In this document: positions 1 to 64,000 of the stretch, in pieces
How positions within the stretch are numbered: position 1 is the stretch's first letter
How the letters are laid out: each line of letters begins with the position of its first letter
IMG/VR virus record: IMGVR_UViG_3300005356_000004
Direction: 5' to 3' (one strand)
Source: an uncultured virus (IMG/VR IMGVR_UViG_3300005356_000004)
Lineage: Duplodnaviria > Heunggongvirae > Uroviricota > Caudoviricetes
DNA length: 64,000 nucleotides
Translations under genes and position numbers: made by a program
Notes under the pieces: model-generated
The model's database searches: none
The model's input: the letters and a program-made list of their open reading frames with translations, nothing else
Told to the model about the DNA's origin: nothing

Positions 1-45
1 CGATGAAGAGAAGGGGGGTGACTGCTCCTGCCATGAAACGGAATC

Positions 46-510
46 CTAGTCCTTCCAGGGACCGTATCCGCCACTCACCACGATCGATCTCAGTTGCTCG
101 CCCCGGAGCAGGGCCTTGGTCGCCCGGTGGTGACCGGACAGGATCAGCGACTCGGTGGTGCCGGTCGCCTCGTTGTGGCGGTTGTAGATCACCGGGAACC
201 GATTGCCCGCCTGGTGCGCGTCGGCGTAGGTCTGACCGGTGCGCTCGTAGTCACCCTGCATATAGTGCTCGACACCGGAGCGGGTCACCCAGGGCTGTGT
301 TGCATGCAACGTCCGAGGATCCACGTCCTGGAGATCGGGCGGACTCTTGGACACTGCTGCATGCACCAAGTGCTCCTCGTAGGGAGCCCGCTTCTTGTGC
401 ATGCCAGCCCGGGGGAACGGAACCGTCGTCTTGGGTGCCGATCCTTCCGGAAACAACGCCTCGATGCCCTTGCCGTAGAACTGAGCGCTCTTGTCCAGTC
501 CTCCGGGCAT
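46..510 (-). CDS. ParB/Sulfiredoxin-like domain protein
   Basis: ATG at 510 gives MPGGLDKSAQF...; contains LHATQPWV, PVIY and LILSGHHRA, matching the ParB/Srx GHHR motif. Confidence 0.6.
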   Translation of the reverse strand: MPGGLDKSAQFYGKGIEALFPEGSAPKTTVPFPRAGMHKKRAPYEEHLVHAAVSKSPPDLQDVDPRTLHATQPWVTRSGVEHYMQGDYERTGQTYADAHQAGNRFPVIYNRHNEATGTTESLILSGHHRATKALLRGEQLRSIVVSGGYGPWKD

Positions 511-526
511 GGGAGTTGATCCTAGG

Positions 527-892
527 TCAGACGTAGTTGCCGGGCTGGGCTTGGTCCCACAGCCCGTTGAAGCCGCACGAGTAGCACAGCGGCGCGGCCT
601 CCATCTGGCCGACCTTGCGCCGGTACAACTTGTCGGAGCCGCAGTGGGGGCAGACCGTCGAGTTGCGCTGGCCCTCGCCACCGCGCCACTGGGCCATCAT
701 CTCGACCAGGTTGTGCATGGTCACCTGGCCCCGGCTCTGGGGCGCCTGAGGGGCCTCCCACGGATTCGGGGGGTTGGGGTACCCGGGAGGCGGGTACGGC
801 CCGCCTGGCGTCGCAGGAGACGTCTGCACAGGCCCCTGGGAGGGGGTCCGCTGGGGTCCCCCTCCCAGGTGTCGACTCCACCAGTCACTCAC
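527..892 (-). CDS. Pro-rich protein with C-terminal zinc ribbon
   Basis: CPHCGS...CYSCG gives two CxxC pairs; lies downstream of the polymerase in the same operon. Confidence 0.7.
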   Translation of the reverse strand: MSDWWSRHLGGGPQRTPSQGPVQTSPATPGGPYPPPGYPNPPNPWEAPQAPQSRGQVTMHNLVEMMAQWRGGEGQRNSTVCPHCGSDKLYRRKVGQMEAAPLCYSCGFNGLWDQAQPGNYV

Positions 893-1211
893 AGTGAACC
901 TCGACCACTCCTAGTGACTCGAACAGGTTGAGCACGGCGAGAGCGTAGGAGACCAGCCACAGCGACCGGTCCTCGGTGTCAACCGAGTCGAGGATCCCGG
1001 ACATGTCGTCAGCAGCACCGCCCATGACGGCAGCGATACGTGGATCCGTCAACAACCGGCGGATGCGCTCCAGGGAAGCGACCCGCTCGGCCTCGGAGAC
1101 GTCATCGGAAGCAGGCAGCAGCCCCAGGAGGTCGCACAGCACCGGGTCGGCGCTGGGGTGCGCGAGATCCAGCAGGAACTGCCGTCGCATGGCCAGTACC
1201 GAGATCATCAC
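885..1211 (-). CDS. hypothetical protein
   Basis: Strong GAGGAGGGAGG SD upstream; overlaps the next gene. Confidence 0.65.
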   Translation of the reverse strand: MMISVLAMRRQFLLDLAHPSADPVLCDLLGLLPASDDVSEAERVASLERIRRLLTDPRIAAVMGGAADDMSGILDSVDTEDRSLWLVSYALAVLNLFESLGVVEVHCE

Positions 1212-1223
1212 GCACCTCCCTCC

Positions 1224-3209
1224 TCATTTCGCTTCACTCCAGCGGCTCGCTATACCACAAGACACGATCAATGGTACATCGAGAACCGACTTACCGCTGT
1301 ATCTAACACCAGACATTGCTTCGATCACAAGAGCCTGGCACTCCTCGGCACGGTCCTCTGGTGCTAGCGACAGCAACTCGTCGTGCACGGTGAGCACCAT
1401 CTGGAACGGCTTGTCGGGAATGGCCTCAAACGCCTTGTGGAGGCGGATCATCCCCAACTTCATGATCTCTGCCGCCGAGCCCTGGACGATGGTGTTGATC
1501 GCCTGGCGCTGGGCCTTGCTCCGCTCGCCACCGTCGTTGCTGTATAGGTCGGGCAGCCGACGCTTGCGCCCGAACATCGTCGTCACGTAGGGCGGGTAGC
1601 GGCGCGGGTCGTGCTGGTCGCCACGACGCATGGCTCGGCGCAGTTCGTAGTGCTTCCAAGGGCGGATGGCCGAGAACTGCTTGTAGTACTCATCAAGGAA
1701 CTCCTCGGCCTCACGAATCGATCGCCCGCTCATGGTGGCGACCTTCTGCGGCCCGGCGCCATAGACCACGGCGAAGTTGAGGCCCTTGCCGATCTGGCGC
1801 TCCTCCTTGGTGACATCACCAGGATCCTTGCCGAGCACCGCGGCTGCCGTGGAAGCGTGAATGTCCATCCCCCGCTCGAAGACCGACACCATCAGCGGAT
1901 CCTTGGAATAGTGCGCCGTGACCCGCAACTCGATCTGGTCGTAGTCGGCAACAACGAGCCGATAGCCCTCGGGGGCGATGAACAGCGCTCGGATCTCGGA
2001 CTCCCGGGGGATGTTCTGGAGGTTCGGAGTCCGGCTGGAGAGGCGTCCCGTCACGGTGCCGTGCTGTGTGAACGAGGTGTGCACCTTGCCCTTGTGCATC
2101 CGCTTCTCCATGCCCTCGATGTAGGTCGAGAGCACCTTCTGCTGCTCACTCCACGCCAGGAACACCTTGGCCAAGGCATCACCTCGGGCGGCGTAGTGCT
2201 CCAGCACGGTCTGGTCGAGCACGGCCTGATCGGTCTTGGGCGTCCGGGCGAGCGGCTTCAGCGCTCGGCCCCGGGGCTTGGGTCCGAAGAGCAGTTCACG
2301 CTTCTTGTTGACGTTGGTGAGATCGAAGGGATCTGGTTCCAACGTCATGTTCCAGGCCTGCATCTTCAGTTCGTCAAGGCTCTTCTCCAGCCGCTTCCGG
2401 ATCTCGTGCATGGCCTCCCGGTCGAGCATCGTCCCCGCCATCTCCATGCTCATGATCGAGGGGTACAGCGCCATCTCCATGGCCAGCACCGACTCCTGGC
2501 CCTCGCGCTCCACCAGGCGTTGGAGCCGCTTGTAGAGGAACCACGTGTAGCGGACATCACGCAGCACGTACCGGGCCACCTTGTCGATGGGGTGGAGGTA
2601 GTGGTCCTTGCCGAGGTTCGGGTAGTACGTCTTGCGCTGCGCAAGCGGGATGCGCAGCCAGTCCAACGTCGTCGTCTTCAGGTCGTACTTGATCCGGTTC
2701 TCGTCCACGACGTGTTGCATCAACATCGTGTCGAGGTAGGGCCGCACCGGCAGTCGGCCCCGGTAGTACTTTGCTACCGACATCACGTCGAACTTGACGT
2801 TGTGTCCGATCTTCAACTGGTCGGAGAAGAACAGCGGCTCCATGACCTTGAACGCCTGGGCCGGTTCCAACTGCGGGCCAGGATCGGCATGCACCGCGGG
2901 GATCGTGAGGGTGGCCGTCTTGGCGTTGGAGTACCGATTCGACTTGGGCAGCCACTTCGGGTTCTCCGGAACCACCTTCTCCTTGCGCTCCGGCACCAGG
3001 ATCTTGCCGAGGGTGTGGCCCAACGGGATGACGCAGGCGAAGCCGTCCGTGCACAGGCCGACCCACGTGACACTGTTGGTCAGGTGGTTGAGCCCGTCCG
3101 GCTTGCCGATGGTCTCGACGTCAACGACGTACGCCGGGTGCTCACTGATCTCGGCAACAGCCGCCTTCAAGTCCGGCACGGTGCGAATCATGCGAATGGT
3201 CGTTGACAT
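1224..3209 (-). CDS. polA: DNA polymerase I (family A; 3'-5' exonuclease plus polymerase, no 5' nuclease)
   Basis: ExoI DVET, ExoII GHNVKFD, TGRLSS.PNLQNIP, motif A ADYDQIELR, motif B RQIGKGLNFAVVYG (Phe at the 762-equivalent), motif C TVHDEL. Start could be 3209 or 3218. Confidence 0.97.
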   Translation of the reverse strand: MSTTIRMIRTVPDLKAAVAEISEHPAYVVDVETIGKPDGLNHLTNSVTWVGLCTDGFACVIPLGHTLGKILVPERKEKVVPENPKWLPKSNRYSNAKTATLTIPAVHADPGPQLEPAQAFKVMEPLFFSDQLKIGHNVKFDVMSVAKYYRGRLPVRPYLDTMLMQHVVDENRIKYDLKTTTLDWLRIPLAQRKTYYPNLGKDHYLHPIDKVARYVLRDVRYTWFLYKRLQRLVEREGQESVLAMEMALYPSIMSMEMAGTMLDREAMHEIRKRLEKSLDELKMQAWNMTLEPDPFDLTNVNKKRELLFGPKPRGRALKPLARTPKTDQAVLDQTVLEHYAARGDALAKVFLAWSEQQKVLSTYIEGMEKRMHKGKVHTSFTQHGTVTGRLSSRTPNLQNIPRESEIRALFIAPEGYRLVVADYDQIELRVTAHYSKDPLMVSVFERGMDIHASTAAAVLGKDPGDVTKEERQIGKGLNFAVVYGAGPQKVATMSGRSIREAEEFLDEYYKQFSAIRPWKHYELRRAMRRGDQHDPRRYPPYVTTMFGRKRRLPDLYSNDGGERSKAQRQAINTIVQGSAAEIMKLGMIRLHKAFEAIPDKPFQMVLTVHDELLSLAPEDRAEECQALVIEAMSGVRYSGKSVLDVPLIVSCGIASRWSEAK

Positions 3210-3333
3210 TGACAACATCCTCGGTGGTGTGCTGGGAGGTGCCAGTTGCCCCGATCCACTGTGGCAGGACGGCTCCTACTGGCAATCGCCGCTTCCGTCA
3301 GGTGACGTACCCGGGCGCCCGACGATGGGCAGT

Positions 3334-4158
3334 TTACTTCCGCCGACGCGGTGGCTTGTGACCCCGGTCGTCCTCGTCCTGGTCCCAACCGGACGGGCGC
3401 TCGTCCTCGTCCACCATGTCGTCCACGACATCCTGAAGTTCCCTGGTCTTGGGGATCGGGATGATGTCGGACGTATAGAGGGACTTCATCGCCTTGTTGA
3501 TGGCAGCAGGCTTCGGGACCGTCACCTCGAAGTCCTCTTCCAGGTCCCGCTCGCGCACCGGGGAGATGAGCGGCGTCACCCGGTCGAACTTGCGCTTGGC
3601 CTCCGGCTTGGAGACGGCAAAGTAGAGACCGGGCCGATTGAGGGGACCGATCTTCTGGTCACGGGCGAACGTCATCAGCGGCCGAGTGACGGTGGGCGTG
3701 GTGTCCCACGACTTGTGGCTCACCGTGCCGTCGTCGGAGACGACGAAGATGTTGAATGCAGCAACGGCCTGTGGCTTGTCACCGACATCACACAGTGGGC
3801 AGTCCCGACCTACCGTCTCCAGGCAGGTGAAGGCACGGGTGCCGATGCCCGGACGCTCGACCCAGTGACGGCGGTAGGAGGCGTAGGGCGTGTCCTGCGT
3901 GAACCGCACGATCTGCGTCTGCGCCGACATCTTGAAGTTCTGGGCGAACGAGGACGTGGAGTCCATCGTCTGCTCGGCAGCACCCCAACCGGAACGGATC
4001 GTGACTTCTTCCTCTTCGTCATCATCGACGTCGTCGTAGTCATCATCATCCCGGGCTCGGGAGGCCGACTTAGACGGCGCCGCCTTGGCGGCAGAGGCCT
4101 TCTTCGTGGGCGCAGCAGTGGCAGCACCCGAACGGCGCACAACGCGCCTTGTTGCCAT
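3334..4158 (-). CDS. single-stranded DNA-binding protein, T4 gp32-like
   Basis: VRF...RRHWV...FTCL...CPLC zinc-binding pattern, basic N-terminal arm, acidic stretches; next to the polymerase. Confidence 0.75.
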   Translation of the reverse strand: MATRRVVRRSGAATAAPTKKASAAKAAPSKSASRARDDDDYDDVDDDEEEEVTIRSGWGAAEQTMDSTSSFAQNFKMSAQTQIVRFTQDTPYASYRRHWVERPGIGTRAFTCLETVGRDCPLCDVGDKPQAVAAFNIFVVSDDGTVSHKSWDTTPTVTRPLMTFARDQKIGPLNRPGLYFAVSKPEAKRKFDRVTPLISPVRERDLEEDFEVTVPKPAAINKAMKSLYTSDIIPIPKTRELQDVVDDMVDEDERPSGWDQDEDDRGHKPPRRRK

Positions 4159-4170
4159 TTGGTTCTCGTT

Positions 4171-4198
4171 TCTGGTGTCTGGTGTCTGGTGTCTGGTG
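4171..4198 (-). repeat. tandem heptamer repeat (TCTGGTG)x4, read as (CACCAGA)x4 in the SSB mRNA leader
   Basis: Four perfect copies at 4171, 4178, 4185 and 4192, ending 12 nt upstream of the ATG at 4158. Confidence 0.95.
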
Positions 4199-4249
4199 TT
4201 TGATCCTGCGGCCTTCCTCGGGTAGTCATCCGACTCAGGCGGCAAACGA

Positions 4250-4279
4250 AGAGTACCAGGACTAGGAATCCTGGTGCAA
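4250..4279 (-). promoter_or_regulatory. sigma70/HrdB-type promoter for the SSB-polymerase operon
   Basis: TTGCAC-18 nt-TACTCT with TG extension on the minus strand. Confidence 0.6.
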
Positions 4280-4444
4280 CGGCCTGGGCGCCTTCTTCTT
4301 GCCGTTGCTGCGGGTCTCCACCAACGACACCGTGAGACCAGGCTTGTGGAACGCCACCTGCAAGGCCCGCTCCATCTCTGCCCGCTTCCCCTCGGCGTCC
4401 CTGCTGTCCGTGCAGTCGTACGACGTCTCGAATCGGTAGATCAC
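4262..4444 (-). CDS. small hypothetical protein
   Basis: GTGA start/stop overlap with the upstream gene; GGAGG SD. Confidence 0.55.
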   Translation of the reverse strand: MIYRFETSYDCTDSRDAEGKRAEMERALQVAFHKPGLTVSLVETRSNGKKKAPRPLHQDS

Positions 4445-4881
4445 TTCACGCCCTCCGCTTGTAGCCGTAACCACCCGGTGATGATCAACCGGGTGAAGTC
4501 CTTGTCCGGGGCATTGCCCCGGCCCTTCAGCACGCCGGTCCGCTTGGCAGCGTTGATGACCACCTCGATCTGCGCCCGGCTGTAGAGCCGGTCACCCTGC
4601 TTGCTGCCCTGGGAGCGCGCTCCCCGCAGCGGTGCCCGGAAGGTGGCCGGTGGGATGATGCCGTGCTTCTCCCAGTGCCGGATGGTCCGCACCGATCTGT
4701 TGACGGCAGCAGCCAGGTGGCTGACCCGGAAGAACTCGGTGGGGATCCCGTTCACCTTGTAGGTCAGCGGGCGGGCATCCCATGTTGTGACGACAGGCTT
4801 GGGCTGGGCGCGCATCACGGGCTCCCGCTTGCCCGGGAAGTCCTTCAGATCGTTGAAGACCGAGAACGGGTCCTTACTCAC
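4441..4881 (-). CDS. MerR-like helix-turn-helix DNA-binding protein
   Basis: FRVSHLAAAVNRSVRTIRHWEKHGIIP...RLYSRAQI matches the MerR-type HTH pattern. Confidence 0.8.
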   Translation of the reverse strand: MSKDPFSVFNDLKDFPGKREPVMRAQPKPVVTTWDARPLTYKVNGIPTEFFRVSHLAAAVNRSVRTIRHWEKHGIIPPATFRAPLRGARSQGSKQGDRLYSRAQIEVVINAAKRTGVLKGRGNAPDKDFTRLIITGWLRLQAEGVK

Positions 4882-5209
4882 GCCCCGGGTCTTCCTTGTA
4901 CTTGCCCGCGTGCAGCATCACGACGTTGCGCTCCTTGTAGACGAGCGCGTCACCACCGTAGAACTCCTCGACGTGGGCGTCCAAGGCTTCCGCCAGCCGG
5001 AAGGTGATCGGTGAGTACCGCACCTCGGCGCAGTGGATCGCTGCGTTGGCCTCGTCCAGCGCCTTGAAGTGCCGAAGTGCCTTGGCACATGCTTCCGCCA
5101 ACAGGCTGTTGCACTCCAGCATGTCGACCGGACGAGACTTGGACTTAGGTGGCTTGGTCAACCCCGCTCCTACGTAGTGCCCCGGCTGATATTCTTGATC
5201 TGACATCAC
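4874..5209 (-). CDS. hypothetical protein
   Basis: ORF overlapping both neighbours in the minus-strand operon. Confidence 0.6.
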   Translation of the reverse strand: MMSDQEYQPGHYVGAGLTKPPKSKSRPVDMLECNSLLAEACAKALRHFKALDEANAAIHCAEVRYSPITFRLAEALDAHVEEFYGGDALVYKERNVVMLHAGKYKEDPGRE

Positions 5210-5664
5210 CTTGCCACCTTGATCGGGACGAGCGCGAAGGTCTCACTCACGTCGTACAGGGACTCCAGTTCCTTGTTGGTCAGACGCTCCTCGAACGCCG
5301 CCGCCAGGATGGCGTCCTCGTCCAGCACAACGACGGTCTTGGTGCAACGCTCCAGCAACTTCTTCTCCCGCAGCAACCTCTCAGCCCGCTCAGCGTTGAG
5401 CCTGCGGCTGACCCGCTTCTCCCGCTTGACGCCCCGGAGCACACCACCCACCGGCTCGTCGTCATCGAAGTAGTACCAACAGTGCCCGTCGCTGTCGGCC
5501 TCGACCTGCTCGGCCAGCGCTGCCTTCAGCACCCCCTTGCGCTTCTCGGCTTCGGTGGTGAAGTCCTTAGCGGTGCTGTCGGTCTTGAACCACTCCTCGG
5601 TGGCCTTGCGGATGTCGATGACAACACGCTTCGGCTCCGACCTTCTCTTCACTCTGGTTGCCAT
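5206..5664 (-). CDS. hypothetical phage protein (helical, replication-associated)
   Basis: Start MATRVKRR follows a TTGCGA...TATGGT promoter-like sequence; coding-like composition. Confidence 0.65.
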   Translation of the reverse strand: MATRVKRRSEPKRVVIDIRKATEEWFKTDSTAKDFTTEAEKRKGVLKAALAEQVEADSDGHCWYYFDDDEPVGGVLRGVKREKRVSRRLNAERAERLLREKKLLERCTKTVVVLDEDAILAAAFEERLTNKELESLYDVSETFALVPIKVAR

Positions 5665-5809
5665 ATGGCACCGAACCATAGCACACAGATTGCCAATCGC
5701 AACCACCCTCTGGAAGACCCTTACAGGGGACTTGACTTACTCTGTCCAGTACTTGCCTGAGCCCTGTCATGTAGTCCCTAGAGATACCCCTACCCCGTAT
5801 GCTTCTTTA

Positions 5810-7393
5810 CTAGTGCTCCTGGAGGAACCGCCTAAGCGTGTCCAGGCTCAGCGTAAAGCCGCCCTTGGTGTCACGGTGTCGGCCGTCGATGAAGGCCTCG
5901 GCCACCAGACGCTTCTGCTCCAGCATCTCGTATTGCCGCTCCTCGATGGTGCCCTGAGTGAGCACGCTGATCACGTTGACGTGGGGCCAGACCGAGGAGA
6001 TCCGGTCGATCCGGGCCACGCGCTGGGCATATGCCCCCGCACTCCACGGCAGGTCATACGAGATCAGGTAGTTGACATGCGGCAGGTCCACTCCGTACTG
6101 CCCGGCGTCTGATGACAGCAACACACGGGTCTGCTTCTTGAAGGCATCGAGGGCTTGCGCCCGGCCGTGGGCGTCGACATCACCGGTGATGTAGGCAACA
6201 CGGTGCTTCTGCTTCTGGATGGCCCGACCGAGCATCGCCAGCATCGGCTTGAAGAACGAGAAGACCACCACCCGGTTCTGCGGGTGCTCCGACAAGATCT
6301 CGTCCACCAGTTCGACCGTCGTCTTCAACTTGGCGTCCTCGGCCAGCAGGGCGTCGGTGATCAAGCCCTCGGCCTTCAGCGAGGAGGCGTAGCGGGAGCC
6401 CTTGGAGGACTCCGGGTCATCGAACTGGCTTGCTGACGTCATCAACAAGGCCGGGTGGTCGCAGATCATGCGCATCGCCAGGACCCGGGACATGATCTCG
6501 CCCTTGAACTTGCCCGATTCGGTGTCGTCATCATCACCGTAGTGGGCTGCGAGATCGAAGCCTCCTGATGGTGACATCATCTCCAGCACAGCCAGCGTGT
6601 CACTGACGACAAAGTCATACAACCGCCTCGACACCGCTGGCAGGTCCACCGTGACGTGGGTGGTGATGATCTTCGGCAGGTACTGCTCGATGTCCTTGCG
6701 GCTCTTGCGGTACATCACCGGGGCCATGGCCCGCTTCAGCACGTCCAGGTTGCGGTACCGCTTGGGACGCCCGTAGTTGTCCCGGAGGATGAAGGTCCGG
6801 TCGAACATCTTGAAGTCGCCCAGCACTGATGGGTCAACAAACTCCATGATCGAGAACAGTTCCTCGGGCCGGTTCTCCACCGGCTGGCCCGAGAGGGCGA
6901 AGCGGTAGGGCAGGTCCCGGGCGAAGGCCTTGATGGCGCGGGAGCGCTTGGCCTTGAAGGACTTGATGACTGTTGCCTCATCAAGGACCACGAACTGAAT
7001 CTTGCCGTCCAGGAAGTAGTGCACCATCGAGGTCCCGTTCTTGGTGCTGAACACGTCAGGGTTGATGACGTTGTAACGGAACCTTGTTGCATGCTTCAGT
7101 TGGAACTGCTTGTTGGCCAGATCACCGTCGATGATCTGGACCGGAGCACCCGTCTTGTCGGTGATCTCGTCGTACCACTGGTACTTCAGGGTGTTGGGCA
7201 CGATCACGAGCCCACAGGACACCTCGCCCATGCGGTGCAGCGTCTCGATCGTCGCCAGCGCGGTGAGGGTCTTGCCCGCGCCCATCACGAGTGCCAGCAA
7301 CTGGTTGCCGCGCTCGATCATCCGGTCGTGAGCCTCGACCTGGTAGGGCCGAGGCTCCAGCGCTAGAGGCCAAGTCTCAGCGTGTCCTGCCAC
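5810..7393 (-). CDS. SNF2-family (SF2) helicase
   Basis: PRPYQ Q-motif, MGAGKT Walker A, LDEAT, LSGQPVEN, GVDL, YDLPWS...QRVARIDR. The start (GTG 7393) is uncertain. Confidence 0.93.
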   Translation of the reverse strand: MAGHAETWPLALEPRPYQVEAHDRMIERGNQLLALVMGAGKTLTALATIETLHRMGEVSCGLVIVPNTLKYQWYDEITDKTGAPVQIIDGDLANKQFQLKHATRFRYNVINPDVFSTKNGTSMVHYFLDGKIQFVVLDEATVIKSFKAKRSRAIKAFARDLPYRFALSGQPVENRPEELFSIMEFVDPSVLGDFKMFDRTFILRDNYGRPKRYRNLDVLKRAMAPVMYRKSRKDIEQYLPKIITTHVTVDLPAVSRRLYDFVVSDTLAVLEMMSPSGGFDLAAHYGDDDDTESGKFKGEIMSRVLAMRMICDHPALLMTSASQFDDPESSKGSRYASSLKAEGLITDALLAEDAKLKTTVELVDEILSEHPQNRVVVFSFFKPMLAMLGRAIQKQKHRVAYITGDVDAHGRAQALDAFKKQTRVLLSSDAGQYGVDLPHVNYLISYDLPWSAGAYAQRVARIDRISSVWPHVNVISVLTQGTIEERQYEMLEQKRLVAEAFIDGRHRDTKGGFTLSLDTLRRFLQEH

Positions 7394-8280
7394 GTCCTCT
7401 TCAAGATGCGGTCGTCGGGGCAATCTCCAGGGTCCTTCCAGGCGTTGGCCTTCCAGGTCCCATCGTAGCCCCACACCAGCACCGCCGTGCCAGTGTTCCG
7501 TAGCCTCTGAATCGCCTGTTTGGTACCGGCTCGCCCAGCGTCGTCGTTGTCCAAGGCCAGCACAGTGACGGCCGTGTGTCGTGACAACAGACGGCACTGC
7601 GTGTCAGAGATGAACGCTCCCATGCTGGAGACGGCAGGGATGCCCGCCTGGTAGAGCCGCACCGCGTCCAGCGGGCTCTCGACCACCGCCAGCCGGTCAT
7701 GCATGCGCATGGCGTGCAGGCCGAACAGGTACTGGCTCTTCTCCAGTTCCTTGGGCTCGTTGTAGGCCTTGATGCCACCCGCCTTGCGCTGCCAGCCCAT
7801 CAGCCGACCCTTGTGGTCCCGGATCGGCATCACCCACGTCCGGTTGATCGGATCGAATCTGATTCCGTAAACATTCACGGCTTCCAGATCCAGGTTCCGC
7901 CGCTCCAGCAGCACCCGCTTCACGTCCACAAACCGGTTGCTCAGCGTCCACTCGTGGATCGTGAAGTCGACCAGCGCCTCACGCTTCTCTTCGGTGAGCC
8001 GTTGGACCGCCTTGGTCAGCGCCGCCGTCTTGGTCTGCTCGACCAGGTCTTGTGGTGGTGGTGTCCCGGTGAGCCAGATGACCAGATCGTTGAACGTCGG
8101 GTGCCACGAGCACGAGAAGCAGTTGCCGACGCCCTTGGCCATGTTGAAGCCGAAGGAGGGATGGGAGTCCGGGTGCCCGACGCGTTCCACGTGGGCCGGG
8201 CAGACGGCATTGATCTCGTCGCCGTCGACCCTCAGCACTTCCAACCCGATGTCGATGAGGTAATCGGAAAGGTCAGGCAT
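7363..8280 (-). CDS. DNA primase (CHC2 zinc finger plus TOPRIM)
   Basis: CPAH...HPSF...CFSC zinc finger; VVESPLDA and LALDNDDAG TOPRIM motifs; KDPGD. Confidence 0.92.
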   Translation of the reverse strand: MPDLSDYLIDIGLEVLRVDGDEINAVCPAHVERVGHPDSHPSFGFNMAKGVGNCFSCSWHPTFNDLVIWLTGTPPPQDLVEQTKTAALTKAVQRLTEEKREALVDFTIHEWTLSNRFVDVKRVLLERRNLDLEAVNVYGIRFDPINRTWVMPIRDHKGRLMGWQRKAGGIKAYNEPKELEKSQYLFGLHAMRMHDRLAVVESPLDAVRLYQAGIPAVSSMGAFISDTQCRLLSRHTAVTVLALDNDDAGRAGTKQAIQRLRNTGTAVLVWGYDGTWKANAWKDPGDCPDDRILKRTWQDTLRLGL

Positions 8281-9538
8281 CGTCCTCATCCTCGTCAAAG
8301 GTCAGCGAGTTGTCGTCATCATCAGAACCAACTTCCTCAACCAGGCCCGTATCCAGGTCCCAGGAGACATCGAACTCGATGCCCTGTGGTCCAGCCCGGT
8401 TTCCAAGGATGCGCATCGTAGACCACTTGGGGTTGTCGGGGTTGGACTCGACGCCTACCACCAGGTCAGCGTCCTGGGAGAACGCCGAGGTGTAGCCCAT
8501 GCCGAACAGGTTGGTCCGGCCCTTGGTGGTCTTGGAGTGCAGCGTCTGCGTTGTTACGACAACACCGATCTTCTCGGTCTTGGCCAGACGCTTCAGCGCC
8601 CGGCTGATGTTGGTCAATGGTTGCGTACCAGATGACCCCGGATCGCCGGTCACGTCATCAGTCATCAGGTAGATGCCGTCGATGCACAGCACATCGGCAT
8701 TTGTTGATCGAACCAAGGCCTGGAGGCTCGACACCGTGGAGTGCCCGTAGGTGTCTTGTACACCCATCAACGGGTGCAGCGCCTTGCGGACGGCGATCCC
8801 CTTGTTGATGTTGGCATAGTCGGCGTTGGTGAACGTCTTCTTCATCACGCTGCGGTAGGGGACCTTGCCCCACAGCGTGGCCAGACGCTCGACCTGCTCG
8901 ACATTGGACATCTCGAAGGTCACGAACACCACGCGCCCGCCCTGCAACTGGGCCGTGGAGGCGCAGTGCAGCAATGTCCACGACTTCTTGGCCTTGGCCA
9001 GACCGGTGAACACCACATACTGCTCGGGCATCAGCCCGCTTGTGTACTCATCAAGCGTCGGAAAGCCGTAGGAGAGGCCGTTGTTGAACACGCCCTGCTT
9101 CCACTCCTCGGCGGCTGCCTTCAACGCCACCAGGTAGTCCACCGTCAGCACCGGAGACGTCTCGATGATCGAGGACATCAGGCCCTGGTTCAGGAGTGTC
9201 GACACGCTGTCAATCTTGGTTACGCCATCAATGCTGATCATCTCGACGGCCTTGCTGATCGTCTCCTGAAGCATGACCATCTTGCGCCGTGCGGCCAGAG
9301 AGTCGATGAAGTACTCGACCGGCTCGTCCGGCTCCTCGATCTCATAAGCCGGATAGTTGTCAGCAACAACCTCCACGGTCGGGCTCAACCCGTAGGACTG
9401 CCAGTGCTTGACCATGTACTGCCACACCTTGCGGTGCTCGTCGTCGTTGAAGAAGTGCTCCGTCACCCGCCGCTGCATGGGGATGTCCATGGTTCCGTTG
9501 ACAAGCACCGAGGCGATGAGCCCGCCTTCGATGTCCAT
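8273..9538 (-). CDS. dnaB: DnaB-like replicative helicase
   Basis: YGFPTLDEYTSGL, P-loop region GLAKAKKS, FEMS, CIDGIYLM, ISRALKRLAK, SQDADLVV, NRAGP. Confidence 0.9.
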   Translation of the reverse strand: MDIEGGLIASVLVNGTMDIPMQRRVTEHFFNDDEHRKVWQYMVKHWQSYGLSPTVEVVADNYPAYEIEEPDEPVEYFIDSLAARRKMVMLQETISKAVEMISIDGVTKIDSVSTLLNQGLMSSIIETSPVLTVDYLVALKAAAEEWKQGVFNNGLSYGFPTLDEYTSGLMPEQYVVFTGLAKAKKSWTLLHCASTAQLQGGRVVFVTFEMSNVEQVERLATLWGKVPYRSVMKKTFTNADYANINKGIAVRKALHPLMGVQDTYGHSTVSSLQALVRSTNADVLCIDGIYLMTDDVTGDPGSSGTQPLTNISRALKRLAKTEKIGVVVTTQTLHSKTTKGRTNLFGMGYTSAFSQDADLVVGVESNPDNPKWSTMRILGNRAGPQGIEFDVSWDLDTGLVEEVGSDDDDNSLTFDEDEDDA

Positions 9539-9951
9539 CAGAACTCTCCCTCTTTGGGCTGATAGCCCATCTGGCCGTAGCGCAAGATCCGAATCGGGTC
9601 GGAGTCCACGATCATCCGGATGTCATGCAGGCGCCACTTGATCGACTCGCAGAACGTCTCGTAGTCCACAGACTCGATCGAGCGCACGTCCACGTGGTAC
9701 ATGTCGAGCCAGTTGGCCGCGAAGTCCGCCACCTCCTGACCCAGGAATGTTGTGACATCAACAGGCACGTTGTTGTAGGCGTACCGGAAGATGTTCTTCA
9801 GCGAGATGGTCGACCACTCCCACTCGGCAGGGGACTGGAGTTGCTGCCGTCGCAGTACGCCCTGCGCCTTGTACTTGGGTGTTGTCAGAACACCTTCCAG
9901 GATGACCACGATGGCCGGATTGTCGACCTGTGTCAGATCACCATGTTCCAT
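9538..9951 (-). CDS. hypothetical protein, possibly degenerate HAD-like fold
   Basis: IVVILEGVL resembles HAD motif I without the catalytic Asp; coupled to dnaB. Confidence 0.6.
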   Translation of the reverse strand: MEHGDLTQVDNPAIVVILEGVLTTPKYKAQGVLRRQQLQSPAEWEWSTISLKNIFRYAYNNVPVDVTTFLGQEVADFAANWLDMYHVDVRSIESVDYETFCESIKWRLHDIRMIVDSDPIRILRYGQMGYQPKEGEF

Positions 9952-10501
9952 CGAGGATCACCGTTGCGCTATGGGCGTTCAGCCACTGCTCGAACCCTTC
10001 CGGCACCCGAGCCACCTCGTCGGCCACCGTGACGATGGTCGGCAGCCCGTTCCCCATCCTCGTGTGCATCAATGCCTCCAACAGCCTTCCCTCATGCTCT
10101 GACCCCAACCGACAGATGTCATCAACACAGACCACCGAACAGGTCCGCAGCAGCGAATAGATCGCTGCGTCGTTCTCGTCCGGATCGTACGCCTGGACGG
10201 AGCGCAGGATCTGCTCCAGATCCGGCGAAGTGAACCACGCCCCCGTACGACTCTTGCTGATGAACCAACGCCACACTGCTGTCGCCAGCAACGCCATCGG
10301 GCTTCCGATCGGCCCGATAATCCGCAACGGCTCCGCAGCCGGGCGAGGACGACGCTTCAACACCGGAGAACGCAATGCCCACGACTTGACGAGCGAGATC
10401 ACATCCTCATCGATGCCCGCCTCCCGGCAGCGCTTCATGGTGGCGGTGGCGTACTGCTCCGGCGGCGGGCAGATGATCGACAACTGGCCAGGATCGATCA
10501 C
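9938..10501 (-). CDS. DnaC/IstB-like helicase loader, degenerate P-loop
   Basis: VVCVDDI Walker B and R..NGLPTIVT motif; sits between the initiator-like gene and DnaB. Confidence 0.65.
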   Translation of the reverse strand: MIDPGQLSIICPPPEQYATATMKRCREAGIDEDVISLVKSWALRSPVLKRRPRPAAEPLRIIGPIGSPMALLATAVWRWFISKSRTGAWFTSPDLEQILRSVQAYDPDENDAAIYSLLRTCSVVCVDDICRLGSEHEGRLLEALMHTRMGNGLPTIVTVADEVARVPEGFEQWLNAHSATVILDGTW

Positions 10502-11496
10502 GACGACTCCTTCTGGGTCCGCTGGGCCGCTGCCCGTCTTGCTGCTGTCACATCAGCACGCTCGGCCTTGCCCTCCGGGCTGTGGACGTCGGTCCCCTTC
10601 AAGTACGACGAGCGCCGGGAAGCGTAGGCATCCCACCGACTGGCGTTGCCGGGCACGCCTCCCTGCTTGGCGAAGTTCCGGAAGGACTCGATGATCTGCT
10701 CCTCGCTGAAGCCGCGATCGAGCATCCACTTCAGCAACCCACGCTGAGCGTTGATGTTGGACACGGCCGGGCGGTTGATGTTGGCGGTGATGTTCTCGAA
10801 CTCGTTCGACAGACGCGTGATGGGGTTGCGCGACTCCTTCTTGGGGGCTGGGGGAGGCAACTGGTCCTGGTTGTTGTCACGCCAGTCTGGATCACCTCTC
10901 AACTTCCACCTTCCGCGAGGCTGGGCAGGCTTCTCAACTTCACCGGGTGCACTCCCCCACGGTTCCACCTCGGCCTCCTTGTCTTTGTTGTCACTTCTTC
11001 CCGCGGGCGGCGCAGCCGCCCGCCCGCTTCGCGGGAGTTCAGTCTTCTTCTTTGGTGCACAGGCATACCCTGTCGTAGACAGGGGATCCGCCGCTGGGAG
11101 CGCGGTGGGGACCGCGTTGCTCACCCCCGATATGATGCCATCAACACCCGCATTCCAGACCCATTCGGGGATGGCCCAGCGGGGTCCTCCAGCCCGCTTT
11201 CCAGACAGAGTTGACTCAACCAGACCCATCTTCCGGAGGTCGAGGATGGCATCCCGTACGGCCACCGGTTTGGCCGGGCAGACGGCAGCGATGTCCTCGT
11301 AGGTCATGAACTGGATCTGCCGCGACTGCAAGGTCTCGATCGCGCCGTAGAGCAGATCGAGCACCCGGGCTTGGAGGAGGGTCAGTGGGTACCGGACCGT
11401 AAGAGCCCTGGCCAGACCTATCCCTGCGTAGCCGACCCACCGCCCAGAGAGAGCCCTGTGGATCCCATTGCCAGTTGGTTCAGGTTCGCTGTACAA
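10498..11496 (-). CDS. HTH-containing replication initiator-like protein
   Basis: TTG start at 11496 with AAGGAAGG SD 8 nt upstream; wHTH-like MTYEDIAAVC...VRDAILDLRKMGLVES; directly upstream of the loader and helicase. Confidence 0.65.
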   Translation of the reverse strand: MYSEPEPTGNGIHRALSGRWVGYAGIGLARALTVRYPLTLLQARVLDLLYGAIETLQSRQIQFMTYEDIAAVCPAKPVAVRDAILDLRKMGLVESTLSGKRAGGPRWAIPEWVWNAGVDGIISGVSNAVPTALPAADPLSTTGYACAPKKKTELPRSGRAAAPPAGRSDNKDKEAEVEPWGSAPGEVEKPAQPRGRWKLRGDPDWRDNNQDQLPPPAPKKESRNPITRLSNEFENITANINRPAVSNINAQRGLLKWMLDRGFSEEQIIESFRNFAKQGGVPGNASRWDAYASRRSSYLKGTDVHSPEGKAERADVTAARRAAAQRTQKESS

Positions 11497-11497
11497 T
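11468..11497 (+). promoter_or_regulatory. strong sigma70-type promoter overlapping the start of the initiator-like gene, on the opposite strand
   Basis: TTGCCA(11468-73)-18 nt-TACAAT(11492-97). Confidence 0.7.
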
Positions 11498-11502
11498 GCG
11501 AT

Positions 11503-11566
11503 CGCCTTCCTTCGCAGTGGATGGGCGCTGACCCCCCGGCCTGACAAGCCGGGGGGTCCTTCGTTG
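11503..11566 (+). ncRNA. candidate ~60-nt cis-antisense small RNA
   Basis: Bounded by the promoter above and an 11-bp terminator hairpin; no ORF; covers the initiator SD on the opposite strand. Confidence 0.45.
11530..11566 (+). terminator. intrinsic terminator-like hairpin
   Basis: GACCCCCCGGC-ctgacaa-GCCGGGGGGTC followed by CTTCGTTG. Confidence 0.65.
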
Positions 11567-11638
11567 TGCTGTGAGGGGCGACTGTACACCCACCTTGGCC
11601 GGTGGCGAGACCTAAGGTTCCGATGCGGGAGGTACGCC

Positions 11639-11824
11639 ATGAGCCCGCACCAGGCAACGCTTCACACCCGCCACGACCATCATCCCGCCGGAGAGCCCGC
11701 GGTCCACATCGTGTGCCTCTGCGGGTGGTCGCTGACCGTCGAGGGCTACTCCATCGACACGGCCAACATGTGCTTCCATCAGCATGTCACGAGGCCGGAG
11801 GGAGCGCCTACCGTGTCTCCGTGA
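11639..11824 (+). CDS. small His/Cys-rich hypothetical protein
   Basis: GGGAGGT SD then ATG; CxCGW...H..H pattern. Confidence 0.5.
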   Translation: MSPHQATLHTRHDHHPAGEPAVHIVCLCGWSLTVEGYSIDTANMCFHQHVTRPEGAPTVSP

Positions 11825-12278
11825 GACGGCAGATCACCCCGGCGCCGTGCAACTTGCTCATGATCCCGGCCCATGTGTCCGACTTGGTGAAGTGCACGTC
11901 GTAGTTGATGACACCATGGTCCTTCACGTTGCACATCGTCTCCAGGATCCTGGCCTGGCTTGATGTCATCAGCCGGGCCATCTCCCGAGACGTCCAGGAC
12001 ACGTGTGTGCTCCCGAACTTGGTGTGCAGCCGAGGCTCGTTCCAGTAGTGCCCGGCAGCCAGCAGCCGCAAGATCCGCTGCGCCTGGTCGTAGGTGCGCT
12101 CCTGCTCAGCCAGCAACCTCTCGCGGTAGGCGTCGAAGCGCTCCTGGATGTCAGCCGGGAGCCGACCATCGGCATCCTCCAGGATCTGGAAGGTCTCCAC
12201 CTTGTCTGGTGGCTCAGTCGGGCGACCATTCACGTACTGCGGGAGGACGTACACGCTCTGAGGCCGACGACGAGACAC
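11808..12278 (-). CDS. hypothetical protein
   Basis: AAGGAG SD upstream of the GTG; coding-like composition. Confidence 0.6.
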   Translation of the reverse strand: MSRRRPQSVYVLPQYVNGRPTEPPDKVETFQILEDADGRLPADIQERFDAYRERLLAEQERTYDQAQRILRLLAAGHYWNEPRLHTKFGSTHVSWTSREMARLMTSSQARILETMCNVKDHGVINYDVHFTKSDTWAGIMSKLHGAGVICRLTETR

Positions 12279-12317
12279 AAAGGCTCCTTGATGTCATTGA
12301 CATTGACAATGGAAGCA

Positions 12318-12347
12318 AGGAGGCCCCCTTCGAGAAGGGGGCCTCCT
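12318..12347. terminator. intrinsic terminator hairpin
   Basis: AGGAGGCCCCCTTC-ga-GAAGGGGGCCTCCT just after the stop of the 12353-12796 gene. Confidence 0.75.
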
Positions 12348-12352
12348 GCGGT

Positions 12353-12796
12353 TCAAGCCGGGGCGGCGACGTGTCGGGTGGGCTCCCGACGATCCGAGCG
12401 ATGGAGGGCGTTGTTGCCCTTTCCGGAGCGCTTGTTGCTGCCCATCTTGGAACCCCTCCGGGAGCCGAGTGGTCGCTGGGTGGGCGGAATCAACGTCACC
12501 CGGAACCCACAAGGGAACTGCCCGCTCTCATCGAAGGTCCGGATGAGCGCCCGCTCGTTGCTCGGGATCTCGTACCGGACCTTCACGTTGGGGTTCTTGC
12601 TGAAGACCACGACGGCGATGGTGGCCCCGATGCTGACACTCAGGATTCCTCGCTCGCGCCGCAGTCGTTGAGCAATGGCACACGCTGTCGGATCCTTCGG
12701 TGACGCCTTGGCGTTGTCCTGGGCTCCTATAGCGACGGACAGGGGCTTCGTGGCGTCGACGTACACCACACCCTTGCTGATCTGCCTGCTACCCAT
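12353..12796 (-). CDS. basic hypothetical protein
   Basis: GAGGA SD then MGSRQ; DPTACAIA motif; followed by a terminator. Confidence 0.65.
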   Translation of the reverse strand: MGSRQISKGVVYVDATKPLSVAIGAQDNAKASPKDPTACAIAQRLRRERGILSVSIGATIAVVVFSKNPNVKVRYEIPSNERALIRTFDESGQFPCGFRVTLIPPTQRPLGSRRGSKMGSNKRSGKGNNALHRSDRREPTRHVAAPA

Positions 12797-12905
12797 AGTT
12801 ATCCTCTCGTTGGTGGAGTGGCCACACGGTACACGCGGCATACGCTATCGTCAAACAATCGGAATCCTGATAACGTAGTGGCGTGACCACAACCAGTGAA
12901 CCCAC

Positions 12906-13163
12906 GTGACTGTCCTCATCGCTGCCGGAAGCACCTTCGTCATCGTCAAGGCGATCCGGTATGTTGTGACAGCAGCACCCTCGTGGTTCTTCTTCCTGCT
13001 GTCGGTGGCAACAAGCACTCTGTGTGCCTGGTTGATCGTCAAAGAACCACTGTGGGCGTTGGGTGTGACGGCCGTCACACACTTTCTGTTCCGAGCGGAC
13101 GTGCTGTTGCAGGCCGCGGCCGACTGGGTTAGGGTTTCGGTTCTACAGAAAGCCCGACGCTAG
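12906..13163 (+). CDS. small membrane protein (holin-like candidate)
   Basis: 85 aa with 2-3 hydrophobic segments and a basic C-terminus. Confidence 0.5.
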   Translation: MTVLIAAGSTFVIVKAIRYVVTAAPSWFFFLLSVATSTLCAWLIVKEPLWALGVTAVTHFLFRADVLLQAAADWVRVSVLQKARR

Positions 13164-13171
13164 GAGCCACA

Positions 13172-14083
13172 TTGCTGTACGTCATCGCCGGAGATGGTTC
13201 CGGCAACAAGACCGAGATTGTCGCTTCACTGAACGATCTCCGTGAAGCGGCTGCGATGAAGGACGCCGAGTTCTGGCTGATCTTCGTCGGCAAGGACGAG
13301 CCCACCAAGACCGATGGTGTCATCATCAACTGGGCCTCGGAGAACGGGGTCTGGTTCGAGGTGATCCACTCCGACGAAGACGTCACCGCTGAGGATGGCC
13401 CCTACGCCGGAGGCCAGAAGGTCCACGTCGTCAAGGACGGCTACCGCAAAGCCCTCGGCATGCTCACCAAGGCCGAGGAGGACGTCGCCATCCTGGCGCT
13501 GCCGATCAACGCCGAGGAGAGCGTCGAGGAGGACGCCGACCTGTTCTCGTTCCTGGAGCGGGCCATGGATGCCCAGATCAACGTGCTCCTGTTGAACAAC
13601 CAGTTGGCCGAACTCGAACTCGAAAGCGGCGACGAGGAGGAAGCCGAAGAAGAAGCCGAAGAAGAGGACGAGGACGAGGAGTCCGAAGACGAAGACGAGG
13701 ATGACGAGGAAGACGAAGACGAGGAGGAAGAGGCCGAAGACGAGGAGGAGGCCGAGGAGGCCGAAGCCGAGGAGCCGGTCTTCACGAAGGCCTACCTCAA
13801 CAAGATGTCGACCCTCGAACTCCAGAGCCTCGCCAAGGGTCAGAAGATCGACATCCGCGGCCTCGGCAAGAAGGATCTCGTCACCGCGCTGGTCAACCTG
13901 GCCAACGGCGAGGTCGTGGTGGGTGCCGAGCCCGCCACCAAGGCCCCTCGCAGCCGCAAGGCGGCGGCACCCAAGGCGGCAGCGCCCGTCGAGGGCGTGT
14001 ATGCCCTCGTGGTGGTCCACGTCAGCGGCATGATCTACACCCGCACGCTGCCGGTTGACGACGCTCTGGCTCTCATCGCCTGA
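13172..14083 (+). CDS. highly acidic protein with Asp/Glu tract and Rho-N/HeH-like helical module
   Basis: AGGAG SD plus TTG; ~50-residue D/E tract; ELQSLAKGQKIDIRGLGKKDLVTAL. Confidence 0.75.
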   Translation: MLYVIAGDGSGNKTEIVASLNDLREAAAMKDAEFWLIFVGKDEPTKTDGVIINWASENGVWFEVIHSDEDVTAEDGPYAGGQKVHVVKDGYRKALGMLTKAEEDVAILALPINAEESVEEDADLFSFLERAMDAQINVLLLNNQLAELELESGDEEEAEEEAEEEDEDEESEDEDEDDEEDEDEEEEAEDEEEAEEAEAEEPVFTKAYLNKMSTLELQSLAKGQKIDIRGLGKKDLVTALVNLANGEVVVGAEPATKAPRSRKAAAPKAAAPVEGVYALVVVHVSGMIYTRTLPVDDALALIA

Positions 14084-14167
14084 CTTGTCGGATACAACAC
14101 AGTCCGGTAGAGTGGTCCTCACCGGCCTTGGGTTGGTTGCCTCTGTGGTGGAGGCAGGGAGAACTGA

Positions 14168-14207
14168 GAAGGCCCCGGAGTCCCTCGACCCGGGGCCTTC
14201 CTTTGTT
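14168..14207. terminator. terminator between convergent transcription units
   Basis: GAAGGCCCCGG...CCGGGGCCTTC followed by CTTTGTT. Confidence 0.75.
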
Positions 14208-14222
14208 GTCAGTGTCAATGCG

Positions 14223-14861
14223 TCAGGCAGCGATCATCGCCAGGTTGTGGTCGTGCTGCTCCGGCACCGTGATCAGCCGGTCGTAGATCGCCAGATGGGC
14301 GACCTCGGTGGTCGTCGGACAGGATTGTGTCAGCGAAGGGCTTGTGCCCAGGAAGATCCGGTCCGTGGCCACCGGTGTCGGCTTGACACCAGTCGGAGCG
14401 GTCGACGCCCCGTTGCTCAGGACCTCGTTGATGTAGATGTTCGGAGCCGCCACCGCCACCGCCTGGGTCTGGAGCACGACATACTGCCAGGTGCTCAACG
14501 CCAGCGCCGCGCTGGCCGTGCGGTTCGCCCAGAAGGCCCCGGCCTGGTTATAGAGGTTGAACGACACGAATCTGCTGGCGTCAACAGTGACCGTCCAACG
14601 GACCTGCCCGGAGAGTATGCCGCACGAGACGATGGTCGAAGCGGTGCCCGCCGTCATCTTGATCCAGAACTCGGCGGTGTGCTCGGTGTTGTGGAAGTCG
14701 TAGATGGCTCCACAGATGGAGGATGTCTCAGCAATCGAGCCGTCACCGTGGACAGCGTTGTCACCGTTGGGCAGCACCGCTGAGTCGATCGTCCAATCGA
14801 CGGTGTTGGCGATCGCGAGGTGCCGAGCACCCACGGCGTAGTCGGTGAAGGTATTGGGCAT
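14223..14861 (-). CDS. LamG/concanavalin-A-like domain protein (probable receptor-binding component)
   Basis: TAEFWIK, TWQYVV, IYINEV and EVAHLAIYDRLIT...H motifs typical of Laminin_G_3. Confidence 0.75.
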   Translation of the reverse strand: MPNTFTDYAVGARHLAIANTVDWTIDSAVLPNGDNAVHGDGSIAETSSICGAIYDFHNTEHTAEFWIKMTAGTASTIVSCGILSGQVRWTVTVDASRFVSFNLYNQAGAFWANRTASAALALSTWQYVVLQTQAVAVAAPNIYINEVLSNGASTAPTGVKPTPVATDRIFLGTSPSLTQSCPTTTEVAHLAIYDRLITVPEQHDHNLAMIAA

Positions 14862-14873
14862 TGAGGTCTCCTA

Positions 14874-17800
14874 CTAGGTCCACGCGATCAACACTTCACC
14901 GTGACCCTGGATCCCACCACCACTTGTATGTGTAACCAGGCTCACGCCACTGCTCGACTTGAAGTACGACGAACCACCACCGCCGCCACCTTCACCACCG
15001 CTGAGATCGTTTCCTCCACCCCCACCGCCCCACCAGCCAGCGCCAGCACCACCGGGGTAGCCGCTGAGGGCGTAACCACCAGAGGAGCCACCCACACCCT
15101 GTGTGCCTGCTGCACCCGGAACACCGCCTCCACCGGCAGCACCACCGGCAGACTGCGTGCCACCTCCACCTTCCAGCCCAGCAGGGCCACCACCGGCAGC
15201 GCCCGTGGGATACCCACCGACACCACCGGGACTGCCCTGCCCCATACCTCCACCACCAGCGGCAATCACGAGCGCGTCAGCCACTGCGTACGGAGCAGCC
15301 CGGACATCGGACATCCCGCCGCCACCGCCTGATGTGTTTACAGGAGCAGTGCTCTTGACCGAGCCGTTGCCACCGCCGTTCCAACCCCCAGCCGCTGAGT
15401 TGGTCGAGTCATCCGCTATACCGGCACCACCGACGTTGACTTGGAAGATCTGCCCTGCTGTCACCGGAACCGTACATTGGATGAGGCCACCCTTGGCTCC
15501 CTGACCAAGGCCATTCTTGTAACCAGCACCAGCAGCACCTTTGGCCGTGACCGTGAGCGTGGTTGCACCCGCTGGCACCGCAAAGTACTGCGGCCCACCC
15601 GTGTAGGCGAAGGTCACCGGAGAGGTTGGAACCGTCCACTCGATGATGACGGTCGCTCCGAACCCAGCCGGTCCACCGCCATCCGTTCCTTCGAGGAACA
15701 CCGCTGATGCATGTACACGTGACGAACCACCGCCACCACCACTGCTGCCGACACCAACGGCTGCGTTGCCGCCGCCGCCGCCTTGCCAGCCGCCACCGCC
15801 GCCACCGCCGTAGCGGGTACCGGAGGCCTGGTAGCCGGAGCCACCTTGGCCGAAGGCGGCGTCACCGTTGCCACCGGTACCCGCAGCCGTCTGGGTACCG
15901 CCCGTGCCACCGCCGATCCCACCCGTGCCAGTGCCATCCTGGCCCACCGTGACACCGCCGATACCACCCCCACCGCTTGCACCTGGTGACCCGCCACCAG
16001 CAGCCACCAGGAGCCGATCGTTGAGGCTGTAGGGCGTACGACGGATGTCGCTGGAAGCACCACCTGCTCCACCAGTACCACCAGGGTTGGGATCGTGACC
16101 ACCGAGACCACCGTCAGGCCAACCGACTGACGGCGTGGAGCGTCCATGACCGACACCGCAGCCACCGACCTGGATCTGGATGACTTCCAAGGGCGTCACC
16201 GGGACAAGGGCCTTGATGTAGGCACCACGAGGACCGTTGCCAGCGCTCGGCTCTGCTCCGGCTCCACCAGCACCACCGGTCATGGTGACAGTGAGGCTGG
16301 TGACACCAACAGGCACCGTGAAGTACTGCATGGCGCCCGTATAGACGAAGGTGTGCGGCGAACCCATGTCGTCCAACTTCCAGTACGACAGAGGTGTATC
16401 CGACAACACCGAAGCGGCGTATGAGGGATAGGTGACCGGGTCCTTGCTACCCAATGGCCAGTAGTCGATCGGGAGCCCTTCGGTCCGGATCAAGGTGAAG
16501 TAGTCAGCAGGTGCCACATAAGTCTTCGCGCCCAACGTCCAGTACGACAGTGGGTTGTCCGCCATCACCACGGTGAAGTACGAGTCCGGGTCCACCAGGG
16601 TGGTGATGGTGTCAGTGGCATGGTCGGACTCACCGATGCCCACCACACCCCAGACCTCGATGGTGTGATCAGCACCAGGGGTAAGCGTCATGGTGGTGTA
16701 CTCGACGGTATCCGGTGGCAGTTCCACAGGAGTCCCACCGTCGATGCTCACCCAGAGGCTGTCGTACACGGTGTCCGGCGGGATCTCCCACGTCCAGGTG
16801 GCAGTGTCCGTGGTGATGGAACCAGGCACCACGGCCAGCGACATCGGTGGGGGCGGGGCCAGGATCGGATCCTCCCAGTCCTTCACCGGGTGGTTGGTGT
16901 CCTTGGGGTCGAGGTGGTCATAGATCACCTCGTACCGGGCGCCCTCGGGGATCCACTGCTTGATCAGACCGTTCTCCCCGAACATGCGCTCATGGGCCAC
17001 GCCGCGGTTGTTGTAGAAGAACGAGTACGAGGCGTGCGAGGTGCTGTGCCACAGGAAGTCGTCCGGGAACGAGTGCAGCGAGTCGCCGTCGAAGTAGTCG
17101 AAGTCGGCGTACCCTGTTGACCACAACACATCGTCAATGTCAATGGGTCCGTCTACTAAGAATGACAGCGCCGAGCGTGCCGCCCGGTCAGCCACCGGGA
17201 TGTACTGCCGCAGTGAGATCCACGACGCCTGCCCGACCGGGGACTCCGGAAGTGCGACGACCGAGGACAAGACCTGCGAGCGCTGGCCGTCCTCGTCGTA
17301 CATCGTCACCTTGGCCTGGAAGGTCGTGGCACCCTGGGAGCGCACCTTCAGCGCCACCGTGGTCATCCCGTTGGGGATCGGCACCAGCAGGGACTGGATC
17401 TCGCCTCCGGCGTCGGTGCGGAGGAACGAGAGATCGCCTTCAACCTCACGGGTCATCACCGCGTTGGCACGCCAGCCGAACAGCGAGCCGAAGAAGGTCG
17501 GGTTGGGGATCCAGTTGATCCGCTGCGGGTAGAGGTAGATCTTGGTGACTCGGGACGGCGCCCAGTCCATCGGGCCGAACTGGATCAAGGTGGCGAACCA
17601 GGCCGGTCCAGCCACAGGCGTCGCCGTCAGGTACGAGAACAGCCGTGTGTCCACATCACCATCGGGCTCCCGTGGTGACGACAGGATCGTCCCCGGGTAC
17701 CACACGTCATTGACTTCCAGGATGTAGATCCACGGGTTGGTTACACCACCAACCGTGCCCACGTAGTAGAAGGCAACGGCCTCGACGTACACCGGGTTCG

Positions 17801-18068
17801 TGTTGTCGAACTCGAAGTTGCCGATCGAGCGGATCGTGGTCACCCCAGTGGTACCGTCAACAGTGGCCGCGTAGTCAGCCGGTGGTGCGAGACCACCTGG
17901 TGTGTAGCCGTAACCATAGACCTCCTGGATGCCGTCCTGGTCCAGCAGGTCATCGATCGAGCCATCGGCTGGCCCAAGTGCCTGATGCAGCAAGACGGCG
18001 CCCAGCGTTCCTGATACCGGAAGCGGTGTGGCTCCCACATCGTTGAGGAAGGTGTTGTTCCAGGTCAT
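14874..18068 (-). CDS. tail fibre/baseplate-associated protein with FN3 domain and two glycine-rich domains
   Basis: N-terminal INWIPNPTF carbohydrate-binding-like module and YFDGD motif; FN3-like segment; two TFxYTG.QYFxVPxG...GGGG repeats. Confidence 0.85.
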   Translation of the reverse strand: MTWNNTFLNDVGATPLPVSGTLGAVLLHQALGPADGSIDDLLDQDGIQEVYGYGYTPGGLAPPADYAATVDGTTGVTTIRSIGNFEFDNTNPVYVEAVAFYYVGTVGGVTNPWIYILEVNDVWYPGTILSSPREPDGDVDTRLFSYLTATPVAGPAWFATLIQFGPMDWAPSRVTKIYLYPQRINWIPNPTFFGSLFGWRANAVMTREVEGDLSFLRTDAGGEIQSLLVPIPNGMTTVALKVRSQGATTFQAKVTMYDEDGQRSQVLSSVVALPESPVGQASWISLRQYIPVADRAARSALSFLVDGPIDIDDVLWSTGYADFDYFDGDSLHSFPDDFLWHSTSHASYSFFYNNRGVAHERMFGENGLIKQWIPEGARYEVIYDHLDPKDTNHPVKDWEDPILAPPPPMSLAVVPGSITTDTATWTWEIPPDTVYDSLWVSIDGGTPVELPPDTVEYTTMTLTPGADHTIEVWGVVGIGESDHATDTITTLVDPDSYFTVVMADNPLSYWTLGAKTYVAPADYFTLIRTEGLPIDYWPLGSKDPVTYPSYAASVLSDTPLSYWKLDDMGSPHTFVYTGAMQYFTVPVGVTSLTVTMTGGAGGAGAEPSAGNGPRGAYIKALVPVTPLEVIQIQVGGCGVGHGRSTPSVGWPDGGLGGHDPNPGGTGGAGGASSDIRRTPYSLNDRLLVAAGGGSPGASGGGGIGGVTVGQDGTGTGGIGGGTGGTQTAAGTGGNGDAAFGQGGSGYQASGTRYGGGGGGGWQGGGGGNAAVGVGSSGGGGGSSRVHASAVFLEGTDGGGPAGFGATVIIEWTVPTSPVTFAYTGGPQYFAVPAGATTLTVTAKGAAGAGYKNGLGQGAKGGLIQCTVPVTAGQIFQVNVGGAGIADDSTNSAAGGWNGGGNGSVKSTAPVNTSGGGGGMSDVRAAPYAVADALVIAAGGGGMGQGSPGGVGGYPTGAAGGGPAGLEGGGGTQSAGGAAGGGGVPGAAGTQGVGGSSGGYALSGYPGGAGAGWWGGGGGGNDLSGGEGGGGGGSSYFKSSSGVSLVTHTSGGGIQGHGEVLIAWT

Positions 18069-18070
18069 GG

Positions 18071-19552
18071 TCAGTCCAGGTACGATTGGTCGCTGTCGAG
18101 CAGGTGGGCCGAGGAGCCCAACAGCAAGGTGATGTCCGGCGGAACCGGTGGCGCACCCGAACCGGCCATGCCGATCTGCTGGAACATCATCGCCGCGACG
18201 TGCCGCTCGGTCGTGGTCGTCCAGTAGATGTACGGTGCTACGTAGTAGGCATCAACAGGGCTCAGGAACATCGAGGCGAACTTCACCCAGGCGGACGGGC
18301 TGGCATCGCCTCCGGCCACCGAGTTGGTGACCTCATCAACGTCCAGGATGTTCCCGTCCTGGTCGAACCACACCACTCCCATGTCGAAGTCATGCCCCGC
18401 TGCCCCGCCGTACTGGTAGAAGCCGAAGACGTAGTCGGTGTCCGGGTTGATCGGGATCTGCCTTGTCATCGGTGACAAGGCGTTGTTGAGGCCGTAGATG
18501 ATGCCACCAGCAGCACTGAAGTTGACGTCCAAGGTGGCCGTGCCATGGGGCGGTGGCGGTGCAAACGTCGCATCCCGGGCGATCGTGGTCGTCCCCCAGG
18601 CACTGCCGTTGCCGAAGGCCGAGTCAACAGCATTGATGCCATCAGCAACCAGATCGGTCACCGGGAACCAGAACCCTGTGCCGTTGGCGAAGTCGGCATC
18701 GTCTGGTGTCAGCAACAAGTTGTCCGTGCCCGCCACGACATCGCACTCCCAGTTGGTGCACGCCTCGATCAGGATCTCCAGGCCGAGGATGCTGCCCCGC
18801 AGTGAGATGACGTCATTGATCACCCGGGCCAGCGAGTTGCGGCGCGGCCCCATGGCAGGCTCGTCATCGAAGCCCACCATGTTCAGGTACAGGCCCAGGA
18901 ACGGGCTCCGGTCGGCGTCATAGGCCGACAGCGGGCCACAGTCGAGCAGCGTGTAGGAGTAATCAAGTCCGTAGCCGAAGATGCTCAGGAAGCGCTGGAG
19001 TTGCCCTCGCTCGCCGTCGATGGCGTTGCCGTGGTCGACGTAGCGGTAGAACTCGGGCAGTGCTCCATACAGCAACTGCGTCATCTGGTAGTCCCGGGGC
19101 AAGATGCCCCGGGCATGGGTGGCCACCGACCACTGCGTGTCGTCAGCGATCAGGCCGTTGCGGATCATCAGCCCGTAGTAGTAGATGTTCCCACCGGTCA
19201 GCGGCCGGTCGAGCACGATGTAGGACAGCGTGTCGTTGGTTCCGTCACCATCGCTGTCGATGTTCATCAGTGCCGGGGTGAACTTGGCAACTGTCACACC
19301 GTCGAGCGGCGTCACCGGGTAGGTGAACCCACAGCGCACCACTGTCGCCTGGTCCCAAGGCACACCGGCCGGGATGCGCACCCAGATCTGCATGGCGTCG
19401 TAGCCCACCGGCCGGGTGAGGATGCTGGTGCTGTTGAATGCACCCTCGGGGATCGGCACCGGGCCGTAGCGCAGCGGGGTGTTGATGTCCGGCGAGCGCA
19501 GCAGGGAGCCACCCTCGACTCGCCGCAGCCGGAAGGACTCGACATCGCTCAC
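18071..19552 (-). CDS. baseplate wedge/tail protein (P2 gpI-like) with C-terminal carbohydrate-binding-like domain
   Basis: LPEFYR...LQRFLSIFG...RGSILGLE; follows the baseplate J gene. Confidence 0.75.
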   Translation of the reverse strand: MSDVESFRLRRVEGGSLLRSPDINTPLRYGPVPIPEGAFNSTSILTRPVGYDAMQIWVRIPAGVPWDQATVVRCGFTYPVTPLDGVTVAKFTPALMNIDSDGDGTNDTLSYIVLDRPLTGGNIYYYGLMIRNGLIADDTQWSVATHARGILPRDYQMTQLLYGALPEFYRYVDHGNAIDGERGQLQRFLSIFGYGLDYSYTLLDCGPLSAYDADRSPFLGLYLNMVGFDDEPAMGPRRNSLARVINDVISLRGSILGLEILIEACTNWECDVVAGTDNLLLTPDDADFANGTGFWFPVTDLVADGINAVDSAFGNGSAWGTTTIARDATFAPPPPHGTATLDVNFSAAGGIIYGLNNALSPMTRQIPINPDTDYVFGFYQYGGAAGHDFDMGVVWFDQDGNILDVDEVTNSVAGGDASPSAWVKFASMFLSPVDAYYVAPYIYWTTTTERHVAAMMFQQIGMAGSGAPPVPPDITLLLGSSAHLLDSDQSYLD

Positions 19553-21000
19553 GGCGTGGTCCCCGGCAGCAAGCCGCCTTCCATCGTGATCGTGAGGTTG
19601 GCATCATCCAACCGCGGGATCTCGACGTCGTCGGGCACGAAGTCGACCAACGGGCTCGGGTTGGGCTGACCCAACTCGTGGAAGGCGTTCACGGTGACGT
19701 AGGCAACACCTGGCGGGCTCTGAGAGGCCTCATAGATGCTCCCCAGCGTCACCCGGCCCTTCTCCCCGAAGAACGAGTTCTCGAAGGCGAACAGATCCTT
19801 CAGGGCGTCCTGCACCTGGGTCTGAGTGGTCAACTGCGGGTACTCGTGGCGGACGTGCACGGTGATGTCGAGCACGAGGTCGACGTAGGTCGGGTCCTGC
19901 ACGAACACCGAGGCGCCGATCACCGAGCGGGCCTCGACGTAGGACTTCACGTAGTCCTTCAGCGCCGTGTCCGGCATACCACCGCCGACCGGGGCGATGT
20001 TGATGAAGATGCTCGTGTAGTAGTCACCACGGGCCGTGGACTTGGCTACGGTCGGGACCTGCATGGCCAGGGCGGCGTAGTCGTCCAGCGTGACGGCCCG
20101 ATCCAGCACCCGGGTGGCCCGGGGGATCGAGTTGCGCATCTGGTCCAGCGACTCGGGGTCGGCCCCACCTGAGGCAGCGGTCATGTTGATGACGGAAACA
20201 CCAGCCAGAGGAGTGACCATCTCGGAGATCGTCAACTCCGGGGTGTTGCCTGCTGCACCAGCACCGGTCCGGTAGGTGACGAAGATCCGGCCCATGGTCG
20301 GCGGGATGCGCCCGTGCAGGCTGTCCCCGAAGCGGACCATCACGTTGCCCAGGTCGTCCAGCACCGTAGTGTAGACGGAAGCATCGAAGGCCACATCGGC
20401 CAGGTAGTCGACGTAGGTCCACACCGTGCGCCGTCCGTCCGCCTCCTCGATCTCGACGTGCAGCGAGCGTTCAATGACGCTCTCGTTGAGCAGCGGGTAG
20501 ACCTGCAACGGCGCCCCGTTCGAGTCGCCCAGGTACTCGTTGGTCCGGGTGCGGCCCTCATAGGCCAGCACCGTGCCGGTGGGTGTGCCCGGATTGGCGA
20601 GCACGAGTTCGGAGCCGGTCTCGTACACCACGTCGTTGCGGTTCGGGATGCGCACCAGTGTGCCGGTCGGGATGGTCAACGTGGTGGCGGAAGCATCCAA
20701 GGTGAACGTCAGCACCACTGACGCCGCCTGCCGTGAGACCGGCTTGTAGTTGAACAGGTCAGCGATGGCCAGCACGCTCTGGCGCCGGACCGCCGTCTTC
20801 AGGAAGGGCTCGGCCGCGGCACGGTCGATGTAGAAGTTGGTGATGTCCTCGGCGTAGGCGAACAACTCCATGATCATCGTGCCCATGTCGGCAGGCTCGC
20901 CAGCGGTCACCCACTCCGGCATGCGCTCCCGGGCCACGGTCACCAGGAACGAGCGGATCGACTCGTAGTCCCTGTTGGTGTAATCCATCTCGGTCGGCAT
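19549..21000 (-). CDS. baseplate J-like protein
   Basis: DYTNRDYESIR, YIDRAAAEPFL.TA, FGD...GRIP, GGADPES, RAVTLDDY. Confidence 0.93.
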   Translation of the reverse strand: MPTEMDYTNRDYESIRSFLVTVARERMPEWVTAGEPADMGTMIMELFAYAEDITNFYIDRAAAEPFLKTAVRRQSVLAIADLFNYKPVSRQAASVVLTFTLDASATTLTIPTGTLVRIPNRNDVVYETGSELVLANPGTPTGTVLAYEGRTRTNEYLGDSNGAPLQVYPLLNESVIERSLHVEIEEADGRRTVWTYVDYLADVAFDASVYTTVLDDLGNVMVRFGDSLHGRIPPTMGRIFVTYRTGAGAAGNTPELTISEMVTPLAGVSVINMTAASGGADPESLDQMRNSIPRATRVLDRAVTLDDYAALAMQVPTVAKSTARGDYYTSIFINIAPVGGGMPDTALKDYVKSYVEARSVIGASVFVQDPTYVDLVLDITVHVRHEYPQLTTQTQVQDALKDLFAFENSFFGEKGRVTLGSIYEASQSPPGVAYVTVNAFHELGQPNPSPLVDFVPDDVEIPRLDDANLTITMEGGLLPGTTP

Positions 21001-21392
21001 CAGACCTGCGACTCCTGGGAGAGGGTGGACTGGACGGGGATGCGGAGACGCTGGGCGTCATCAGCCGGGTTCGCTCGGTACAGCACGTCGATGATGAGAT
21101 AACTGTTGCGATCGGGGTCCGGAGAGATCTTGATGCTGGAGACAAGCACCCGTGGAGCGCAGTCCTTCACCCGGTCGGCCACCTGCTGGGCAAGGTCGGA
21201 CTGGGACACCGAGTCCCGTGGGTCGAAGACCGTCCTACTGATGTCGGAACCATACCGGGCTCGCTGAGCACGCTCCAGGAAGTTCGTCATCAGCACGTCG
21301 ATCGCCTGGCCCCGGACCACCTGCGAGTAGTCCGTGGTCGTGGCGACGGTGCCCGACAGCGTGATGTGGAAGGGGAAGGACAGGACGCGCAT
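21000..21392 (-). CDS. baseplate wedge subunit, gp25/gpW-like
   Basis: VLMTNFLERAQRARYGS...FDP...PRV matches the gp25 family pattern. Confidence 0.85.
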   Translation of the reverse strand: MRVLSFPFHITLSGTVATTTDYSQVVRGQAIDVLMTNFLERAQRARYGSDISRTVFDPRDSVSQSDLAQQVADRVKDCAPRVLVSSIKISPDPDRNSYLIIDVLYRANPADDAQRLRIPVQSTLSQESQV

Positions 21393-22522
21393 CACACCCT
21401 CCAGGTGGAGACCCACTTGTTGTCATGACTGGCTTGCACCGTGGGCGCTCCCTTCTTGCCGTACCACCAGTTCGGTGCTCGAACCGCTGACAGTAGATGG
21501 TAGGGGTAGCGGCGCAGCAGGAGGTGACTCCGATATGACGTCATCGTGATCTCATGCGTCACCTGCGCCACGTACCACGGGCCGTCGAAGGGGCTCTGGG
21601 AGAACACCTTCTGCGATGTCCGGAACGATGCTGTGACACCAGGGACGAGCGACCGCAGCCCTCCGACCTCAGCGACGGCCTCGGCCACCCAGCGAGGATC
21701 GTTGAGCGATGTCTTCTGGAGCAGCGCTGCCTCCTCCATCGAGGAGAAGGCCCGCCCGGTGGCGAAGCGAGTGCCGAGCCCGGACGGCGTCGAGGGAGTC
21801 TGGCGCACGAGCACATCCTTGCCCGACAGCAGACCCACCACCGGCTCGTGCGACTCCGGCAGGTCCGGCGAGAAGTTGAGCGGCTTGAACTCGTACAGGA
21901 TCTCGTCGTCGTACTGGGACTTGCTGCGGAACTCGGTCACCGGGATGTACTTGTCCTGGGCATACTCCGGTGTGACGAGCCGCACCACACCGTCCTGGGC
22001 GATGATGACGGCACCAACCATGTTGGCCAGGTAGCAGATGAACTCCCAGTCCGACTCCTCGGTCTGGGCCAGCGCTGGCCAGCGGTAGGAACTACGGGTC
22101 TGATCGGTCTCGTCGTTGAAGCCGAGCCGGTTGTCGAGTGCCACCTGTCGCACCACCTCGGGCACGCTGACATCATCGAAGAACCGCGGCCTGCCGCTCT
22201 TCAGCACCGTGGAAGTGCCGAGCGCCGAGATGGTCTGCTGGTACAGACCCTGGCGCATGTTGACCGCTGGTGACACATCAGTGATGTAGCCGAAGAAGAC
22301 CTTGGACGGCTTGCGGCCGTACTCGAAGCGAACCCGGGAGCCAGGGCCGGTGCGGTAGTCCATGGACTTGTGGAGCCGCACGGTGATCATCGCCTTGTCG
22401 TGCTGGTTCTCGGCCATGTCGATGCCAACAGAATCCATGAAGCCGGTGTACAGCAGCCCGTTGATCTCCAGGTGCTGCGCCATCCGCACGGTGGTGGTCT
22501 CGGGGACCTTGCTGACCGTCAT
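21392..22522 (-). CDS. baseplate hub protein (late control D/gp27-like)
   Basis: FFGYIT, QTEESDWEFICYLA, GPWYVAQVTHEI. Confidence 0.85.
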   Translation of the reverse strand: MTVSKVPETTTVRMAQHLEINGLLYTGFMDSVGIDMAENQHDKAMITVRLHKSMDYRTGPGSRVRFEYGRKPSKVFFGYITDVSPAVNMRQGLYQQTISALGTSTVLKSGRPRFFDDVSVPEVVRQVALDNRLGFNDETDQTRSSYRWPALAQTEESDWEFICYLANMVGAVIIAQDGVVRLVTPEYAQDKYIPVTEFRSKSQYDDEILYEFKPLNFSPDLPESHEPVVGLLSGKDVLVRQTPSTPSGLGTRFATGRAFSSMEEAALLQKTSLNDPRWVAEAVAEVGGLRSLVPGVTASFRTSQKVFSQSPFDGPWYVAQVTHEITMTSYRSHLLLRRYPYHLLSAVRAPNWWYGKKGAPTVQASHDNKWVSTWRV

Positions 22523-22797
22523 TGCGGCACCCGCACCGGATCGCCCGGCCTGATGTGCAGCGGCGAGAAGATCTGCGGGTTGGCATCTGCCAACAGCCAC
22601 CACTTGTCGGTGTCACGGTAGTACAGCGAGGCGAGGGTGTGCAGCGTGTCACCCTCCCGGACGATGTGCACGAAGTATGGTGCCGTCAACACCGTGATCG
22701 TGTTGAGGTAAGCAGCGAACTTGGTGGTGTCCCGGGCAGGTGCCCAAATGAACTCGGCATCGGTGTAGCGGGAACCATCTCGGATCATGATGCCCAC
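22519..22797 (-). CDS. LysM/tail-X baseplate protein
   Basis: VREGDTLHTLASLYY.D.DKWWLLADANP...PGDPVRVP. Confidence 0.9.
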   Translation of the reverse strand: MGIMIRDGSRYTDAEFIWAPARDTTKFAAYLNTITVLTAPYFVHIVREGDTLHTLASLYYRDTDKWWLLADANPQIFSPLHIRPGDPVRVPQ

Positions 22798-24533
22798 CAG
22801 TCCCCCGTGCCTCGGGTACCTGTGGGACCGCTCGCGGCAACCTTGGTCGTCTCATCCTTCGGCTGCGGACGAGCCATGTACTCGTAGCCGTTCCTGATGT
22901 GGTCCTTGGTCATGGTGGTCACCTGGATCCCTCGACCACCTGATGTGCCGTTGTTCCCCGATGTGCAGTGCACGATCGGGATCGAATCACCGACAGGGTT
23001 CCCGGCTGTCATGATGATGTGCCCGTTGGGACCACTCGGTGAGCGGCAGATGATGTCACCGGCAGCAACTTGCAGCCAGGCCCGCTCAAAGGCACTCGGA
23101 TCTTCCTTGATGGTGGAAACACTCTTCTTCCACGGCGCTCCACCGAGCACGCGCCACGTAGGCCACGATCCTCCCAGCCCAGCACCCTGGAAGCGGAGCA
23201 TGTGCATGTCGAAGATGTGCTTGGTCAACGTCAGAGTGTCCGGTGCTTGCACAGCGCCGAAGAGCGAGACGGGCCACTGCACCGGCCTGAGTGTGGTCCC
23301 GGTCAGGACTTTCGGCTGCGGTCTCGTGTAGCAGAAGAAGATGAACGACGAGCAGTCGGCATACGCGGGGCTGCCGTTCCAGTTGAGACGCAACGAGGAG
23401 TTGTAGGAGACCACCTGTGCCGCAGCAAGGTCTCGCCCGAACTGGGCTGCCGTCGAGCGTCCGATCCTGTTGTACTCAGCAGCATTGGGGTCGGCCACCA
23501 TGTTTCCGTCGGTGTCGGAAGGGATACCCCCACTACCGAGGCCCAAACCACTGCTACCACCACCAGGATTGGTGTTGTTCTGAGTGGCAGCCGTTGTCAC
23601 CGCCATCAACGTGAGACTGATCGAGAGCGTCATCCGGGTGGGAATCATGCGAGTGGAGAACTTCTCGAAGACCACCGTGGCACCGCGGATCACACCCTCG
23701 AAGTGCAGGTTGGGGCTGAACACGATGGCCACGTGGTAGTCCATGTTCAGCACGATCGTGTCGGTGGAAGCACCCGTGTTCCCGTCGATGTTCAGGTAGG
23801 TGTCGTCCCACTCCAGTCCTTCGGCCCCCCTCTTCAGAAACTTCATGCCGGGAGCGCCCTTCTCCCGTGTCAACACATCAAACACCTGAAGGTCCACCAG
23901 CACGCCCGGGTGCGTGGCGTCCTTGGCCACCTCGACCTGGCGGTCGAAGAACAACGAGAACTCCACCGAGGACATGGCGAAGTAGTTGAGATTCCCTGCC
24001 GAGTCCCCGCGATCTACGAAGTCGGCGTTGGGCACGTCCAACTGCGAGATGTAGGTCCGCTGGATCTGATCAGGGTTGAACATGAAGTAGAGCCGGGCGT
24101 ACATCCGAGGGTCACCCGGGTTGTTGGCGGTATCACGTCGCCGGATGTAACCACGCAGGACCCGGTTCAGCCCAGCCTTGTGCCCTGGTCCATAGACGTT
24201 GTTGGGACTCGCATCAGGCTCGGCATACAACCATGCTGGCCCCTCCGAGGAGCCGAGCATCTGTCCAGCGCCGAGGAACGGTGGGTTGGACAACTGGTAC
24301 GGCCCGTACCCAAGGCCCAACTTGTTGACATCAGCAAGGAACTGCGACCAGTCCAATCGCTCGTAGAGATAACGGTCCAGCGGGATCTCCGCGAAACGCC
24401 CGGCGTTGGTAGCACCAGGCACCCAGGCATCCTTGGGACCCATCGGCATGACGTCATAGGGGTACTTCCCCATGAACGTCCCGTAGTCCTGGAAGGGCGG
24501 GATGCGGATGCCGTGCGTGAACTCGCTGCCCAT
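22785..24533 (-). CDS. tail tube initiator fused to an NlpC/P60-like domain
   Basis: FMFNPDQI...LFFDR...GVLVDL (CIS tube initiator-like); C-terminal DCSSFI...GDII...GHIIM...HC. Confidence 0.75.
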   Translation of the reverse strand: MGSEFTHGIRIPPFQDYGTFMGKYPYDVMPMGPKDAWVPGATNAGRFAEIPLDRYLYERLDWSQFLADVNKLGLGYGPYQLSNPPFLGAGQMLGSSEGPAWLYAEPDASPNNVYGPGHKAGLNRVLRGYIRRRDTANNPGDPRMYARLYFMFNPDQIQRTYISQLDVPNADFVDRGDSAGNLNYFAMSSVEFSLFFDRQVEVAKDATHPGVLVDLQVFDVLTREKGAPGMKFLKRGAEGLEWDDTYLNIDGNTGASTDTIVLNMDYHVAIVFSPNLHFEGVIRGATVVFEKFSTRMIPTRMTLSISLTLMAVTTAATQNNTNPGGGSSGLGLGSGGIPSDTDGNMVADPNAAEYNRIGRSTAAQFGRDLAAAQVVSYNSSLRLNWNGSPAYADCSSFIFFCYTRPQPKVLTGTTLRPVQWPVSLFGAVQAPDTLTLTKHIFDMHMLRFQGAGLGGSWPTWRVLGGAPWKKSVSTIKEDPSAFERAWLQVAAGDIICRSPSGPNGHIIMTAGNPVGDSIPIVHCTSGNNGTSGGRGIQVTTMTKDHIRNGYEYMARPQPKDETTKVAASGPTGTRGTGDWWAS

Positions 24534-27088
24534 CAGGATCTCCTCGACACGGCCCGGCGGACCTGTGCTTCCATCTTCATCGCCGCTCGCTTCAGGCTGT
24601 CCTCCAGCCCTGGCGCAGATGTACCGCCACCGCCACCTCCGACATTGATCTGGAAGTTGTTGTGGAACGTGATTCCGGCACCACCGACGATGCCTCCGAC
24701 ACCGACGTCACCGATGTAGCCCAGCGCCTTCGCTGCCGAGCGAGCCTGGTCGAACACCCCGGGGTTGACGTTGTAGGTGTTGGCCATCCCCTTGTAGCCA
24801 CCCCACGGGGTGAACTGGTTGCCCGACTGTTGATACAACGAGAACGCCGCCGCTGCGTTGACAGCAGGATCAAGCAGATCCCGAGCCGAGGAAATCCCGA
24901 ACTGCTGCAACCGCTTCTCACCCATCGAGCCCAACATGTTGATCTGCCACAGCCCGTACGAGTTGTCACCAGTACCAACGTCCATGTTCTTGGCCCCGGT
25001 GTTCCAACTCGACTCCCGGTTGGCGATGGAAACAGCCGTGATCAGATCATCACCACGGAACCCGGCGTTGTAGGCGTACTGAAGCATCTGCTCAACGGTC
25101 AGTGCTCCAGTCTCACCACTGGGGGTCACTGAGGAGGCGCCAGTGCCCCCAGCACCCGTGGCGGTGCCCGAGCCCGACGCCTTCGCCGTCATGATCCACT
25201 GCAAGGAGACGTTGCGCAGGAAGGTCTCGCGCTCACGGTCGGCCTGGGCGTCACCGACGAAGGTCGAGCCCGCCAACTGGATGTGCCACGGCTCACCGAA
25301 GCGGGAGGCCGTCTCCAACCCGAACTTGGCTGCATGCTGCTGCATCCACGCCATGGCCTGATCACTTCCACCGATGTCCACCGCTCGTCCGTGGGCGTGC
25401 TTGGACTTCCCTGGACGAGCAGCGTTGGGGTTCCCTGTTGCATACAACTTGGCCTGGTCAACCGTCGAGCGGTAGGCCGAGTTGATGCGCAGCCCAGGAT
25501 TGGCACCGAGCAGGGCATCCACACGGCTGCGGAGATCCGGTGTGAGATGTGATGTGGAACCACCAGGGTCACCTGTGAGCCACTTGGCCCAGTCGGGCGC
25601 CTTGCTCTTGTCCCCGCCGAGCCACCAGGGCCGGTTCTTGAACCATCCGGGTGCATGCTCTTCCTCGGTCTTCTCGATCCCCAGGACATCCGTGCCTGTG
25701 TACATCCCATAGAGACCTTTGTTGACGGTTACACCAACCGCACCGATCGTTGCTGCTGCCTTCTCACCACCCGCAGGCAGGTTCCCGGCTGCACGGATGA
25801 CGTCCTCCATCGTCCGATCGAAGTGCTCGATGGCCTTGGTGAGCGCCTTGTTGAGATCTTCCTGCTGCCGGAAGGCATCATCGATGGTGCTGATCAACTT
25901 CTCGTTCATCTGTGCTTCCGCTGTCACCGATGTTGCTCGCTCCAGCGCCTGTGACGGGCCACGGAGGGTTTCCATCTGCTTCTCGGTGGCCTCGAAAGCA
26001 CCTCCCTGCCCCTTGGCGTCCCAAGCGGCCTTGCCTCGGGCGTACTCGAAGAATGATGTCGTCAACTCAGGTCCCCAGCCGATGTTGGCTAGTTGTGACG
26101 TCAACTGCGAGCCCGGCTGCTGCTGGAGGTTCAGATCCTCGACGCTGAACTTCTTGCCAGCGCCCTTCTCCATCATCCGCAGGACTTCATTGAACTGCTG
26201 GAAGATGGGCTTCTGCACGCCGCCCCGCGTGTATGGCGTGAAGCCCATCGTCATCTGGGCGAACTTCCGTCCTTGGACGTTGCCGAAGTACCCAGCATAT
26301 GCCTGAGCGATCTGATCAGCCGGTGTTGATGGAAGCAAGACTTGGAGATTCTTGATGTCCTGAGAAGCGATTGCTCCTTGCTGACCCGCTCCCAAACCGA
26401 CGTTCATCAGTGTATTGACAGCACCATACCGCTCCTGCGGCGTTCCCAGGATGGGATTGCCCGCCATGGTTCCATAGACACCAGTAATCTGTTGCCTGTT
26501 GGCCAGTGCCAAACGCCCCGCCGTCTGGTTGATCTGCAACCCGATGTCCCGTGTCTCCGTGAACCGATCTGCTCCGAAGACAGCGGCTCCACCGATGAGC
26601 GCTGCACCGGCAGCAACACCTCCCATCGCCACACCGCCGAGCCCAGCCATCCGTGCCATCGAAGTTCCGAAGTTCCAGCCCGGACCGAAGCCGCCTGGCA
26701 TGCCTGCCATGACCCGGTTGGCCATGCCCCAGCCACCACCCGGCGACCCACCAGGGTTTGGCTGTGAATATGCCATCATGCTTCCGCCACCACCGCCGAT
26801 GGCTCCTTGTGCCCCACCTGAGCGCATGGTGGTGGCGGCACTCTGCATCTGACGACCGAAGCCACCGGCCTGGTAGCCCAGTCGCTCCATGTCGGTGCGC
26901 ATGCCCTGGAGCAGCGCTCGGATGCCCTGCAACTCGGAGCGGAACTCCTTCAGACCGGGCACCTCGATCTTCATCGAGGCCGACACCGTGCCAGTCATCG
27001 GCCGAGCCCGACCGAACAACGCCGTGGCGATGCGACCGCGAGAAGGCTGCGCTGAGAAGACAGCGTTGAAGTTCGGCTCGTCAGGCAT
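24533..27088 (-). CDS. tape measure protein with M15-type peptidase and lytic transglycosylase domains
   Basis: Gly/Ala helical N-terminal part; SAYRS...PGKSKHAHGRAVD...EPWH (M15); RESSWN...SYGLWQIN...LLDPAVN (SLT/lysozyme-like). Confidence 0.9.
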   Translation of the reverse strand: MPDEPNFNAVFSAQPSRGRIATALFGRARPMTGTVSASMKIEVPGLKEFRSELQGIRALLQGMRTDMERLGYQAGGFGRQMQSAATTMRSGGAQGAIGGGGGSMMAYSQPNPGGSPGGGWGMANRVMAGMPGGFGPGWNFGTSMARMAGLGGVAMGGVAAGAALIGGAAVFGADRFTETRDIGLQINQTAGRLALANRQQITGVYGTMAGNPILGTPQERYGAVNTLMNVGLGAGQQGAIASQDIKNLQVLLPSTPADQIAQAYAGYFGNVQGRKFAQMTMGFTPYTRGGVQKPIFQQFNEVLRMMEKGAGKKFSVEDLNLQQQPGSQLTSQLANIGWGPELTTSFFEYARGKAAWDAKGQGGAFEATEKQMETLRGPSQALERATSVTAEAQMNEKLISTIDDAFRQQEDLNKALTKAIEHFDRTMEDVIRAAGNLPAGGEKAAATIGAVGVTVNKGLYGMYTGTDVLGIEKTEEEHAPGWFKNRPWWLGGDKSKAPDWAKWLTGDPGGSTSHLTPDLRSRVDALLGANPGLRINSAYRSTVDQAKLYATGNPNAARPGKSKHAHGRAVDIGGSDQAMAWMQQHAAKFGLETASRFGEPWHIQLAGSTFVGDAQADRERETFLRNVSLQWIMTAKASGSGTATGAGGTGASSVTPSGETGALTVEQMLQYAYNAGFRGDDLITAVSIANRESSWNTGAKNMDVGTGDNSYGLWQINMLGSMGEKRLQQFGISSARDLLDPAVNAAAAFSLYQQSGNQFTPWGGYKGMANTYNVNPGVFDQARSAAKALGYIGDVGVGGIVGGAGITFHNNFQINVGGGGGGTSAPGLEDSLKRAAMKMEAQVRRAVSRRS

Positions 27089-27230
27089 TCAGCATCTGCC
27101 TCTCGTTGCGCCACTTGATGCTGTCAACCCAGTGGCGGCGCTCTCGCTCGGTCATGCCCTTGATCTCCGTCAGGTTCCACCCGGGGTAGTGCCGGGAGAT
27201 GAAGTCGAAGTGGATGTACAGCAGGCCCAC
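27081..27230 (-). CDS. tail assembly chaperone, short downstream frame
   Basis: YPGWNLTEIKGMTERERRHW pattern; lies between the chaperone and tape measure genes; start uncertain. Confidence 0.7.
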   Translation of the reverse strand: MGLLYIHFDFISRHYPGWNLTEIKGMTERERRHWVDSIKWRNERQMLNA

Positions 27231-27237
27231 GTTGGGC

Positions 27238-28059
27238 CTATAGAAGATCGGCCCAGGTCGGCTTGAAGACAGCGGGCTCTCCGCAAGACGCACAGGGCAA
27301 CTTCACCTCCTCGAAGTACGGGCCGGGCTGCTTCGACTGGATCTCCTCCAGCAGCCTCCGGCGGTCCGACGCGCCCATGTCCCGGGCGAAGGAGAACGAG
27401 TCCGGCAGTGGGCGTCCACCCACCTGCGTGATGGCCCGGCTCAGAAGGATGGTGTTCTGCTCGGCGGTCGTGATGTTGCGCCGCCGAACGGACTCCGCTT
27501 GGTCTGCGCCAGTGAACAAGCGGTAGTCGAGCCGGGTCCCATCACGCAGGGTGAAGACGTACTCGTCGGCGTCCGAATCCAACGAGCGCATCTTCACATC
27601 ATCGGACAGGGTGTATATGACATCATTGTTCTTGCCGCACGAGGGGCAGGTCACCACGATGGTCCGCTCGTCGCCGTAGGTCACCTTCAGGACGTTGACG
27701 AACAACAACTCCTTGTCCCCCAGCAGGAGGGAGTCGAGCATGATCCGGCACTCCTCGGGCGTGTACTTGGCGAAGTACACGCCACCGATCCGGACCACGC
27801 CCTGCACGAGCACAGCGTTGTAGTAGGAACCAATCTCCTGGTTGCCAGCCACGGCCCGGGCGATGGCCTCCTCGTCGGCGCCGGTCAGTTCCTTCACCTC
27901 GGCATCGCGCTGGAAGCGCCCCTCGTGGAACAGCCCCTTGAACAGGGTCACGTCGCCCGCCGGGGGAGGCTCCATGATCGGAGCCTCCCCAGCGATGGCC
28001 TGCTTCGCCTTCTCCAGGTCGGCCGTCGTAGTCGCTGGCGGGTTGTGCCAGTCGCTCAT
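27238..28059 (-). CDS. tail/baseplate assembly chaperone (T4 gp26-like)
   Basis: VKELTGADEE, GDKELL...TYG, CPSCG, RLFTGADQ, QPGP...CASCG. Confidence 0.8.
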   Translation of the reverse strand: MSDWHNPPATTTADLEKAKQAIAGEAPIMEPPPAGDVTLFKGLFHEGRFQRDAEVKELTGADEEAIARAVAGNQEIGSYYNAVLVQGVVRIGGVYFAKYTPEECRIMLDSLLLGDKELLFVNVLKVTYGDERTIVVTCPSCGKNNDVIYTLSDDVKMRSLDSDADEYVFTLRDGTRLDYRLFTGADQAESVRRRNITTAEQNTILLSRAITQVGGRPLPDSFSFARDMGASDRRRLLEEIQSKQPGPYFEEVKLPCASCGEPAVFKPTWADLL

Positions 28060-28084
28060 CTCTTGCTCCGTTCGTGTTGTCAGA

Positions 28085-28690
28085 TCAGCCAGCAACAGCC
28101 GCTGCGCCGTAGAGGACGTCGAAGCCCTCATGGTGCAGCGTCATCTGGCTCACCAGCGGCTGGTTGCCTCCGGCGTCGAGGTCGTTGAACGACACCGAGC
28201 CGACCCAGCAGTTGAAGAACTTGAACGCCAGGCGAGCAGTGTCGTCCCACGTGGCTGAGACCAACTGTCCCCCGGCCGGTGCATTGGTCGGGTTGTTGTC
28301 GGCATCACCACGGATGGTGGACAGTTGGGTCACCGGGTGGCTGAGCACCCGGATCGTGGTCTCGAACCGGAAGTCGGCGTCGACACCGAGGGTGCCCTGC
28401 CCGATCTGGACGGAGAACATCTTCTTGGCCATGTTCCACATCTGTGGCCGGTCAGCGAAGATGCCCTGCACCAGGGTGAGCGGGGCGAAGTCGGTCTGGC
28501 CCGGCAACTTGTGGAAGGCGGTGTTGTATCCACCCTCACGGTACGGGACCATGTCGGTGTTCATGTTGATGCCCGTGACGTTGGTGAACCCCATCACGAT
28601 GGTGTTGATACCTCCAGGCAGAACGGCCCCGTCCATCTGGACGATGAACTTGAAGTTCCGCAGGGGATCGGATGCGACAAGACGCGGCAC
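28085..28690 (-). CDS. tail tube protein (T4 gp19-like)
   Basis: DPLRNFKF, YREGG...KLPGQTDF.PLTL..G, LHHEGF. Confidence 0.93.
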   Translation of the reverse strand: MPRLVASDPLRNFKFIVQMDGAVLPGGINTIVMGFTNVTGINMNTDMVPYREGGYNTAFHKLPGQTDFAPLTLVQGIFADRPQMWNMAKKMFSVQIGQGTLGVDADFRFETTIRVLSHPVTQLSTIRGDADNNPTNAPAGGQLVSATWDDTARLAFKFFNCWVGSVSFNDLDAGGNQPLVSQMTLHHEGFDVLYGAAAVAG

Positions 28691-28699
28691 GTTCCCTCC

Positions 28700-30562
28700 T
28701 CAGGACACGATCTCGGACACCGATGAGGTGCCCGCCTCGAACTGGCTGATCCGGATGATGACGAACTCGGCCGGGTACTGAAGAGCAACCCCGATCTCCA
28801 TTCGCACCTCGCCGGACTGGATGACGGTGGGTGTGTTGATGGTGGCATCACACCGCACGTAGTACGCCTCTGAGGCGTTCGCCCCTCGCAGGCCACCCTG
28901 GTCCCAGATCGGGTTGAGGACTCGCACCGCGACGTTCCGCAGTGCCGACCACAGCCGCTGGTCGTTGTTCTCGAACACAGCGAACTGGGTCGAGAGCCGC
29001 AAACGCTCCTTCAAGTAGATGATCATGCGGCGGTTCGACACGAAGCGGTCGGGGCCGTACAACTTCCGGGTGCGGGCACCCATCACGCAGATGCCGGAAC
29101 CAGGCGTGGACCGGATCACGTTGACGTTGTTGTAGTTGAGCCGCCCCTGGTCCGACTCGGCGTACTTCAACTCGGTCTGGATGGCGTTGGAGAGCACCGC
29201 CTGGATGCCCGCCGGAGCCTTCCAGATGCCCACGGTCGCTTCCAGGCGAGCCATCATGCCGAGCACGGCGCCCGAGGGCGGGATCGCCACCGTGCCGCCC
29301 GGCAGCGCCGGGTCGGGGACGATGATCCACGGGGAGTAGATGGCCGAGTAGGAGTCACCCGTGCCGATCTGGGCAGCGCGATTGAGCGTGTCGGTGGCGT
29401 GATCTGTTACCACCAACGACAACGGGTTGGAGTCCCAGACGATGAAGGCGTCACCCCGCACCGAGAAGGCACTGCCCAGCGACTGCGGCGGTGGCATGAT
29501 CACCGTGCCGTCCGACCCCATGTAGGGGACCATGGAGATCATGGTCGGGTTCTCGATGGTCTTCACGGCGTCCTGCACGATCAGCGACGAGAAGTCCGCC
29601 GCGTTGGGCAGACCGAGATCCGTGCCACCCGTGAGCGCCGTCGAGGCATCGGAGGGATCCGTCGCCGTGTCGAACGACGTCACCACGATGTAGCGGGAAC
29701 CAGCCACCGGGTCGTTGAGAACGGCCGTCGCCGGGCGGGTGCCCTCGTTGCCGGTCATCGACAGGTTGCTGAAGACCTCCAGCGTCTCGGCCGGAGTGGA
29801 TCCCGACGCCTGCTTCAGCACGCTGAGGGTGAAGACCTTGCGCCCGCTGCTCAGCGTTGCCTGCTGCTGGACCCGCACTGCCAGGGTGTTCCCCCAAGCG
29901 CCGCGGCCATCGGCCTCGATGCCGAGCGAGAGTGCATCGGCGGCGCCCTTCACCTCGACGGTGGCGGCTTCGCCCTGCTGCGTGGACGACGCCGGGGCGA
30001 TGCGCACCACGTAGGCCGAACGCCCTCCGTTCTGGTAGTACGAGTACACCGCATAGGCCAGGTACGACAGCGTGGTTCCGGCAACAGCCGGGACAGCCGG
30101 AATGGTGTAGGTCAGCGCCACACCCGTGGCTTCGAGACCGACGTCATCAGTGACAGCAGCGCTCAACGTCGCCGTCGAGCCGTCCACCGCTACCGCCGTG
30201 ATGGTGGCACCACCAGGGATGCCGGGATCACCGGTCACCTGGGTGCCGACGTACTCCGACGTGAACACAGCGCTTCCGGCATCATCCGAGACCCGCAGCG
30301 TGGGCTCGGTGTCGAGCGCGTACGCCTTGGGCGGGCTGGCAATCGGCGTTGCCGAGGTGCTCACGGTGTTGTATGGCACGCCGCTGAAGGCACCGAACTT
30401 GTCCACGAAGTCGGTCCACGAGTCGATGCGCACTGCCTGACCGACCGGACCCTTCGCGGCCAGGCCGATGAACACCGCCACCGAGGTGACGTTGGGGACT
30501 TCATTGGGAGCGGTCCCCAACCGCTCCTCCAGGTACACGCCTGGCCGTCGATAATCGGACAC
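28700..30562 (-). CDS. contractile tail sheath protein
   Basis: YRRPGVYLEE, PPSG...GIWKAPAG, GART, FENND..LW, PAEFVIIRI. Confidence 0.96.
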   Translation of the reverse strand: MSDYRRPGVYLEERLGTAPNEVPNVTSVAVFIGLAAKGPVGQAVRIDSWTDFVDKFGAFSGVPYNTVSTSATPIASPPKAYALDTEPTLRVSDDAGSAVFTSEYVGTQVTGDPGIPGGATITAVAVDGSTATLSAAVTDDVGLEATGVALTYTIPAVPAVAGTTLSYLAYAVYSYYQNGGRSAYVVRIAPASSTQQGEAATVEVKGAADALSLGIEADGRGAWGNTLAVRVQQQATLSSGRKVFTLSVLKQASGSTPAETLEVFSNLSMTGNEGTRPATAVLNDPVAGSRYIVVTSFDTATDPSDASTALTGGTDLGLPNAADFSSLIVQDAVKTIENPTMISMVPYMGSDGTVIMPPPQSLGSAFSVRGDAFIVWDSNPLSLVVTDHATDTLNRAAQIGTGDSYSAIYSPWIIVPDPALPGGTVAIPPSGAVLGMMARLEATVGIWKAPAGIQAVLSNAIQTELKYAESDQGRLNYNNVNVIRSTPGSGICVMGARTRKLYGPDRFVSNRRMIIYLKERLRLSTQFAVFENNDQRLWSALRNVAVRVLNPIWDQGGLRGANASEAYYVRCDATINTPTVIQSGEVRMEIGVALQYPAEFVIIRISQFEAGTSSVSEIVS

Positions 30563-30611
30563 GTAGACTCCTCAGATCTTTGGTGTTGACATTGACAGCA
30601 GACGATGCTTG

Positions 30612-31421
30612 CTACGTGCCTGGTGGCGGATCACGGTGGGCGAACTCCTCCCAGTACGGCTCGTCCGTGCTGTTCGGGTCCGATTCGGTCCAGTACTCGC
30701 GCTCGGCGGTCTCGTCCCACAGGTCGCCCTTGACGCCCTGCCAACCCTTGACGAGCACCCGATCGACGGGCTGGATGCGCTCGGTGATCTCCTCCACGAA
30801 GTCCTGTGGGATCTCGGTCTGCACCGAGAAGGTGATCGCCTTGCGGAAGATGCGCTTGTTGCCGTCCTGGGTGGGGATGTCCGCAGTGGTCCACCCCATC
30901 CACTCGGTGCGCCTGTAGGTGTCATCAGCAGCGACGTAGAGCCAGAACGGCCCGGGCCGCACGGCGCGCTGCACCAACTTGGACGTCAGGATGCGGTCGT
31001 GGATCGCCGTCTTCGCCCAGTACGACGCCTGGTAGAAGAGTCGGTAGGCGAGGTAGTTCCGCCGCACGATGCCATCAACAACCGTGTCCGAGACCGAGGG
31101 GTCGTAGAGCGGGACCGGTGTGTTGTCAATGTCAGTGGGTCGATACCATCGGTTCTGACCGATCGTTGCGTCCACCAGGTAGTCGCCCTGATGTGGATAC
31201 TCCGAGTGCCACAGTTCCGTGGCCGGGACGATGTCGAGCAGGTCGAGCGTGATGAAGGGGTAGACGATCTGGCGCTCAGGATCCGGGAAGCGGAACCACA
31301 CCTGCACCGGCTGCGCCTCGCCCTTGTCGTTGGGCACCGTCCAGCCCTTGAAGAGTTGCTTCACGGCATCGTCCTCAGCGAGCAGCCAGCCGACGTTGGC
31401 CGGGTAGACGGGCGCCGCCAT
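30612..31421 (-). CDS. tail terminator/completion protein
   Basis: VWFRFPDPERQIVYPFITLDL; immediately upstream of the sheath gene. Confidence 0.65.
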   Translation of the reverse strand: MAAPVYPANVGWLLAEDDAVKQLFKGWTVPNDKGEAQPVQVWFRFPDPERQIVYPFITLDLLDIVPATELWHSEYPHQGDYLVDATIGQNRWYRPTDIDNTPVPLYDPSVSDTVVDGIVRRNYLAYRLFYQASYWAKTAIHDRILTSKLVQRAVRPGPFWLYVAADDTYRRTEWMGWTTADIPTQDGNKRIFRKAITFSVQTEIPQDFVEEITERIQPVDRVLVKGWQGVKGDLWDETAEREYWTESDPNSTDEPYWEEFAHRDPPPGT

Positions 31422-31753
31422 CAGAAGCCCTCCTCCGTCAGGTGGTCCTCGATCGTGTAGCGCATCTCGGACGCCCACATGGCCCCACGGCGCACCAGAG
31501 GCTCCGGAGGCTCCCTCTCGTCGCCGTACTCGGCCAGGACGGCCTGAGGGGCCTCAGGGGCCGTGTCCGGCACTCCCCAAGCCCACCGCCCGTCCTCATC
31601 CTCCCAATCGGTCACCGAGCCCGCGACGGGAGCCCAGCGCCTGCTGGAGGACATGGTCTCTCGGAGCCCGTCCAGGCGCTCCTGCTGCGATTGCCAAACC
31701 GACGACTCCACTGCTGACTCAACTCGATCACACATCAGACCGAGCAGGTCCAC
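31421..31753 (-). CDS. putative neck/tail completion protein
   Basis: LAEYG....PP.P.VR motif seen in neck proteins; GGAGGTG SD. Confidence 0.55.
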   Translation of the reverse strand: MDLLGLMCDRVESAVESSVWQSQQERLDGLRETMSSSRRWAPVAGSVTDWEDEDGRWAWGVPDTAPEAPQAVLAEYGDEREPPEPLVRRGAMWASEMRYTIEDHLTEEGF

Positions 31754-31871
31754 GATGGCATCACCTCCTGAGATGGAGGTGGAAGAAGACCCGGGCACCG
31801 GGCACCCTCCTTCGACGGTTCTAGGCAGATGAGGTCGGCACCGAGCACCGATGACGACGCGGCGCAGCGTA

Positions 31872-33146
31872 CTACTTGCTGGCCATCAACCAGCGGACCT
31901 CCATGATGTTGGCCCGGAACCCTGTGAGCCCACCACCGCCAGTCCATCCCTGGAGGTTGGTGAACGTCAACCGGACACCGTAGGAACCACCCGGGCACGG
32001 CTGGATCAGCGCGCCAGGCACGGTGTGGTCACCGCCGAACCACCAGTACTGCCACACCCCCGAGGGGAAGTTGTCCCACTGGTCCATGATGTGGACACCG
32101 GCCGGGCCGTAGCCCGGTGGGATGTCACCTTTGCCGAAGTCGTTCCAACCCCCGGCAGGCATGAATCCGAACGAGGCCCACATGGTGAGTGGCGCATTCG
32201 GGTAGATGAACAGCGCCACACCGGCCAGGTTGCCCGGCGGCACGTAGCCGTTCCAGTAGGTGGTCCCACCTGTGCTGCCCTTGTTGCCGGAAACCCAACC
32301 CGTGTTGAAGTCGCCGTCGATGGTCGCATAGCCCGCCGAGCCGGGAGCATGCTCGCTTTCGGCACCAGCCGGGACAGGTACGGCCTCGGCAAACGTCCAC
32401 GGCTTCTCGCCATTGGTGGTGCTCCGGTACACGATGCCCGACACGGTTCCCACGCTGGACACCGAGCGCACACCCAGGTTGTATGAAGCAAACTCGGTGT
32501 TGTTGACATAATCCCAGATACCTGCACCACCCGAGTTACCCACATAGGTTCCATCAACAAACACCTGGTAGTCCGTGACGTCACCACCGGGGTACGACCA
32601 GTTGAGGCGCCCAACGTTCCAGGCGACACGTGATGTGAATACACTGGCCGGAACAGGGGGGATACCCGGCCGAGTTGCCCCCGGGCTCACCGCTGGATCC
32701 ACTCCTGACGCTGGCCTGCCGGTGTACCACGTCAACTCGGTCGGTGTCTGCACCTCACCGGAGTTGTCGGGGAACCAGCAGAACAGCCGGAACCGGTACA
32801 CCGTGTCCGCCGCCAGCCCACCGATGGTAGCCGAGGTGCTGGTTGTGTCAACAGATCCGTAGAAGGTGGTGCCCGCCTCGTTGTAGTAGCCGAGGGTGTA
32901 GTGGCTCGGCTTGATGCCATTGGTGGCATTCGGGTGCTGCCATGACACCGTGGCTGACGACGGAGTGCCCGAGATCGACAGGCTCTGGGCGTAGAACATG
33001 GACGCCGTGGTCTCGGTGAAGTCGAGCACCCACACCCCACCACGCCGGACCCAGACCTTGTAGGCCGACTTCCACACGCCCTGGTGCCGCACCCAGCGAC
33101 GGACGGGCGCCTTCCACGTACCGGCGTGACGGACCTGTGTCGGCAT
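31872..33146 (-). CDS. FN3-domain fibre protein
   Basis: N-terminal VRHxGxWK repeats, two FN3-like segments, C-terminal discoidin-like IDGDFNTGW. Confidence 0.75.
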   Translation of the reverse strand: MPTQVRHAGTWKAPVRRWVRHQGVWKSAYKVWVRRGGVWVLDFTETTASMFYAQSLSISGTPSSATVSWQHPNATNGIKPSHYTLGYYNEAGTTFYGSVDTTSTSATIGGLAADTVYRFRLFCWFPDNSGEVQTPTELTWYTGRPASGVDPAVSPGATRPGIPPVPASVFTSRVAWNVGRLNWSYPGGDVTDYQVFVDGTYVGNSGGAGIWDYVNNTEFASYNLGVRSVSSVGTVSGIVYRSTTNGEKPWTFAEAVPVPAGAESEHAPGSAGYATIDGDFNTGWVSGNKGSTGGTTYWNGYVPPGNLAGVALFIYPNAPLTMWASFGFMPAGGWNDFGKGDIPPGYGPAGVHIMDQWDNFPSGVWQYWWFGGDHTVPGALIQPCPGGSYGVRLTFTNLQGWTGGGGLTGFRANIMEVRWLMASK

Positions 33147-34075
33147 CAACTCACCTGGATCCAGATGGTCCCATCCGGGTAGTTGCCGGAAGCAGCCGAG
33201 GTCGAGGTGACGATCCCGGCCACCTGGGGCGAGGTCATGCCTGCCGCGGTGATCTTGGACGTCGAGGCCTGCATCTCGACTCCGGCCGCAGCGGTGACCT
33301 TGGAGTCGGCCGAGACCGGCCCCTGGAGCACCACCGAAGCGCCCTTCACGGTCACCGCATCGGAGTCCGCGATGCGCACGAAGGCATCGGTCGCCCCGGC
33401 GGCGGTGTTCACCAGGTCGACCGAGGAGCCACCAGCCACCAACTGGGCCTTCGAGCCCACCAGGAGGGTGCCAGCCGTCACACCACCAGAAATCGCCGCA
33501 GAGCCCCCTGTGATGGCCCCAGACGCCGCCACCGTCGTTGCGGCAACGTTGCCCGTCAGAGCGCCCTGGAAGCCGCCAGAGGCGCTCACAGCGCCTGTAA
33601 CGGCTACTGGGGAGTCCACCTTCAGGCTGGTGGCGTCCGTGGACAGCAGGGCGGTCTTGGCGCCCGTCTTGATCGAGACCCCGGCCGGGGCGACCGAGAG
33701 CACGCCAGGACCGGCTGAGAACACGCCTCCGGCAGCCACGGATCCATCGGCGTTGAAGGTCAGACCGGTCCCGGCGTCCTTGTGGCGCTCCAGGGTGGCG
33801 GTGGCTGTGGTGTCGCTGATGGCCAGCGAGCGGATGACCGCCGTCTCCCATGCCGTGCCGTTCCAGAACTCCAGGCGCTTCAACGAGCGGTTGTAGACCG
33901 TGAGCCCGTCGAAGCGGATGCCCGACGTCAGCACGCTGTCCCGCTCGGTGGCGTCAGCGACGATGTTGATGACCCGGTTGCGCAGCCACTCGGCGTCTTC
34001 CTCGCGCCACTTGTCCACGAGGTTGGTCCAGTCAGGCCAGACGACGCTGGTCGGGGTAGAGGGGATCGTGCTCAT
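33146..34075 (-). CDS. virion fibre protein
   Basis: ATERD...GLTVYN...LEFWNGTAW fibre motif; ends in DGTIWIQVS. Confidence 0.75.
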   Translation of the reverse strand: MSTIPSTPTSVVWPDWTNLVDKWREEDAEWLRNRVINIVADATERDSVLTSGIRFDGLTVYNRSLKRLEFWNGTAWETAVIRSLAISDTTATATLERHKDAGTGLTFNADGSVAAGGVFSAGPGVLSVAPAGVSIKTGAKTALLSTDATSLKVDSPVAVTGAVSASGGFQGALTGNVAATTVAASGAITGGSAAISGGVTAGTLLVGSKAQLVAGGSSVDLVNTAAGATDAFVRIADSDAVTVKGASVVLQGPVSADSKVTAAAGVEMQASTSKITAAGMTSPQVAGIVTSTSAASGNYPDGTIWIQVS

Positions 34076-34614
34076 GGCACCTCCGGCGGCGCGTAGAAGT
34101 CAGGCAGCGTGCTCGCTGGCGTGTAATCAAACACGGTGTCGTCTTCGGGGTAGGTCTCCGTGCCGGTGACACCGATGATGACGTCCTCCCGGATCCGGCC
34201 CCGGATCTGGAAGTTGACGACCTCGTAGTAGCGGCCGTCGTAGTAGACGACATCGTTCAACCGGTCCTCGAACCACGTCTCGTTGATCAGTCCGGCGTCC
34301 CACACCCGATGCCCGTGAGCCTCCCGGTCGCTGATGCCGGACTCATAGAGCATCCGGGCGGCAACGGCGAAGCGCAGCGACTGGCTGGGACGCTTGCCCT
34401 CGGGCGTGTACTGCTCGGTCCCCTCCACCTGATCGATCCACAGCACGGCAACATTGAGGCCCGGCTTGTACTTCCGCCCGCCCTCATCGTAGACGTCGTC
34501 ATACTGGGAGTTGGCCGTGTCGAAGCAGAACCACACGACGTTCTCGCCCACTTGATGCTGGAAGCGGCCGAACTCCTTCCAGATGTGGTTCGCCTCGCGC
34601 CGGGAGTCGATCAC
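34072..34614 (-). CDS. head-to-tail connector/stopper
   Basis: YDDVYDEG...LNDVVYYDGRYYEV; neck gene position. Confidence 0.65.
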   Translation of the reverse strand: MIDSRREANHIWKEFGRFQHQVGENVVWFCFDTANSQYDDVYDEGGRKYKPGLNVAVLWIDQVEGTEQYTPEGKRPSQSLRFAVAARMLYESGISDREAHGHRVWDAGLINETWFEDRLNDVVYYDGRYYEVVNFQIRGRIREDVIIGVTGTETYPEDDTVFDYTPASTLPDFYAPPEVP

Positions 34615-35201
34615 CGCAGCCTCGGATGCCGGAGCACCTGGGCTCCGGAGTAGATCGGGTCATCAAGGCTCGGCACGTCGTCTGCACCCCAGTCGATCTG
34701 GGCGCCGCGCAGCGAGGACATGCCCTGGGGAACCGGCGAGCCGGGATGCCACGGCCGAGCACCCGGCGTGGAAGCGATCATGTTGGTGAACTGCTGATGC
34801 GCCTTGTGGATCGCTGGTGATGACATCAAAGGGCTGATCGAGGGCTTGAACGGCTCTCCGGTCTCGGGGTTGCCTCCCGGAGTCACCCGATTGGCGAACG
34901 ACGCACCCATCGGCGTGAGATGTTCGGTGTCGTGCTCGATGCCGCCTTGCGTACCGCCTGCTGCATGCCACATCGCTGGCGCCAGTCCCTGACCGCGGAA
35001 GCGGGGGTGCACGTAGACCGTGCTCACCACGGCAGGACCACCCGTCGATCGAGGAGGGTCGAGTGACAGGAAGCCCGCCGGGGTGCGCTTGCCCTCGCCG
35101 TGATGGTGCACGGCAACCTCGTTCGCCGGAGCGTCCTCCTGCGGAACGATCGTGAAGCGAAAGTTCTTGAACTGCTTGCCTTCGTGCATTCCTGCGGGCA
35201 T
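34611..35201 (-). CDS. GNAT-family acetyltransferase-like protein
   Basis: VYVHPRFRGQGLAPAM matches GNAT motif A; TGATG coupling to the upstream gene. Confidence 0.75.
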   Translation of the reverse strand: MPAGMHEGKQFKNFRFTIVPQEDAPANEVAVHHHGEGKRTPAGFLSLDPPRSTGGPAVVSTVYVHPRFRGQGLAPAMWHAAGGTQGGIEHDTEHLTPMGASFANRVTPGGNPETGEPFKPSISPLMSSPAIHKAHQQFTNMIASTPGARPWHPGSPVPQGMSSLRGAQIDWGADDVPSLDDPIYSGAQVLRHPRLR

Positions 35202-35968
35202 CACCAGCCTCCCCACGTCGATGAGTACACATCCAACTCGTTGCCAGCCGTCGAGTGGTCGCCTGACTGCTTGTGCGGGTCGATCTTCGGGTAGATCCGC
35301 TCCGGCCAACGAGGGTCACCGAACTCCCGTGGCCTGTAGACGGGAACAAGGCGGTTCGTCGTCAGCGACGTCCGGCGCAGGCAGAACTGCTCGATCCGCT
35401 CCAGCCCGACATTGAGCAGCGAGGCGATGCGCCGGTACTCGGCCTGCCAGTACTGGAGCATCTCCCAGACCTGCCGGAAACGCTGCGAGGCTGGGATGTT
35501 CATGCCCTCCGGTGTTGACACATCGATGTCGGTGGACAACTCCGAGGCCAGCGACCACAGCGCCTGGACCACGGTGCCGATGCTGATGGCATCAGCCTCT
35601 GTGGCCGTGAAGTCACCGATGCTGGCGTCCTCCCGGCCCTCCATGTGGTAGTTGATGGTGACACCAGCGAAGAACATCAGGTCCTCGTTGAGGAACCAGG
35701 TGTAGTGGTAACCGGAAACACCGACCCCGCCGGTCCAGTCGGTCGGCGTATCGAACTTCAGGACCCCGTTGCGGGCGTCGAGCATGTAGCCAGCAGTGAC
35801 CGGCACGCCATCCGCCGGATGCCAGACCGACAGTGTGGACGCCTCGATCATCGGGTGCGACAACCGCAGCGTCGGAGCGCCACGGTCGTAGGGCGTCTCG
35901 AAGAACTGGCCGAAGTCTCGCAGCCGAGCCCGAGCCGTGGCGGCAATGGTCTCCTGGGACGCGCTCAT
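35201..35968 (-). CDS. head-to-tail adaptor
   Basis: DIDVSTPEGMNIPASQRFRQ...LRRTSLTTNRLVPVY..REF; neck position. Confidence 0.65.
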   Translation of the reverse strand: MSASQETIAATARARLRDFGQFFETPYDRGAPTLRLSHPMIEASTLSVWHPADGVPVTAGYMLDARNGVLKFDTPTDWTGGVGVSGYHYTWFLNEDLMFFAGVTINYHMEGREDASIGDFTATEADAISIGTVVQALWSLASELSTDIDVSTPEGMNIPASQRFRQVWEMLQYWQAEYRRIASLLNVGLERIEQFCLRRTSLTTNRLVPVYRPREFGDPRWPERIYPKIDPHKQSGDHSTAGNELDVYSSTWGGW

Positions 35969-35979
35969 GGCGGCGGATA

Positions 35980-38900
35980 CTACTCCTTGGGCCAGACCTG
36001 GACAGTTCCCAGGTACACCTTGGTGGCCTTCGCCGTGCCCAGATAGATGGCGTAAGCATCGTTCAGGATGATGCCGACGTTGGCGGGTGGGACACGCCCG
36101 TGCGCCACGAGACTTGATGTGGCAGCAAGAGCGGCGTCGCCCTCAGCATGAGGCGGGATGAAGATCGCACCCGTGGCGAGGATGTCACCGGACGCCGTGA
36201 GCAGGATCGAGGAGAGCGAGTGCTTCGTGCCTACCGAGGAAAGCGACGAGGAGGCCGAGATCGGCAGGCCCACACCTGCACCACCACGTGCTCCTACGCC
36301 AGGGGCGAACCCTGAGGTGGCATGCAACGTTGCCACACCTGTGCGCTGACCCCGTCCTGTTGCCGTCAACGAACCAGTGGCACTGAGGAAGGCGGCACCG
36401 CCGAAGGCCATCGGTCGGAACCCGACACCATGCAGCGTGGCGACCGAGGACAGCGTGAGCGAGCCCAAGCCCATCAGGTTCCCGGCCACGACGAAATGGC
36501 TGCTCGCTGACATGGACAGCGAGTGGGAGGCAACCCTGCGTGCTGTCGTTGACAGCGCCGCGGAGGATCCCAACGTCGCCGTACCCTGGGAGCCACGAGT
36601 TGATGTCGACGTCAACGCTGTCACGGCGGTCAGTGCCGCGGTGCTGCGAGACTCCCGCTTCTGCTGCGTGGCGAACCCGGACGTTGCTCCGAGCAGGATG
36701 GAGCCACTGGACCGACGCACACCAGTGGCCGAGAGCGAACTGGTGGCCCCGAAGTTGTCGATGACCCCGTCCGCAGCCGGTGGCCGGAACCCTTCAGCAG
36801 TCAGCGTTGATGTCGACGTCAGAGAGAGCGAGCGGGCAGCCGTGCGCCGAGCAGTCGCCGTCAACGTTGAAGTGGAACCAAACGACCCAGCCGAGCGGTC
36901 TGCCGTACGTCGTCCGGTGACGACCGTCGAGCCCGTGCTACCAACCGTGCCCGAGCCAAGTGCCGCCCGCTTGGAGGTGATCGTCAGCATGGCTGCTGCA
37001 CTCAACGAGGCCGTCGAGAGCGCCTGACGGCGAGACGTGATGCTCAGAGCCGTTGTCGACGTCAGCAGGAGTGAACCAAGGTGCTGCGCCTTGCCGGTGG
37101 CCGTGAGCGTCCCTGTTGCCGTGAGCAGGGCCGTACCCTGTCCGGCGCGGACCCCGAAACCCGTGACAGTGAGCGTTGCTGTCGACACCAGTGCCGCCGT
37201 GCTTCGGCTCTGCCGGACACCGGTCCCCACGACCGATGATGTCGAAGGCAGCACAATAGCACTCGTGCCACCCCGCTTTGATGTCAGTGTCAATGACGAC
37301 GTCGTAGAGCCAATCGTGCCCGCTGAGAACGCCGCTGTACGTCGGGCTGTGCTTGAAAGAGATGATGTTGATGTCAGTACTCCGAACGTCCCACCCCGCC
37401 AAGCGAGGATCTGCGGCGTCGAGCCGCCCTCCTGCATGCCGATCCACTGGCCAGTGTGGGCCGAGTCGGTGGCCGTGGCGACCTGCACGCCGTTGCGGTA
37501 CAGCGTCAGAAGCGACCCGACAGCGGTGAGGCGCAGGGTGACCGCACCAGTGATAGGCGTGATGGCGACGTCGGCCAGGAACCCGACGAACGAGCCGCTG
37601 GTGTACTTCATGATCCACGCCTTGGCCCCGCCCGATGACGAGTCGAGCATGCCGACGTAGCAGGAGCCGTAGCCATTGGTGATCGAGTTGTTGGTTGAGC
37701 CTCGCACCAGGCAGCCCGAGTCCGACGTCGAACCACTAGGCAGATCGACCTCGACGTACTGGTCATTCGGAGCCGCCGTCTGGTACCACGCCGCAGGTGA
37801 GGACCCCGTGCGCAGCGCGGCGTTGGAGGAGATCTTGTAGCCCTCACCAATCCAGTTGGCCCCGAGCCCGACCCCTGCTGAAACGGGTTCAGTGGTGTCA
37901 GCCCGATCGAACGTGTCACTGTAAGCAAGTGCGCCGCTGAACGTGCCGAACGACTTGCGGGTCTCCGCTGCGCTGAGCGTCGCCACGGCATTGAGTGTCA
38001 ACGATCGCAAAGCCTGACGCTGTCCTGTTGCCGTCAACGAACTGGTTGACGTCATCGTCCCCGAGCCAGAAGGGCCAGTCACCAAGACGATGTTCAGCGT
38101 CGGTGTGACGGTGTAGGTAACACCGGTCGTCGTGCCGTTGCGGGTGATTCGGAACTTGATGATGTCGTTGTGGGCGAGGGCAGCGGCCTTCAGGGTGACC
38201 GAGTACAGGAACTCCGTGAAGTTGTTGTTGCCCCACGCCGCTGTGACATCAACGACACCGTCCTCTGAAACCCGACCAACCTGCATCGACCCCGTGCCAC
38301 CGGTCAGGCGAGCAGCGGAGATCGCCGCATCGTTGGTCAACGATGCTGAGTCATAGACCGCCACATGCGGATCACCGCCAAGGACCTGGAAGACGACATC
38401 ATTGGAGGTCGAGAGCCAGTCGCTGAAGGAGACCAGGTAGGTGTACTGCTCGCCGGAGTGCGCGCCTGTCGGGGCGACCCCGTAGATGACGGACTCCCCG
38501 CCAGGGATGGTGGTGCACTCGATCGCTGCCCAGTACTTGGTGCCATTGGCCAGCGTGAAGGGCGCGAAAGCGAACTCGAACCAGGTCCCTGCCGAGGTTG
38601 GAAGGCTGGAGGTTGGGATCGTGGTCGTGGACGAGGCAACCACCGTCCCTGGCTTGCCCGCGTTGTCCGAGTAGATCTTGGAGGTCACCGTCGGCCCTGA
38701 CAAAGGGTTCGACCACAGCATGAACCTCGTCTTCGACATCGCATTGCCGTTGCCGATGAAGGACTGCGCTGTGCGGACGATGTCGGTGGTGAGGGCGTTG
38801 GCGGTTGTCTGGGCCGTGTACGCGTCAATCAGTACCTGAGGCGTCTTCCACACCCCGGCGTTGTTGAGGTCGTACTGCAACTCGTAGGTGAAGTAGATCT

Positions 38901-40296
38901 CGTTGAGTGCGTTGTTCGTCGTCTGCAACCGGACCCGGACCCCGAGGTTCAAGTCCCCGGTGGTCAGGTTGGGCGAGTACGCCGTGTCCTGGGCTGCCAG
39001 AGCCGTGCTTCCGGACTCAGTTCCATCAGCATAGAAGCGGTACGCCGCCTGGGAGATGGTCGCCGCGTTCTTGGTGACGTTGATCGTCGGTGTGACCGAG
39101 TAGGTCATCGTCGTGTCGACCGACGTCGGGACGACGCGGAACTTCAGGACGAAGCCGTTGCCCATCTGGGTCCGGTCGGCATAGAGCGTGTACAGCAACT
39201 CGGTGAAGTTGTTGCCACCCCACCCGACGTCGTCGGCTACAGCGTCCTCGGAGACCTTGCCCGCCACGAACGTCCCCGTGCCACCGGTCAACTTGTTGGT
39301 CGTCGCCTGTCCATCAGTGGTTCCGGAATCAGGGAACGGCTGCACATAGCCAGAACCCAATACGACGTTGTTCCACGGTCCCGAGGACTCCTGGACCTGG
39401 AGCGTCCAGTCCTCCGTCGAGGCGACAGCCTGGGCCGACGTCGACTGCAAGCGGATCCGCAACTGGCCGAAGAAGTCATTCGGTGAGGCGTCATAGGCGA
39501 AGGCGGTGTCCTGAGCGGCAATGGCGGTCCCCGCCGACTCCGAGCCACCCGAAGCGTAGAAGCGGTACGCCGCCTGCGTGACGAGAGCGGGCGCGTACGC
39601 CTGGAGAATCGTGACGATCGAGCCGTTGCCAGCGGTCAGGGCAGCCGCTGCGTTGTACGTCTGATGATTGGCGCCGGTGAGGATCTTGTACTGGATGAGG
39701 CCGAAGTTGTTGGTGGCAGCACTGCTGCCCGTCGAGCCGAGGGAGACACCGGCCGACCACGACCCTCCGGTGGTGTCGGTGTCCGAAGTGCCGAACGAGG
39801 AAGCGTTCGACTGGAACATGAAACCAACAGCAAGATCACCAATGACTGGGGTCGTGCCGGTCGTCGTTGCCGAGGCAGCGGTCGTCGTCGTTGAGTAGTT
39901 GGTGCCAGCCGTCGAGCGAGTCAGAGCAAACAGGCCTGAGAACTCCAGCGCCTGGGTGGCCTTCATCACCGTCGAAGAGTCGAGGGTTGCGGTGTAGCCA
40001 GCCACCGGCCAGGCGACCGTCGTCCGGATGGCCCACAACTCACCGGAGGCGAACGCCCCCGCCGATGTCGACGTCGAACGGGCCGCACCCAGGAACACCC
40101 ACGAGGCCGTCTCACCAGCGGCGACACCGATGCTGCTGACAACAGGCTTGCTCGCTACGGCAGCGTTGTCGAACAGGATCCCGGCGATGATCGTGTTCCC
40201 CGCCGGGACGATCGTTGACAGGTTGACGGCGATCGTCGTGCCCGCCGCCTTGATCGGCGTGGCGGCTGTGTGGTTCTTGACGAAGGCGACGGCCAC
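35980..40296 (-). CDS. large Ser/Thr/Ala-rich virion fibre/appendage protein
   Basis: 1438 aa; duplicated QAAYRFYA...AAQDTA module; DTFDRAD lectin-like domain; many ~26-aa LxATSxLTATG.R repeats. Confidence 0.8.
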   Translation of the reverse strand: MAVAFVKNHTAATPIKAAGTTIAVNLSTIVPAGNTIIAGILFDNAAVASKPVVSSIGVAAGETASWVFLGAARSTSTSAGAFASGELWAIRTTVAWPVAGYTATLDSSTVMKATQALEFSGLFALTRSTAGTNYSTTTTAASATTTGTTPVIGDLAVGFMFQSNASSFGTSDTDTTGGSWSAGVSLGSTGSSAATNNFGLIQYKILTGANHQTYNAAAALTAGNGSIVTILQAYAPALVTQAAYRFYASGGSESAGTAIAAQDTAFAYDASPNDFFGQLRIRLQSTSAQAVASTEDWTLQVQESSGPWNNVVLGSGYVQPFPDSGTTDGQATTNKLTGGTGTFVAGKVSEDAVADDVGWGGNNFTELLYTLYADRTQMGNGFVLKFRVVPTSVDTTMTYSVTPTINVTKNAATISQAAYRFYADGTESGSTALAAQDTAYSPNLTTGDLNLGVRVRLQTTNNALNEIYFTYELQYDLNNAGVWKTPQVLIDAYTAQTTANALTTDIVRTAQSFIGNGNAMSKTRFMLWSNPLSGPTVTSKIYSDNAGKPGTVVASSTTTIPTSSLPTSAGTWFEFAFAPFTLANGTKYWAAIECTTIPGGESVIYGVAPTGAHSGEQYTYLVSFSDWLSTSNDVVFQVLGGDPHVAVYDSASLTNDAAISAARLTGGTGSMQVGRVSEDGVVDVTAAWGNNNFTEFLYSVTLKAAALAHNDIIKFRITRNGTTTGVTYTVTPTLNIVLVTGPSGSGTMTSTSSLTATGQRQALRSLTLNAVATLSAAETRKSFGTFSGALAYSDTFDRADTTEPVSAGVGLGANWIGEGYKISSNAALRTGSSPAAWYQTAAPNDQYVEVDLPSGSTSDSGCLVRGSTNNSITNGYGSCYVGMLDSSSGGAKAWIMKYTSGSFVGFLADVAITPITGAVTLRLTAVGSLLTLYRNGVQVATATDSAHTGQWIGMQEGGSTPQILAWRGGTFGVLTSTSSLSSTARRTAAFSAGTIGSTTSSLTLTSKRGGTSAIVLPSTSSVVGTGVRQSRSTAALVSTATLTVTGFGVRAGQGTALLTATGTLTATGKAQHLGSLLLTSTTALSITSRRQALSTASLSAAAMLTITSKRAALGSGTVGSTGSTVVTGRRTADRSAGSFGSTSTLTATARRTAARSLSLTSTSTLTAEGFRPPAADGVIDNFGATSSLSATGVRRSSGSILLGATSGFATQQKRESRSTAALTAVTALTSTSTRGSQGTATLGSSAALSTTARRVASHSLSMSASSHFVVAGNLMGLGSLTLSSVATLHGVGFRPMAFGGAAFLSATGSLTATGRGQRTGVATLHATSGFAPGVGARGGAGVGLPISASSSLSSVGTKHSLSSILLTASGDILATGAIFIPPHAEGDAALAATSSLVAHGRVPPANVGIILNDAYAIYLGTAKATKVYLGTVQVWPKE

Positions 40297-40307
40297 CGTC
40301 GCACCAA

Positions 40308-40661
40308 TCAGTCGAAGGCGACTGTGGCGGAAGTCACCTGATACGTGCCCTGCGCGCCGTACGGTCCCTCGGAGGCGGCGAAGGCTCCGGAACCACCACG
40401 GGTGCCCGCCGTCGAGGCGGTCATGAAGGCATAGTGCGAGACCGTGGCACCGGCGGGGATGTCAAAGGTCTGCGCCGCCGAGATGGATGCATCACCGTTG
40501 GCCGAGGCGCCGAAGGTGACCTGCTTGCGGGCGTAGGCCGGTGACCCTCCGGCGATCTCGGACCCGGCACCAGTGGGGTCGCCGTTGTAAAGGGCGAGCC
40601 AGGTGTAGGCGCTCTTCCAGGCGTCGCAGGCGGTGTTGAGGCCAGCAGAGGTCAAAGGCAT
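40308..40661 (-). CDS. virion structural protein (fibre-associated)
   Basis: LALYNGDP...GSEIAGGSPAYARK...FDIPAGATVSH motif common in phage structural proteins. Confidence 0.75.
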   Translation of the reverse strand: MPLTSAGLNTACDAWKSAYTWLALYNGDPTGAGSEIAGGSPAYARKQVTFGASANGDASISAAQTFDIPAGATVSHYAFMTASTAGTRGGSGAFAASEGPYGAQGTYQVTSATVAFD

Positions 40662-40671
40662 TGAAGGCTCC

Positions 40672-40899
40672 TCATGGGGCTGTGATGACGTACAACGTTT
40701 CGGCGTCGTAGGTGTCGAGGTTGTTGTATTCAGTCTGCGTGCCAGACCACCACTCTGGTGTGACACCAGGCTTCCCCGGAGGACCGGGAATGCCACCGGG
40801 CGCCGACACGACCTGCGTGGTCCCGGTGTTGGCCACGACCTGCGCAACAGCAGGCGTCATGGCTGTTACCACAACAGTGGGCGGTGGAGCGGGGATCAC
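40672..40899 (-). CDS. small fibre-joint protein with short collagen-like stretch
   Basis: GIPGPPGKPG then WWSGTQTEYNNL..YDAETLYVIT. Confidence 0.7.
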   Translation of the reverse strand: MIPAPPPTVVVTAMTPAVAQVVANTGTTQVVSAPGGIPGPPGKPGVTPEWWSGTQTEYNNLDTYDAETLYVITAP

Positions 40900-41588
40900 A
40901 GCGTCACCTGCTGACCAACCCGAGCCTTCCCCGAGAGCATCGTCCTGGGATAGGCGTAGTACAGCGTGCCGTCGTCGGTGTTGGTCTGGAGGTCCCAGAA
41001 GTACTCGCCGGGGTAGAACGTCGTGCCCGAGAGCGTCACCATGGTGCCCGGCGGCATGGTGGCCGTGCGCGGCATGAATGTTGCCGTCACCAGGAAGTCA
41101 GTCATCAGGATGCCAATCGGCCGCACCGGGGGCCACCAGTAGCCGTAGCGCTGCCAGTACTTGGTGCGGACCTGCGAGGCCCAGGTGGCTTGGACCCAGG
41201 GGATCTGGGTGGTGACAGGCGGCTCGCTGTCATCAACATCGGTGTAGGTCCACTGTCCGTTGCCGTCATCAGCCCACCCGGCACCGACCGGCTGCTCCTC
41301 GACATAGGCCATGCCCTGGAACAAGAAGGCGAACACGGCCCAGTCACCAGCGGTATACGCCAGGTCCCGGGAGCCCGGGAGCAGTGACGAGACGCCTCCG
41401 TCGCCCCCCGAAGAACCCCCCGAGCCTCCAGGGGCGACGAAGCCGCTGCCCGGGATGCCGGGCGTCACGAACGCATTGGCGTAGGGGGAGTGCTCGACAC
41501 CTTCCATCTGGACGGCGCTCGACAGTGCGATCAGTGTCGTCTCTCCTGATGTGACAACACCGGTTCCGAGTGCGTTGATGTCGGTCAC
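40896..41588 (-). CDS. virion structural protein
   Basis: DL...AGD...YFWDLQ...RTMLSGK..V..QVT pattern resembling BppU-like adaptors. Confidence 0.6.
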   Translation of the reverse strand: MTDINALGTGVVTSGETTLIALSSAVQMEGVEHSPYANAFVTPGIPGSGFVAPGGSGGSSGGDGGVSSLLPGSRDLAYTAGDWAVFAFLFQGMAYVEEQPVGAGWADDGNGQWTYTDVDDSEPPVTTQIPWVQATWASQVRTKYWQRYGYWWPPVRPIGILMTDFLVTATFMPRTATMPPGTMVTLSGTTFYPGEYFWDLQTNTDDGTLYYAYPRTMLSGKARVGQQVTL

Positions 41589-41598
41589 AGACCCTCCT

Positions 41599-43080
41599 CT
41601 AGGTACGGATCATCCAGTTCACACCGAGGAACGGCGGCAGGGTGCTGATGGGCGCCCCGCCGCCGACGACCTGCTCGGTCAGACCGACGAGCGAACCCGT
41701 GCTTGGTTCGACGTGCACGGTGTGGCTGTGGCCACCACCGACCGCCGTCACATGGGTGTGCTCGCTCCTCCCTGATGTGACTTCTACTCCAGTGGCGGCT
41801 CGTGTTGTTGCATCCACCTCCTGAACTGCCACCGGGTGACTCGCGTCGTTGAATGGACCATCGAGGCGGCGTGTGCCGCCGAAGTACTTGGCGATGAACG
41901 CCCCACCACCGGCACCGTCTGCCCAGACGTGTGCATGTCCACCGTCTGCCACGTGATGCTCATGAGCACCTCCTGACAAGACGTCATGGGAATGGTCGGG
42001 CACGGCAATCGCCGTGGCGGCGTGCGTGTGCCCGGTGAGAGGGTTTGCCGCCACGTTGTGGCGATGCGGCGGCATGTTGTTCGTGCCAAGCGTGACCGTC
42101 GAGGATCCACCACGGTTCCCTACCGGTGCTTGCATCAACACGCTGTTACGAGCATCAGGAAGCCTGAAGTTGGAACCTTCTCTCCACTGCGGGAACTTGT
42201 CCCACAGCCTTCCTGAGACAGCCTGGGAGACCACTCGCCCGTCGAGGATGAGCCAGCCGGGGTCTGCTTCCGCCGCCATGGTGGCAACGACAACACCGGC
42301 TGGCGTTGGGTCGGCTGCGATGTTCCCCCATTCCGTACCGCTCCACAGCCAGAGCGTGCCATCACTGCGCTGGAAGAGGCCTCCAGCCACACCGCCAATC
42401 GGGAGCGTGTGCCCTCGGAGCAGATTGGTGCCGACAACAGTGCCACGGGAGACGATGCTGTTGTCGGCTTCGACCGTCTCGGCCTGGAAGTTCCGGACGG
42501 CCAGATCACCGAGCACGGTGAGCCAGGTTCCGGAAGCAGTCACCCCGACCAGAGGCCAGTTGAGCGATCCATCGTGGCTGATGCTGAACTTGAACGTGGT
42601 CCCGGCAGTGTTGTAGACGGACACAATCGTGCCGTTGTCAATGGCAGTGGCCAACTTCAGCGGAAGCATGATCCGCTTGTCGGTGATGACTGACACACCG
42701 GCACCGACGTACACTGCCGCCAACACCATCCGGTCATCCGGGATCGCCGGGAAGACCGGGTTGGGGTTGGCCGTGCCCTGAAGGACTCCCACGACACCGC
42801 TCTGGTTCACCGTCACCAGGTCGAAGCGCGCCTCGGCGGTCACCGAGCCGATGAGGGCGATCGTCGCCGCCACAGGCACGATGACACCGTTGACGACGAC
42901 AACACCCGTGGTCACATTGACCTGTGATGCCACACCACCATCGGTGACCTGGCAGCCGGTGATGACACCGTACCGATGGTTGCCGAGGATGGTGAAGTCA
43001 CCGGAATCAGGCTCGGCAACATCGAGGTTCCCGGCAACGTCCGGTGTGTTCTTGACGGTGAACCCAAGCAGGGCGACCAC
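41599..43080 (-). CDS. tail-collar-domain fibre protein
   Basis: PAGVV...PGWLILDG...FRLPD collar motif; HxH repeats; PPFLGVNWMIR. Confidence 0.85.
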   Translation of the reverse strand: MVALLGFTVKNTPDVAGNLDVAEPDSGDFTILGNHRYGVITGCQVTDGGVASQVNVTTGVVVVNGVIVPVAATIALIGSVTAEARFDLVTVNQSGVVGVLQGTANPNPVFPAIPDDRMVLAAVYVGAGVSVITDKRIMLPLKLATAIDNGTIVSVYNTAGTTFKFSISHDGSLNWPLVGVTASGTWLTVLGDLAVRNFQAETVEADNSIVSRGTVVGTNLLRGHTLPIGGVAGGLFQRSDGTLWLWSGTEWGNIAADPTPAGVVVATMAAEADPGWLILDGRVVSQAVSGRLWDKFPQWREGSNFRLPDARNSVLMQAPVGNRGGSSTVTLGTNNMPPHRHNVAANPLTGHTHAATAIAVPDHSHDVLSGGAHEHHVADGGHAHVWADGAGGGAFIAKYFGGTRRLDGPFNDASHPVAVQEVDATTRAATGVEVTSGRSEHTHVTAVGGGHSHTVHVEPSTGSLVGLTEQVVGGGAPISTLPPFLGVNWMIRT

Positions 43081-43090
43081 GGGGGCTCCT

Positions 43091-43981
43091 TCAGGCCGGA
43101 CGCGGATAGTTCATGACACCAGCACGGTTCTTACCCGCCGCCTCGGCTTCCAGGACGGCGTCGTACTCCTCCGGGTTGGCCTCGATGTAGTCGGTGATCT
43201 CGGACACGGTGTAGTCAGCCGGATCGAAGACCCGGTACGCCTCCAGTTGGTTGAGCAAGGTGGTGCGGTTCTTGCCCGCCGTCTCGGCGACATAGATGTC
43301 CTCCACCTCATCCGGATGCGCTTCGACGTACTCCACCACCTCAGGCACCGTGTGGTCAGCAGGATCGAACGGCCCTGTTGACTCATCAAGAGCCATGGTC
43401 TCCTCGCCACCGCCACCTTCCTCGACCATCATCGGGCTGGTGGTGGCAACAGCGGTGATGGTGATCGGGTACGAACCCGCTGCCGGAGTACCGGTCGAGG
43501 TCGCCGTGCCACCGGAAGCAGCCGACGTGACGTTCGCCGCCGTGTCAGCGAAGGTGAACGTCGTGCCCGAGGGCGTGCTGGCAACGACCCAGGTGCCGTC
43601 GAACGGAGCGCCAACACCGGCCACGATGACCTGCTGACCGATGGCGAAGCCGTGGGCCACCGTTGTGGTGAGGGTGGCGACGTTGCTCGTCAGCGCCTTG
43701 TTGGAGATGGTGCGCTGCGTGTCGGTGACTGTGAGCGTCGCCGTCTTGGACCCCGCCGTGGCGTAGGTGACCTGCGTCGGTGCCTTCACGGTCTGGGGCG
43801 TCGGCGTGCCGTTGGGCGGGAACGCCCACGAGAAGTCCTGATCGGCACGTGTGGACGTCGAGTTGAGGCTGAAGGTCCATTTCAACCCGTTGTTGGCTGC
43901 GGCGTCGGCATTGACGGTTGATGTGGCAACAGTGCCCTTCGAGCCCCAGGTGTTGGGACCGTGGACAGCGATGATGCTCAT
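43091..43981 (-). CDS. capsid-associated protein with PKD/Ig-like segment and two C-terminal helical repeats
   Basis: YATAGSKTATLTVT; HGFAIGQQVIVAG...FDGTW; FDPADxTV.E...AE.AGKNR twice. Confidence 0.7.
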   Translation of the reverse strand: MSIIAVHGPNTWGSKGTVATSTVNADAAANNGLKWTFSLNSTSTRADQDFSWAFPPNGTPTPQTVKAPTQVTYATAGSKTATLTVTDTQRTISNKALTSNVATLTTTVAHGFAIGQQVIVAGVGAPFDGTWVVASTPSGTTFTFADTAANVTSAASGGTATSTGTPAAGSYPITITAVATTSPMMVEEGGGGEETMALDESTGPFDPADHTVPEVVEYVEAHPDEVEDIYVAETAGKNRTTLLNQLEAYRVFDPADYTVSEITDYIEANPEEYDAVLEAEAAGKNRAGVMNYPRPA

Positions 43982-43989
43982 TGGGCCTC

Positions 43990-44289
43990 CTAGCCCCTGA
44001 AGGGCATCTCCATCAGGAGATCCCGGTCGAACAAGATCTGGGCCACCCGCTCGGGCACCCGGTAGCGCGTCCCTGCCTTGAAGTCGAACGAGTCCTCACC
44101 GATCGTCATCTGCTCGATGGTGATGTTCGGCCGGATGATGTAGCCGACAGCACCCTGCGGTGCCTGAAGTGGCACCTCGTGCACCTCGTCCACGATCAGC
44201 GGCTTCTCGAAGATGCCGTTCAGCGTGCCCAGGGTGGGCTCTTCGTCAGGCTCGGTCTGCTGCTGCGGTTGCTGCCGTGCTGTCGCCAT
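43990..44289 (-). CDS. small conserved virion-associated protein
   Basis: AAGGAG SD; FKAGTRYRVP..VA..L; directly after the capsid gene. Confidence 0.7.
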   Translation of the reverse strand: MATARQQPQQQTEPDEEPTLGTLNGIFEKPLIVDEVHEVPLQAPQGAVGYIIRPNITIEQMTIGEDSFDFKAGTRYRVPERVAQILFDRDLLMEMPFRG

Positions 44290-44311
44290 CAACATTCTCC
44301 TTGTTACGAGA

Positions 44312-44339
44312 ACCGGGGAGGCCCGAAAGCCTCCCCGGT
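44312..44339 (-). terminator. terminator hairpin after the major capsid gene
   Basis: ACCGGGGAGGC-ccgaaa-GCCTCCCCGGT. Confidence 0.7.
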
Positions 44340-44368
44340 CCATGCGCCATAGAGCGGATCGTACCCGC

Positions 44369-45691
44369 TCAGTTGGTGATGATCCGAACCACCGCCGCGT
44401 CGGTCACGGTGCCAAAGCCCCAGATGCCGTACCACGCCAGGGCGTGCTCACGACCGAAGTCGAGCACGCCGCCGTCACGCAGTTCGACGGGGAGGCTGAT
44501 GGCATGCCCGAAGGCGTTGTCACCGACCATCAGCGCCTCGAAGGCGCCGGGGAGTGGCGTCGGCCAGGTCTGGCCCCAGCCCGGTGTTGCCACATCACCA
44601 GGACCGAGATCCTGGTACGACGAACCGGCAACTTGCTCGATGTCGTCACCAGCCCCGCCCTCACCGGTCTTCCCGAAGGTGTCACGCCAGAAGGTCTGGA
44701 GCACCGAGGGGTCGTCGCCGGTCGGGGTGAGGTTGGTCGAGGTGCCGGTGCCGATGCCGACCGGAGCGCCGATCTGGGTGGTCTCGATGAAGACCACGTC
44801 GTTGATCCGGCCGATCTCGCCCAGCATGAAGTTGCCCGGCGCCGCGTACTTGGTGACCTCGATCCACTCCGGGGTGTCCCGAAGGCGCCGTGCCTGGTGC
44901 GGGTGCACGAAGCAGACGTAGGTCTCACCGAGGCGAGGGATGTTCTTGGAGGCCAGGGCCTCCACGGCATCCTTCACCGAGTGCGGGTGGAGGTAGAACG
45001 GCCCACCCGAGGGCGCCGTCCCGGCCACCGTGGCCCACGTGCCGACCGTGCCGGGCTCGTACACGCCGTACCCGGCGTTGATGGCAGCAGGCTTGGCGTA
45101 GCCGTAGACCTCCGACGTCGACCGCTGGAGCGTCGTGCGCGCCTGCGTGTCGAGGTAGAGCGCCATGTTGCGCCCGAGGAGCCGAGATGCTGATGCCATC
45201 ACATCATCGAAGGAAGCGTTGAGGAGCAGTTCGCTGACGGCAACAGCGAAGCCCTGCTCGGCCACCTTGATGTTGTACTGCTGGGCGGACAGACCGTGGG
45301 TCCGCATGCGCACACCCTCCACCAGCGGTCCCGCCGGGACCGGGAGGTTGTTGTAACGCATGAAGTTGACGGTCAGACCCGGCATGACGCCGAGTTCAGT
45401 CTTCTTCACCGCGAACTGCTCGAACCGCAGCACCGGCATCGCCTGGAACAAGATCTCCTTGCTCCAGATCGTCTGGATCGCTGGCCCGAGCATGGTCGAA
45501 GGGTTGGTGGCACCAGTCGCCGGAGCGACGCCGTACCCAAGGCCCGTCTGGTTGGCACCAACCGCCGCGGCTGCGTCGTAGCCAGCAGCAGGCTGGTAGA
45601 TGGAGTTGGTCGCACCGGCTGCCACCTGCGGGGTACCGGTGATCGCAGTGTTCTGCGGGAATGGGGAACCGAGCGGGGCCGGTCCGGCCAT
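44369..45691 (-). CDS. major capsid protein (N4 gp56-like, HK97 fold)
   Basis: LRFEQFA, F.RY..L...LVEG, YVCFVHPHQARRLR, GEIGR...VVFIET, DFGREH.LAWY. Confidence 0.95.
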   Translation of the reverse strand: MAGPAPLGSPFPQNTAITGTPQVAAGATNSIYQPAAGYDAAAAVGANQTGLGYGVAPATGATNPSTMLGPAIQTIWSKEILFQAMPVLRFEQFAVKKTELGVMPGLTVNFMRYNNLPVPAGPLVEGVRMRTHGLSAQQYNIKVAEQGFAVAVSELLLNASFDDVMASASRLLGRNMALYLDTQARTTLQRSTSEVYGYAKPAAINAGYGVYEPGTVGTWATVAGTAPSGGPFYLHPHSVKDAVEALASKNIPRLGETYVCFVHPHQARRLRDTPEWIEVTKYAAPGNFMLGEIGRINDVVFIETTQIGAPVGIGTGTSTNLTPTGDDPSVLQTFWRDTFGKTGEGGAGDDIEQVAGSSYQDLGPGDVATPGWGQTWPTPLPGAFEALMVGDNAFGHAISLPVELRDGGVLDFGREHALAWYGIWGFGTVTDAAVVRIITN

Positions 45692-45727
45692 GGAGCCCTC
45701 CTAAGGGACGTTCGTTGTTGACGGTTA

Positions 45728-46588
45728 CTACCGGCGTCGCGCTTGCGACGCTGACTGCATCAGCCGGTCCCGGTACTTCGTGTACGTCGCCATATCCATC
45801 GACCGGATGTCATCCGGCGTCAACGTCTCGAACGTCGTCTGTTGCTCCATAGGCCCCGAAGGTGGCGCCGTGACGGCGGTCCCCCGGTACTGCTGGCGCT
45901 GCGAGGTTACAGCACCTTGAACGGACGCGAGGATCTGCGCCGTCCGCGCCTTCATCAACTCGATGCTGGCGTCGATCTCCGCTTCGTTGTTGCCGGTGAT
46001 CAGATCCCGCAGTTCGGGCATGATCCACTCGGCTTCCTGGTCGACCCGAGCCCGCTGGTAGTTCACCAACTCGTTGAAGCGGCGCTCCTGCTCCAGCACG
46101 GCCCGGTCACGCTCACGCTCTGCTTCCAACGACTGGAAGCGTTGCGACCACTCATGCTCCTTGGTCTCCAGGAGCGAGCGGACGTCCATCTCCTCCTCAC
46201 GCTTCTTGCGATCAGCCTCCTCGCGGGCTCGAAGTTCGTCAGCGATGGCGGCTTCCCGGGCCTCCCGCTCCTGCTGGAGGGTCTTCAGTTGGGTGTCCAT
46301 CTCATCGATGCGCCCGTACAACTTGTCCTTCTCCTCCCGGCGGATGCGAGCCACATCCTCCTCGGTGAAGAGACGCTGACCTCCGGCGGTGTAACCGCCA
46401 CCAGCAGCCGTCCCGGCCCCAACGCCCTGCCCAGGGTTGATCAGGCCGCTGTTACTATTTGCAACTTGGCCTGGCTGGAGATCGGCATAGGTGACCGGTG
46501 GCTGGCGGGGATCCGTGCCCACAAGTACGCCCTGAGCAGGGGTTTCAGGGGGCAAGCCACCGGCGCCTTCCGCAGCAGTACCTGACAT
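45728..46588 (-). CDS. capsid scaffolding protein
   Basis: Coiled coil with R.EEKDKLY; ends DIRSMDMATYTKYRDRL; between portal and capsid. Confidence 0.85.
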   Translation of the reverse strand: MSGTAAEGAGGLPPETPAQGVLVGTDPRQPPVTYADLQPGQVANSNSGLINPGQGVGAGTAAGGGYTAGGQRLFTEEDVARIRREEKDKLYGRIDEMDTQLKTLQQEREAREAAIADELRAREEADRKKREEEMDVRSLLETKEHEWSQRFQSLEAERERDRAVLEQERRFNELVNYQRARVDQEAEWIMPELRDLITGNNEAEIDASIELMKARTAQILASVQGAVTSQRQQYRGTAVTAPPSGPMEQQTTFETLTPDDIRSMDMATYTKYRDRLMQSASQARRR

Positions 46589-46657
46589 CATGTCCTCCGT
46601 CGAGTTGTCCGTATACGCGAAGGATGCCACAACGTCGCTGATGAGGGCTATACCCCG

Positions 46658-48304
46658 TCACTTGTTGGTGTTGTCATAGTCCAACGTCTGCGGCGGGGCG
46701 ATTCCGTAAGCAAGTTGCATGATCTGCTGAGCCAGGACCGGGTCGACCGGTCCACCCGGCATCGAACCGTCCTCCATCATCATCGGCGTGCCGTCCGGCA
46801 TGATGCCGGTAGCAGCGATCTGGAACTGGGTCAGTTGCGCCCGGATGAGATCAAGCGCCGCCTGCTCCTTGGTGTCCTCCAGCAGTTCCTCAAAGATCTC
46901 CTGGACCTTCTGGTCGGGGAACTGCTCACCCAGGTCCCGCAGAGCGCCACGCTTGGACTCCAGGCCGAGCGCCATCTTCGCCTGGATCTCGTTGATCTTG
47001 ACCAAGAGATCCATCGGCAGCGGCGAGATCCAGTTGACCTCGGTCTTGTAGGTCAGCGCGTCGGTCGGATCCAGTTCCAGCATCTGATCCGGCTTGGGCG
47101 GCACGCCCGACAGGATCGGGTTGAACACCAGCGCCTCGGGCTCGAAGATGGCGAGCGTCTTGATCACATGGCGGTTGATGTCCTTCAGGCCCCGGGTGTA
47201 CTGCACCACCTTGATGTGACGACGCATCATCAGCGGCTGGTACTGGATGGTGAGCGCCGTGCCGGTGGTGTTGGAGATCGGCTGCTGCTGGCCGAGCGCA
47301 CCGGCAGGCACACCAGTCGACTCGTGCATCGCCTGCTTCAGCACCTCCAGGAAGCCGAGCATCCCGGTGAAGTCCGTCCGCATCTCCAGGTTCTGGATCT
47401 GGGCGTCCTTGTTGCCGATGGCCCAGACCTTCTTGGCGCCCTTCTCCAGGCCCGAAGCCTTGGCCCCGATGATGACGGTGACAGGCGAGCCATGGTAGTT
47501 GATGATGTCGGAGATCTCGGTGGCCTTCTCGTTGTACTCCCGGTTCAGGCTGATGATGTCCTGGATGTCCGAGAGGCCCCACGGGCTCGATGCCACCGGG
47601 TAGTTCGGGATGAACGCCACCGGGATCTCGCCCAGGGGGTTCGGGCGCCGGTCGATCAACTCGTCGTTGACGTACTCCTCGATCATGGAGTCCGTGATCA
47701 ACTCGACGTAGGTGTTGACCGCCCTGGTTCCATCAGCAGCGGTCGCCCAGAACTTGTACTTCAACTTGAAGCGGATCATCCGCTCCCGGTCGTGCGGGTG
47801 GAACTCCGGGAAGCAGAACGCCGGGTTCAGCGGCAGGATGCGCACCCGGCCGGGATGCGGCAGGCCCGCGGCGTCCACGAAGGGTTCCTCATAGGCGGTC
47901 TTGACGAACACGTCGCCGGAGACACCACCCTGCTGCGCCATCTCCCACAGGATGTTGTGCTTGTTGTTGTCGACCTCCCAGACCCGCTTCAGCAGCGGGG
48001 GCAGGATGGCCGACGTGGCCTCGGGGGAGGCGAACTCGACCCCTTGGCCAAAGCAGAAGTTGTTGATGTAATCAGCGAACGCCTTGACGTAGTTGAACGT
48101 CAACTGCGAGTCACCGATCTCCCGCCGGTAGGCCCAGTGGTGACCGAGGTACCACGCCCAGTTGCTGGCGTAGCGGGTCAGACGAGGCCCATGGACCTCG
48201 AACTCCTCATCGGCCAACTCCACGAGCCCCAGGGGGCTTACGGCAACAGTGAGATCGCTGGCTGCGGCCCGGTACGAGGCTGGTGCGAAACTGATCATGC
48301 TCAT
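46658..48304 (-). CDS. portal protein (SPP1 gp6-like)
   Basis: GGVSGDVFVK, NPLGEIPV...WGLSDI, SNTTGTAL; downstream of the terminase. Confidence 0.93.
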   Translation of the reverse strand: MSMISFAPASYRAAASDLTVAVSPLGLVELADEEFEVHGPRLTRYASNWAWYLGHHWAYRREIGDSQLTFNYVKAFADYINNFCFGQGVEFASPEATSAILPPLLKRVWEVDNNKHNILWEMAQQGGVSGDVFVKTAYEEPFVDAAGLPHPGRVRILPLNPAFCFPEFHPHDRERMIRFKLKYKFWATAADGTRAVNTYVELITDSMIEEYVNDELIDRRPNPLGEIPVAFIPNYPVASSPWGLSDIQDIISLNREYNEKATEISDIINYHGSPVTVIIGAKASGLEKGAKKVWAIGNKDAQIQNLEMRTDFTGMLGFLEVLKQAMHESTGVPAGALGQQQPISNTTGTALTIQYQPLMMRRHIKVVQYTRGLKDINRHVIKTLAIFEPEALVFNPILSGVPPKPDQMLELDPTDALTYKTEVNWISPLPMDLLVKINEIQAKMALGLESKRGALRDLGEQFPDQKVQEIFEELLEDTKEQAALDLIRAQLTQFQIAATGIMPDGTPMMMEDGSMPGGPVDPVLAQQIMQLAYGIAPPQTLDYDNTNK

Positions 48305-48346
48305 GACACCATCCTCGTGCGGTCCGGGCCGCAACCAGAGTAGTGC

Positions 48347-48763
48347 CTACCGACGAGCCGTCTGGGTCTGCTGGCGCTCGGCCTGCCGCTCCTCGGCTTC
48401 CTTCACCTTGTCGGGGTTGGCCTTCTTCCACTCTTCGATCTCGCGTTCTCCGGCCTCCCGAACCTGCTGAGCCTCCTTGTCGCGCTGCTCCTGCGCCTTG
48501 CGCTGGCGGTCGCTCATGTGCTCAGCCTGGGACTCCAGGTACTTCTCCTTCGCCGCTTCCGGCGTCGGCTCCGGCTGGTTGGGCATCGGGTTGGGCGGGA
48601 ACGCCGCCCCACCGGTCTGCGCCTGCCAGACCCTCGCCTCGACCTCGGCCTCCACATCAGCCAGCGAGCGCTTGTCGCCAGAGTTGACGGCCTGAGCGAC
48701 GGTGGCGTCCGCTTCGAGGTCCTTCTTGCGTTGAGCGGGAGTGCGATCCTCGCTGTCGGCCAT
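48347..48763 (-). CDS. charged helical hypothetical protein
   Basis: GAGGA SD; coding-like composition. Confidence 0.6.
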   Translation of the reverse strand: MADSEDRTPAQRKKDLEADATVAQAVNSGDKRSLADVEAEVEARVWQAQTGGAAFPPNPMPNQPEPTPEAAKEKYLESQAEHMSDRQRKAQEQRDKEAQQVREAGEREIEEWKKANPDKVKEAEERQAERQQTQTARR

Positions 48764-48880
48764 GTCATTCCTCCTGGTAGTTCGACTGGAAGTCGATGAC
48801 TACAACCGTAGCGTGTTCCATCTACCTGCTCACGTCTCCGACACGCTACCCCAGCGACAACGCGCCCCAAACCACTGACA

Positions 48881-48911
48881 TTGACACTAGGGTTCCGAAC
48901 CCTGCTACAGT
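48881..48911 (+). promoter_or_regulatory. promoter with a palindromic operator in its spacer
   Basis: TTGACA...AGGGTTCCGAACCCT-GC-TACAGT; ATG 7 nt after the -10. Confidence 0.65.
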
Positions 48912-48918
48912 GGCACTC

Positions 48919-49140
48919 ATGATCGGGTACAAGAACGAAGCACTGAAGCGGGTCGGCGTGAGCAAGCACCGGCTGATGTCCGGGCACTCGGAGACCTGTG
49001 TCGTGTGCGACAAGACACTGGTCCCCGGTGATCCGCCCCACACCTGCGCCGAGCACTCGGACTGGGAACTGGTCGTTGTTGACACCGACAGCCAAGGCAA
49101 GACCGAGCAGTACCTACTGGGTCACGAGAACGAGGACTGA
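48919..49140 (+). CDS. small Cys/His zinc-binding protein, probably leaderless
   Basis: CVVC...CAEH; has its own promoter against the direction of the late operon. Confidence 0.5.
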   Translation: MIGYKNEALKRVGVSKHRLMSGHSETCVVCDKTLVPGDPPHTCAEHSDWELVVVDTDSQGKTEQYLLGHENED

Positions 49141-49652
49141 GGGCTGATCCTCCGACCCCTCTTCTTGAACTGCGCCGAGTACTGGGGCATGGCAGACCAT
49201 ACCTCACGCTGCTCCGGCGTGTCCTCGGCCATGATGTCGCCCCGGCGGTTGCCCGGGTGGTACGGGTTGTTGCGGTCCCCGACATAGGCGCCCTTGCGAC
49301 TGATCTCCCCGTAGGCCATCTGCTCGTTGGCCAGCGTCGAGCGCCGGGCGGCAACCTCACCCCTCGGTGTGCGGGGGAACGCTGCTGGCACATCAAGGTT
49401 GCCCTCGTTCGCCGCCCAGCCACCGAGGTGCCGACCAGGCTGCATCAACGTCGTCTGGTTCGCCTCGGCGTAGGTCCGGATCGAGGACCCGGTCGACGGC
49501 AGCGCATGGGTGCCCTCCTGGACGTCCCGCTGGCCGACCATGAAGACGTTCCTGGGCTGCTCCCCGCCGCGGCGCATGTTCGCCGTGAACCCGCCGATGT
49601 CGGGGTCGTTGAGTTTGGCCGCGAGGCCCTCGAACTGCGCGTCGGAGAGCAT
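49122..49652 (-). CDS. hypothetical protein (GGFT...LGGW...LDV...EQ.A family)
   Basis: TGATG-coupled; MLSDAQF N-terminus. Confidence 0.7.
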   Translation of the reverse strand: MLSDAQFEGLAAKLNDPDIGGFTANMRRGGEQPRNVFMVGQRDVQEGTHALPSTGSSIRTYAEANQTTLMQPGRHLGGWAANEGNLDVPAAFPRTPRGEVAARRSTLANEQMAYGEISRKGAYVGDRNNPYHPGNRRGDIMAEDTPEQREVWSAMPQYSAQFKKRGRRISPQSSFS

Positions 49653-49948
49653 CAGACCTTCCGTTCGATCTGGCGCTTGCGAGCGTTCACCGCCCGCATT
49701 GCATCCGGCATCAACCGGGCGGGCATGAAAGTGTCCATCTTGGCCTCAGCCGCCTGCATCGCCTGGGGCTTGGGCTTCATCTGGATGAACGGGTTGACCG
49801 GGACCCACCTGTTGTCGCTGTACGGCTGCGGACGCCGGACCCCGAACTTGTAGGGGACAACAGTAGGGCGCCCCGGCCCGGGCGCCCCTCCTGCTGTCTT
49901 GGCGACCGTCGCGGGCTTCGCCACCGAACCGGTCTTGGCTGTTGCCAT
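49652..49948 (-). CDS. small basic hypothetical protein
   Basis: ORF tightly packed between its neighbours. Confidence 0.6.
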   Translation of the reverse strand: MATAKTGSVAKPATVAKTAGGAPGPGRPTVVPYKFGVRRPQPYSDNRWVPVNPFIQMKPKPQAMQAAEAKMDTFMPARLMPDAMRAVNARKRQIERKV

Positions 49949-49950
49949 GA

Positions 49951-50316
49951 TCAGTCAGGCACGTTGGCCCGGTTGATGCGGTGGATGCGGCCCTCGGAGC
50001 CGTACTCGCGCTCGAACGACGGCGGCATCATGCCGGTGTGAGCACCCTGGACGAACTCGGCCAGGAGGCTCGGTGCCTCGATCCACGTCGAGGAGCCGAG
50101 GTGAGCCCGCTCCTTCATGGTCTCGGCGGGCGACTTGGTGACCGTCGCCCAGCCGCCGTACTCCGTGCCCTGCGTGTCGCCGTAGGCGCCCTGCTGGAAG
50201 TCACGGGGGACATCGGTGTCGGTGGCGATGCCTTCCTCGAAACGCAGCGGACCGCGCCGACGCTGGTTGTCAGCAAGGTCGTACTCGTACTGGACCTCAG
50301 GATCGGGGTAGCCCAT
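49951..50316 (-). CDS. conserved phage protein between terminase and portal
   Basis: AAGGAG SD; RRGPLRFEEGIATDTDVP...ETMKERAH.GS..WIEAP. Confidence 0.75.
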   Translation of the reverse strand: MGYPDPEVQYEYDLADNQRRRGPLRFEEGIATDTDVPRDFQQGAYGDTQGTEYGGWATVTKSPAETMKERAHLGSSTWIEAPSLLAEFVQGAHTGMMPPSFEREYGSEGRIHRINRANVPD

Positions 50317-50357
50317 CAGCGTTCTCCTTGTTCGGCCGATCGGGGCGGATGATACAC

Positions 50358-51953
50358 CTACCGCTGCTGAGCGGCGTAGAAGGGGTTGTTGAATACCTCA
50401 ACAGAATCCACCTCTTCGACCTGACTCATCGACACGGCGATGGCCAGCGAGTCGGGGAAATCATCGTGCGCCTCGGTCTCATCTGGTGCTGTAACCAGCA
50501 TGTGACCCTGCTTGTACTCCTTCACCACGTCGGTCATCTGCTGCGTGAACCGGCGATGTGCCCTGGTCCGGCGGGCCTTGGAGTGGCCGGGGAAGACCAG
50601 CATGCGCCGGTCGACCATGTTCTGGAGGAACTTCCAGCGAGTCCCCTGGGCCTTCAGGTCGCTTGGTACCGGAACCACTTCCATGTGACTACCGAGCAAG
50701 GCAGCCAGGCGCTCGGCCACCGCCGAGCCCATGCCCTGGGCGTCCACACCGCACCGGGCGATGGCGTAGTGGCTCAGGAACTCAGCGATGGTGAAGTACT
50801 GCTCCTCCCACGGGACATTGGTCAACTCCAGCCAGTTGAGGATCCGGTGCTCCCGCAACCCGAAGGGATCCGGATACTCCCAGTCGACCCAGCACACCGT
50901 GACCACGGTGGAGTCCTTGATGCGCGCCACGTCGATTCCGGCAACACACGGCGAGCGGTACCACGACTTGACCAGTGGCATGGATCGGTCGGCCATCGAC
51001 TCCAGCACATCCTCGGTGACGAACTGGCCCCGCTCCAGAAGCCACTTGATGCAGTACGACATCTGGAACTCGTCGGAGTCCTCACCGAGGCGCAACTTCT
51101 CCTTGGCCACGAACTTCCCGTAGGACGGGTTGTACTTGGCGACGATCTTCCAGTCGTACTCGAAGTGGTTCTGGCGGACGCCCCGTCGCGTGCCCCGGCG
51201 CTTGTTCAGTTGGATCGAGCGGAAGAAGTCGCCCTTGACGTAGCCGGGCGTACCGATCTTGACGATGGTACCAGCGTAGGCAGCGAGCATCGGGTGGATC
51301 GACTTGCGCACCACGACGTCATCAACATCCTGTGCTTCATCCACCACGATGATGTGGTACGACGAGCCCTCGATCTTGGCCTTTGGGTTGGCTGTCTGCC
51401 GCCGGGCGAAGGAGCCGTTCTTCAGCCGGATCATCTTGCCGCGGCCGTCGACCTTGTCATCGATCTCGGGGTCGAGCATGAACTGCTGCGCCCGCTCGCT
51501 GGAGAGGCGGTCCACGATGCGCCCGTGGAGCAGTGTTGACTGATCATCGCTCGGCGCGAAGCAGCCCACCCACAGGCCCTTGGCGAAGCGCTTCATGATC
51601 TCGAACGACAGGGCCAACTTGGGGAACAGCACCATGCAGCCCGACAGCGTGTCCGCCAACGTCTCGGTCTTGCCCGACTGACGTGACAACAAGCCGCTCA
51701 GTTCCTCAGCGTCGTTGAGGATCAGGGACTCAACGATCCGGTAGGCGAACTCGTTCTGGTAGGGATGCAACCGCATCCCGGTGAACTCCTCGTTGAAGAT
51801 GAGAACCTTCGTCACCAACTGGTGGACGAAGGCCGTCGACTCCTCGTCCAGTTCAAGGACCGGCTCTTCGTCATAGTTCTCTTCGCCCTCGAAATCCTCG
51901 TCATAGATCTCCTCAGGCGGATCCTCTACGACCTCGTACAAAGGGGGCGGCAT
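50358..51953 (-). CDS. terL: terminase large subunit
   Basis: LHPYQ, SRQSGKT Walker A, IVVDEAQ Walker B, AGIDVAR and HDDFPDSLA nuclease motifs. Confidence 0.95.
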   Translation of the reverse strand: MPPPLYEVVEDPPEEIYDEDFEGEENYDEEPVLELDEESTAFVHQLVTKVLIFNEEFTGMRLHPYQNEFAYRIVESLILNDAEELSGLLSRQSGKTETLADTLSGCMVLFPKLALSFEIMKRFAKGLWVGCFAPSDDQSTLLHGRIVDRLSSERAQQFMLDPEIDDKVDGRGKMIRLKNGSFARRQTANPKAKIEGSSYHIIVVDEAQDVDDVVVRKSIHPMLAAYAGTIVKIGTPGYVKGDFFRSIQLNKRRGTRRGVRQNHFEYDWKIVAKYNPSYGKFVAKEKLRLGEDSDEFQMSYCIKWLLERGQFVTEDVLESMADRSMPLVKSWYRSPCVAGIDVARIKDSTVVTVCWVDWEYPDPFGLREHRILNWLELTNVPWEEQYFTIAEFLSHYAIARCGVDAQGMGSAVAERLAALLGSHMEVVPVPSDLKAQGTRWKFLQNMVDRRMLVFPGHSKARRTRAHRRFTQQMTDVVKEYKQGHMLVTAPDETEAHDDFPDSLAIAVSMSQVEEVDSVEVFNNPFYAAQQR

Positions 51954-51972
51954 GTTGCCGGAGACTACATGG

Positions 51973-52041
51973 GAGAAGCCCCCCGGGGAGGGAGACCGAC
52001 CCTCATCAGATGGGGGAGGCCAACGACCCGGGGGGCTTCTC
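51973..52041. repeat. perfect 15-bp inverted repeat with a structured 39-nt loop (terminator-like)
   Basis: GAGAAGCCCCCCGGG (51973-87) pairs with CCCGGGGGGCTTCTC (52027-41). Confidence 0.85.
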
Positions 52042-52091
52042 AACAACCGAGGCGGGCGGCGGATCCCACTTTCTCGGCGTTGATTCGCAGG

Positions 52092-52370
52092 TTACCGCTT
52101 CTTGGGAGCCTTGGCAAGAGGCTTGCGCTTGATGACCCGCTTGGGAGCGATGGCAGCCTCGATCTCGGCCGTGCGACCCTCCCTGGCCAGGCGGAACGCC
52201 TTCACGCCTCGCTCCAGCATGTCGTCATATGCATCGCCGTAGCGGCCTCTGGAGTGGGCCAACTTGGCCTCCAGGATCTCCTCCAGGAAACCGAACACGC
52301 CATTGTCGAGATCCACCACGAAGTAGGGGAACAGCGGGCTGTCCCAGTGCCGACGTGGTTCCGTCGTCAC
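52092..52370 (-). CDS. hypothetical protein
   Basis: GTGA coupling to the upstream gene. Confidence 0.6.
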   Translation of the reverse strand: MTTEPRRHWDSPLFPYFVVDLDNGVFGFLEEILEAKLAHSRGRYGDAYDDMLERGVKAFRLAREGRTAEIEAAIAPKRVIKRKPLAKAPKKR

Positions 52371-52723
52371 CGCTTAGCCGTGGTCTTCCGAGCCTTGGTA
52401 GCGACGGGGGCCTTGGAGATGCGGCCGTTGGACGAGCGCCTGCTGCGCACCGAGACAGCGACCGCTTCGGCTTCCTTCTTGTCCTTGCGGCGCTGGTAGG
52501 CGTTCTGCTGCTCCTGCATGCAAGCCGTGCCGTGGCAGCCGTTCTGGTACCGGAAGATCGAGGAGTCGGGGCACGTGGCCGAGTTGCGCTCGGGGTCGAT
52601 CGCGCACACGCCCTTCTGCCGGAGCACCAGCATCGGCTTGGCCTTGCGGCCGGGGCGCTCCAGGTTGAGGGTCTTCACCTGATCTTCCAGTGCCTTCACA
52701 CGCTGTTCCAACGTCTTGCTCAT
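52367..52723 (-). CDS. basic protein with Cys motif, probably leaderless
   Basis: YQNGCHGTAC; TACACT -10 at 52736-31 lies 7 nt before the ATG. Confidence 0.65.
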   Translation of the reverse strand: MSKTLEQRVKALEDQVKTLNLERPGRKAKPMLVLRQKGVCAIDPERNSATCPDSSIFRYQNGCHGTACMQEQQNAYQRRKDKKEAEAVAVSVRSRRSSNGRISKAPVATKARKTTAKR

Positions 52724-52779
52724 GATTCTCAGTGTAGCGAATCCTAAGGCGTTAGGGGAAGCAGGTTGCTAAGAAACTG

Positions 52780-52995
52780 TCACAGGCCTGCACGGTAGAG
52801 CAGCGCCCGCACGATCTCCCCAGCGTGCTCGATGTTTCGCAGCACCTCCTCCAGGGGGACTTCACCCTTGTAGATGCCGTTCGACGCTGTCATCAGAGCA
52901 GTGTCAGCAGCCGTTCGCAGGTCCGTGTCGCTCAGCCGGAGAAGACGTTTGTCAAAGTCGCCATTGACACTGACATCACGGCGCTTGAAGATCAC
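52780..52995 (-). CDS. hypothetical protein
   Basis: GTGA coupling; helical 71-aa ORF. Confidence 0.55.
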   Translation of the reverse strand: MIFKRRDVSVNGDFDKRLLRLSDTDLRTAADTALMTASNGIYKGEVPLEEVLRNIEHAGEIVRALLYRAGL

Positions 52996-53321
52996 GTCAT
53001 CCTCCGGCGTCGGACGACCTTGGTTTCAGGCTCAGGCGTGGTTCGACGCCGGAGGATCTTCTTGGGCGCCTCGACCTCGGCCTTCTTGGGCTCGTAGATG
53101 ACGACACGGGCCTCCATGTCGACCTCGGACTTCAGGACCATCTTCTTGCCGACCGGCTCGGCATCAACCCACGTGTAGGGGTTGCACTGGTCACAGGTGA
53201 CCCGCTCATCCCACCAGATGGTGGTGCAGTCCTTAGCCGTCTTCGTCGGAATGCTCAGCCCGCACCGTGTCACCGTCACCTTGGCGTCCGTCTTCCTCAG
53301 CAGGTGCATGACGTCGGGCAC
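52992..53321 (-). CDS. hypothetical zinc-binding protein
   Basis: H...TRCG...VTCDQC; GGAGG SD before the GTG. Confidence 0.6.
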   Translation of the reverse strand: MPDVMHLLRKTDAKVTVTRCGLSIPTKTAKDCTTIWWDERVTCDQCNPYTWVDAEPVGKKMVLKSEVDMEARVVIYEPKKAEVEAPKKILRRRTTPEPETKVVRRRRMT

Positions 53322-53574
53322 CCCATCCTCCGATCTCAGCAGCCTTGGCCTTGATGTTGTAACCACCCAACTGCTTCATAGCATCGGAGTTGGGGTTCGA
53401 CTTGCACCAACCGACCTGCACGGCGTTGTGACCACAGCGCATTCGGATACCACGGCCTCGGCGGTAGGGCGGGGCCAACTCACGGATCCATGCCGCCGAG
53501 AGCAGCATCTTCTCGGTCGTGGGCCGCTCGAAGGCGATGTAGAGCCGCCAGAGCCCGTAGATGCGCGTCCTCAT
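53233..53574 (-). CDS. hypothetical protein
   Basis: ATGA coupling; ELAPPYRRGRGI...GWC; 3' end overlaps the next gene. Confidence 0.55.
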   Translation of the reverse strand: MRTRIYGLWRLYIAFERPTTEKMLLSAAWIRELAPPYRRGRGIRMRCGHNAVQVGWCKSNPNSDAMKQLGGYNIKAKAAEIGGWGARRHAPAEEDGRQGDGDTVRAEHSDEDG

Positions 53575-54038
53575 CCGAACTCACTGGCGAACTCAGGGGC
53601 CGGGCGGTACGGGAACGAGTTGAGCGTGCTGTTGACAAATCGGCCCGGCGAGCCCGCCGAGCGGAACTCCTCCCACACAGCGAAGCCCACGGCGTCGTAG
53701 ACGTAGGGCGGGTAAGGCACACCACCAGGGCCGTTGACCCACTCGACTCGCAGTTCCTGTCGGCTCGGGCTGTACATGGCAGCATTCACCCGGCTGGAAC
53801 CGAAGGAAGCCCGCTGCCAGTCGTCCTCGAAGTCGGCATCGTAGATGGCGACCTGCTCGTGGATGCGCTTGCGGGTGCTCGTCCTGTCAATGTCAACAAC
53901 TCCGGGCGACGACTTCCCCTTGGCACCGTGCGCCGAGCGTCGGTAGTGGCCATAGCCCTGATACCCCTGCGCCACGGCTCGCTGCGAGCGCCGGGCGTAC
54001 TCAGCGGCATAGTTACGTGCCCTCGCCAATGAACCCAC
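53571..54038 (-). CDS. KTSC-domain protein
   Basis: SSRVNAAMY....ELRVEW..G...YVY..V...VWEEFRSAGSPGRFVN matches the KTSC pattern. Confidence 0.8.
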   Translation of the reverse strand: MGSLARARNYAAEYARRSQRAVAQGYQGYGHYRRSAHGAKGKSSPGVVDIDRTSTRKRIHEQVAIYDADFEDDWQRASFGSSRVNAAMYSPSRQELRVEWVNGPGGVPYPPYVYDAVGFAVWEEFRSAGSPGRFVNSTLNSFPYRPAPEFASEFG

Positions 54039-54282
54039 CTCCCCAGCGGAAGACGATGTTCTCCAGGATGGAGTCTCGCTGCTCCGGGAACATCGTGGTC
54101 ATCTCCCGGATGATAGCCGTCCGGTTTACTGTTTCCTGTAGCAGCGTTACCAGGTGCTGCGCCTCGTCCTCAGTCAGCAGGGCCACATCGTGTGGCTCGG
54201 CCGTCTTGATCTCGATGCCGATGAAGATCTCGCCGTCGTCAGCGAACGACAGCGTGAGGGAGAACCCATCCGGCCGGATCAT
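54013..54282 (-). CDS. hypothetical protein
   Basis: ORF in a packed minus-strand run. Confidence 0.55.
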   Translation of the reverse strand: MIRPDGFSLTLSFADDGEIFIGIEIKTAEPHDVALLTEDEAQHLVTLLQETVNRTAIIREMTTMFPEQRDSILENIVFRWGGGFIGEGT

Positions 54283-54285
54283 GGC

Positions 54286-54390
54286 CTAGTCCAGCAGCAG
54301 GCCGATCCAGAAGATCCCGATGACGACGAGGACTGCCACCAGCAGGGCGACGACCAGGCAGTACGCAGCAAGGCCGAGCGTCGCCGCCAT
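54286..54390 (-). CDS. small single-pass membrane peptide
   Basis: MAATLGLAAYCLVVALLVAVLVVIGIFWIGLLLD fills the gap; start uncertain. Confidence 0.45.
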   Translation of the reverse strand: MAATLGLAAYCLVVALLVAVLVVIGIFWIGLLLD

Positions 54391-54454
54391 CCGGATGAGC
54401 ACGCTTCCTTCGTCACGGTTCGGATCTTCCCACCTCACCCATCCAGTGTGCCCA

Positions 54455-54790
54455 TCAAGCGGCCCCTCCAGTCGGGAAATGGGGACAGCCTTTCACGTGG
54501 GTGTAAACGACCGGCGCCTTGATGTTACGACACATGCACATGTCAACCATCACTTTCGGCCTGGCCATCTCCGGATGACTCCACGCCTGGTAGTCCTGCC
54601 GCGGGTGGAAGCCGAGATCCCGGCCAGCCTTGCAGATCCAGCACGGGCAGGCCTGCATGTCCCAGTGCTGCGTCATGATGATCTCGATGATCTTCTGGGA
54701 CTCCTCCTGGAGGACCACCACGGTGGTGGCTGTGTCCATCAACATCTGAGCCCAGGAACGGTTCTCTTCGGTGTTGTCATCAACCGTCAC
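54455..54790 (-). CDS. Cys-rich hypothetical protein
   Basis: CPCWIC and CMC...H..GCP; GTGA coupling. Confidence 0.55.
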   Translation of the reverse strand: MTVDDNTEENRSWAQMLMDTATTVVVLQEESQKIIEIIMTQHWDMQACPCWICKAGRDLGFHPRQDYQAWSHPEMARPKVMVDMCMCRNIKAPVVYTHVKGCPHFPTGGAA

Positions 54791-54993
54791 AGTACGAACC
54801 CTCTCAGTCCGGCGTCCTTCAGACGGGCCACGATCTCTTGGCGCAGGCCGTCATGTCGCTCCCGCAGTGCTCGCAACTCCTCATCGAGCGCCTGATACTC
54901 CTCGATCAGTTGCTCGATGGTCTTGGAAGGTTGAGCGGCGGTCTTGGGAGGTTGCTTGGGTTGCGCGGCGACGGCCCGCCGCCTAGTAGCCAT
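54787..54993 (-). CDS. small coiled-coil protein
   Basis: Heptad pattern LIEEYQALDEELRALRERHDGLRQEI. Confidence 0.6.
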   Translation of the reverse strand: MATRRRAVAAQPKQPPKTAAQPSKTIEQLIEEYQALDEELRALRERHDGLRQEIVARLKDAGLRGFVL

Positions 54994-55056
54994 GTGCGCA
55001 GTGGCTAACAGGTCGACGGACCGTCTGTCAATACGGTACCCGAAGAATCAGTAGGA

Positions 55057-55812
55057 TCAGTAGGTGCTCCAGGCCCCCCAACCCGACACGTGGTAGATGT
55101 GCACCGCACAGCGGAGGTTGAAATCCGGATCGAACAGGTCCGACCGGCTCCCCCCACAGTCGTCGGCCCACATAGGCATGATCTGCATGAGTCCGGAAGC
55201 ACCCGAACGGTTGTAGGCACCGGGCTGGCAGTTGGACTCTCGCCACATGAGGCGATCAACAGTTGGCCACTGAGAAGCCGTGAAGCCCGCTCGGAGTGCG
55301 TTGTCAGACCACTGTGAGCAACGCCCGCTCAGCGTTGGAGCGGACACCTGCTCGGGCTCGGGCGCTGGAGCCGGTGCTGCGGGAGCGACGTAGGCCTTCT
55401 GAGCCTGCGAGACGTCCCACCACCAGACCCCGTCGACCGGTCCAGAGTACAAACCCTGATCGATCGCCGCCTGCTGGAAGCGCTTGACAGCGTTCTCGGT
55501 CTGGAGACCGAACCAGGCATCCGATGGGCCGGGCCGGAACCCGTTCTCCCGGAGCCAGGTCTGCATGATCGCCGTCCACGGGTTGTTCCGTGTGCCATAG
55601 AGCGGCATGCCAGTCCCGAAGGGATCGGCTACCTCCGGAGCCGCGGCGACCACAGGAGTCGCCTCGGATGAGGGTGGTTGGGGTGCCTCACCGATCATCG
55701 TGGTCGGTTGCTCAGGTGACGTCTCTTGTGCGGCAGCAGGGTTGCTGTCGTCAACAAGATTGGCGGCAAAGGCTGCACTCATGAGCACAGCGAGGATTAG
55801 CAGTCGCCTCAC
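55057..55812 (-). CDS. secreted lytic transglycosylase with peptidoglycan-binding domain
   Basis: Signal peptide MRRLLILAVLMSAAFAA; PG_binding_1-like D..FGLQTENAVKRFQ; SLT motifs RESNC...GASGLMQI...LFDPDFNL...GWGAW. Confidence 0.9.
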   Translation of the reverse strand: MRRLLILAVLMSAAFAANLVDDSNPAAAQETSPEQPTTMIGEAPQPPSSEATPVVAAAPEVADPFGTGMPLYGTRNNPWTAIMQTWLRENGFRPGPSDAWFGLQTENAVKRFQQAAIDQGLYSGPVDGVWWWDVSQAQKAYVAPAAPAPAPEPEQVSAPTLSGRCSQWSDNALRAGFTASQWPTVDRLMWRESNCQPGAYNRSGASGLMQIMPMWADDCGGSRSDLFDPDFNLRCAVHIYHVSGWGAWSTY

Positions 55813-55862
55813 GACGGTTCTCCTTGTTGTGTTGACAAACCCGTTTCGTCACGGGATCGCAA

Positions 55863-55894
55863 CACTCTACGGGTTCGGAATCTTGAAGGTCAAG
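55863..55894 (-). promoter_or_regulatory. promoter of the transglycosylase gene with an operator-like spacer
   Basis: TTGACC-18 nt (containing AAGATTCCGAACCCG)-TAGAGT on the minus strand. Confidence 0.6.
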
Positions 55895-56189
55895 TCACGA
55901 GCGGATCTTCACCGTGCCACTCGATGACGTCCATCGCCGTAGCAAGCCGCAGCAAGACGTTGTTGCCCAGCGAGTAGAAGCCGAAGCACACCGGGTTGAT
56001 CTTCTCACCAAGATGATGGTGACAAGGGATGGCACCCATATCTCCACACTCCTTGATCATGGAAGCAACTCGCTCAGCATCGACTGGACTCTTGTTACCA
56101 AAGATGCATGTAGCACACTGCTTGCGCCGAACGTGGACCTTGGTGCCGTCGAAGATCTGGTGCTTCTTCTTGCGCGTCACCTCAGGCAT
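55890..56189 (-). CDS. Cys/His-rich hypothetical protein
   Basis: QCATCIF...IPCHH...VCFGF. Confidence 0.65.
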   Translation of the reverse strand: MPEVTRKKKHQIFDGTKVHVRRKQCATCIFGNKSPVDAERVASMIKECGDMGAIPCHHHLGEKINPVCFGFYSLGNNVLLRLATAMDVIEWHGEDPLVT

Positions 56190-56656
56190 CCGCGGAGATG
56201 CCGACTCAGATACCCAACCCCCACAGAGCGGCCACAACGAGGACAAGGTGTTGTCACTCTTGCCCTCGATGGCCGCTGCTGATTGTTCCGGCGGTACTTC
56301 GCTTGACGACAAGCGCTGCACATCTCTCCTGGGACCTTCGGGTGCAGTCCATTGGCACACAGCGCATTGGCAGCATGATGAATCGTCCGGTGCTCAGAAT
56401 CTGTAACCGGTACCAGATGTCTTAGGTTTACACACCACTTGTTGCCGCAGGTGTGGTGGAGATCTTGTCCTTCAGGGATCGGTCCCACCAGATGTTCATA
56501 CACCACACGATGTGCCATTCGGTACAGGTTCTCCTTGTTCGGACCACGCCCGACGTAGCACATGCTGTAACCAGTAACAGACTTAGCACCATCCCAAAGC
56601 CAGCAACCCCGTCCTTTGATGATTCGGTCTTCAACCGGCCTTACAGGTGGTGCCAT
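56177..56656 (-). CDS. HNH homing endonuclease
   Basis: CWLWDG...GY...AHRVVYE...GPIPEG..LHHTCGNKWCVN..HL; C-terminal C..G.H...C..C. Confidence 0.9.
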   Translation of the reverse strand: MAPPVRPVEDRIIKGRGCWLWDGAKSVTGYSMCYVGRGPNKENLYRMAHRVVYEHLVGPIPEGQDLHHTCGNKWCVNLRHLVPVTDSEHRTIHHAANALCANGLHPKVPGEMCSACRQAKYRRNNQQRPSRARVTTPCPRCGRSVGVGYLSRHLRGCLR

Positions 56657-56660
56657 CGCA

Positions 56661-57851
56661 CTACCTTATCACGGCCGTCACGTTGTGCTTCCACACCGGC
56701 TCACCATCACCCCGGATGTAGGCATCAACCCAGATCTTCCGGTGGCTCTCCAGGTTCCAGGACCCGTCCTCGTTATAGGCGGGACCGAGGGACGAGTACC
56801 ACTGCATCTTCGGGTGTCCCCGCACGATCACGGCCGGGCGGCTCCAGCGGAGGCCGTCCGACTCCATGGGATGACGGTCATCGAAGCGCTGGCGCCCCTC
56901 GTAACGGCGGACGTGGATGACCTTGTACTGCTCGCCCTCCAGCGGGTGCTTCCGTAAGCGGTCGAACTGGCGCCGCTCGTGCCGCTTGGGGATCCACGGG
57001 TCACGGGGGAGGATCCGCTGCCACATCAACCGGAACAGCGACAGCAGGATGCGCCGGACCCGCTCAGCATTGGTGCCCTCGGTGTAATGCAACATCGGCC
57101 CGAATGGGACCGCCATGAGCGCCATGGGAAGCACCTGCGGCCTGCCCCGATTGAGCCAAGCGCCTTCCTCGACCAAGTACATCCCAGCGTCATAGAGCGG
57201 CACAACTACCAGAGCACCGTGCTCCTTGGTCTGCTTGGTGACCGTCTCGACTTTCTCCGGACTGTCATCAACCAGTTTGTATTCGGCAACAATCTTCTTG
57301 TAGTCGGTGACATAGGTGCCATCCCGACCCATGAACGCATAGGCGAACCCGGCGATCTGCATCATCTCGCGCATCGGGTCACCCACCTCGAACAGGTCGT
57401 CCTGAAGGGTGTGCTCGAACAGGATGACGCCGCCGTTGTCCGGCACGTCCGTCAGGTGGAAGAAGTCGGCGCCGAACTCCGTCTTGGAGAGGTTGTCCAC
57501 GATGTGCAGCATGTCGCTGGAAACATAGGTGGTGGAGTTGTGGGCAAAGAGGGAGATCTGAGTCGCCCGGACCGCCATGCGCTCCTCTTCGTTGTATGAC
57601 TTCCGAGGGTTGCGCTCAGGATCCGTGTAGGCCCGGTACAACCGAGCCACGTGGTCCTCGCCGTGGGGTGAGAGCAGCCAGTTGTACATCTTCAGGTGCG
57701 CTTCCAGCGCCTGCCCCGGCGATCGGATGGGCTTGGGCCGCGGCCGGTCCAGATCGATGACCAACGGGTCCCGATCAGGAATGGGGTAGATGACGAGGTT
57801 GTCTCCTACCACATCCAGCCGGGTGTGGAAGTCTTCTTCGGGCACCGACAA
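56661..57851 (-). CDS. hypothetical phage protein (C-terminal VRGH motif family)
   Basis: 396-aa ORF with WS....IVRGH...QWY...HRKIWV..YIRG. Confidence 0.75.
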   Translation of the reverse strand: MSVPEEDFHTRLDVVGDNLVIYPIPDRDPLVIDLDRPRPKPIRSPGQALEAHLKMYNWLLSPHGEDHVARLYRAYTDPERNPRKSYNEEERMAVRATQISLFAHNSTTYVSSDMLHIVDNLSKTEFGADFFHLTDVPDNGGVILFEHTLQDDLFEVGDPMREMMQIAGFAYAFMGRDGTYVTDYKKIVAEYKLVDDSPEKVETVTKQTKEHGALVVVPLYDAGMYLVEEGAWLNRGRPQVLPMALMAVPFGPMLHYTEGTNAERVRRILLSLFRLMWQRILPRDPWIPKRHERRQFDRLRKHPLEGEQYKVIHVRRYEGRQRFDDRHPMESDGLRWSRPAVIVRGHPKMQWYSSLGPAYNEDGSWNLESHRKIWVDAYIRGDGEPVWKHNVTAVIR

Positions 57852-57870
57852 AGATTACCAATGTTGTGAC

Positions 57871-57900
57871 TTGCAACGCAAGGCATCGGAACCCTACGAT
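57871..57900 (+). promoter_or_regulatory. promoter starting the plus-strand block, with an operator-like site
   Basis: TTGCAA-18 nt-TACGAT, ATG 8 nt later; AGGCATCGGAACCCT at 57881-95. Confidence 0.65.
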
Positions 57901-57908
57901 GTGCGGCA

Positions 57909-58199
57909 ATGTACGACGAGTGCAAAGCCATCGGCCACGCCATGGACCACGTGCCCAGCGACTGGACGCCACGATGGGGCATACCGCTAACCGTGCGCTG
58001 CATGCGTTGCAGCGCCGAGCGCCGGGACATCATCGATGCCCAGGGCAACCTGTCAAGCCGTCGCTACATCTATCCGGACGGCTACAAGGAATGGCGTGGT
58101 GACCACGTCGGCATGAAGAAGCCCCAGTACCGGCTGTGGCTTCTGGAGCAGGAGATGGCTGCGCTCACACGCAGGAACAAGCGACGGGCGGCATCATGA
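57909..58199 (+). CDS. zinc-binding hypothetical protein
   Basis: CKAIGH...RCMRC...RRY.YPDGY. Confidence 0.7.
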   Translation: MYDECKAIGHAMDHVPSDWTPRWGIPLTVRCMRCSAERRDIIDAQGNLSSRRYIYPDGYKEWRGDHVGMKKPQYRLWLLEQEMAALTRRNKRRAAS

Positions 58200-58678
58200 C
58201 AGATACCAGTGACAACGGTGTGTTGACGGAACCAACCAGGGCACAGGAGATGGCTGAGCAGATCTCCCAGCCCAAGAAGACGTACCCCTCGCAGACCAAG
58301 AAGGCCCGGTGCCCGGTCTGCAAGAAGCCGCAGTACACCCGGGACATGGGCAACCACCTCCGGCAGGTTCACAAGATCCCGGTGCCCGCCCGCCAGCGCG
58401 ACGCTCACGAGTGGGCGGCGAACTGGATCAAAGAGCAGGACGCCTACAAGGATGGCCCCCGCAAGGCCCCTCCGGCCAAGGTGGCGGCACCGGCCAAGAC
58501 CCCCGCACCTCCCAAGGTGCAGCATGACGTGATTCCGACATCAGAAGACGTCACCATCGCCATCGTCCGCTCATTGTTCGACGGCGATTTCCCGATCAAG
58601 CACCTCCGGGCCATCATGCACCTGGAGACAGCCGTCAGTGACTTCCTGAAGGAGATCGCTCTTGCCCAACACACCTGA
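58196..58678 (+). CDS. C2H2 zinc-finger-containing protein
   Basis: CPVC...MGNHLRQVH; ATGA coupling. Confidence 0.65.
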   Translation: MTDTSDNGVLTEPTRAQEMAEQISQPKKTYPSQTKKARCPVCKKPQYTRDMGNHLRQVHKIPVPARQRDAHEWAANWIKEQDAYKDGPRKAPPAKVAAPAKTPAPPKVQHDVIPTSEDVTIAIVRSLFDGDFPIKHLRAIMHLETAVSDFLKEIALAQHT

Positions 58679-59426
58679 TCCACTGGCCCGCTGTAAGACC
58701 TGTGGCAACCACAACATCAACTGCATCTGCGAGCCTGAGGTCACCACGCAATGGTGCTTCTTGGGCGAGCCCAACCTGATCGCCTCGTTTGTCTACGCCA
58801 ACAGCCACCTGTACGAAGAGAGCACCCTCTTCGCCACCATCGAGTACGAGACCATGTCCATCCGCACCTCGACCGGGTCACGGATGATCTACTCCAGCCG
58901 TCCCCAGCCCGACATCCCGAGATTGGTTCCAGCAACAGCCAACTACGTCATCGTCCCGATACTGCCGCCGGAGAAGCCGGGACGTGACTTTGTGGCCAGA
59001 GCACTCCACATCGCTGAGACGAGCCGTATCCCAGACTGCTACCTACGACAGGCCAAGGATCTCTGGTACTACACCACGAGGAACGCAACAGGTACCCCGC
59101 CCTGGGTGGACCGTTCCGTACCGCCGCCTCGTGGGATGGCGAGTGGTGGTGTCGGCCACAGTGGTGTTCGAGCCGGAGGCGGTGGCAGTGGCTACTCCTT
59201 CGCGGCCAGCGGTGGTAGTGCCAACGGCTTCGTGTGGAACGGCGCTCCTGTCAAGTTCGGACCGATAGGCGGTGGTGGCGGTGGTGTCGTCAACAACGAG
59301 CCCATCACCATCATGTACGACGAGTTGGCAACGCTGGACCCACAGGTGCTGGAGAACCTGAAGAAGATGGTCGCCAAGAAGAGCCTCGACAAGCCCATCA
59401 GCCTGAAGGACATCACCAACTCATGA
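58662..59426 (+). CDS. hypothetical protein with Gly-rich region
   Basis: AAGGAG SD before the TTG; overlaps both neighbours. Confidence 0.55.
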   Translation: MPNTPDPLARCKTCGNHNINCICEPEVTTQWCFLGEPNLIASFVYANSHLYEESTLFATIEYETMSIRTSTGSRMIYSSRPQPDIPRLVPATANYVIVPILPPEKPGRDFVARALHIAETSRIPDCYLRQAKDLWYYTTRNATGTPPWVDRSVPPPRGMASGGVGHSGVRAGGGGSGYSFAASGGSANGFVWNGAPVKFGPIGGGGGGVVNNEPITIMYDELATLDPQVLENLKKMVAKKSLDKPISLKDITNS

Positions 59427-59728
59427 GCAAGCAAGATCCCACCTGGCACAACATCGCCGTCGCAGCCCGTGCTGCCGGTATCAACATCGACTACTTCCTG
59501 GAGGTCACCCAACAGCGCCTGGAAGATGCCTTGACCGACATCCTCGCCCAGGTACGTGGCATCCCCACGTACGAGGCCAGGCGGATCGTGCTCACCAACC
59601 CCGAGGCCAGTGGCCAACTGCGCGCTCTCGTGCAGGCAGCCCTGCAAGCGTGCTTCGGGGAGCCAGTTGCTGTATCAGCAGAGCAGTTGCGACTCCCGTT
59701 CGAGGAAGGATTCGATGAGGGTCGCTGA
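59423..59728 (+). CDS. hypothetical protein
   Basis: ATGA coupling; MSKQDPTW. Confidence 0.6.
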   Translation: MSKQDPTWHNIAVAARAAGINIDYFLEVTQQRLEDALTDILAQVRGIPTYEARRIVLTNPEASGQLRALVQAALQACFGEPVAVSAEQLRLPFEEGFDEGR

Positions 59729-59789
59729 AGGACCCAACCCACCCGGCGGCTCCAGACCCCGGCCTCCATGACCTTTCGTAGAAGGTTGC

Positions 59790-60146
59790 ATGTATGTCAA
59801 GCCACCGTTCGACCTGGAGAAGCGGGAGTGGACCGAGAAGGCCGCTTGCATCGGCATGGATCCAGTCCTCTTCATCCCAGACTTCCCTGACGAGACTGAC
59901 GGTCGCGGGATCATGCCGGATCCCGCCGCCTTCAGCGCCTGTGCCACGTGCTACTGGACACAGGCATCTGTCAACCCATGCCTGTCATGGGCCGTCCTCC
60001 ATGGTGAGAACGGCCTGTGGGGCGGTGTAGTACTCACCAAGGGGAAGAGCCGCATGCTCTCCCGAGGGGACGTCTTCCGGTCCCTCACCTACCCGGCCCG
60101 CGCCCTCGTGCGCCATCCTCCACGGGACTGGGACACCCGTGATTGA
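59790..60146 (+). CDS. whiB: WhiB-family transcription factor
   Basis: W...AAC...DP.LF...ACATC...CL.WA...E.GLWGG: four Cys plus the GxWGG turn. Confidence 0.88.
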   Translation: MYVKPPFDLEKREWTEKAACIGMDPVLFIPDFPDETDGRGIMPDPAAFSACATCYWTQASVNPCLSWAVLHGENGLWGGVVLTKGKSRMLSRGDVFRSLTYPARALVRHPPRDWDTRD

Positions 60147-60272
60147 TTCCGCTAACATCATTGACATTGACGATTTGAGCCAGCACCAGAGCCTGCTGTC
60201 AATGTCAATGCGTCCGGAAACAAGGTGATGTTGTCGGAAGCAACACCATATCCATCTCGACCATGAAAAGTG

Positions 60273-61049
60273 TCAATGCCGCACCTGTCGGGCACCCCAA
60301 TCGGACAACCACTGCGACCGTGAGCGCTGTGGCGGCTCCATCCCCGGCAGGTGCGGCTGCTCGATCTGGTCGACGTACCTGGTCGTCTGCTTGCCACGGA
60401 GCACAGAGCGCACGAGGTTCCGCCCAGCCTTGTGCTCGTGCGGCGTGATGTCGGTAGCACCCCAGACGTACAGCGCCTCCGGCCGTTGGTACTCCGACTT
60501 CACAAACTCGTGCTCGTTGGTGACAGCAGTAGGTGCTGATGCCGGAACCACACCCTTGCGTTGGAAGTGCTGCACCATCCGGGACGAGTGTTCACTGAGA
60601 TCGTCCGGTGGCTGGAGTTCCCGCCCGCGCATGCGTGAGTCGTTGGCAGCAACACCGAGCAACGTCGGCGCGTGGATGCGCCCCTCCTTGGTGGAGAACA
60701 GCGAGTACACCACATCGTTCCCCTGGGTGTGCTCCAGGTTGAACAACCGGCCGCTCTCGTGCGGATCCTGATGGGTGTGCGAACGATAGACGTTGCTCCC
60801 CATCGGATGCTCCTTCGAGCGACGACCGCCGTATCCGTAGATCTCCTCGGCCTGGTGCTGGGGGTACTGGATCTGTGTGACGTCATCACCATGGTGCACC
60901 TGAAGATGCGCCGCCCGCATGCCGAACACGTCCCCCCGATCGCTCTGCTCCAGATCGGTGTAGGCCGTGTAGTCAGTCGTGGGACCACCGATGAGGCCAC
61001 CGGATTTCCGAGTGACCTGCACCTTGGGGAACTGCCTGCCCATGTCCAC
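60273..61049 (-). CDS. hypothetical protein, possible degenerate GNAT fold
   Basis: Lone minus-strand gene in a plus-strand block; M(DM)GRQF N-terminus; aligns loosely with 34611-35201. Confidence 0.65.
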   Translation of the reverse strand: MDMGRQFPKVQVTRKSGGLIGGPTTDYTAYTDLEQSDRGDVFGMRAAHLQVHHGDDVTQIQYPQHQAEEIYGYGGRRSKEHPMGSNVYRSHTHQDPHESGRLFNLEHTQGNDVVYSLFSTKEGRIHAPTLLGVAANDSRMRGRELQPPDDLSEHSSRMVQHFQRKGVVPASAPTAVTNEHEFVKSEYQRPEALYVWGATDITPHEHKAGRNLVRSVLRGKQTTRYVDQIEQPHLPGMEPPQRSRSQWLSDWGARQVRH

Positions 61050-61107
61050 CGCACCAGCGTACGTCCTGGTAGCACCTTGGTCGAGAACCTGTTAGGGTAC
61101 CGTTCCC

Positions 61108-61527
61108 ATGCCTGCACCACTGATCGACCAAATCGCCGTGGACCACGTGTTCCACGACTGCCTGTACCAGCCCGAGGAAGTGTCGGTCGACAAGAAGTCG
61201 CCCGAGGATGCCGTCATCGTGCAGGGCGTGATGCACACCTTCGGCTTCCACCCGCAGCGCCTGGAGTCTCACCGGGCCGAGGTCAAGGGCTGGCTCGATG
61301 ACCTTCCCGTGAAGTTCCGAGCCAGCAGCGGAGGCGGGTGGTCGTTCCTCAACCTCTGCGAGGACCGCAACGGCACCCAGTGGACCGGCTTACACTTAGC
61401 GTGTGAACAACTGATCACGATGGCCATCGGGCTGGGTCTCGGAGAGTACCCCCTACCCCGCGAACTGTGGGACGTCGCTCCCGGCGGAATGCCGTACTTC
61501 ACCTACCTCGACAAGGAGCCGGTGTGA
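61108..61527 (+). CDS. conserved hypothetical phage protein
   Basis: GGGWSFLNLCEDRNGTQWTG.H...EQL...PGGMPY. Confidence 0.75.
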   Translation: MPAPLIDQIAVDHVFHDCLYQPEEVSVDKKSPEDAVIVQGVMHTFGFHPQRLESHRAEVKGWLDDLPVKFRASSGGGWSFLNLCEDRNGTQWTGLHLACEQLITMAIGLGLGEYPLPRELWDVAPGGMPYFTYLDKEPV

Positions 61528-61973
61528 CCATCAACAGTGCCAGCATCCAGCGGATCGTCGGGGTGAAGGAGAACATGGCGAACCGCTACATGGCCTTGAT
61601 CCGGCGCTCCCGGCTCTCGCCGGAGATGTTCATCTCCCTCACCGACGAGGAGTTGTTCAACATCGCCAACTACGGGGCGAAGGCACACGAGATCACCGTG
61701 GCATTGCGAAACGAGGCCGGGACCTACCCCGAGCACGCCAAGATCGCCCGCCATCGGGACGAGCACGAGGCCATCGTCTCGTTCGTCTCGTTCCTTGATG
61801 ACAGTGACACACACTCCATCTGCCATTGGAGCGGGTCGGAGTGGAAAGCCTTGGGCGAGACTGGCCTGGCCAAGTTGATCGCTGTGTACTTCGATATCGA
61901 CTACAACAAGTTCCTGGACGAGAAGGACGTCATGCTGGCCGAGATCCGGAAGGCGCACGATGATCACACATGA
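61524..61973 (+). CDS. protein with N-terminal RNA polymerase alpha-CTD-like motif
   Basis: LTDEELFNIANYGAKAHEI resembles the alpha-CTD sequence DLLDIRNFGAKSIDEV; GTGA coupling. Confidence 0.55.
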   Translation: MTINSASIQRIVGVKENMANRYMALIRRSRLSPEMFISLTDEELFNIANYGAKAHEITVALRNEAGTYPEHAKIARHRDEHEAIVSFVSFLDDSDTHSICHWSGSEWKALGETGLAKLIAVYFDIDYNKFLDEKDVMLAEIRKAHDDHT

Positions 61974-62301
61974 GTACGCCGCTCTGGTTACACGCCAGCG
62001 CCAGGCATCCTTCATCGAGATGCTGTGCGGCGGCGCCTTCTTCCTGGGCTACCCGGACCGCTGGTTCGAGGAGCCCGGACCGTACTTCCGCTGCACCAAG
62101 GGCCACGTGTCACACCGTGTTCTGTTGACAGAGCACGGTGACCGGTGCCTGGCTGCCCATTGCTACAAGCAACTCATGATCACCTTTCCCGAGGACGTAG
62201 AGGAGTACGTGCCGTGGGAGCACCTGAGCGCCCAGGATCGCTGCCGCCTGCTGGCTGCCCTGGAAGGCCGATACCCTGGCGCCGAGTTGGAATCCGAGTA
62301 A
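61960..62301 (+). CDS. hypothetical zinc-binding protein
   Basis: CTKGH...CLAAHC. Confidence 0.6.
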   Translation: MITHEYAALVTRQRQASFIEMLCGGAFFLGYPDRWFEEPGPYFRCTKGHVSHRVLLTEHGDRCLAAHCYKQLMITFPEDVEEYVPWEHLSAQDRCRLLAALEGRYPGAELESE

Positions 62302-62321
62302 AGGTACGGTATCATAAAGAG

Positions 62322-62579
62322 ATGCGAGCCATCCTGGGCATCGACCCACCCGACGACGACTTCGATCACTGGACAGTCTCCAGCGATCTGCGGAAGCCCG
62401 GCTCTGGCTTCAGTGACGATGCAAACTACGAGGCGCAAGACACGTTCAAGTCGCAGTTCCCCGACGTAGAGTTCGACTGCGAGGAGTCCTGCTTCTTCGC
62501 CTACTCCAAAGATGCCGAGACCGCTCAGCGTCTTGTTGACACCCTCACAGCATGGGTCGAGAAGAGAGAAGCCCAGTAA
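62322..62579 (+). CDS. acidic hypothetical protein, probably leaderless
   Basis: TTGGAA-17-TATCAT lies 6 nt before the ATG; FDCEESCFFAY. Confidence 0.6.
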   Translation: MRAILGIDPPDDDFDHWTVSSDLRKPGSGFSDDANYEAQDTFKSQFPDVEFDCEESCFFAYSKDAETAQRLVDTLTAWVEKREAQ

Positions 62580-62785
62580 TGCCGCCCGTGATTCCCACCG
62601 CCCCCTACTCGGAGTGGACTGTTGACACACCACTGCACGAGTTGATCTACGAGGCGCTCGGTGCCGCTTCGATGTGCTGGGAGCATCCCGAGCGGGCCGG
62701 GATCTTCGACGCCGAGCAGGCCAACGCCATCGGTGAAGCAGTCATGACGATCCTGCGCGCCAAGCAGATCGGCTTGTCGTCATGA
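62579..62785 (+). CDS. hypothetical protein
   Basis: TAATG coupling; ALGAASMCWE...AGIFD. Confidence 0.65.
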   Translation: MPPVIPTAPYSEWTVDTPLHELIYEALGAASMCWEHPERAGIFDAEQANAIGEAVMTILRAKQIGLSS

Positions 62786-63063
62786 GCAAGAAGGATGACG
62801 AGGCCTTCGCGAAGTGGGTCGAGGAGCAGGTCGTCAAGCCGATGTCAGACTCCAAGATGGTCATCGGCATCTACACCGGCAAGGTCGACGTGAAGTTGGC
62901 CGTCGAGTTGGGAGCCTCCCTACTGCTCGACAAGCCGATCATCCTCTGCGTGACCCCCGGCACTGTTGTATCCGACAACCTCGTGCGAGTGGCAAAGCAC
63001 ATCATCGAGATGACAGACGGCTGGGAGAAGCGGCTGCCCGACATCTTGGGGGAGATCCTGTGA
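62782..63063 (+). CDS. hypothetical protein, possible small Rossmannoid fold
   Basis: AVELGASLLLDKPIIL resembles nucleoside deoxyribosyltransferase-like motifs. Confidence 0.6.
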   Translation: MSKKDDEAFAKWVEEQVVKPMSDSKMVIGIYTGKVDVKLAVELGASLLLDKPIILCVTPGTVVSDNLVRVAKHIIEMTDGWEKRLPDILGEIL

Positions 63064-63212
63064 GGAACGAGATCCGGCGCGCTACCCACAAGGCCGAGAT
63101 CCGACTGTCGTGGGATGGCCTCACCGAGTGGCACGAACTGGACGCTGCTGTACGCAACAAGGCGAGGGACCTGATGGATGAACTGTGTGACCTACTGGCG
63201 GCGCAGCCATGA
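63060..63212 (+). CDS. small hypothetical protein
   Basis: GTGA coupling; GGAG SD. Confidence 0.5.
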   Translation: MRNEIRRATHKAEIRLSWDGLTEWHELDAAVRNKARDLMDELCDLLAAQP

Positions 63213-63341
63213 CCTCCGGGGGAGACGATCGGCCCGTAGTCGGAGAGGCGGATCGCAACCGCCCTACCGCTGTGGGGAACGACAGCCGCAAGCCGACCGC
63301 TCTCCGGTACACCCGGAATGCCCAACCCGATAGGAGACCTC

Positions 63342-63476
63342 ATGAAGAAGCGTCTGTGTGCTGCACTCAGCATCCTGGCCCTGACTGCCGCCTGCGTCGT
63401 CGGTACTGCCGAGGGCGCCAGCGCCACCCGCAACCCGAAGCCATGGTGCCACCCGTGCAAGGGGATCACCCCGTAG
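63342..63476 (+). CDS. 44-aa secreted peptide precursor
   Basis: AGGAGA SD; MKKRLCAALSILALTAACVVGTAEGASA-TRNPKPWCHPCKGITP. Too short for the supplied ORF track. Confidence 0.6.
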   Translation: MKKRLCAALSILALTAACVVGTAEGASATRNPKPWCHPCKGITP

Positions 63477-63653
63477 CACGTCAATGTCAATGACTACAAA
63501 TGTGGATAAAGCGGTTTCACCGCGGCGTGAGACCGCTCACACAGCGTGGCGGTTTGAGGGCCTGATATGGCTGGGTATGGTCGGCTGATGGGCACCATGG
63601 CATTGATAATAGCAACAATGCTGATCCTCCTCTGGACGTTCCGTTGACGTGAG

Positions 63654-63682
63654 ATGACAAGGGTTCGGAACCCTGCTACACT
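63654..63682 (+). promoter_or_regulatory. promoter with a perfect palindromic operator in its spacer
   Basis: ATGACA-AGGGTTCGGAACCCTGC(17)-TACACT; ATG 7 nt later. Confidence 0.7.
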
Positions 63683-63689
63683 TCCGGGC

Positions 63690-64000
63690 ATGCCGCTCCC
63701 CACCGTGCTCGAACTGAAGCACTTCTACGACGCCCGCCAGCAGATCGAGCAGCACCTACTCGACCCAACGCTGATCAGTGACATCGCCGCTGCGTACAAC
63801 GACCGCCATGCTCGGACCCACCTCGCCCTGTACGGGAAGCCCGCCAACCTCTCCGAAAGGTTCCCGAAGACCCGCGGCAGGAACGACTTCTGCGAGCCCG
63901 AGGTGGTCATCAGCGGGGACGGCGTCTACTGGAGCGTCGAGGACTACGAGCGTGACTCGTGGGAGATGTGGGTCGGCTACGAGGAGTGGCCGTTCGATCC
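63690..64000 (+). CDS. hypothetical protein (runs off the window end)
   Basis: MPLPTVLELKHFYDARQQIEQHLL... is open to the edge. Confidence 0.6.
   Translation, partial: MPLPTVLELKHFYDARQQIEQHLLDPTLISDIAAAYNDRHARTHLALYGKPANLSERFPKTRGRNDFCEPEVVISGDGVYWSVEDYERDSWEMWVGYEEWPFD

Follow-up and report, generated by a model that had tools for sequence, protein, structure and literature searches.

The locus described here raises the question of whether a large phage may restrain the synthesis of its own replication initiator by means of a short RNA transcribed from the opposite strand. Plasmids classically control their copy number by restricting initiator synthesis with antisense RNA, and the original prediction for this DNA joined two proposals: that a countertranscript throttles an operon of initiator, loader and helicase genes, and that this reflects a plasmid-like or carrier state. 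Our analysis retains the geometry underlying the first proposal (a promoter, an RNA whose 5' end is complementary to a Shine-Dalgarno sequence, a terminator-like hairpin) together with the TTG start codon on which it depends, and finds no support for the second.

The phage and its host

The phage is an uncultured soil myovirus of ~103 kb, of which we analysed a stretch of 64 kb, referred to below as the window. It encodes a DNA polymerase, a primase and helicases of its own. The host is probably an actinobacterium, as indicated by the presence of a WhiB gene and by the helicase, whose matches among phage records came in 304 of 335 cases from Mycobacterium, Streptomyces, Gordonia or Rhodococcus phages. 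Among viral contigs the helicase search returned this same phage only, and cultured phages were at most 26% identical; the nearest virus record (G001) gave no coverage of window positions 1-20000. No tRNAs were found in the window.

A scan of 68 ORFs, covering 64 of ~103 kb, found no ParA, ParB, integrase or repressor families; given this scope, the absence of an integrase says little. The surroundings of the initiator-like gene hold no iterons or origin-like repeats beyond chance-level 10-mers. With none of these elements seen, and with a ~103-kb myovirus genome that supplies its own polymerase, primase and helicases, the plasmid-like or carrier-state interpretation finds no support: within the 64 of ~103 kb, the phage does not present itself as a plasmid copy-control system or a plasmid-like prophage.

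The initiator-like gene, its start codon and its operon

The target gene lies on the minus strand at 10498..11496 and encodes, from TTG 11496, a protein of 332 aa made of an orphan wHTH N-domain, a low-complexity linker and a conserved C-terminal helical domain. The choice of start codon is central, as it determines which sequence serves for ribosome binding. The Shine-Dalgarno (SD) sequence AAGGAAGG (11505..11512, minus strand) is located 8 nt upstream of TTG 11496, and its pairing energy of -13.9 kcal/mol is the best of the five in-frame starts, the others reaching -6.2 kcal/mol or weaker against a background 5th percentile of -10.1 kcal/mol. The N-terminal length of homologues also favours TTG 11496, the start originally proposed. 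Gene callers elsewhere placed the start at GTG 11589 or GTG 11364, and codon-position GC gives no separation among the candidates. TTG 11496 is thus the best-supported start, though not a certain one.

The nature of the protein is weakly indicated as initiator-like. The matches of its N-domain to wHTH families are sub-threshold (E 0.003-0.03), and its C-domain resembles the DnaD-like structure 2zc2 (Z 5.5, rmsd 2.7, 63 aligned) and SPP1 G39P 1no1 (Z 5.1), both below the tool's reliable level, in a structure model with a mean pLDDT of 45.8. Its language-model (Atlas) neighbours carry HTH_36 or Phage_rep_O, and a DnaC-like loader lies directly 3' of the gene, both in the window and in a distant homologous locus, L008, to which we return below. 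These weak signs sustain the earlier label in part, while family membership does not: the protein matches no Pfam and no PHROG family at E <=0.01.

The gene heads a tightly packed run of minus-strand genes (7363..10501) that comprises the DnaC-like loader (9938-10501), a gene of unknown function (9538-9951), a DnaB-like helicase (8273-9538) and a primase (7363-8298). Gene overlaps of 4, 14 and 1 nt in the run headed by the initiator-like gene support its operon character, in line with the original prediction.

A promoter-like sequence opposite the start codon

On the plus strand, a -35-like hexamer TTGCCA (11468..11473) falls within the initiator-like gene at codons 8-10, and a -10 hexamer TACAAT (11492..11497) overlaps its TTG start codon (11496-11494, minus strand). 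With a spacer of 18 nt, this element (11468-11497) has the near-consensus character and the position first attributed to it: it matches 10 of 12 positions, which makes it the best sigma-70-type match of the window and the sole promoter-like match within 9000-14000. Both strands of the window contain three sites at 10/12 or better, against 0.7 +/- 0.73 expected (maximum 2) from 100 Markov simulations. A promoter opposite the leader and 5' end of a target gene is what a countertranscript calls for, and at the level of sequence this candidate provides it.

An AT-richer gene 5' end in a GC-rich genome may also mimic a promoter, here beside a generic GC hairpin, in which case the juxtaposition would be due to chance and would carry no function. 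GC3 is low over codons 1-11 of the initiator-like gene (5/11), which fits this explanation; we nevertheless regard it as very improbable, given the joint placement of the elements described below. Separately, the hexamer TANNNT is depleted both in the window (146 vs 362 expected) and in L008 (8 vs 22); a reading of this depletion as promoter avoidance was dropped, because GC3 codon bias accounts for most of it.

A terminator-like hairpin

Downstream of the promoter-like element, the sequence 11530..11558 can fold on either strand into a hairpin of 11 bp, 10 of them GC pairs, with the loop CTGACAA on the plus strand and a stability of about -25 to -27 kcal/mol. It is one of only five perfect stems of at least 11 bp in 64 kb (-25.2 kcal/mol), and it is followed on the plus strand by the imperfect U-tract CUUCGUUGUG (11559..11568), which has 5 U in 9 and is interrupted. 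Its plus-strand tail CTTCGTTGTG is the most U-rich among the strong hairpins of the window, all of -25 to -27 kcal/mol, and the hairpin is the top terminator-like match of our scan. The hairpin starts 32 nt after the promoter end and 26 nt past the predicted start site, so that the proposed 11-bp GC hairpin with a pyrimidine tail some 30 nt past the -10 is indeed present. If three promoters (>=10/12) are placed at random, the probability that one of the five hairpins follows any of them within 60 nt is p ~0.014, by simple arithmetic from these counts.

In PMC3993855, mycobacterial RNA polymerase is described as terminating efficiently at imperfect U-tracts, and not at hairpins devoid of a U-tract. 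By this account, the hairpin followed by CUUCGUUGUG has an interrupted U-tract of the kind that this polymerase would accept, and is a candidate terminator. The crude ORF map shows no convincing plus-strand gene between 527 and 11496, the ORF call at 7937-8263 having a non-coding-like GC pattern and lying inside the primase gene, so that a plus-strand terminator at 11530-11566 would have no evident target apart from the predicted antisense RNA.

A hairpin with such a stem may instead act on the sense side or as DNA, the promoter-like element being unused. It could be an mRNA-stabilising or SD-hiding stem-loop in the 5' UTR, a barrier to read-through from minus-strand genes upstream into the replication genes, or a palindromic site between divergent promoters. 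Three other hairpins of the same energy (12318-12347, 27963-27990 and 44312-44339), those that were placed against the ORF map, sit 3' of minus-strand genes, and promoter-like matches at a 9/12 threshold occur at chance level across the window (8 in 1-60000 vs ~8.4 expected), both of which suit this interpretation. Against it, the minus-strand side of the hairpin (AGCGCCCAUCC) is without a U-tract and should not terminate by the mycobacterial data of PMC3993855; if termination did occur there, a promoter could not be fitted into the 17 nt that separate hairpin and SD; a 10/12 promoter lying just upstream on the U-tail side is improbable by chance (p ~0.01); and iterons or origin-like repeats were not found nearby. 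We consider a sense-side or DNA-level role distinctly unlikely.

The stem itself is unremarkable. At least 123 stretches of viral contigs contain its pattern CCCCCCGGC-N5-9-GCCGGGGGG; apart from this phage, none of them shares flanks or genes with the locus, and so generic a stem counts in favour of a fortuitous arrangement. Neither the TGTACA boxes around the hairpin (10 in the window vs 6.1 expected, no significant excess) nor the GCGATCGC palindrome between SD and start (2 vs 2.5 expected) are enriched.

The predicted antisense RNA and the sense leader

The promoter and terminator candidates delimit a predicted cis-antisense RNA of ~63 nt (11504..11567, plus strand), with both ends deduced from these elements. 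It would begin with a 5' G and the anti-SD CCUUCCUU, and would fold into a small 5' helix followed by the terminator hairpin. In this predicted transcript, nucleotides 2-9 are complementary to AAGGAAGG, which bears out the exact complementarity of the 5' end to the SD that had been noted at the outset. Given TTG 11496 as the start, the putative RNA would thus pair with the SD and the translation-initiation region of the initiator mRNA, as a countertranscript should; the alignment of its 5' end with the anti-SD also speaks against a chance juxtaposition. Its predicted fold has an energy of -35.6 kcal/mol (z -2.89), and none of 200 shuffled sequences was equally stable. The anti-SD is partly buried in the small 5' helix, with a mean unpaired probability of 0.28. 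The description of the transcript as ORF-free holds for ORFs of at least 20 aa, and has to be amended for a mini-ORF of 7 codons running from ATG 11521 to TGA 11544. No Rfam family was recognized by covariance models, the best being ftsZ-DE with 18.6 bits vs a gathering score of 72.2 (E 1.1), and no RNA run carrying the sequence was found among the 24 runs listed.

On the sense side, a candidate -10 TACAGT (11581..11586, minus strand) exists as originally reported, and is weak: together with TCGCCA at a spacing of 16 it reaches only 8/12. The leader starting from it would be ~78 nt long and would include the hairpin. The partial pairing of the SD in this leader was reproduced (mean unpaired probability 0.38), part of the SD pairing with sequence just downstream of the hairpin, a fold that would also agree with a sense-side function of the stem.

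We estimate at nearly an even chance that a cis-antisense RNA of ~63 nt damps translation of the initiator. A housekeeping-type plus-strand promoter, set inside the first ten codons of the initiator gene, would fire away from the gene body, and RNA polymerase would start near G11504, so that the RNA opens with the exact complement of the SD. The GC hairpin and its imperfect U-tract would end a large share of transcripts near 11566, and the product would be an untranslated RNA with two stem-loops and with perfect complementarity to the initiator mRNA leader. Contact with that leader would probably begin at the 5' tail or at the hairpin loops, and the resulting pairing would either block the ribosome-binding site or make the duplex accessible to RNase. 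Initiator synthesis would be lowered, and that of the DnaC-like loader might follow by translational coupling across the 4-nt overlap, while convergent transcription from the facing promoters could add interference. Promoter firing, termination at the hairpin and repression through pairing are the steps that we infer. In a lytic-type myovirus, the likely purpose of such a device would be to limit or time the expression of replication genes, and not to set a plasmid copy number.

The divergent small ORF

Beyond the hairpin, a small plus-strand ORF of 61 aa, Cys/His-rich and orphan, extends over 11639..11824, divergent from the initiator-like gene. It is probably a real gene: it has a coding-type composition (GC3 0.82, p 0.0014) and an SD, GGGAGG, with a pairing energy of -11.7 kcal/mol, and it was predicted by gene callers on 30 contigs. 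We found no relatives of this ORF, and its Atlas neighbours are unannotated. The sole -10-like hexamer in its proximity, TAAGGT (11613..11618, plus strand), is weak, having neither a -35 nor a TG extension, so that no convincing promoter of its own is visible.

As the ORF looks truly coding, the antisense promoter could in fact be its promoter, perhaps a distal second one, with the hairpin acting as a leader attenuator or 5' stabiliser. The overlap with the initiator ribosome-binding site would then be incidental to a compact divergent control region, which might work mainly through face-to-face promoter interference. This view is helped not only by the coding character of the ORF, its strong SD and the poor proximal -10, but also by the interrupted U-tract (5 U in 9), owing to which read-through into 11639-11824 is likely. 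In the fold of the 157-nt read-through transcript, the 5' tail pairs just past the hairpin, and the mini-ORF 11521-11544 ends in the hairpin loop, where it could couple translation to read-through. Conversely, a -25 kcal/mol hairpin whose U-tail is the best in the window would halt much of the transcription bound for the ORF, the 157-nt leader as a whole is not unusually structured (z -1.01, 34 of 200 shuffles equally stable), and the ORF remains an orphan. We judge this origin of the promoter unlikely, partly in view of the homologous locus examined below.

A parallel layout in a distant homologous locus

The initiator-like protein belongs to a very small family. A word-index search returned one cluster with the single sequence as query and two with the profile, and four proteins reached E <=1e-3 in a full HMMER scan of 1.84 billion representatives. 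Scans of viral, genome and metagenome contigs (protein, profile, P0003 and P0004) recovered only this phage and the loci L007 and L008; tblastn found no relatives in phage and plasmid collections, and a megablast of 10400-12400 found no match in phages. Four loci (L001, L002, L005 and L006) are identical to the window through the region, and four DNA runs aligned at 80% likeness showed no variant letters. All recovered copies of the region being identical, there is no covariation signal to read.

The search of relatives for a similar promoter-terminator pair, proposed at the outset, had one positive outcome. In L008, a homologue of the initiator-like protein with 26% identity is followed by a DnaC-like loader, and an antisense extended -10, TGCTATCGT, is found at 2280-2272, over codons 2-4 of the homologue. 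Sites of the form TGNTANNNT number 4 in L008 vs 1.43 expected, three of them within 119 nt; the TG extension was spotted post hoc, on inspecting the locus. Antisense transcription is predicted to begin near 2265, 1-2 nt ahead of the anti-SD CCACCUC, and the gap from -10 to anti-SD is 8 nt, as compared with 7 nt in the window. Past this start comes a perfect GC hairpin of 15 bp (2211-2177), and the 100-nt antisense stretch forms two stem-loops with a z of -4.34. We thus observe a parallel layout, in a comparison that rests on two loci.

The hairpin of L008 has no U-tract on either strand and may therefore not terminate. It is located 57 nt ahead of the homologous gene, outside the sense leader and between two divergent -10 elements. 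That a strong hairpin without a U-tract precedes this gene as well can be counted in favour of a role at the sense or DNA level. The divergent gene of L008 is unrelated to that of the window, which indicates that the layout goes with the initiator gene; moreover, it has an extended -10 of its own right after the hairpin, and the antisense -10 is still present, a situation that fits poorly with a promoter devoted to the small ORF. The parallel layout, like the joint placement probability of ~0.01, also tells against mere coincidence.

From these two loci, one may propose that a countertranscript module, with an antisense promoter in the initiator start codon and the anti-SD as the first nucleotides of the RNA, travels with a very small, previously undescribed family of initiator-like proteins that combine a wHTH with a DnaD-like C-domain, occur in actinobacterial phages and mobile elements and invariably have a DnaC-like loader encoded next, and that it serves as a timer or governor of replication genes in a large lytic-type myovirus. 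We view this broader proposal as somewhat unlikely.

Comparison with known systems

The class of mechanism considered here is already well known, and R1 CopA and pT181 RNAI are countertranscripts of the same general class. Among phages, P22 sar covers the ant ribosome-binding site, transcription of lambda OOP begins just upstream of the initiator gene O, and coliphage 186 pR/pL is the face-to-face promoter switch of a temperate phage. The predicted starts at ~11504 and ~11574 resemble the latter in facing each other over ~70 bp; unlike coliphage 186, the locus has a terminator-like hairpin between the promoters, and no repressor or integrase was identified.

The closest parallel is pMV158 RNAII, for which PMC4485353 reports inhibition of repB translation and a 5' tail critical for binding and translation inhibition. 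The predicted RNA is similarly a short cis RNA opposite an initiator leader, with an intrinsic terminator and complementarity to the translation-initiation region, and its predicted 5' tail, the part described as critical in RNAII, is the anti-SD. The differences are that the replicon here is a ~103-kb myovirus, that there is no sequence or Rfam kinship and no CopG-like partner identified, and that there is no sign of copy-number control. CopA/CopT is covered in PMC5415839, which also describes lambda OOP as inducing RNase III cleavage of cII mRNA and P22 sar as inhibiting anti-repression. Like the RNA predicted here, sar and OOP are short cis-antisense RNAs encoded by phages, and in that source appear as secondary controls of development; they differ in targeting ant and cII and not an initiator, in temperate phages of enterobacteria. 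In Bacillus subtilis, according to PMC12112137, an antisense RNA over the dnaA 5' UTR regulates DnaA production, and it is again the leader of a replication initiator that is overlapped; that initiator, in contrast, is chromosomal and unrelated, and the host belongs to another phylum.

In the limited literature searched, we found no account of a large virulent-type actinophage whose replication module is under antisense initiator control. If the proposed mechanism is true, phages would throttle or time their own initiator by a countertranscript, and the compact cassette of promoter, anti-SD and terminator would be usable in Actinobacteria. It would also offer a first way into the function of an orphan family of initiators.

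The initiator-like gene and its start codon

The minus-strand ORF 10498-11640 offers five in-frame candidate starts. With a 15-nt anti-SD motif as yardstick (background 5th percentile -10.1 kcal/mol), SD energies are -13.9 kcal/mol for TTG 11496, -6.2 kcal/mol for TTG 11547, -5.2 kcal/mol for ATG 11640, -2.8 kcal/mol for GTG 11589 and -0.5 kcal/mol for GTG 11364. Measured up to the first conserved helix, the N-terminus of the TTG 11496 version (332 aa) roughly equals in length those of P0003 (329 aa) and P0004 (296 aa), both distant homologues, and a start at GTG 11364 would cut this helix. Gene callers elsewhere pick GTG 11589 or GTG 11364, and codon-position GC gives no basis for choosing among the starts (GC3 is 0.66 in codons 1-44, 0.73 in the in-frame stretch upstream, 0.76 in the rest of the gene). 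TTG 11496 is probably the true start.

The encoded protein falls into no Pfam or PHROG family, and its wHTH matches (residues 44-101) are all sub-threshold. The AlphaFold model, poor overall (mean pLDDT 45.8), reaches 70-85 at residues about 220-300. The fold of this domain weakly resembles SPP1 G39P (1no1; Z 5.1) and a DnaD-like domain (2zc2; Z 5.5, rmsd 2.7, 63 residues aligned); scores for AAA+ lid domains are about as high, and all fold matches lie below the tool's reliable level. Language-model neighbours bear HTH_36 or Phage_rep_O. Downstream come genes for a DnaC-like loader, a protein of unknown function, a DnaB-like helicase and a primase, the first three junctions of the run overlapping by 4, 14 and 1 nt, with an SNF2 helicase gene further on. 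Taken together, the family-less sequence, weak matches, language-model neighbours and gene order make 'initiator-like' a sensible label, though one short of proof. The family has very few members, with 4 proteins at E <=1e-3 among 1.84 billion representatives. On contig L007, whose edge cuts off the gene's 5' end, positions 27-350 encode the family's C-terminal domain only; the product of the next gene (347-1204) is 285 aa long and matches phrog_391, 'replication initiation O-like' (E 2.3e-4), a further link between this domain and replication modules.

The original prediction had raised a plasmid-like or carrier state. The analysis lends it no support. The genome carries a complete set of replication genes, as is usual for large lytic-type phages, and the 68 ORFs scanned (64 of about 103 kb) include no partition or integration gene.

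A candidate antisense RNA opposite the SD

The predicted promoter, anti-SD and hairpin are all present in the sequence. On the plus strand, a -35 TTGCCA (11468-11473) is separated by an 18-nt spacer from a -10 TACAAT (11492-11497) that overlaps the minus-strand start codon TTG 11496-11494. Transcription would start near G11504, 7 nt past the -10; right after this base, at 11505-11512, comes CCTTCCTT, which is complementary to the minus-strand SD AAGGAAGG. A GC hairpin (11530-11558; 11-bp stem with 10 GC pairs, loop CTGACAA) follows, and then CTTCGTTGTG. As RNA, 11504-11570 is predicted to form the hairpin together with a small helix at the 5' end; the fold has -35.6 kcal/mol (z -2.89), with none of 200 shuffles equally stable.

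Promoter-like sites at the scan tool's threshold of 9/12 occur at chance level (8 in 1-60000 versus about 8.4 expected), and those at >=10/12 are rare, at 3 in the window versus 0.7 +/- 0.73 in 100 Markov simulations. The window holds five perfect stems of >=11 bp; by our own arithmetic, the probability that any of three randomly placed >=10/12 promoters lies <=60 nt upstream of one of these five hairpins is about 0.014. The stem pattern itself is generic, matching at least 123 viral contig stretches, all with unrelated flanks. Pure chance appears quite improbable as an account of the arrangement.

Inside the predicted RNA lies a plus-strand mini-ORF of 7 codons (11521-11544; M-G-A-D-P-P-A-stop) with a weak SD, which crosses the 5' arm of the hairpin and has its stop codon in the loop; it may link translation with read-through or may have no significance.

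The divergent ORF and the control region

Beyond the hairpin, the plus-strand ORF 11639-11824 (61 aa) has no detected relatives; it has a GC3 of 0.82 (binomial p 0.0014), GC1 above GC2 and a strong SD (GGGAGG, -11.7 kcal/mol), and it is called as a gene on 30 contigs. These coding features and the SD define 11497-11638 as a 142-nt divergent control region. Within it or at its edge are just three TANNNT hexamers, no excess over composition: TACAAT of the antisense promoter (11492-11497, plus); TACAGT (11586-11581, minus), originally proposed as the sense -10 and scoring 8/12 with TCGCCA at a spacing of 16; and TAAGGT (11613-11618, plus), a possible proximal promoter of ORF 11639-11824 lacking a -35. 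TANNNT is 2.5-fold rarer than in dinucleotide shuffles (146 versus 362 expected in the window, 8 versus 22 in the homologous locus L008); since GC3 codon bias probably accounts for most of this depletion, we set it aside as evidence. The leftover hexamers cluster in intergenic regions, for example eight within 12800-12877.

Promoter and hairpin might instead form a leader or attenuator of ORF 11639-11824. This is a possible reading, less probable than not, which stays in play because the ORF looks real, has no good promoter of its own and is preceded by an imperfect U-tract. It is compatible with an antisense role, since a terminated leader would itself be antisense RNA.

The ORF overlaps the 3' end of the convergent minus-strand gene 11808-12278 by 17 nt (11808-11824), and any plus-strand read-through would produce RNA antisense to this 156-aa gene along its full length. 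Further on, a 13-bp GC hairpin (12318-12347, -26.9 kcal/mol) directly follows the minus-strand gene 12353-12841. Past it on the minus strand, a 13-bp palindrome ATGTCAATGACAT within a TGTCAATG direct repeat directly precedes the SD and GTG start codon of that 156-aa gene; the region (12279-12352) looks like a terminator plus operator.

Comparison with an independent locus

All other copies of the phage are identical across the region, and a search of relatives yielded one distant member readable in context, L008, which encodes P0003 (26% identity) followed by a DnaC-like loader (IstB_IS21 E 2.9e-6; phrog_50 E 1.3e-9). Upstream lies an unrelated divergent gene for a secreted-looking protein (likely start ATG 2130), across a 137-nt intergenic region with a perfect 15-bp GC hairpin (2177-2211). 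Three TGCTAnnnT motifs of extended -10 type lie in and around this region (2162-2280), facing the divergent gene (2170-2162), facing the initiator-like gene (2219-2227), and antisense, overlapping codons 2-4 of the homologue (2280-2272). L008 has four TGNTANNNT sites versus 1.43 expected (6 of 200 shuffles reach four), three of them inside 119 nt.

The antisense motif predicts a start near 2265, 1-2 nt ahead of CCACCUC, the SD complement; the -10 to anti-SD gap is 8 nt, versus 7 nt in the window. Transcription from there would continue into the 15-bp hairpin, and two stem-loops are predicted for the 100-nt antisense stretch (-53.8 kcal/mol, z -4.34). By our own arithmetic, the probability that one of the eight TANNNT sites of the whole locus falls in the 15-nt interval giving such a start is about 0.016, in a comparison of two loci where the TG extension was spotted only after the locus had been viewed.

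In L008 the hairpin lacks a U-tract in both orientations and lies upstream of the sense -10, which places it outside the sense leader, unlike the hairpin of the window. That the latter acts for the sense leader or at the DNA level, with the promoter match unused, we consider unlikely.

Termination and host

The phage is a myovirus by its sheath, tube and baseplate genes, and the longest contig with its genes measures 103,073 bp. An actinobacterial host (Actinomycetota) is suggested chiefly by a WhiB-family transcription factor gene (59790-60146, plus; 27.7 bits versus a cut-off of 23.6), and also by helicase matches among phage records, 304/335 of which come from Mycobacterium, Streptomyces, Gordonia or Rhodococcus phages; GC content is 60-66%. 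The phage also carries a MerR-type HTH gene (4441-4881, minus).

PMC3993855 reports that termination by mycobacterial RNA polymerase is efficient at imperfect U-tracts and not at hairpins without them. By that rule, the hairpin 11530-11558 can terminate in the plus orientation (5 U in the first 9 nt) and cannot in the minus orientation (AGCGCCCAUCC). The remaining strong hairpins of the window have similar energies (-25 to -27 kcal/mol); those set against the ORF map follow minus-strand genes and have poorer U-tails. Two minus-strand GC hairpins of about -25 kcal/mol without a U-tract, 27963-27990 and 44312-44339, directly follow the tail-tube gene and the major-capsid-like gene, respectively, and are probably 3'-end or attenuator hairpins behind highly expressed late genes.

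On a crude ORF map, no convincing plus-strand gene lies between 527 and 11496; the sole call, 7937-8263, is within the primase gene and has a non-coding-like GC pattern. A plus-strand terminator at 11530 would thus have no obvious transcript to end except one from the promoter just upstream. A short antisense RNA from the 11504 region is our best reading, held tentatively: it best explains both why a U-tailed terminator follows a strong promoter by 26 nt although the plus strand upstream has no convincing genes, and why a similar antisense start recurs in L008 beside an unrelated divergent gene. The countertranscript originally proposed is plausible, and partly backed by one independent locus.

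Relation to known systems

The predicted RNA would work like plasmid countertranscripts, the closest being pMV158 RNAII, which inhibits repB translation and depends critically on its 5' tail for this and for binding (PMC4485353). Other parallels are sar and OOP among phage antisense RNAs (PMC5415839) and, in Bacillus subtilis, the antisense RNA that overlaps the dnaA 5' UTR (PMC12112137). It is not homologous to these and has no Rfam match, and the replicon, unlike those of plasmid countertranscripts, is not a plasmid. Extrachromosomal mycobacteriophage prophages use RepA-based and RNA-based origins; section 7 of the source (PMC7157519) contains no countertranscript of this type, and 'antisense' occurs only in its reference list. 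In the literature searched by full text, no countertranscript directed at a large actinophage's initiator is described. If true, the control mechanism would belong to an already known kind.
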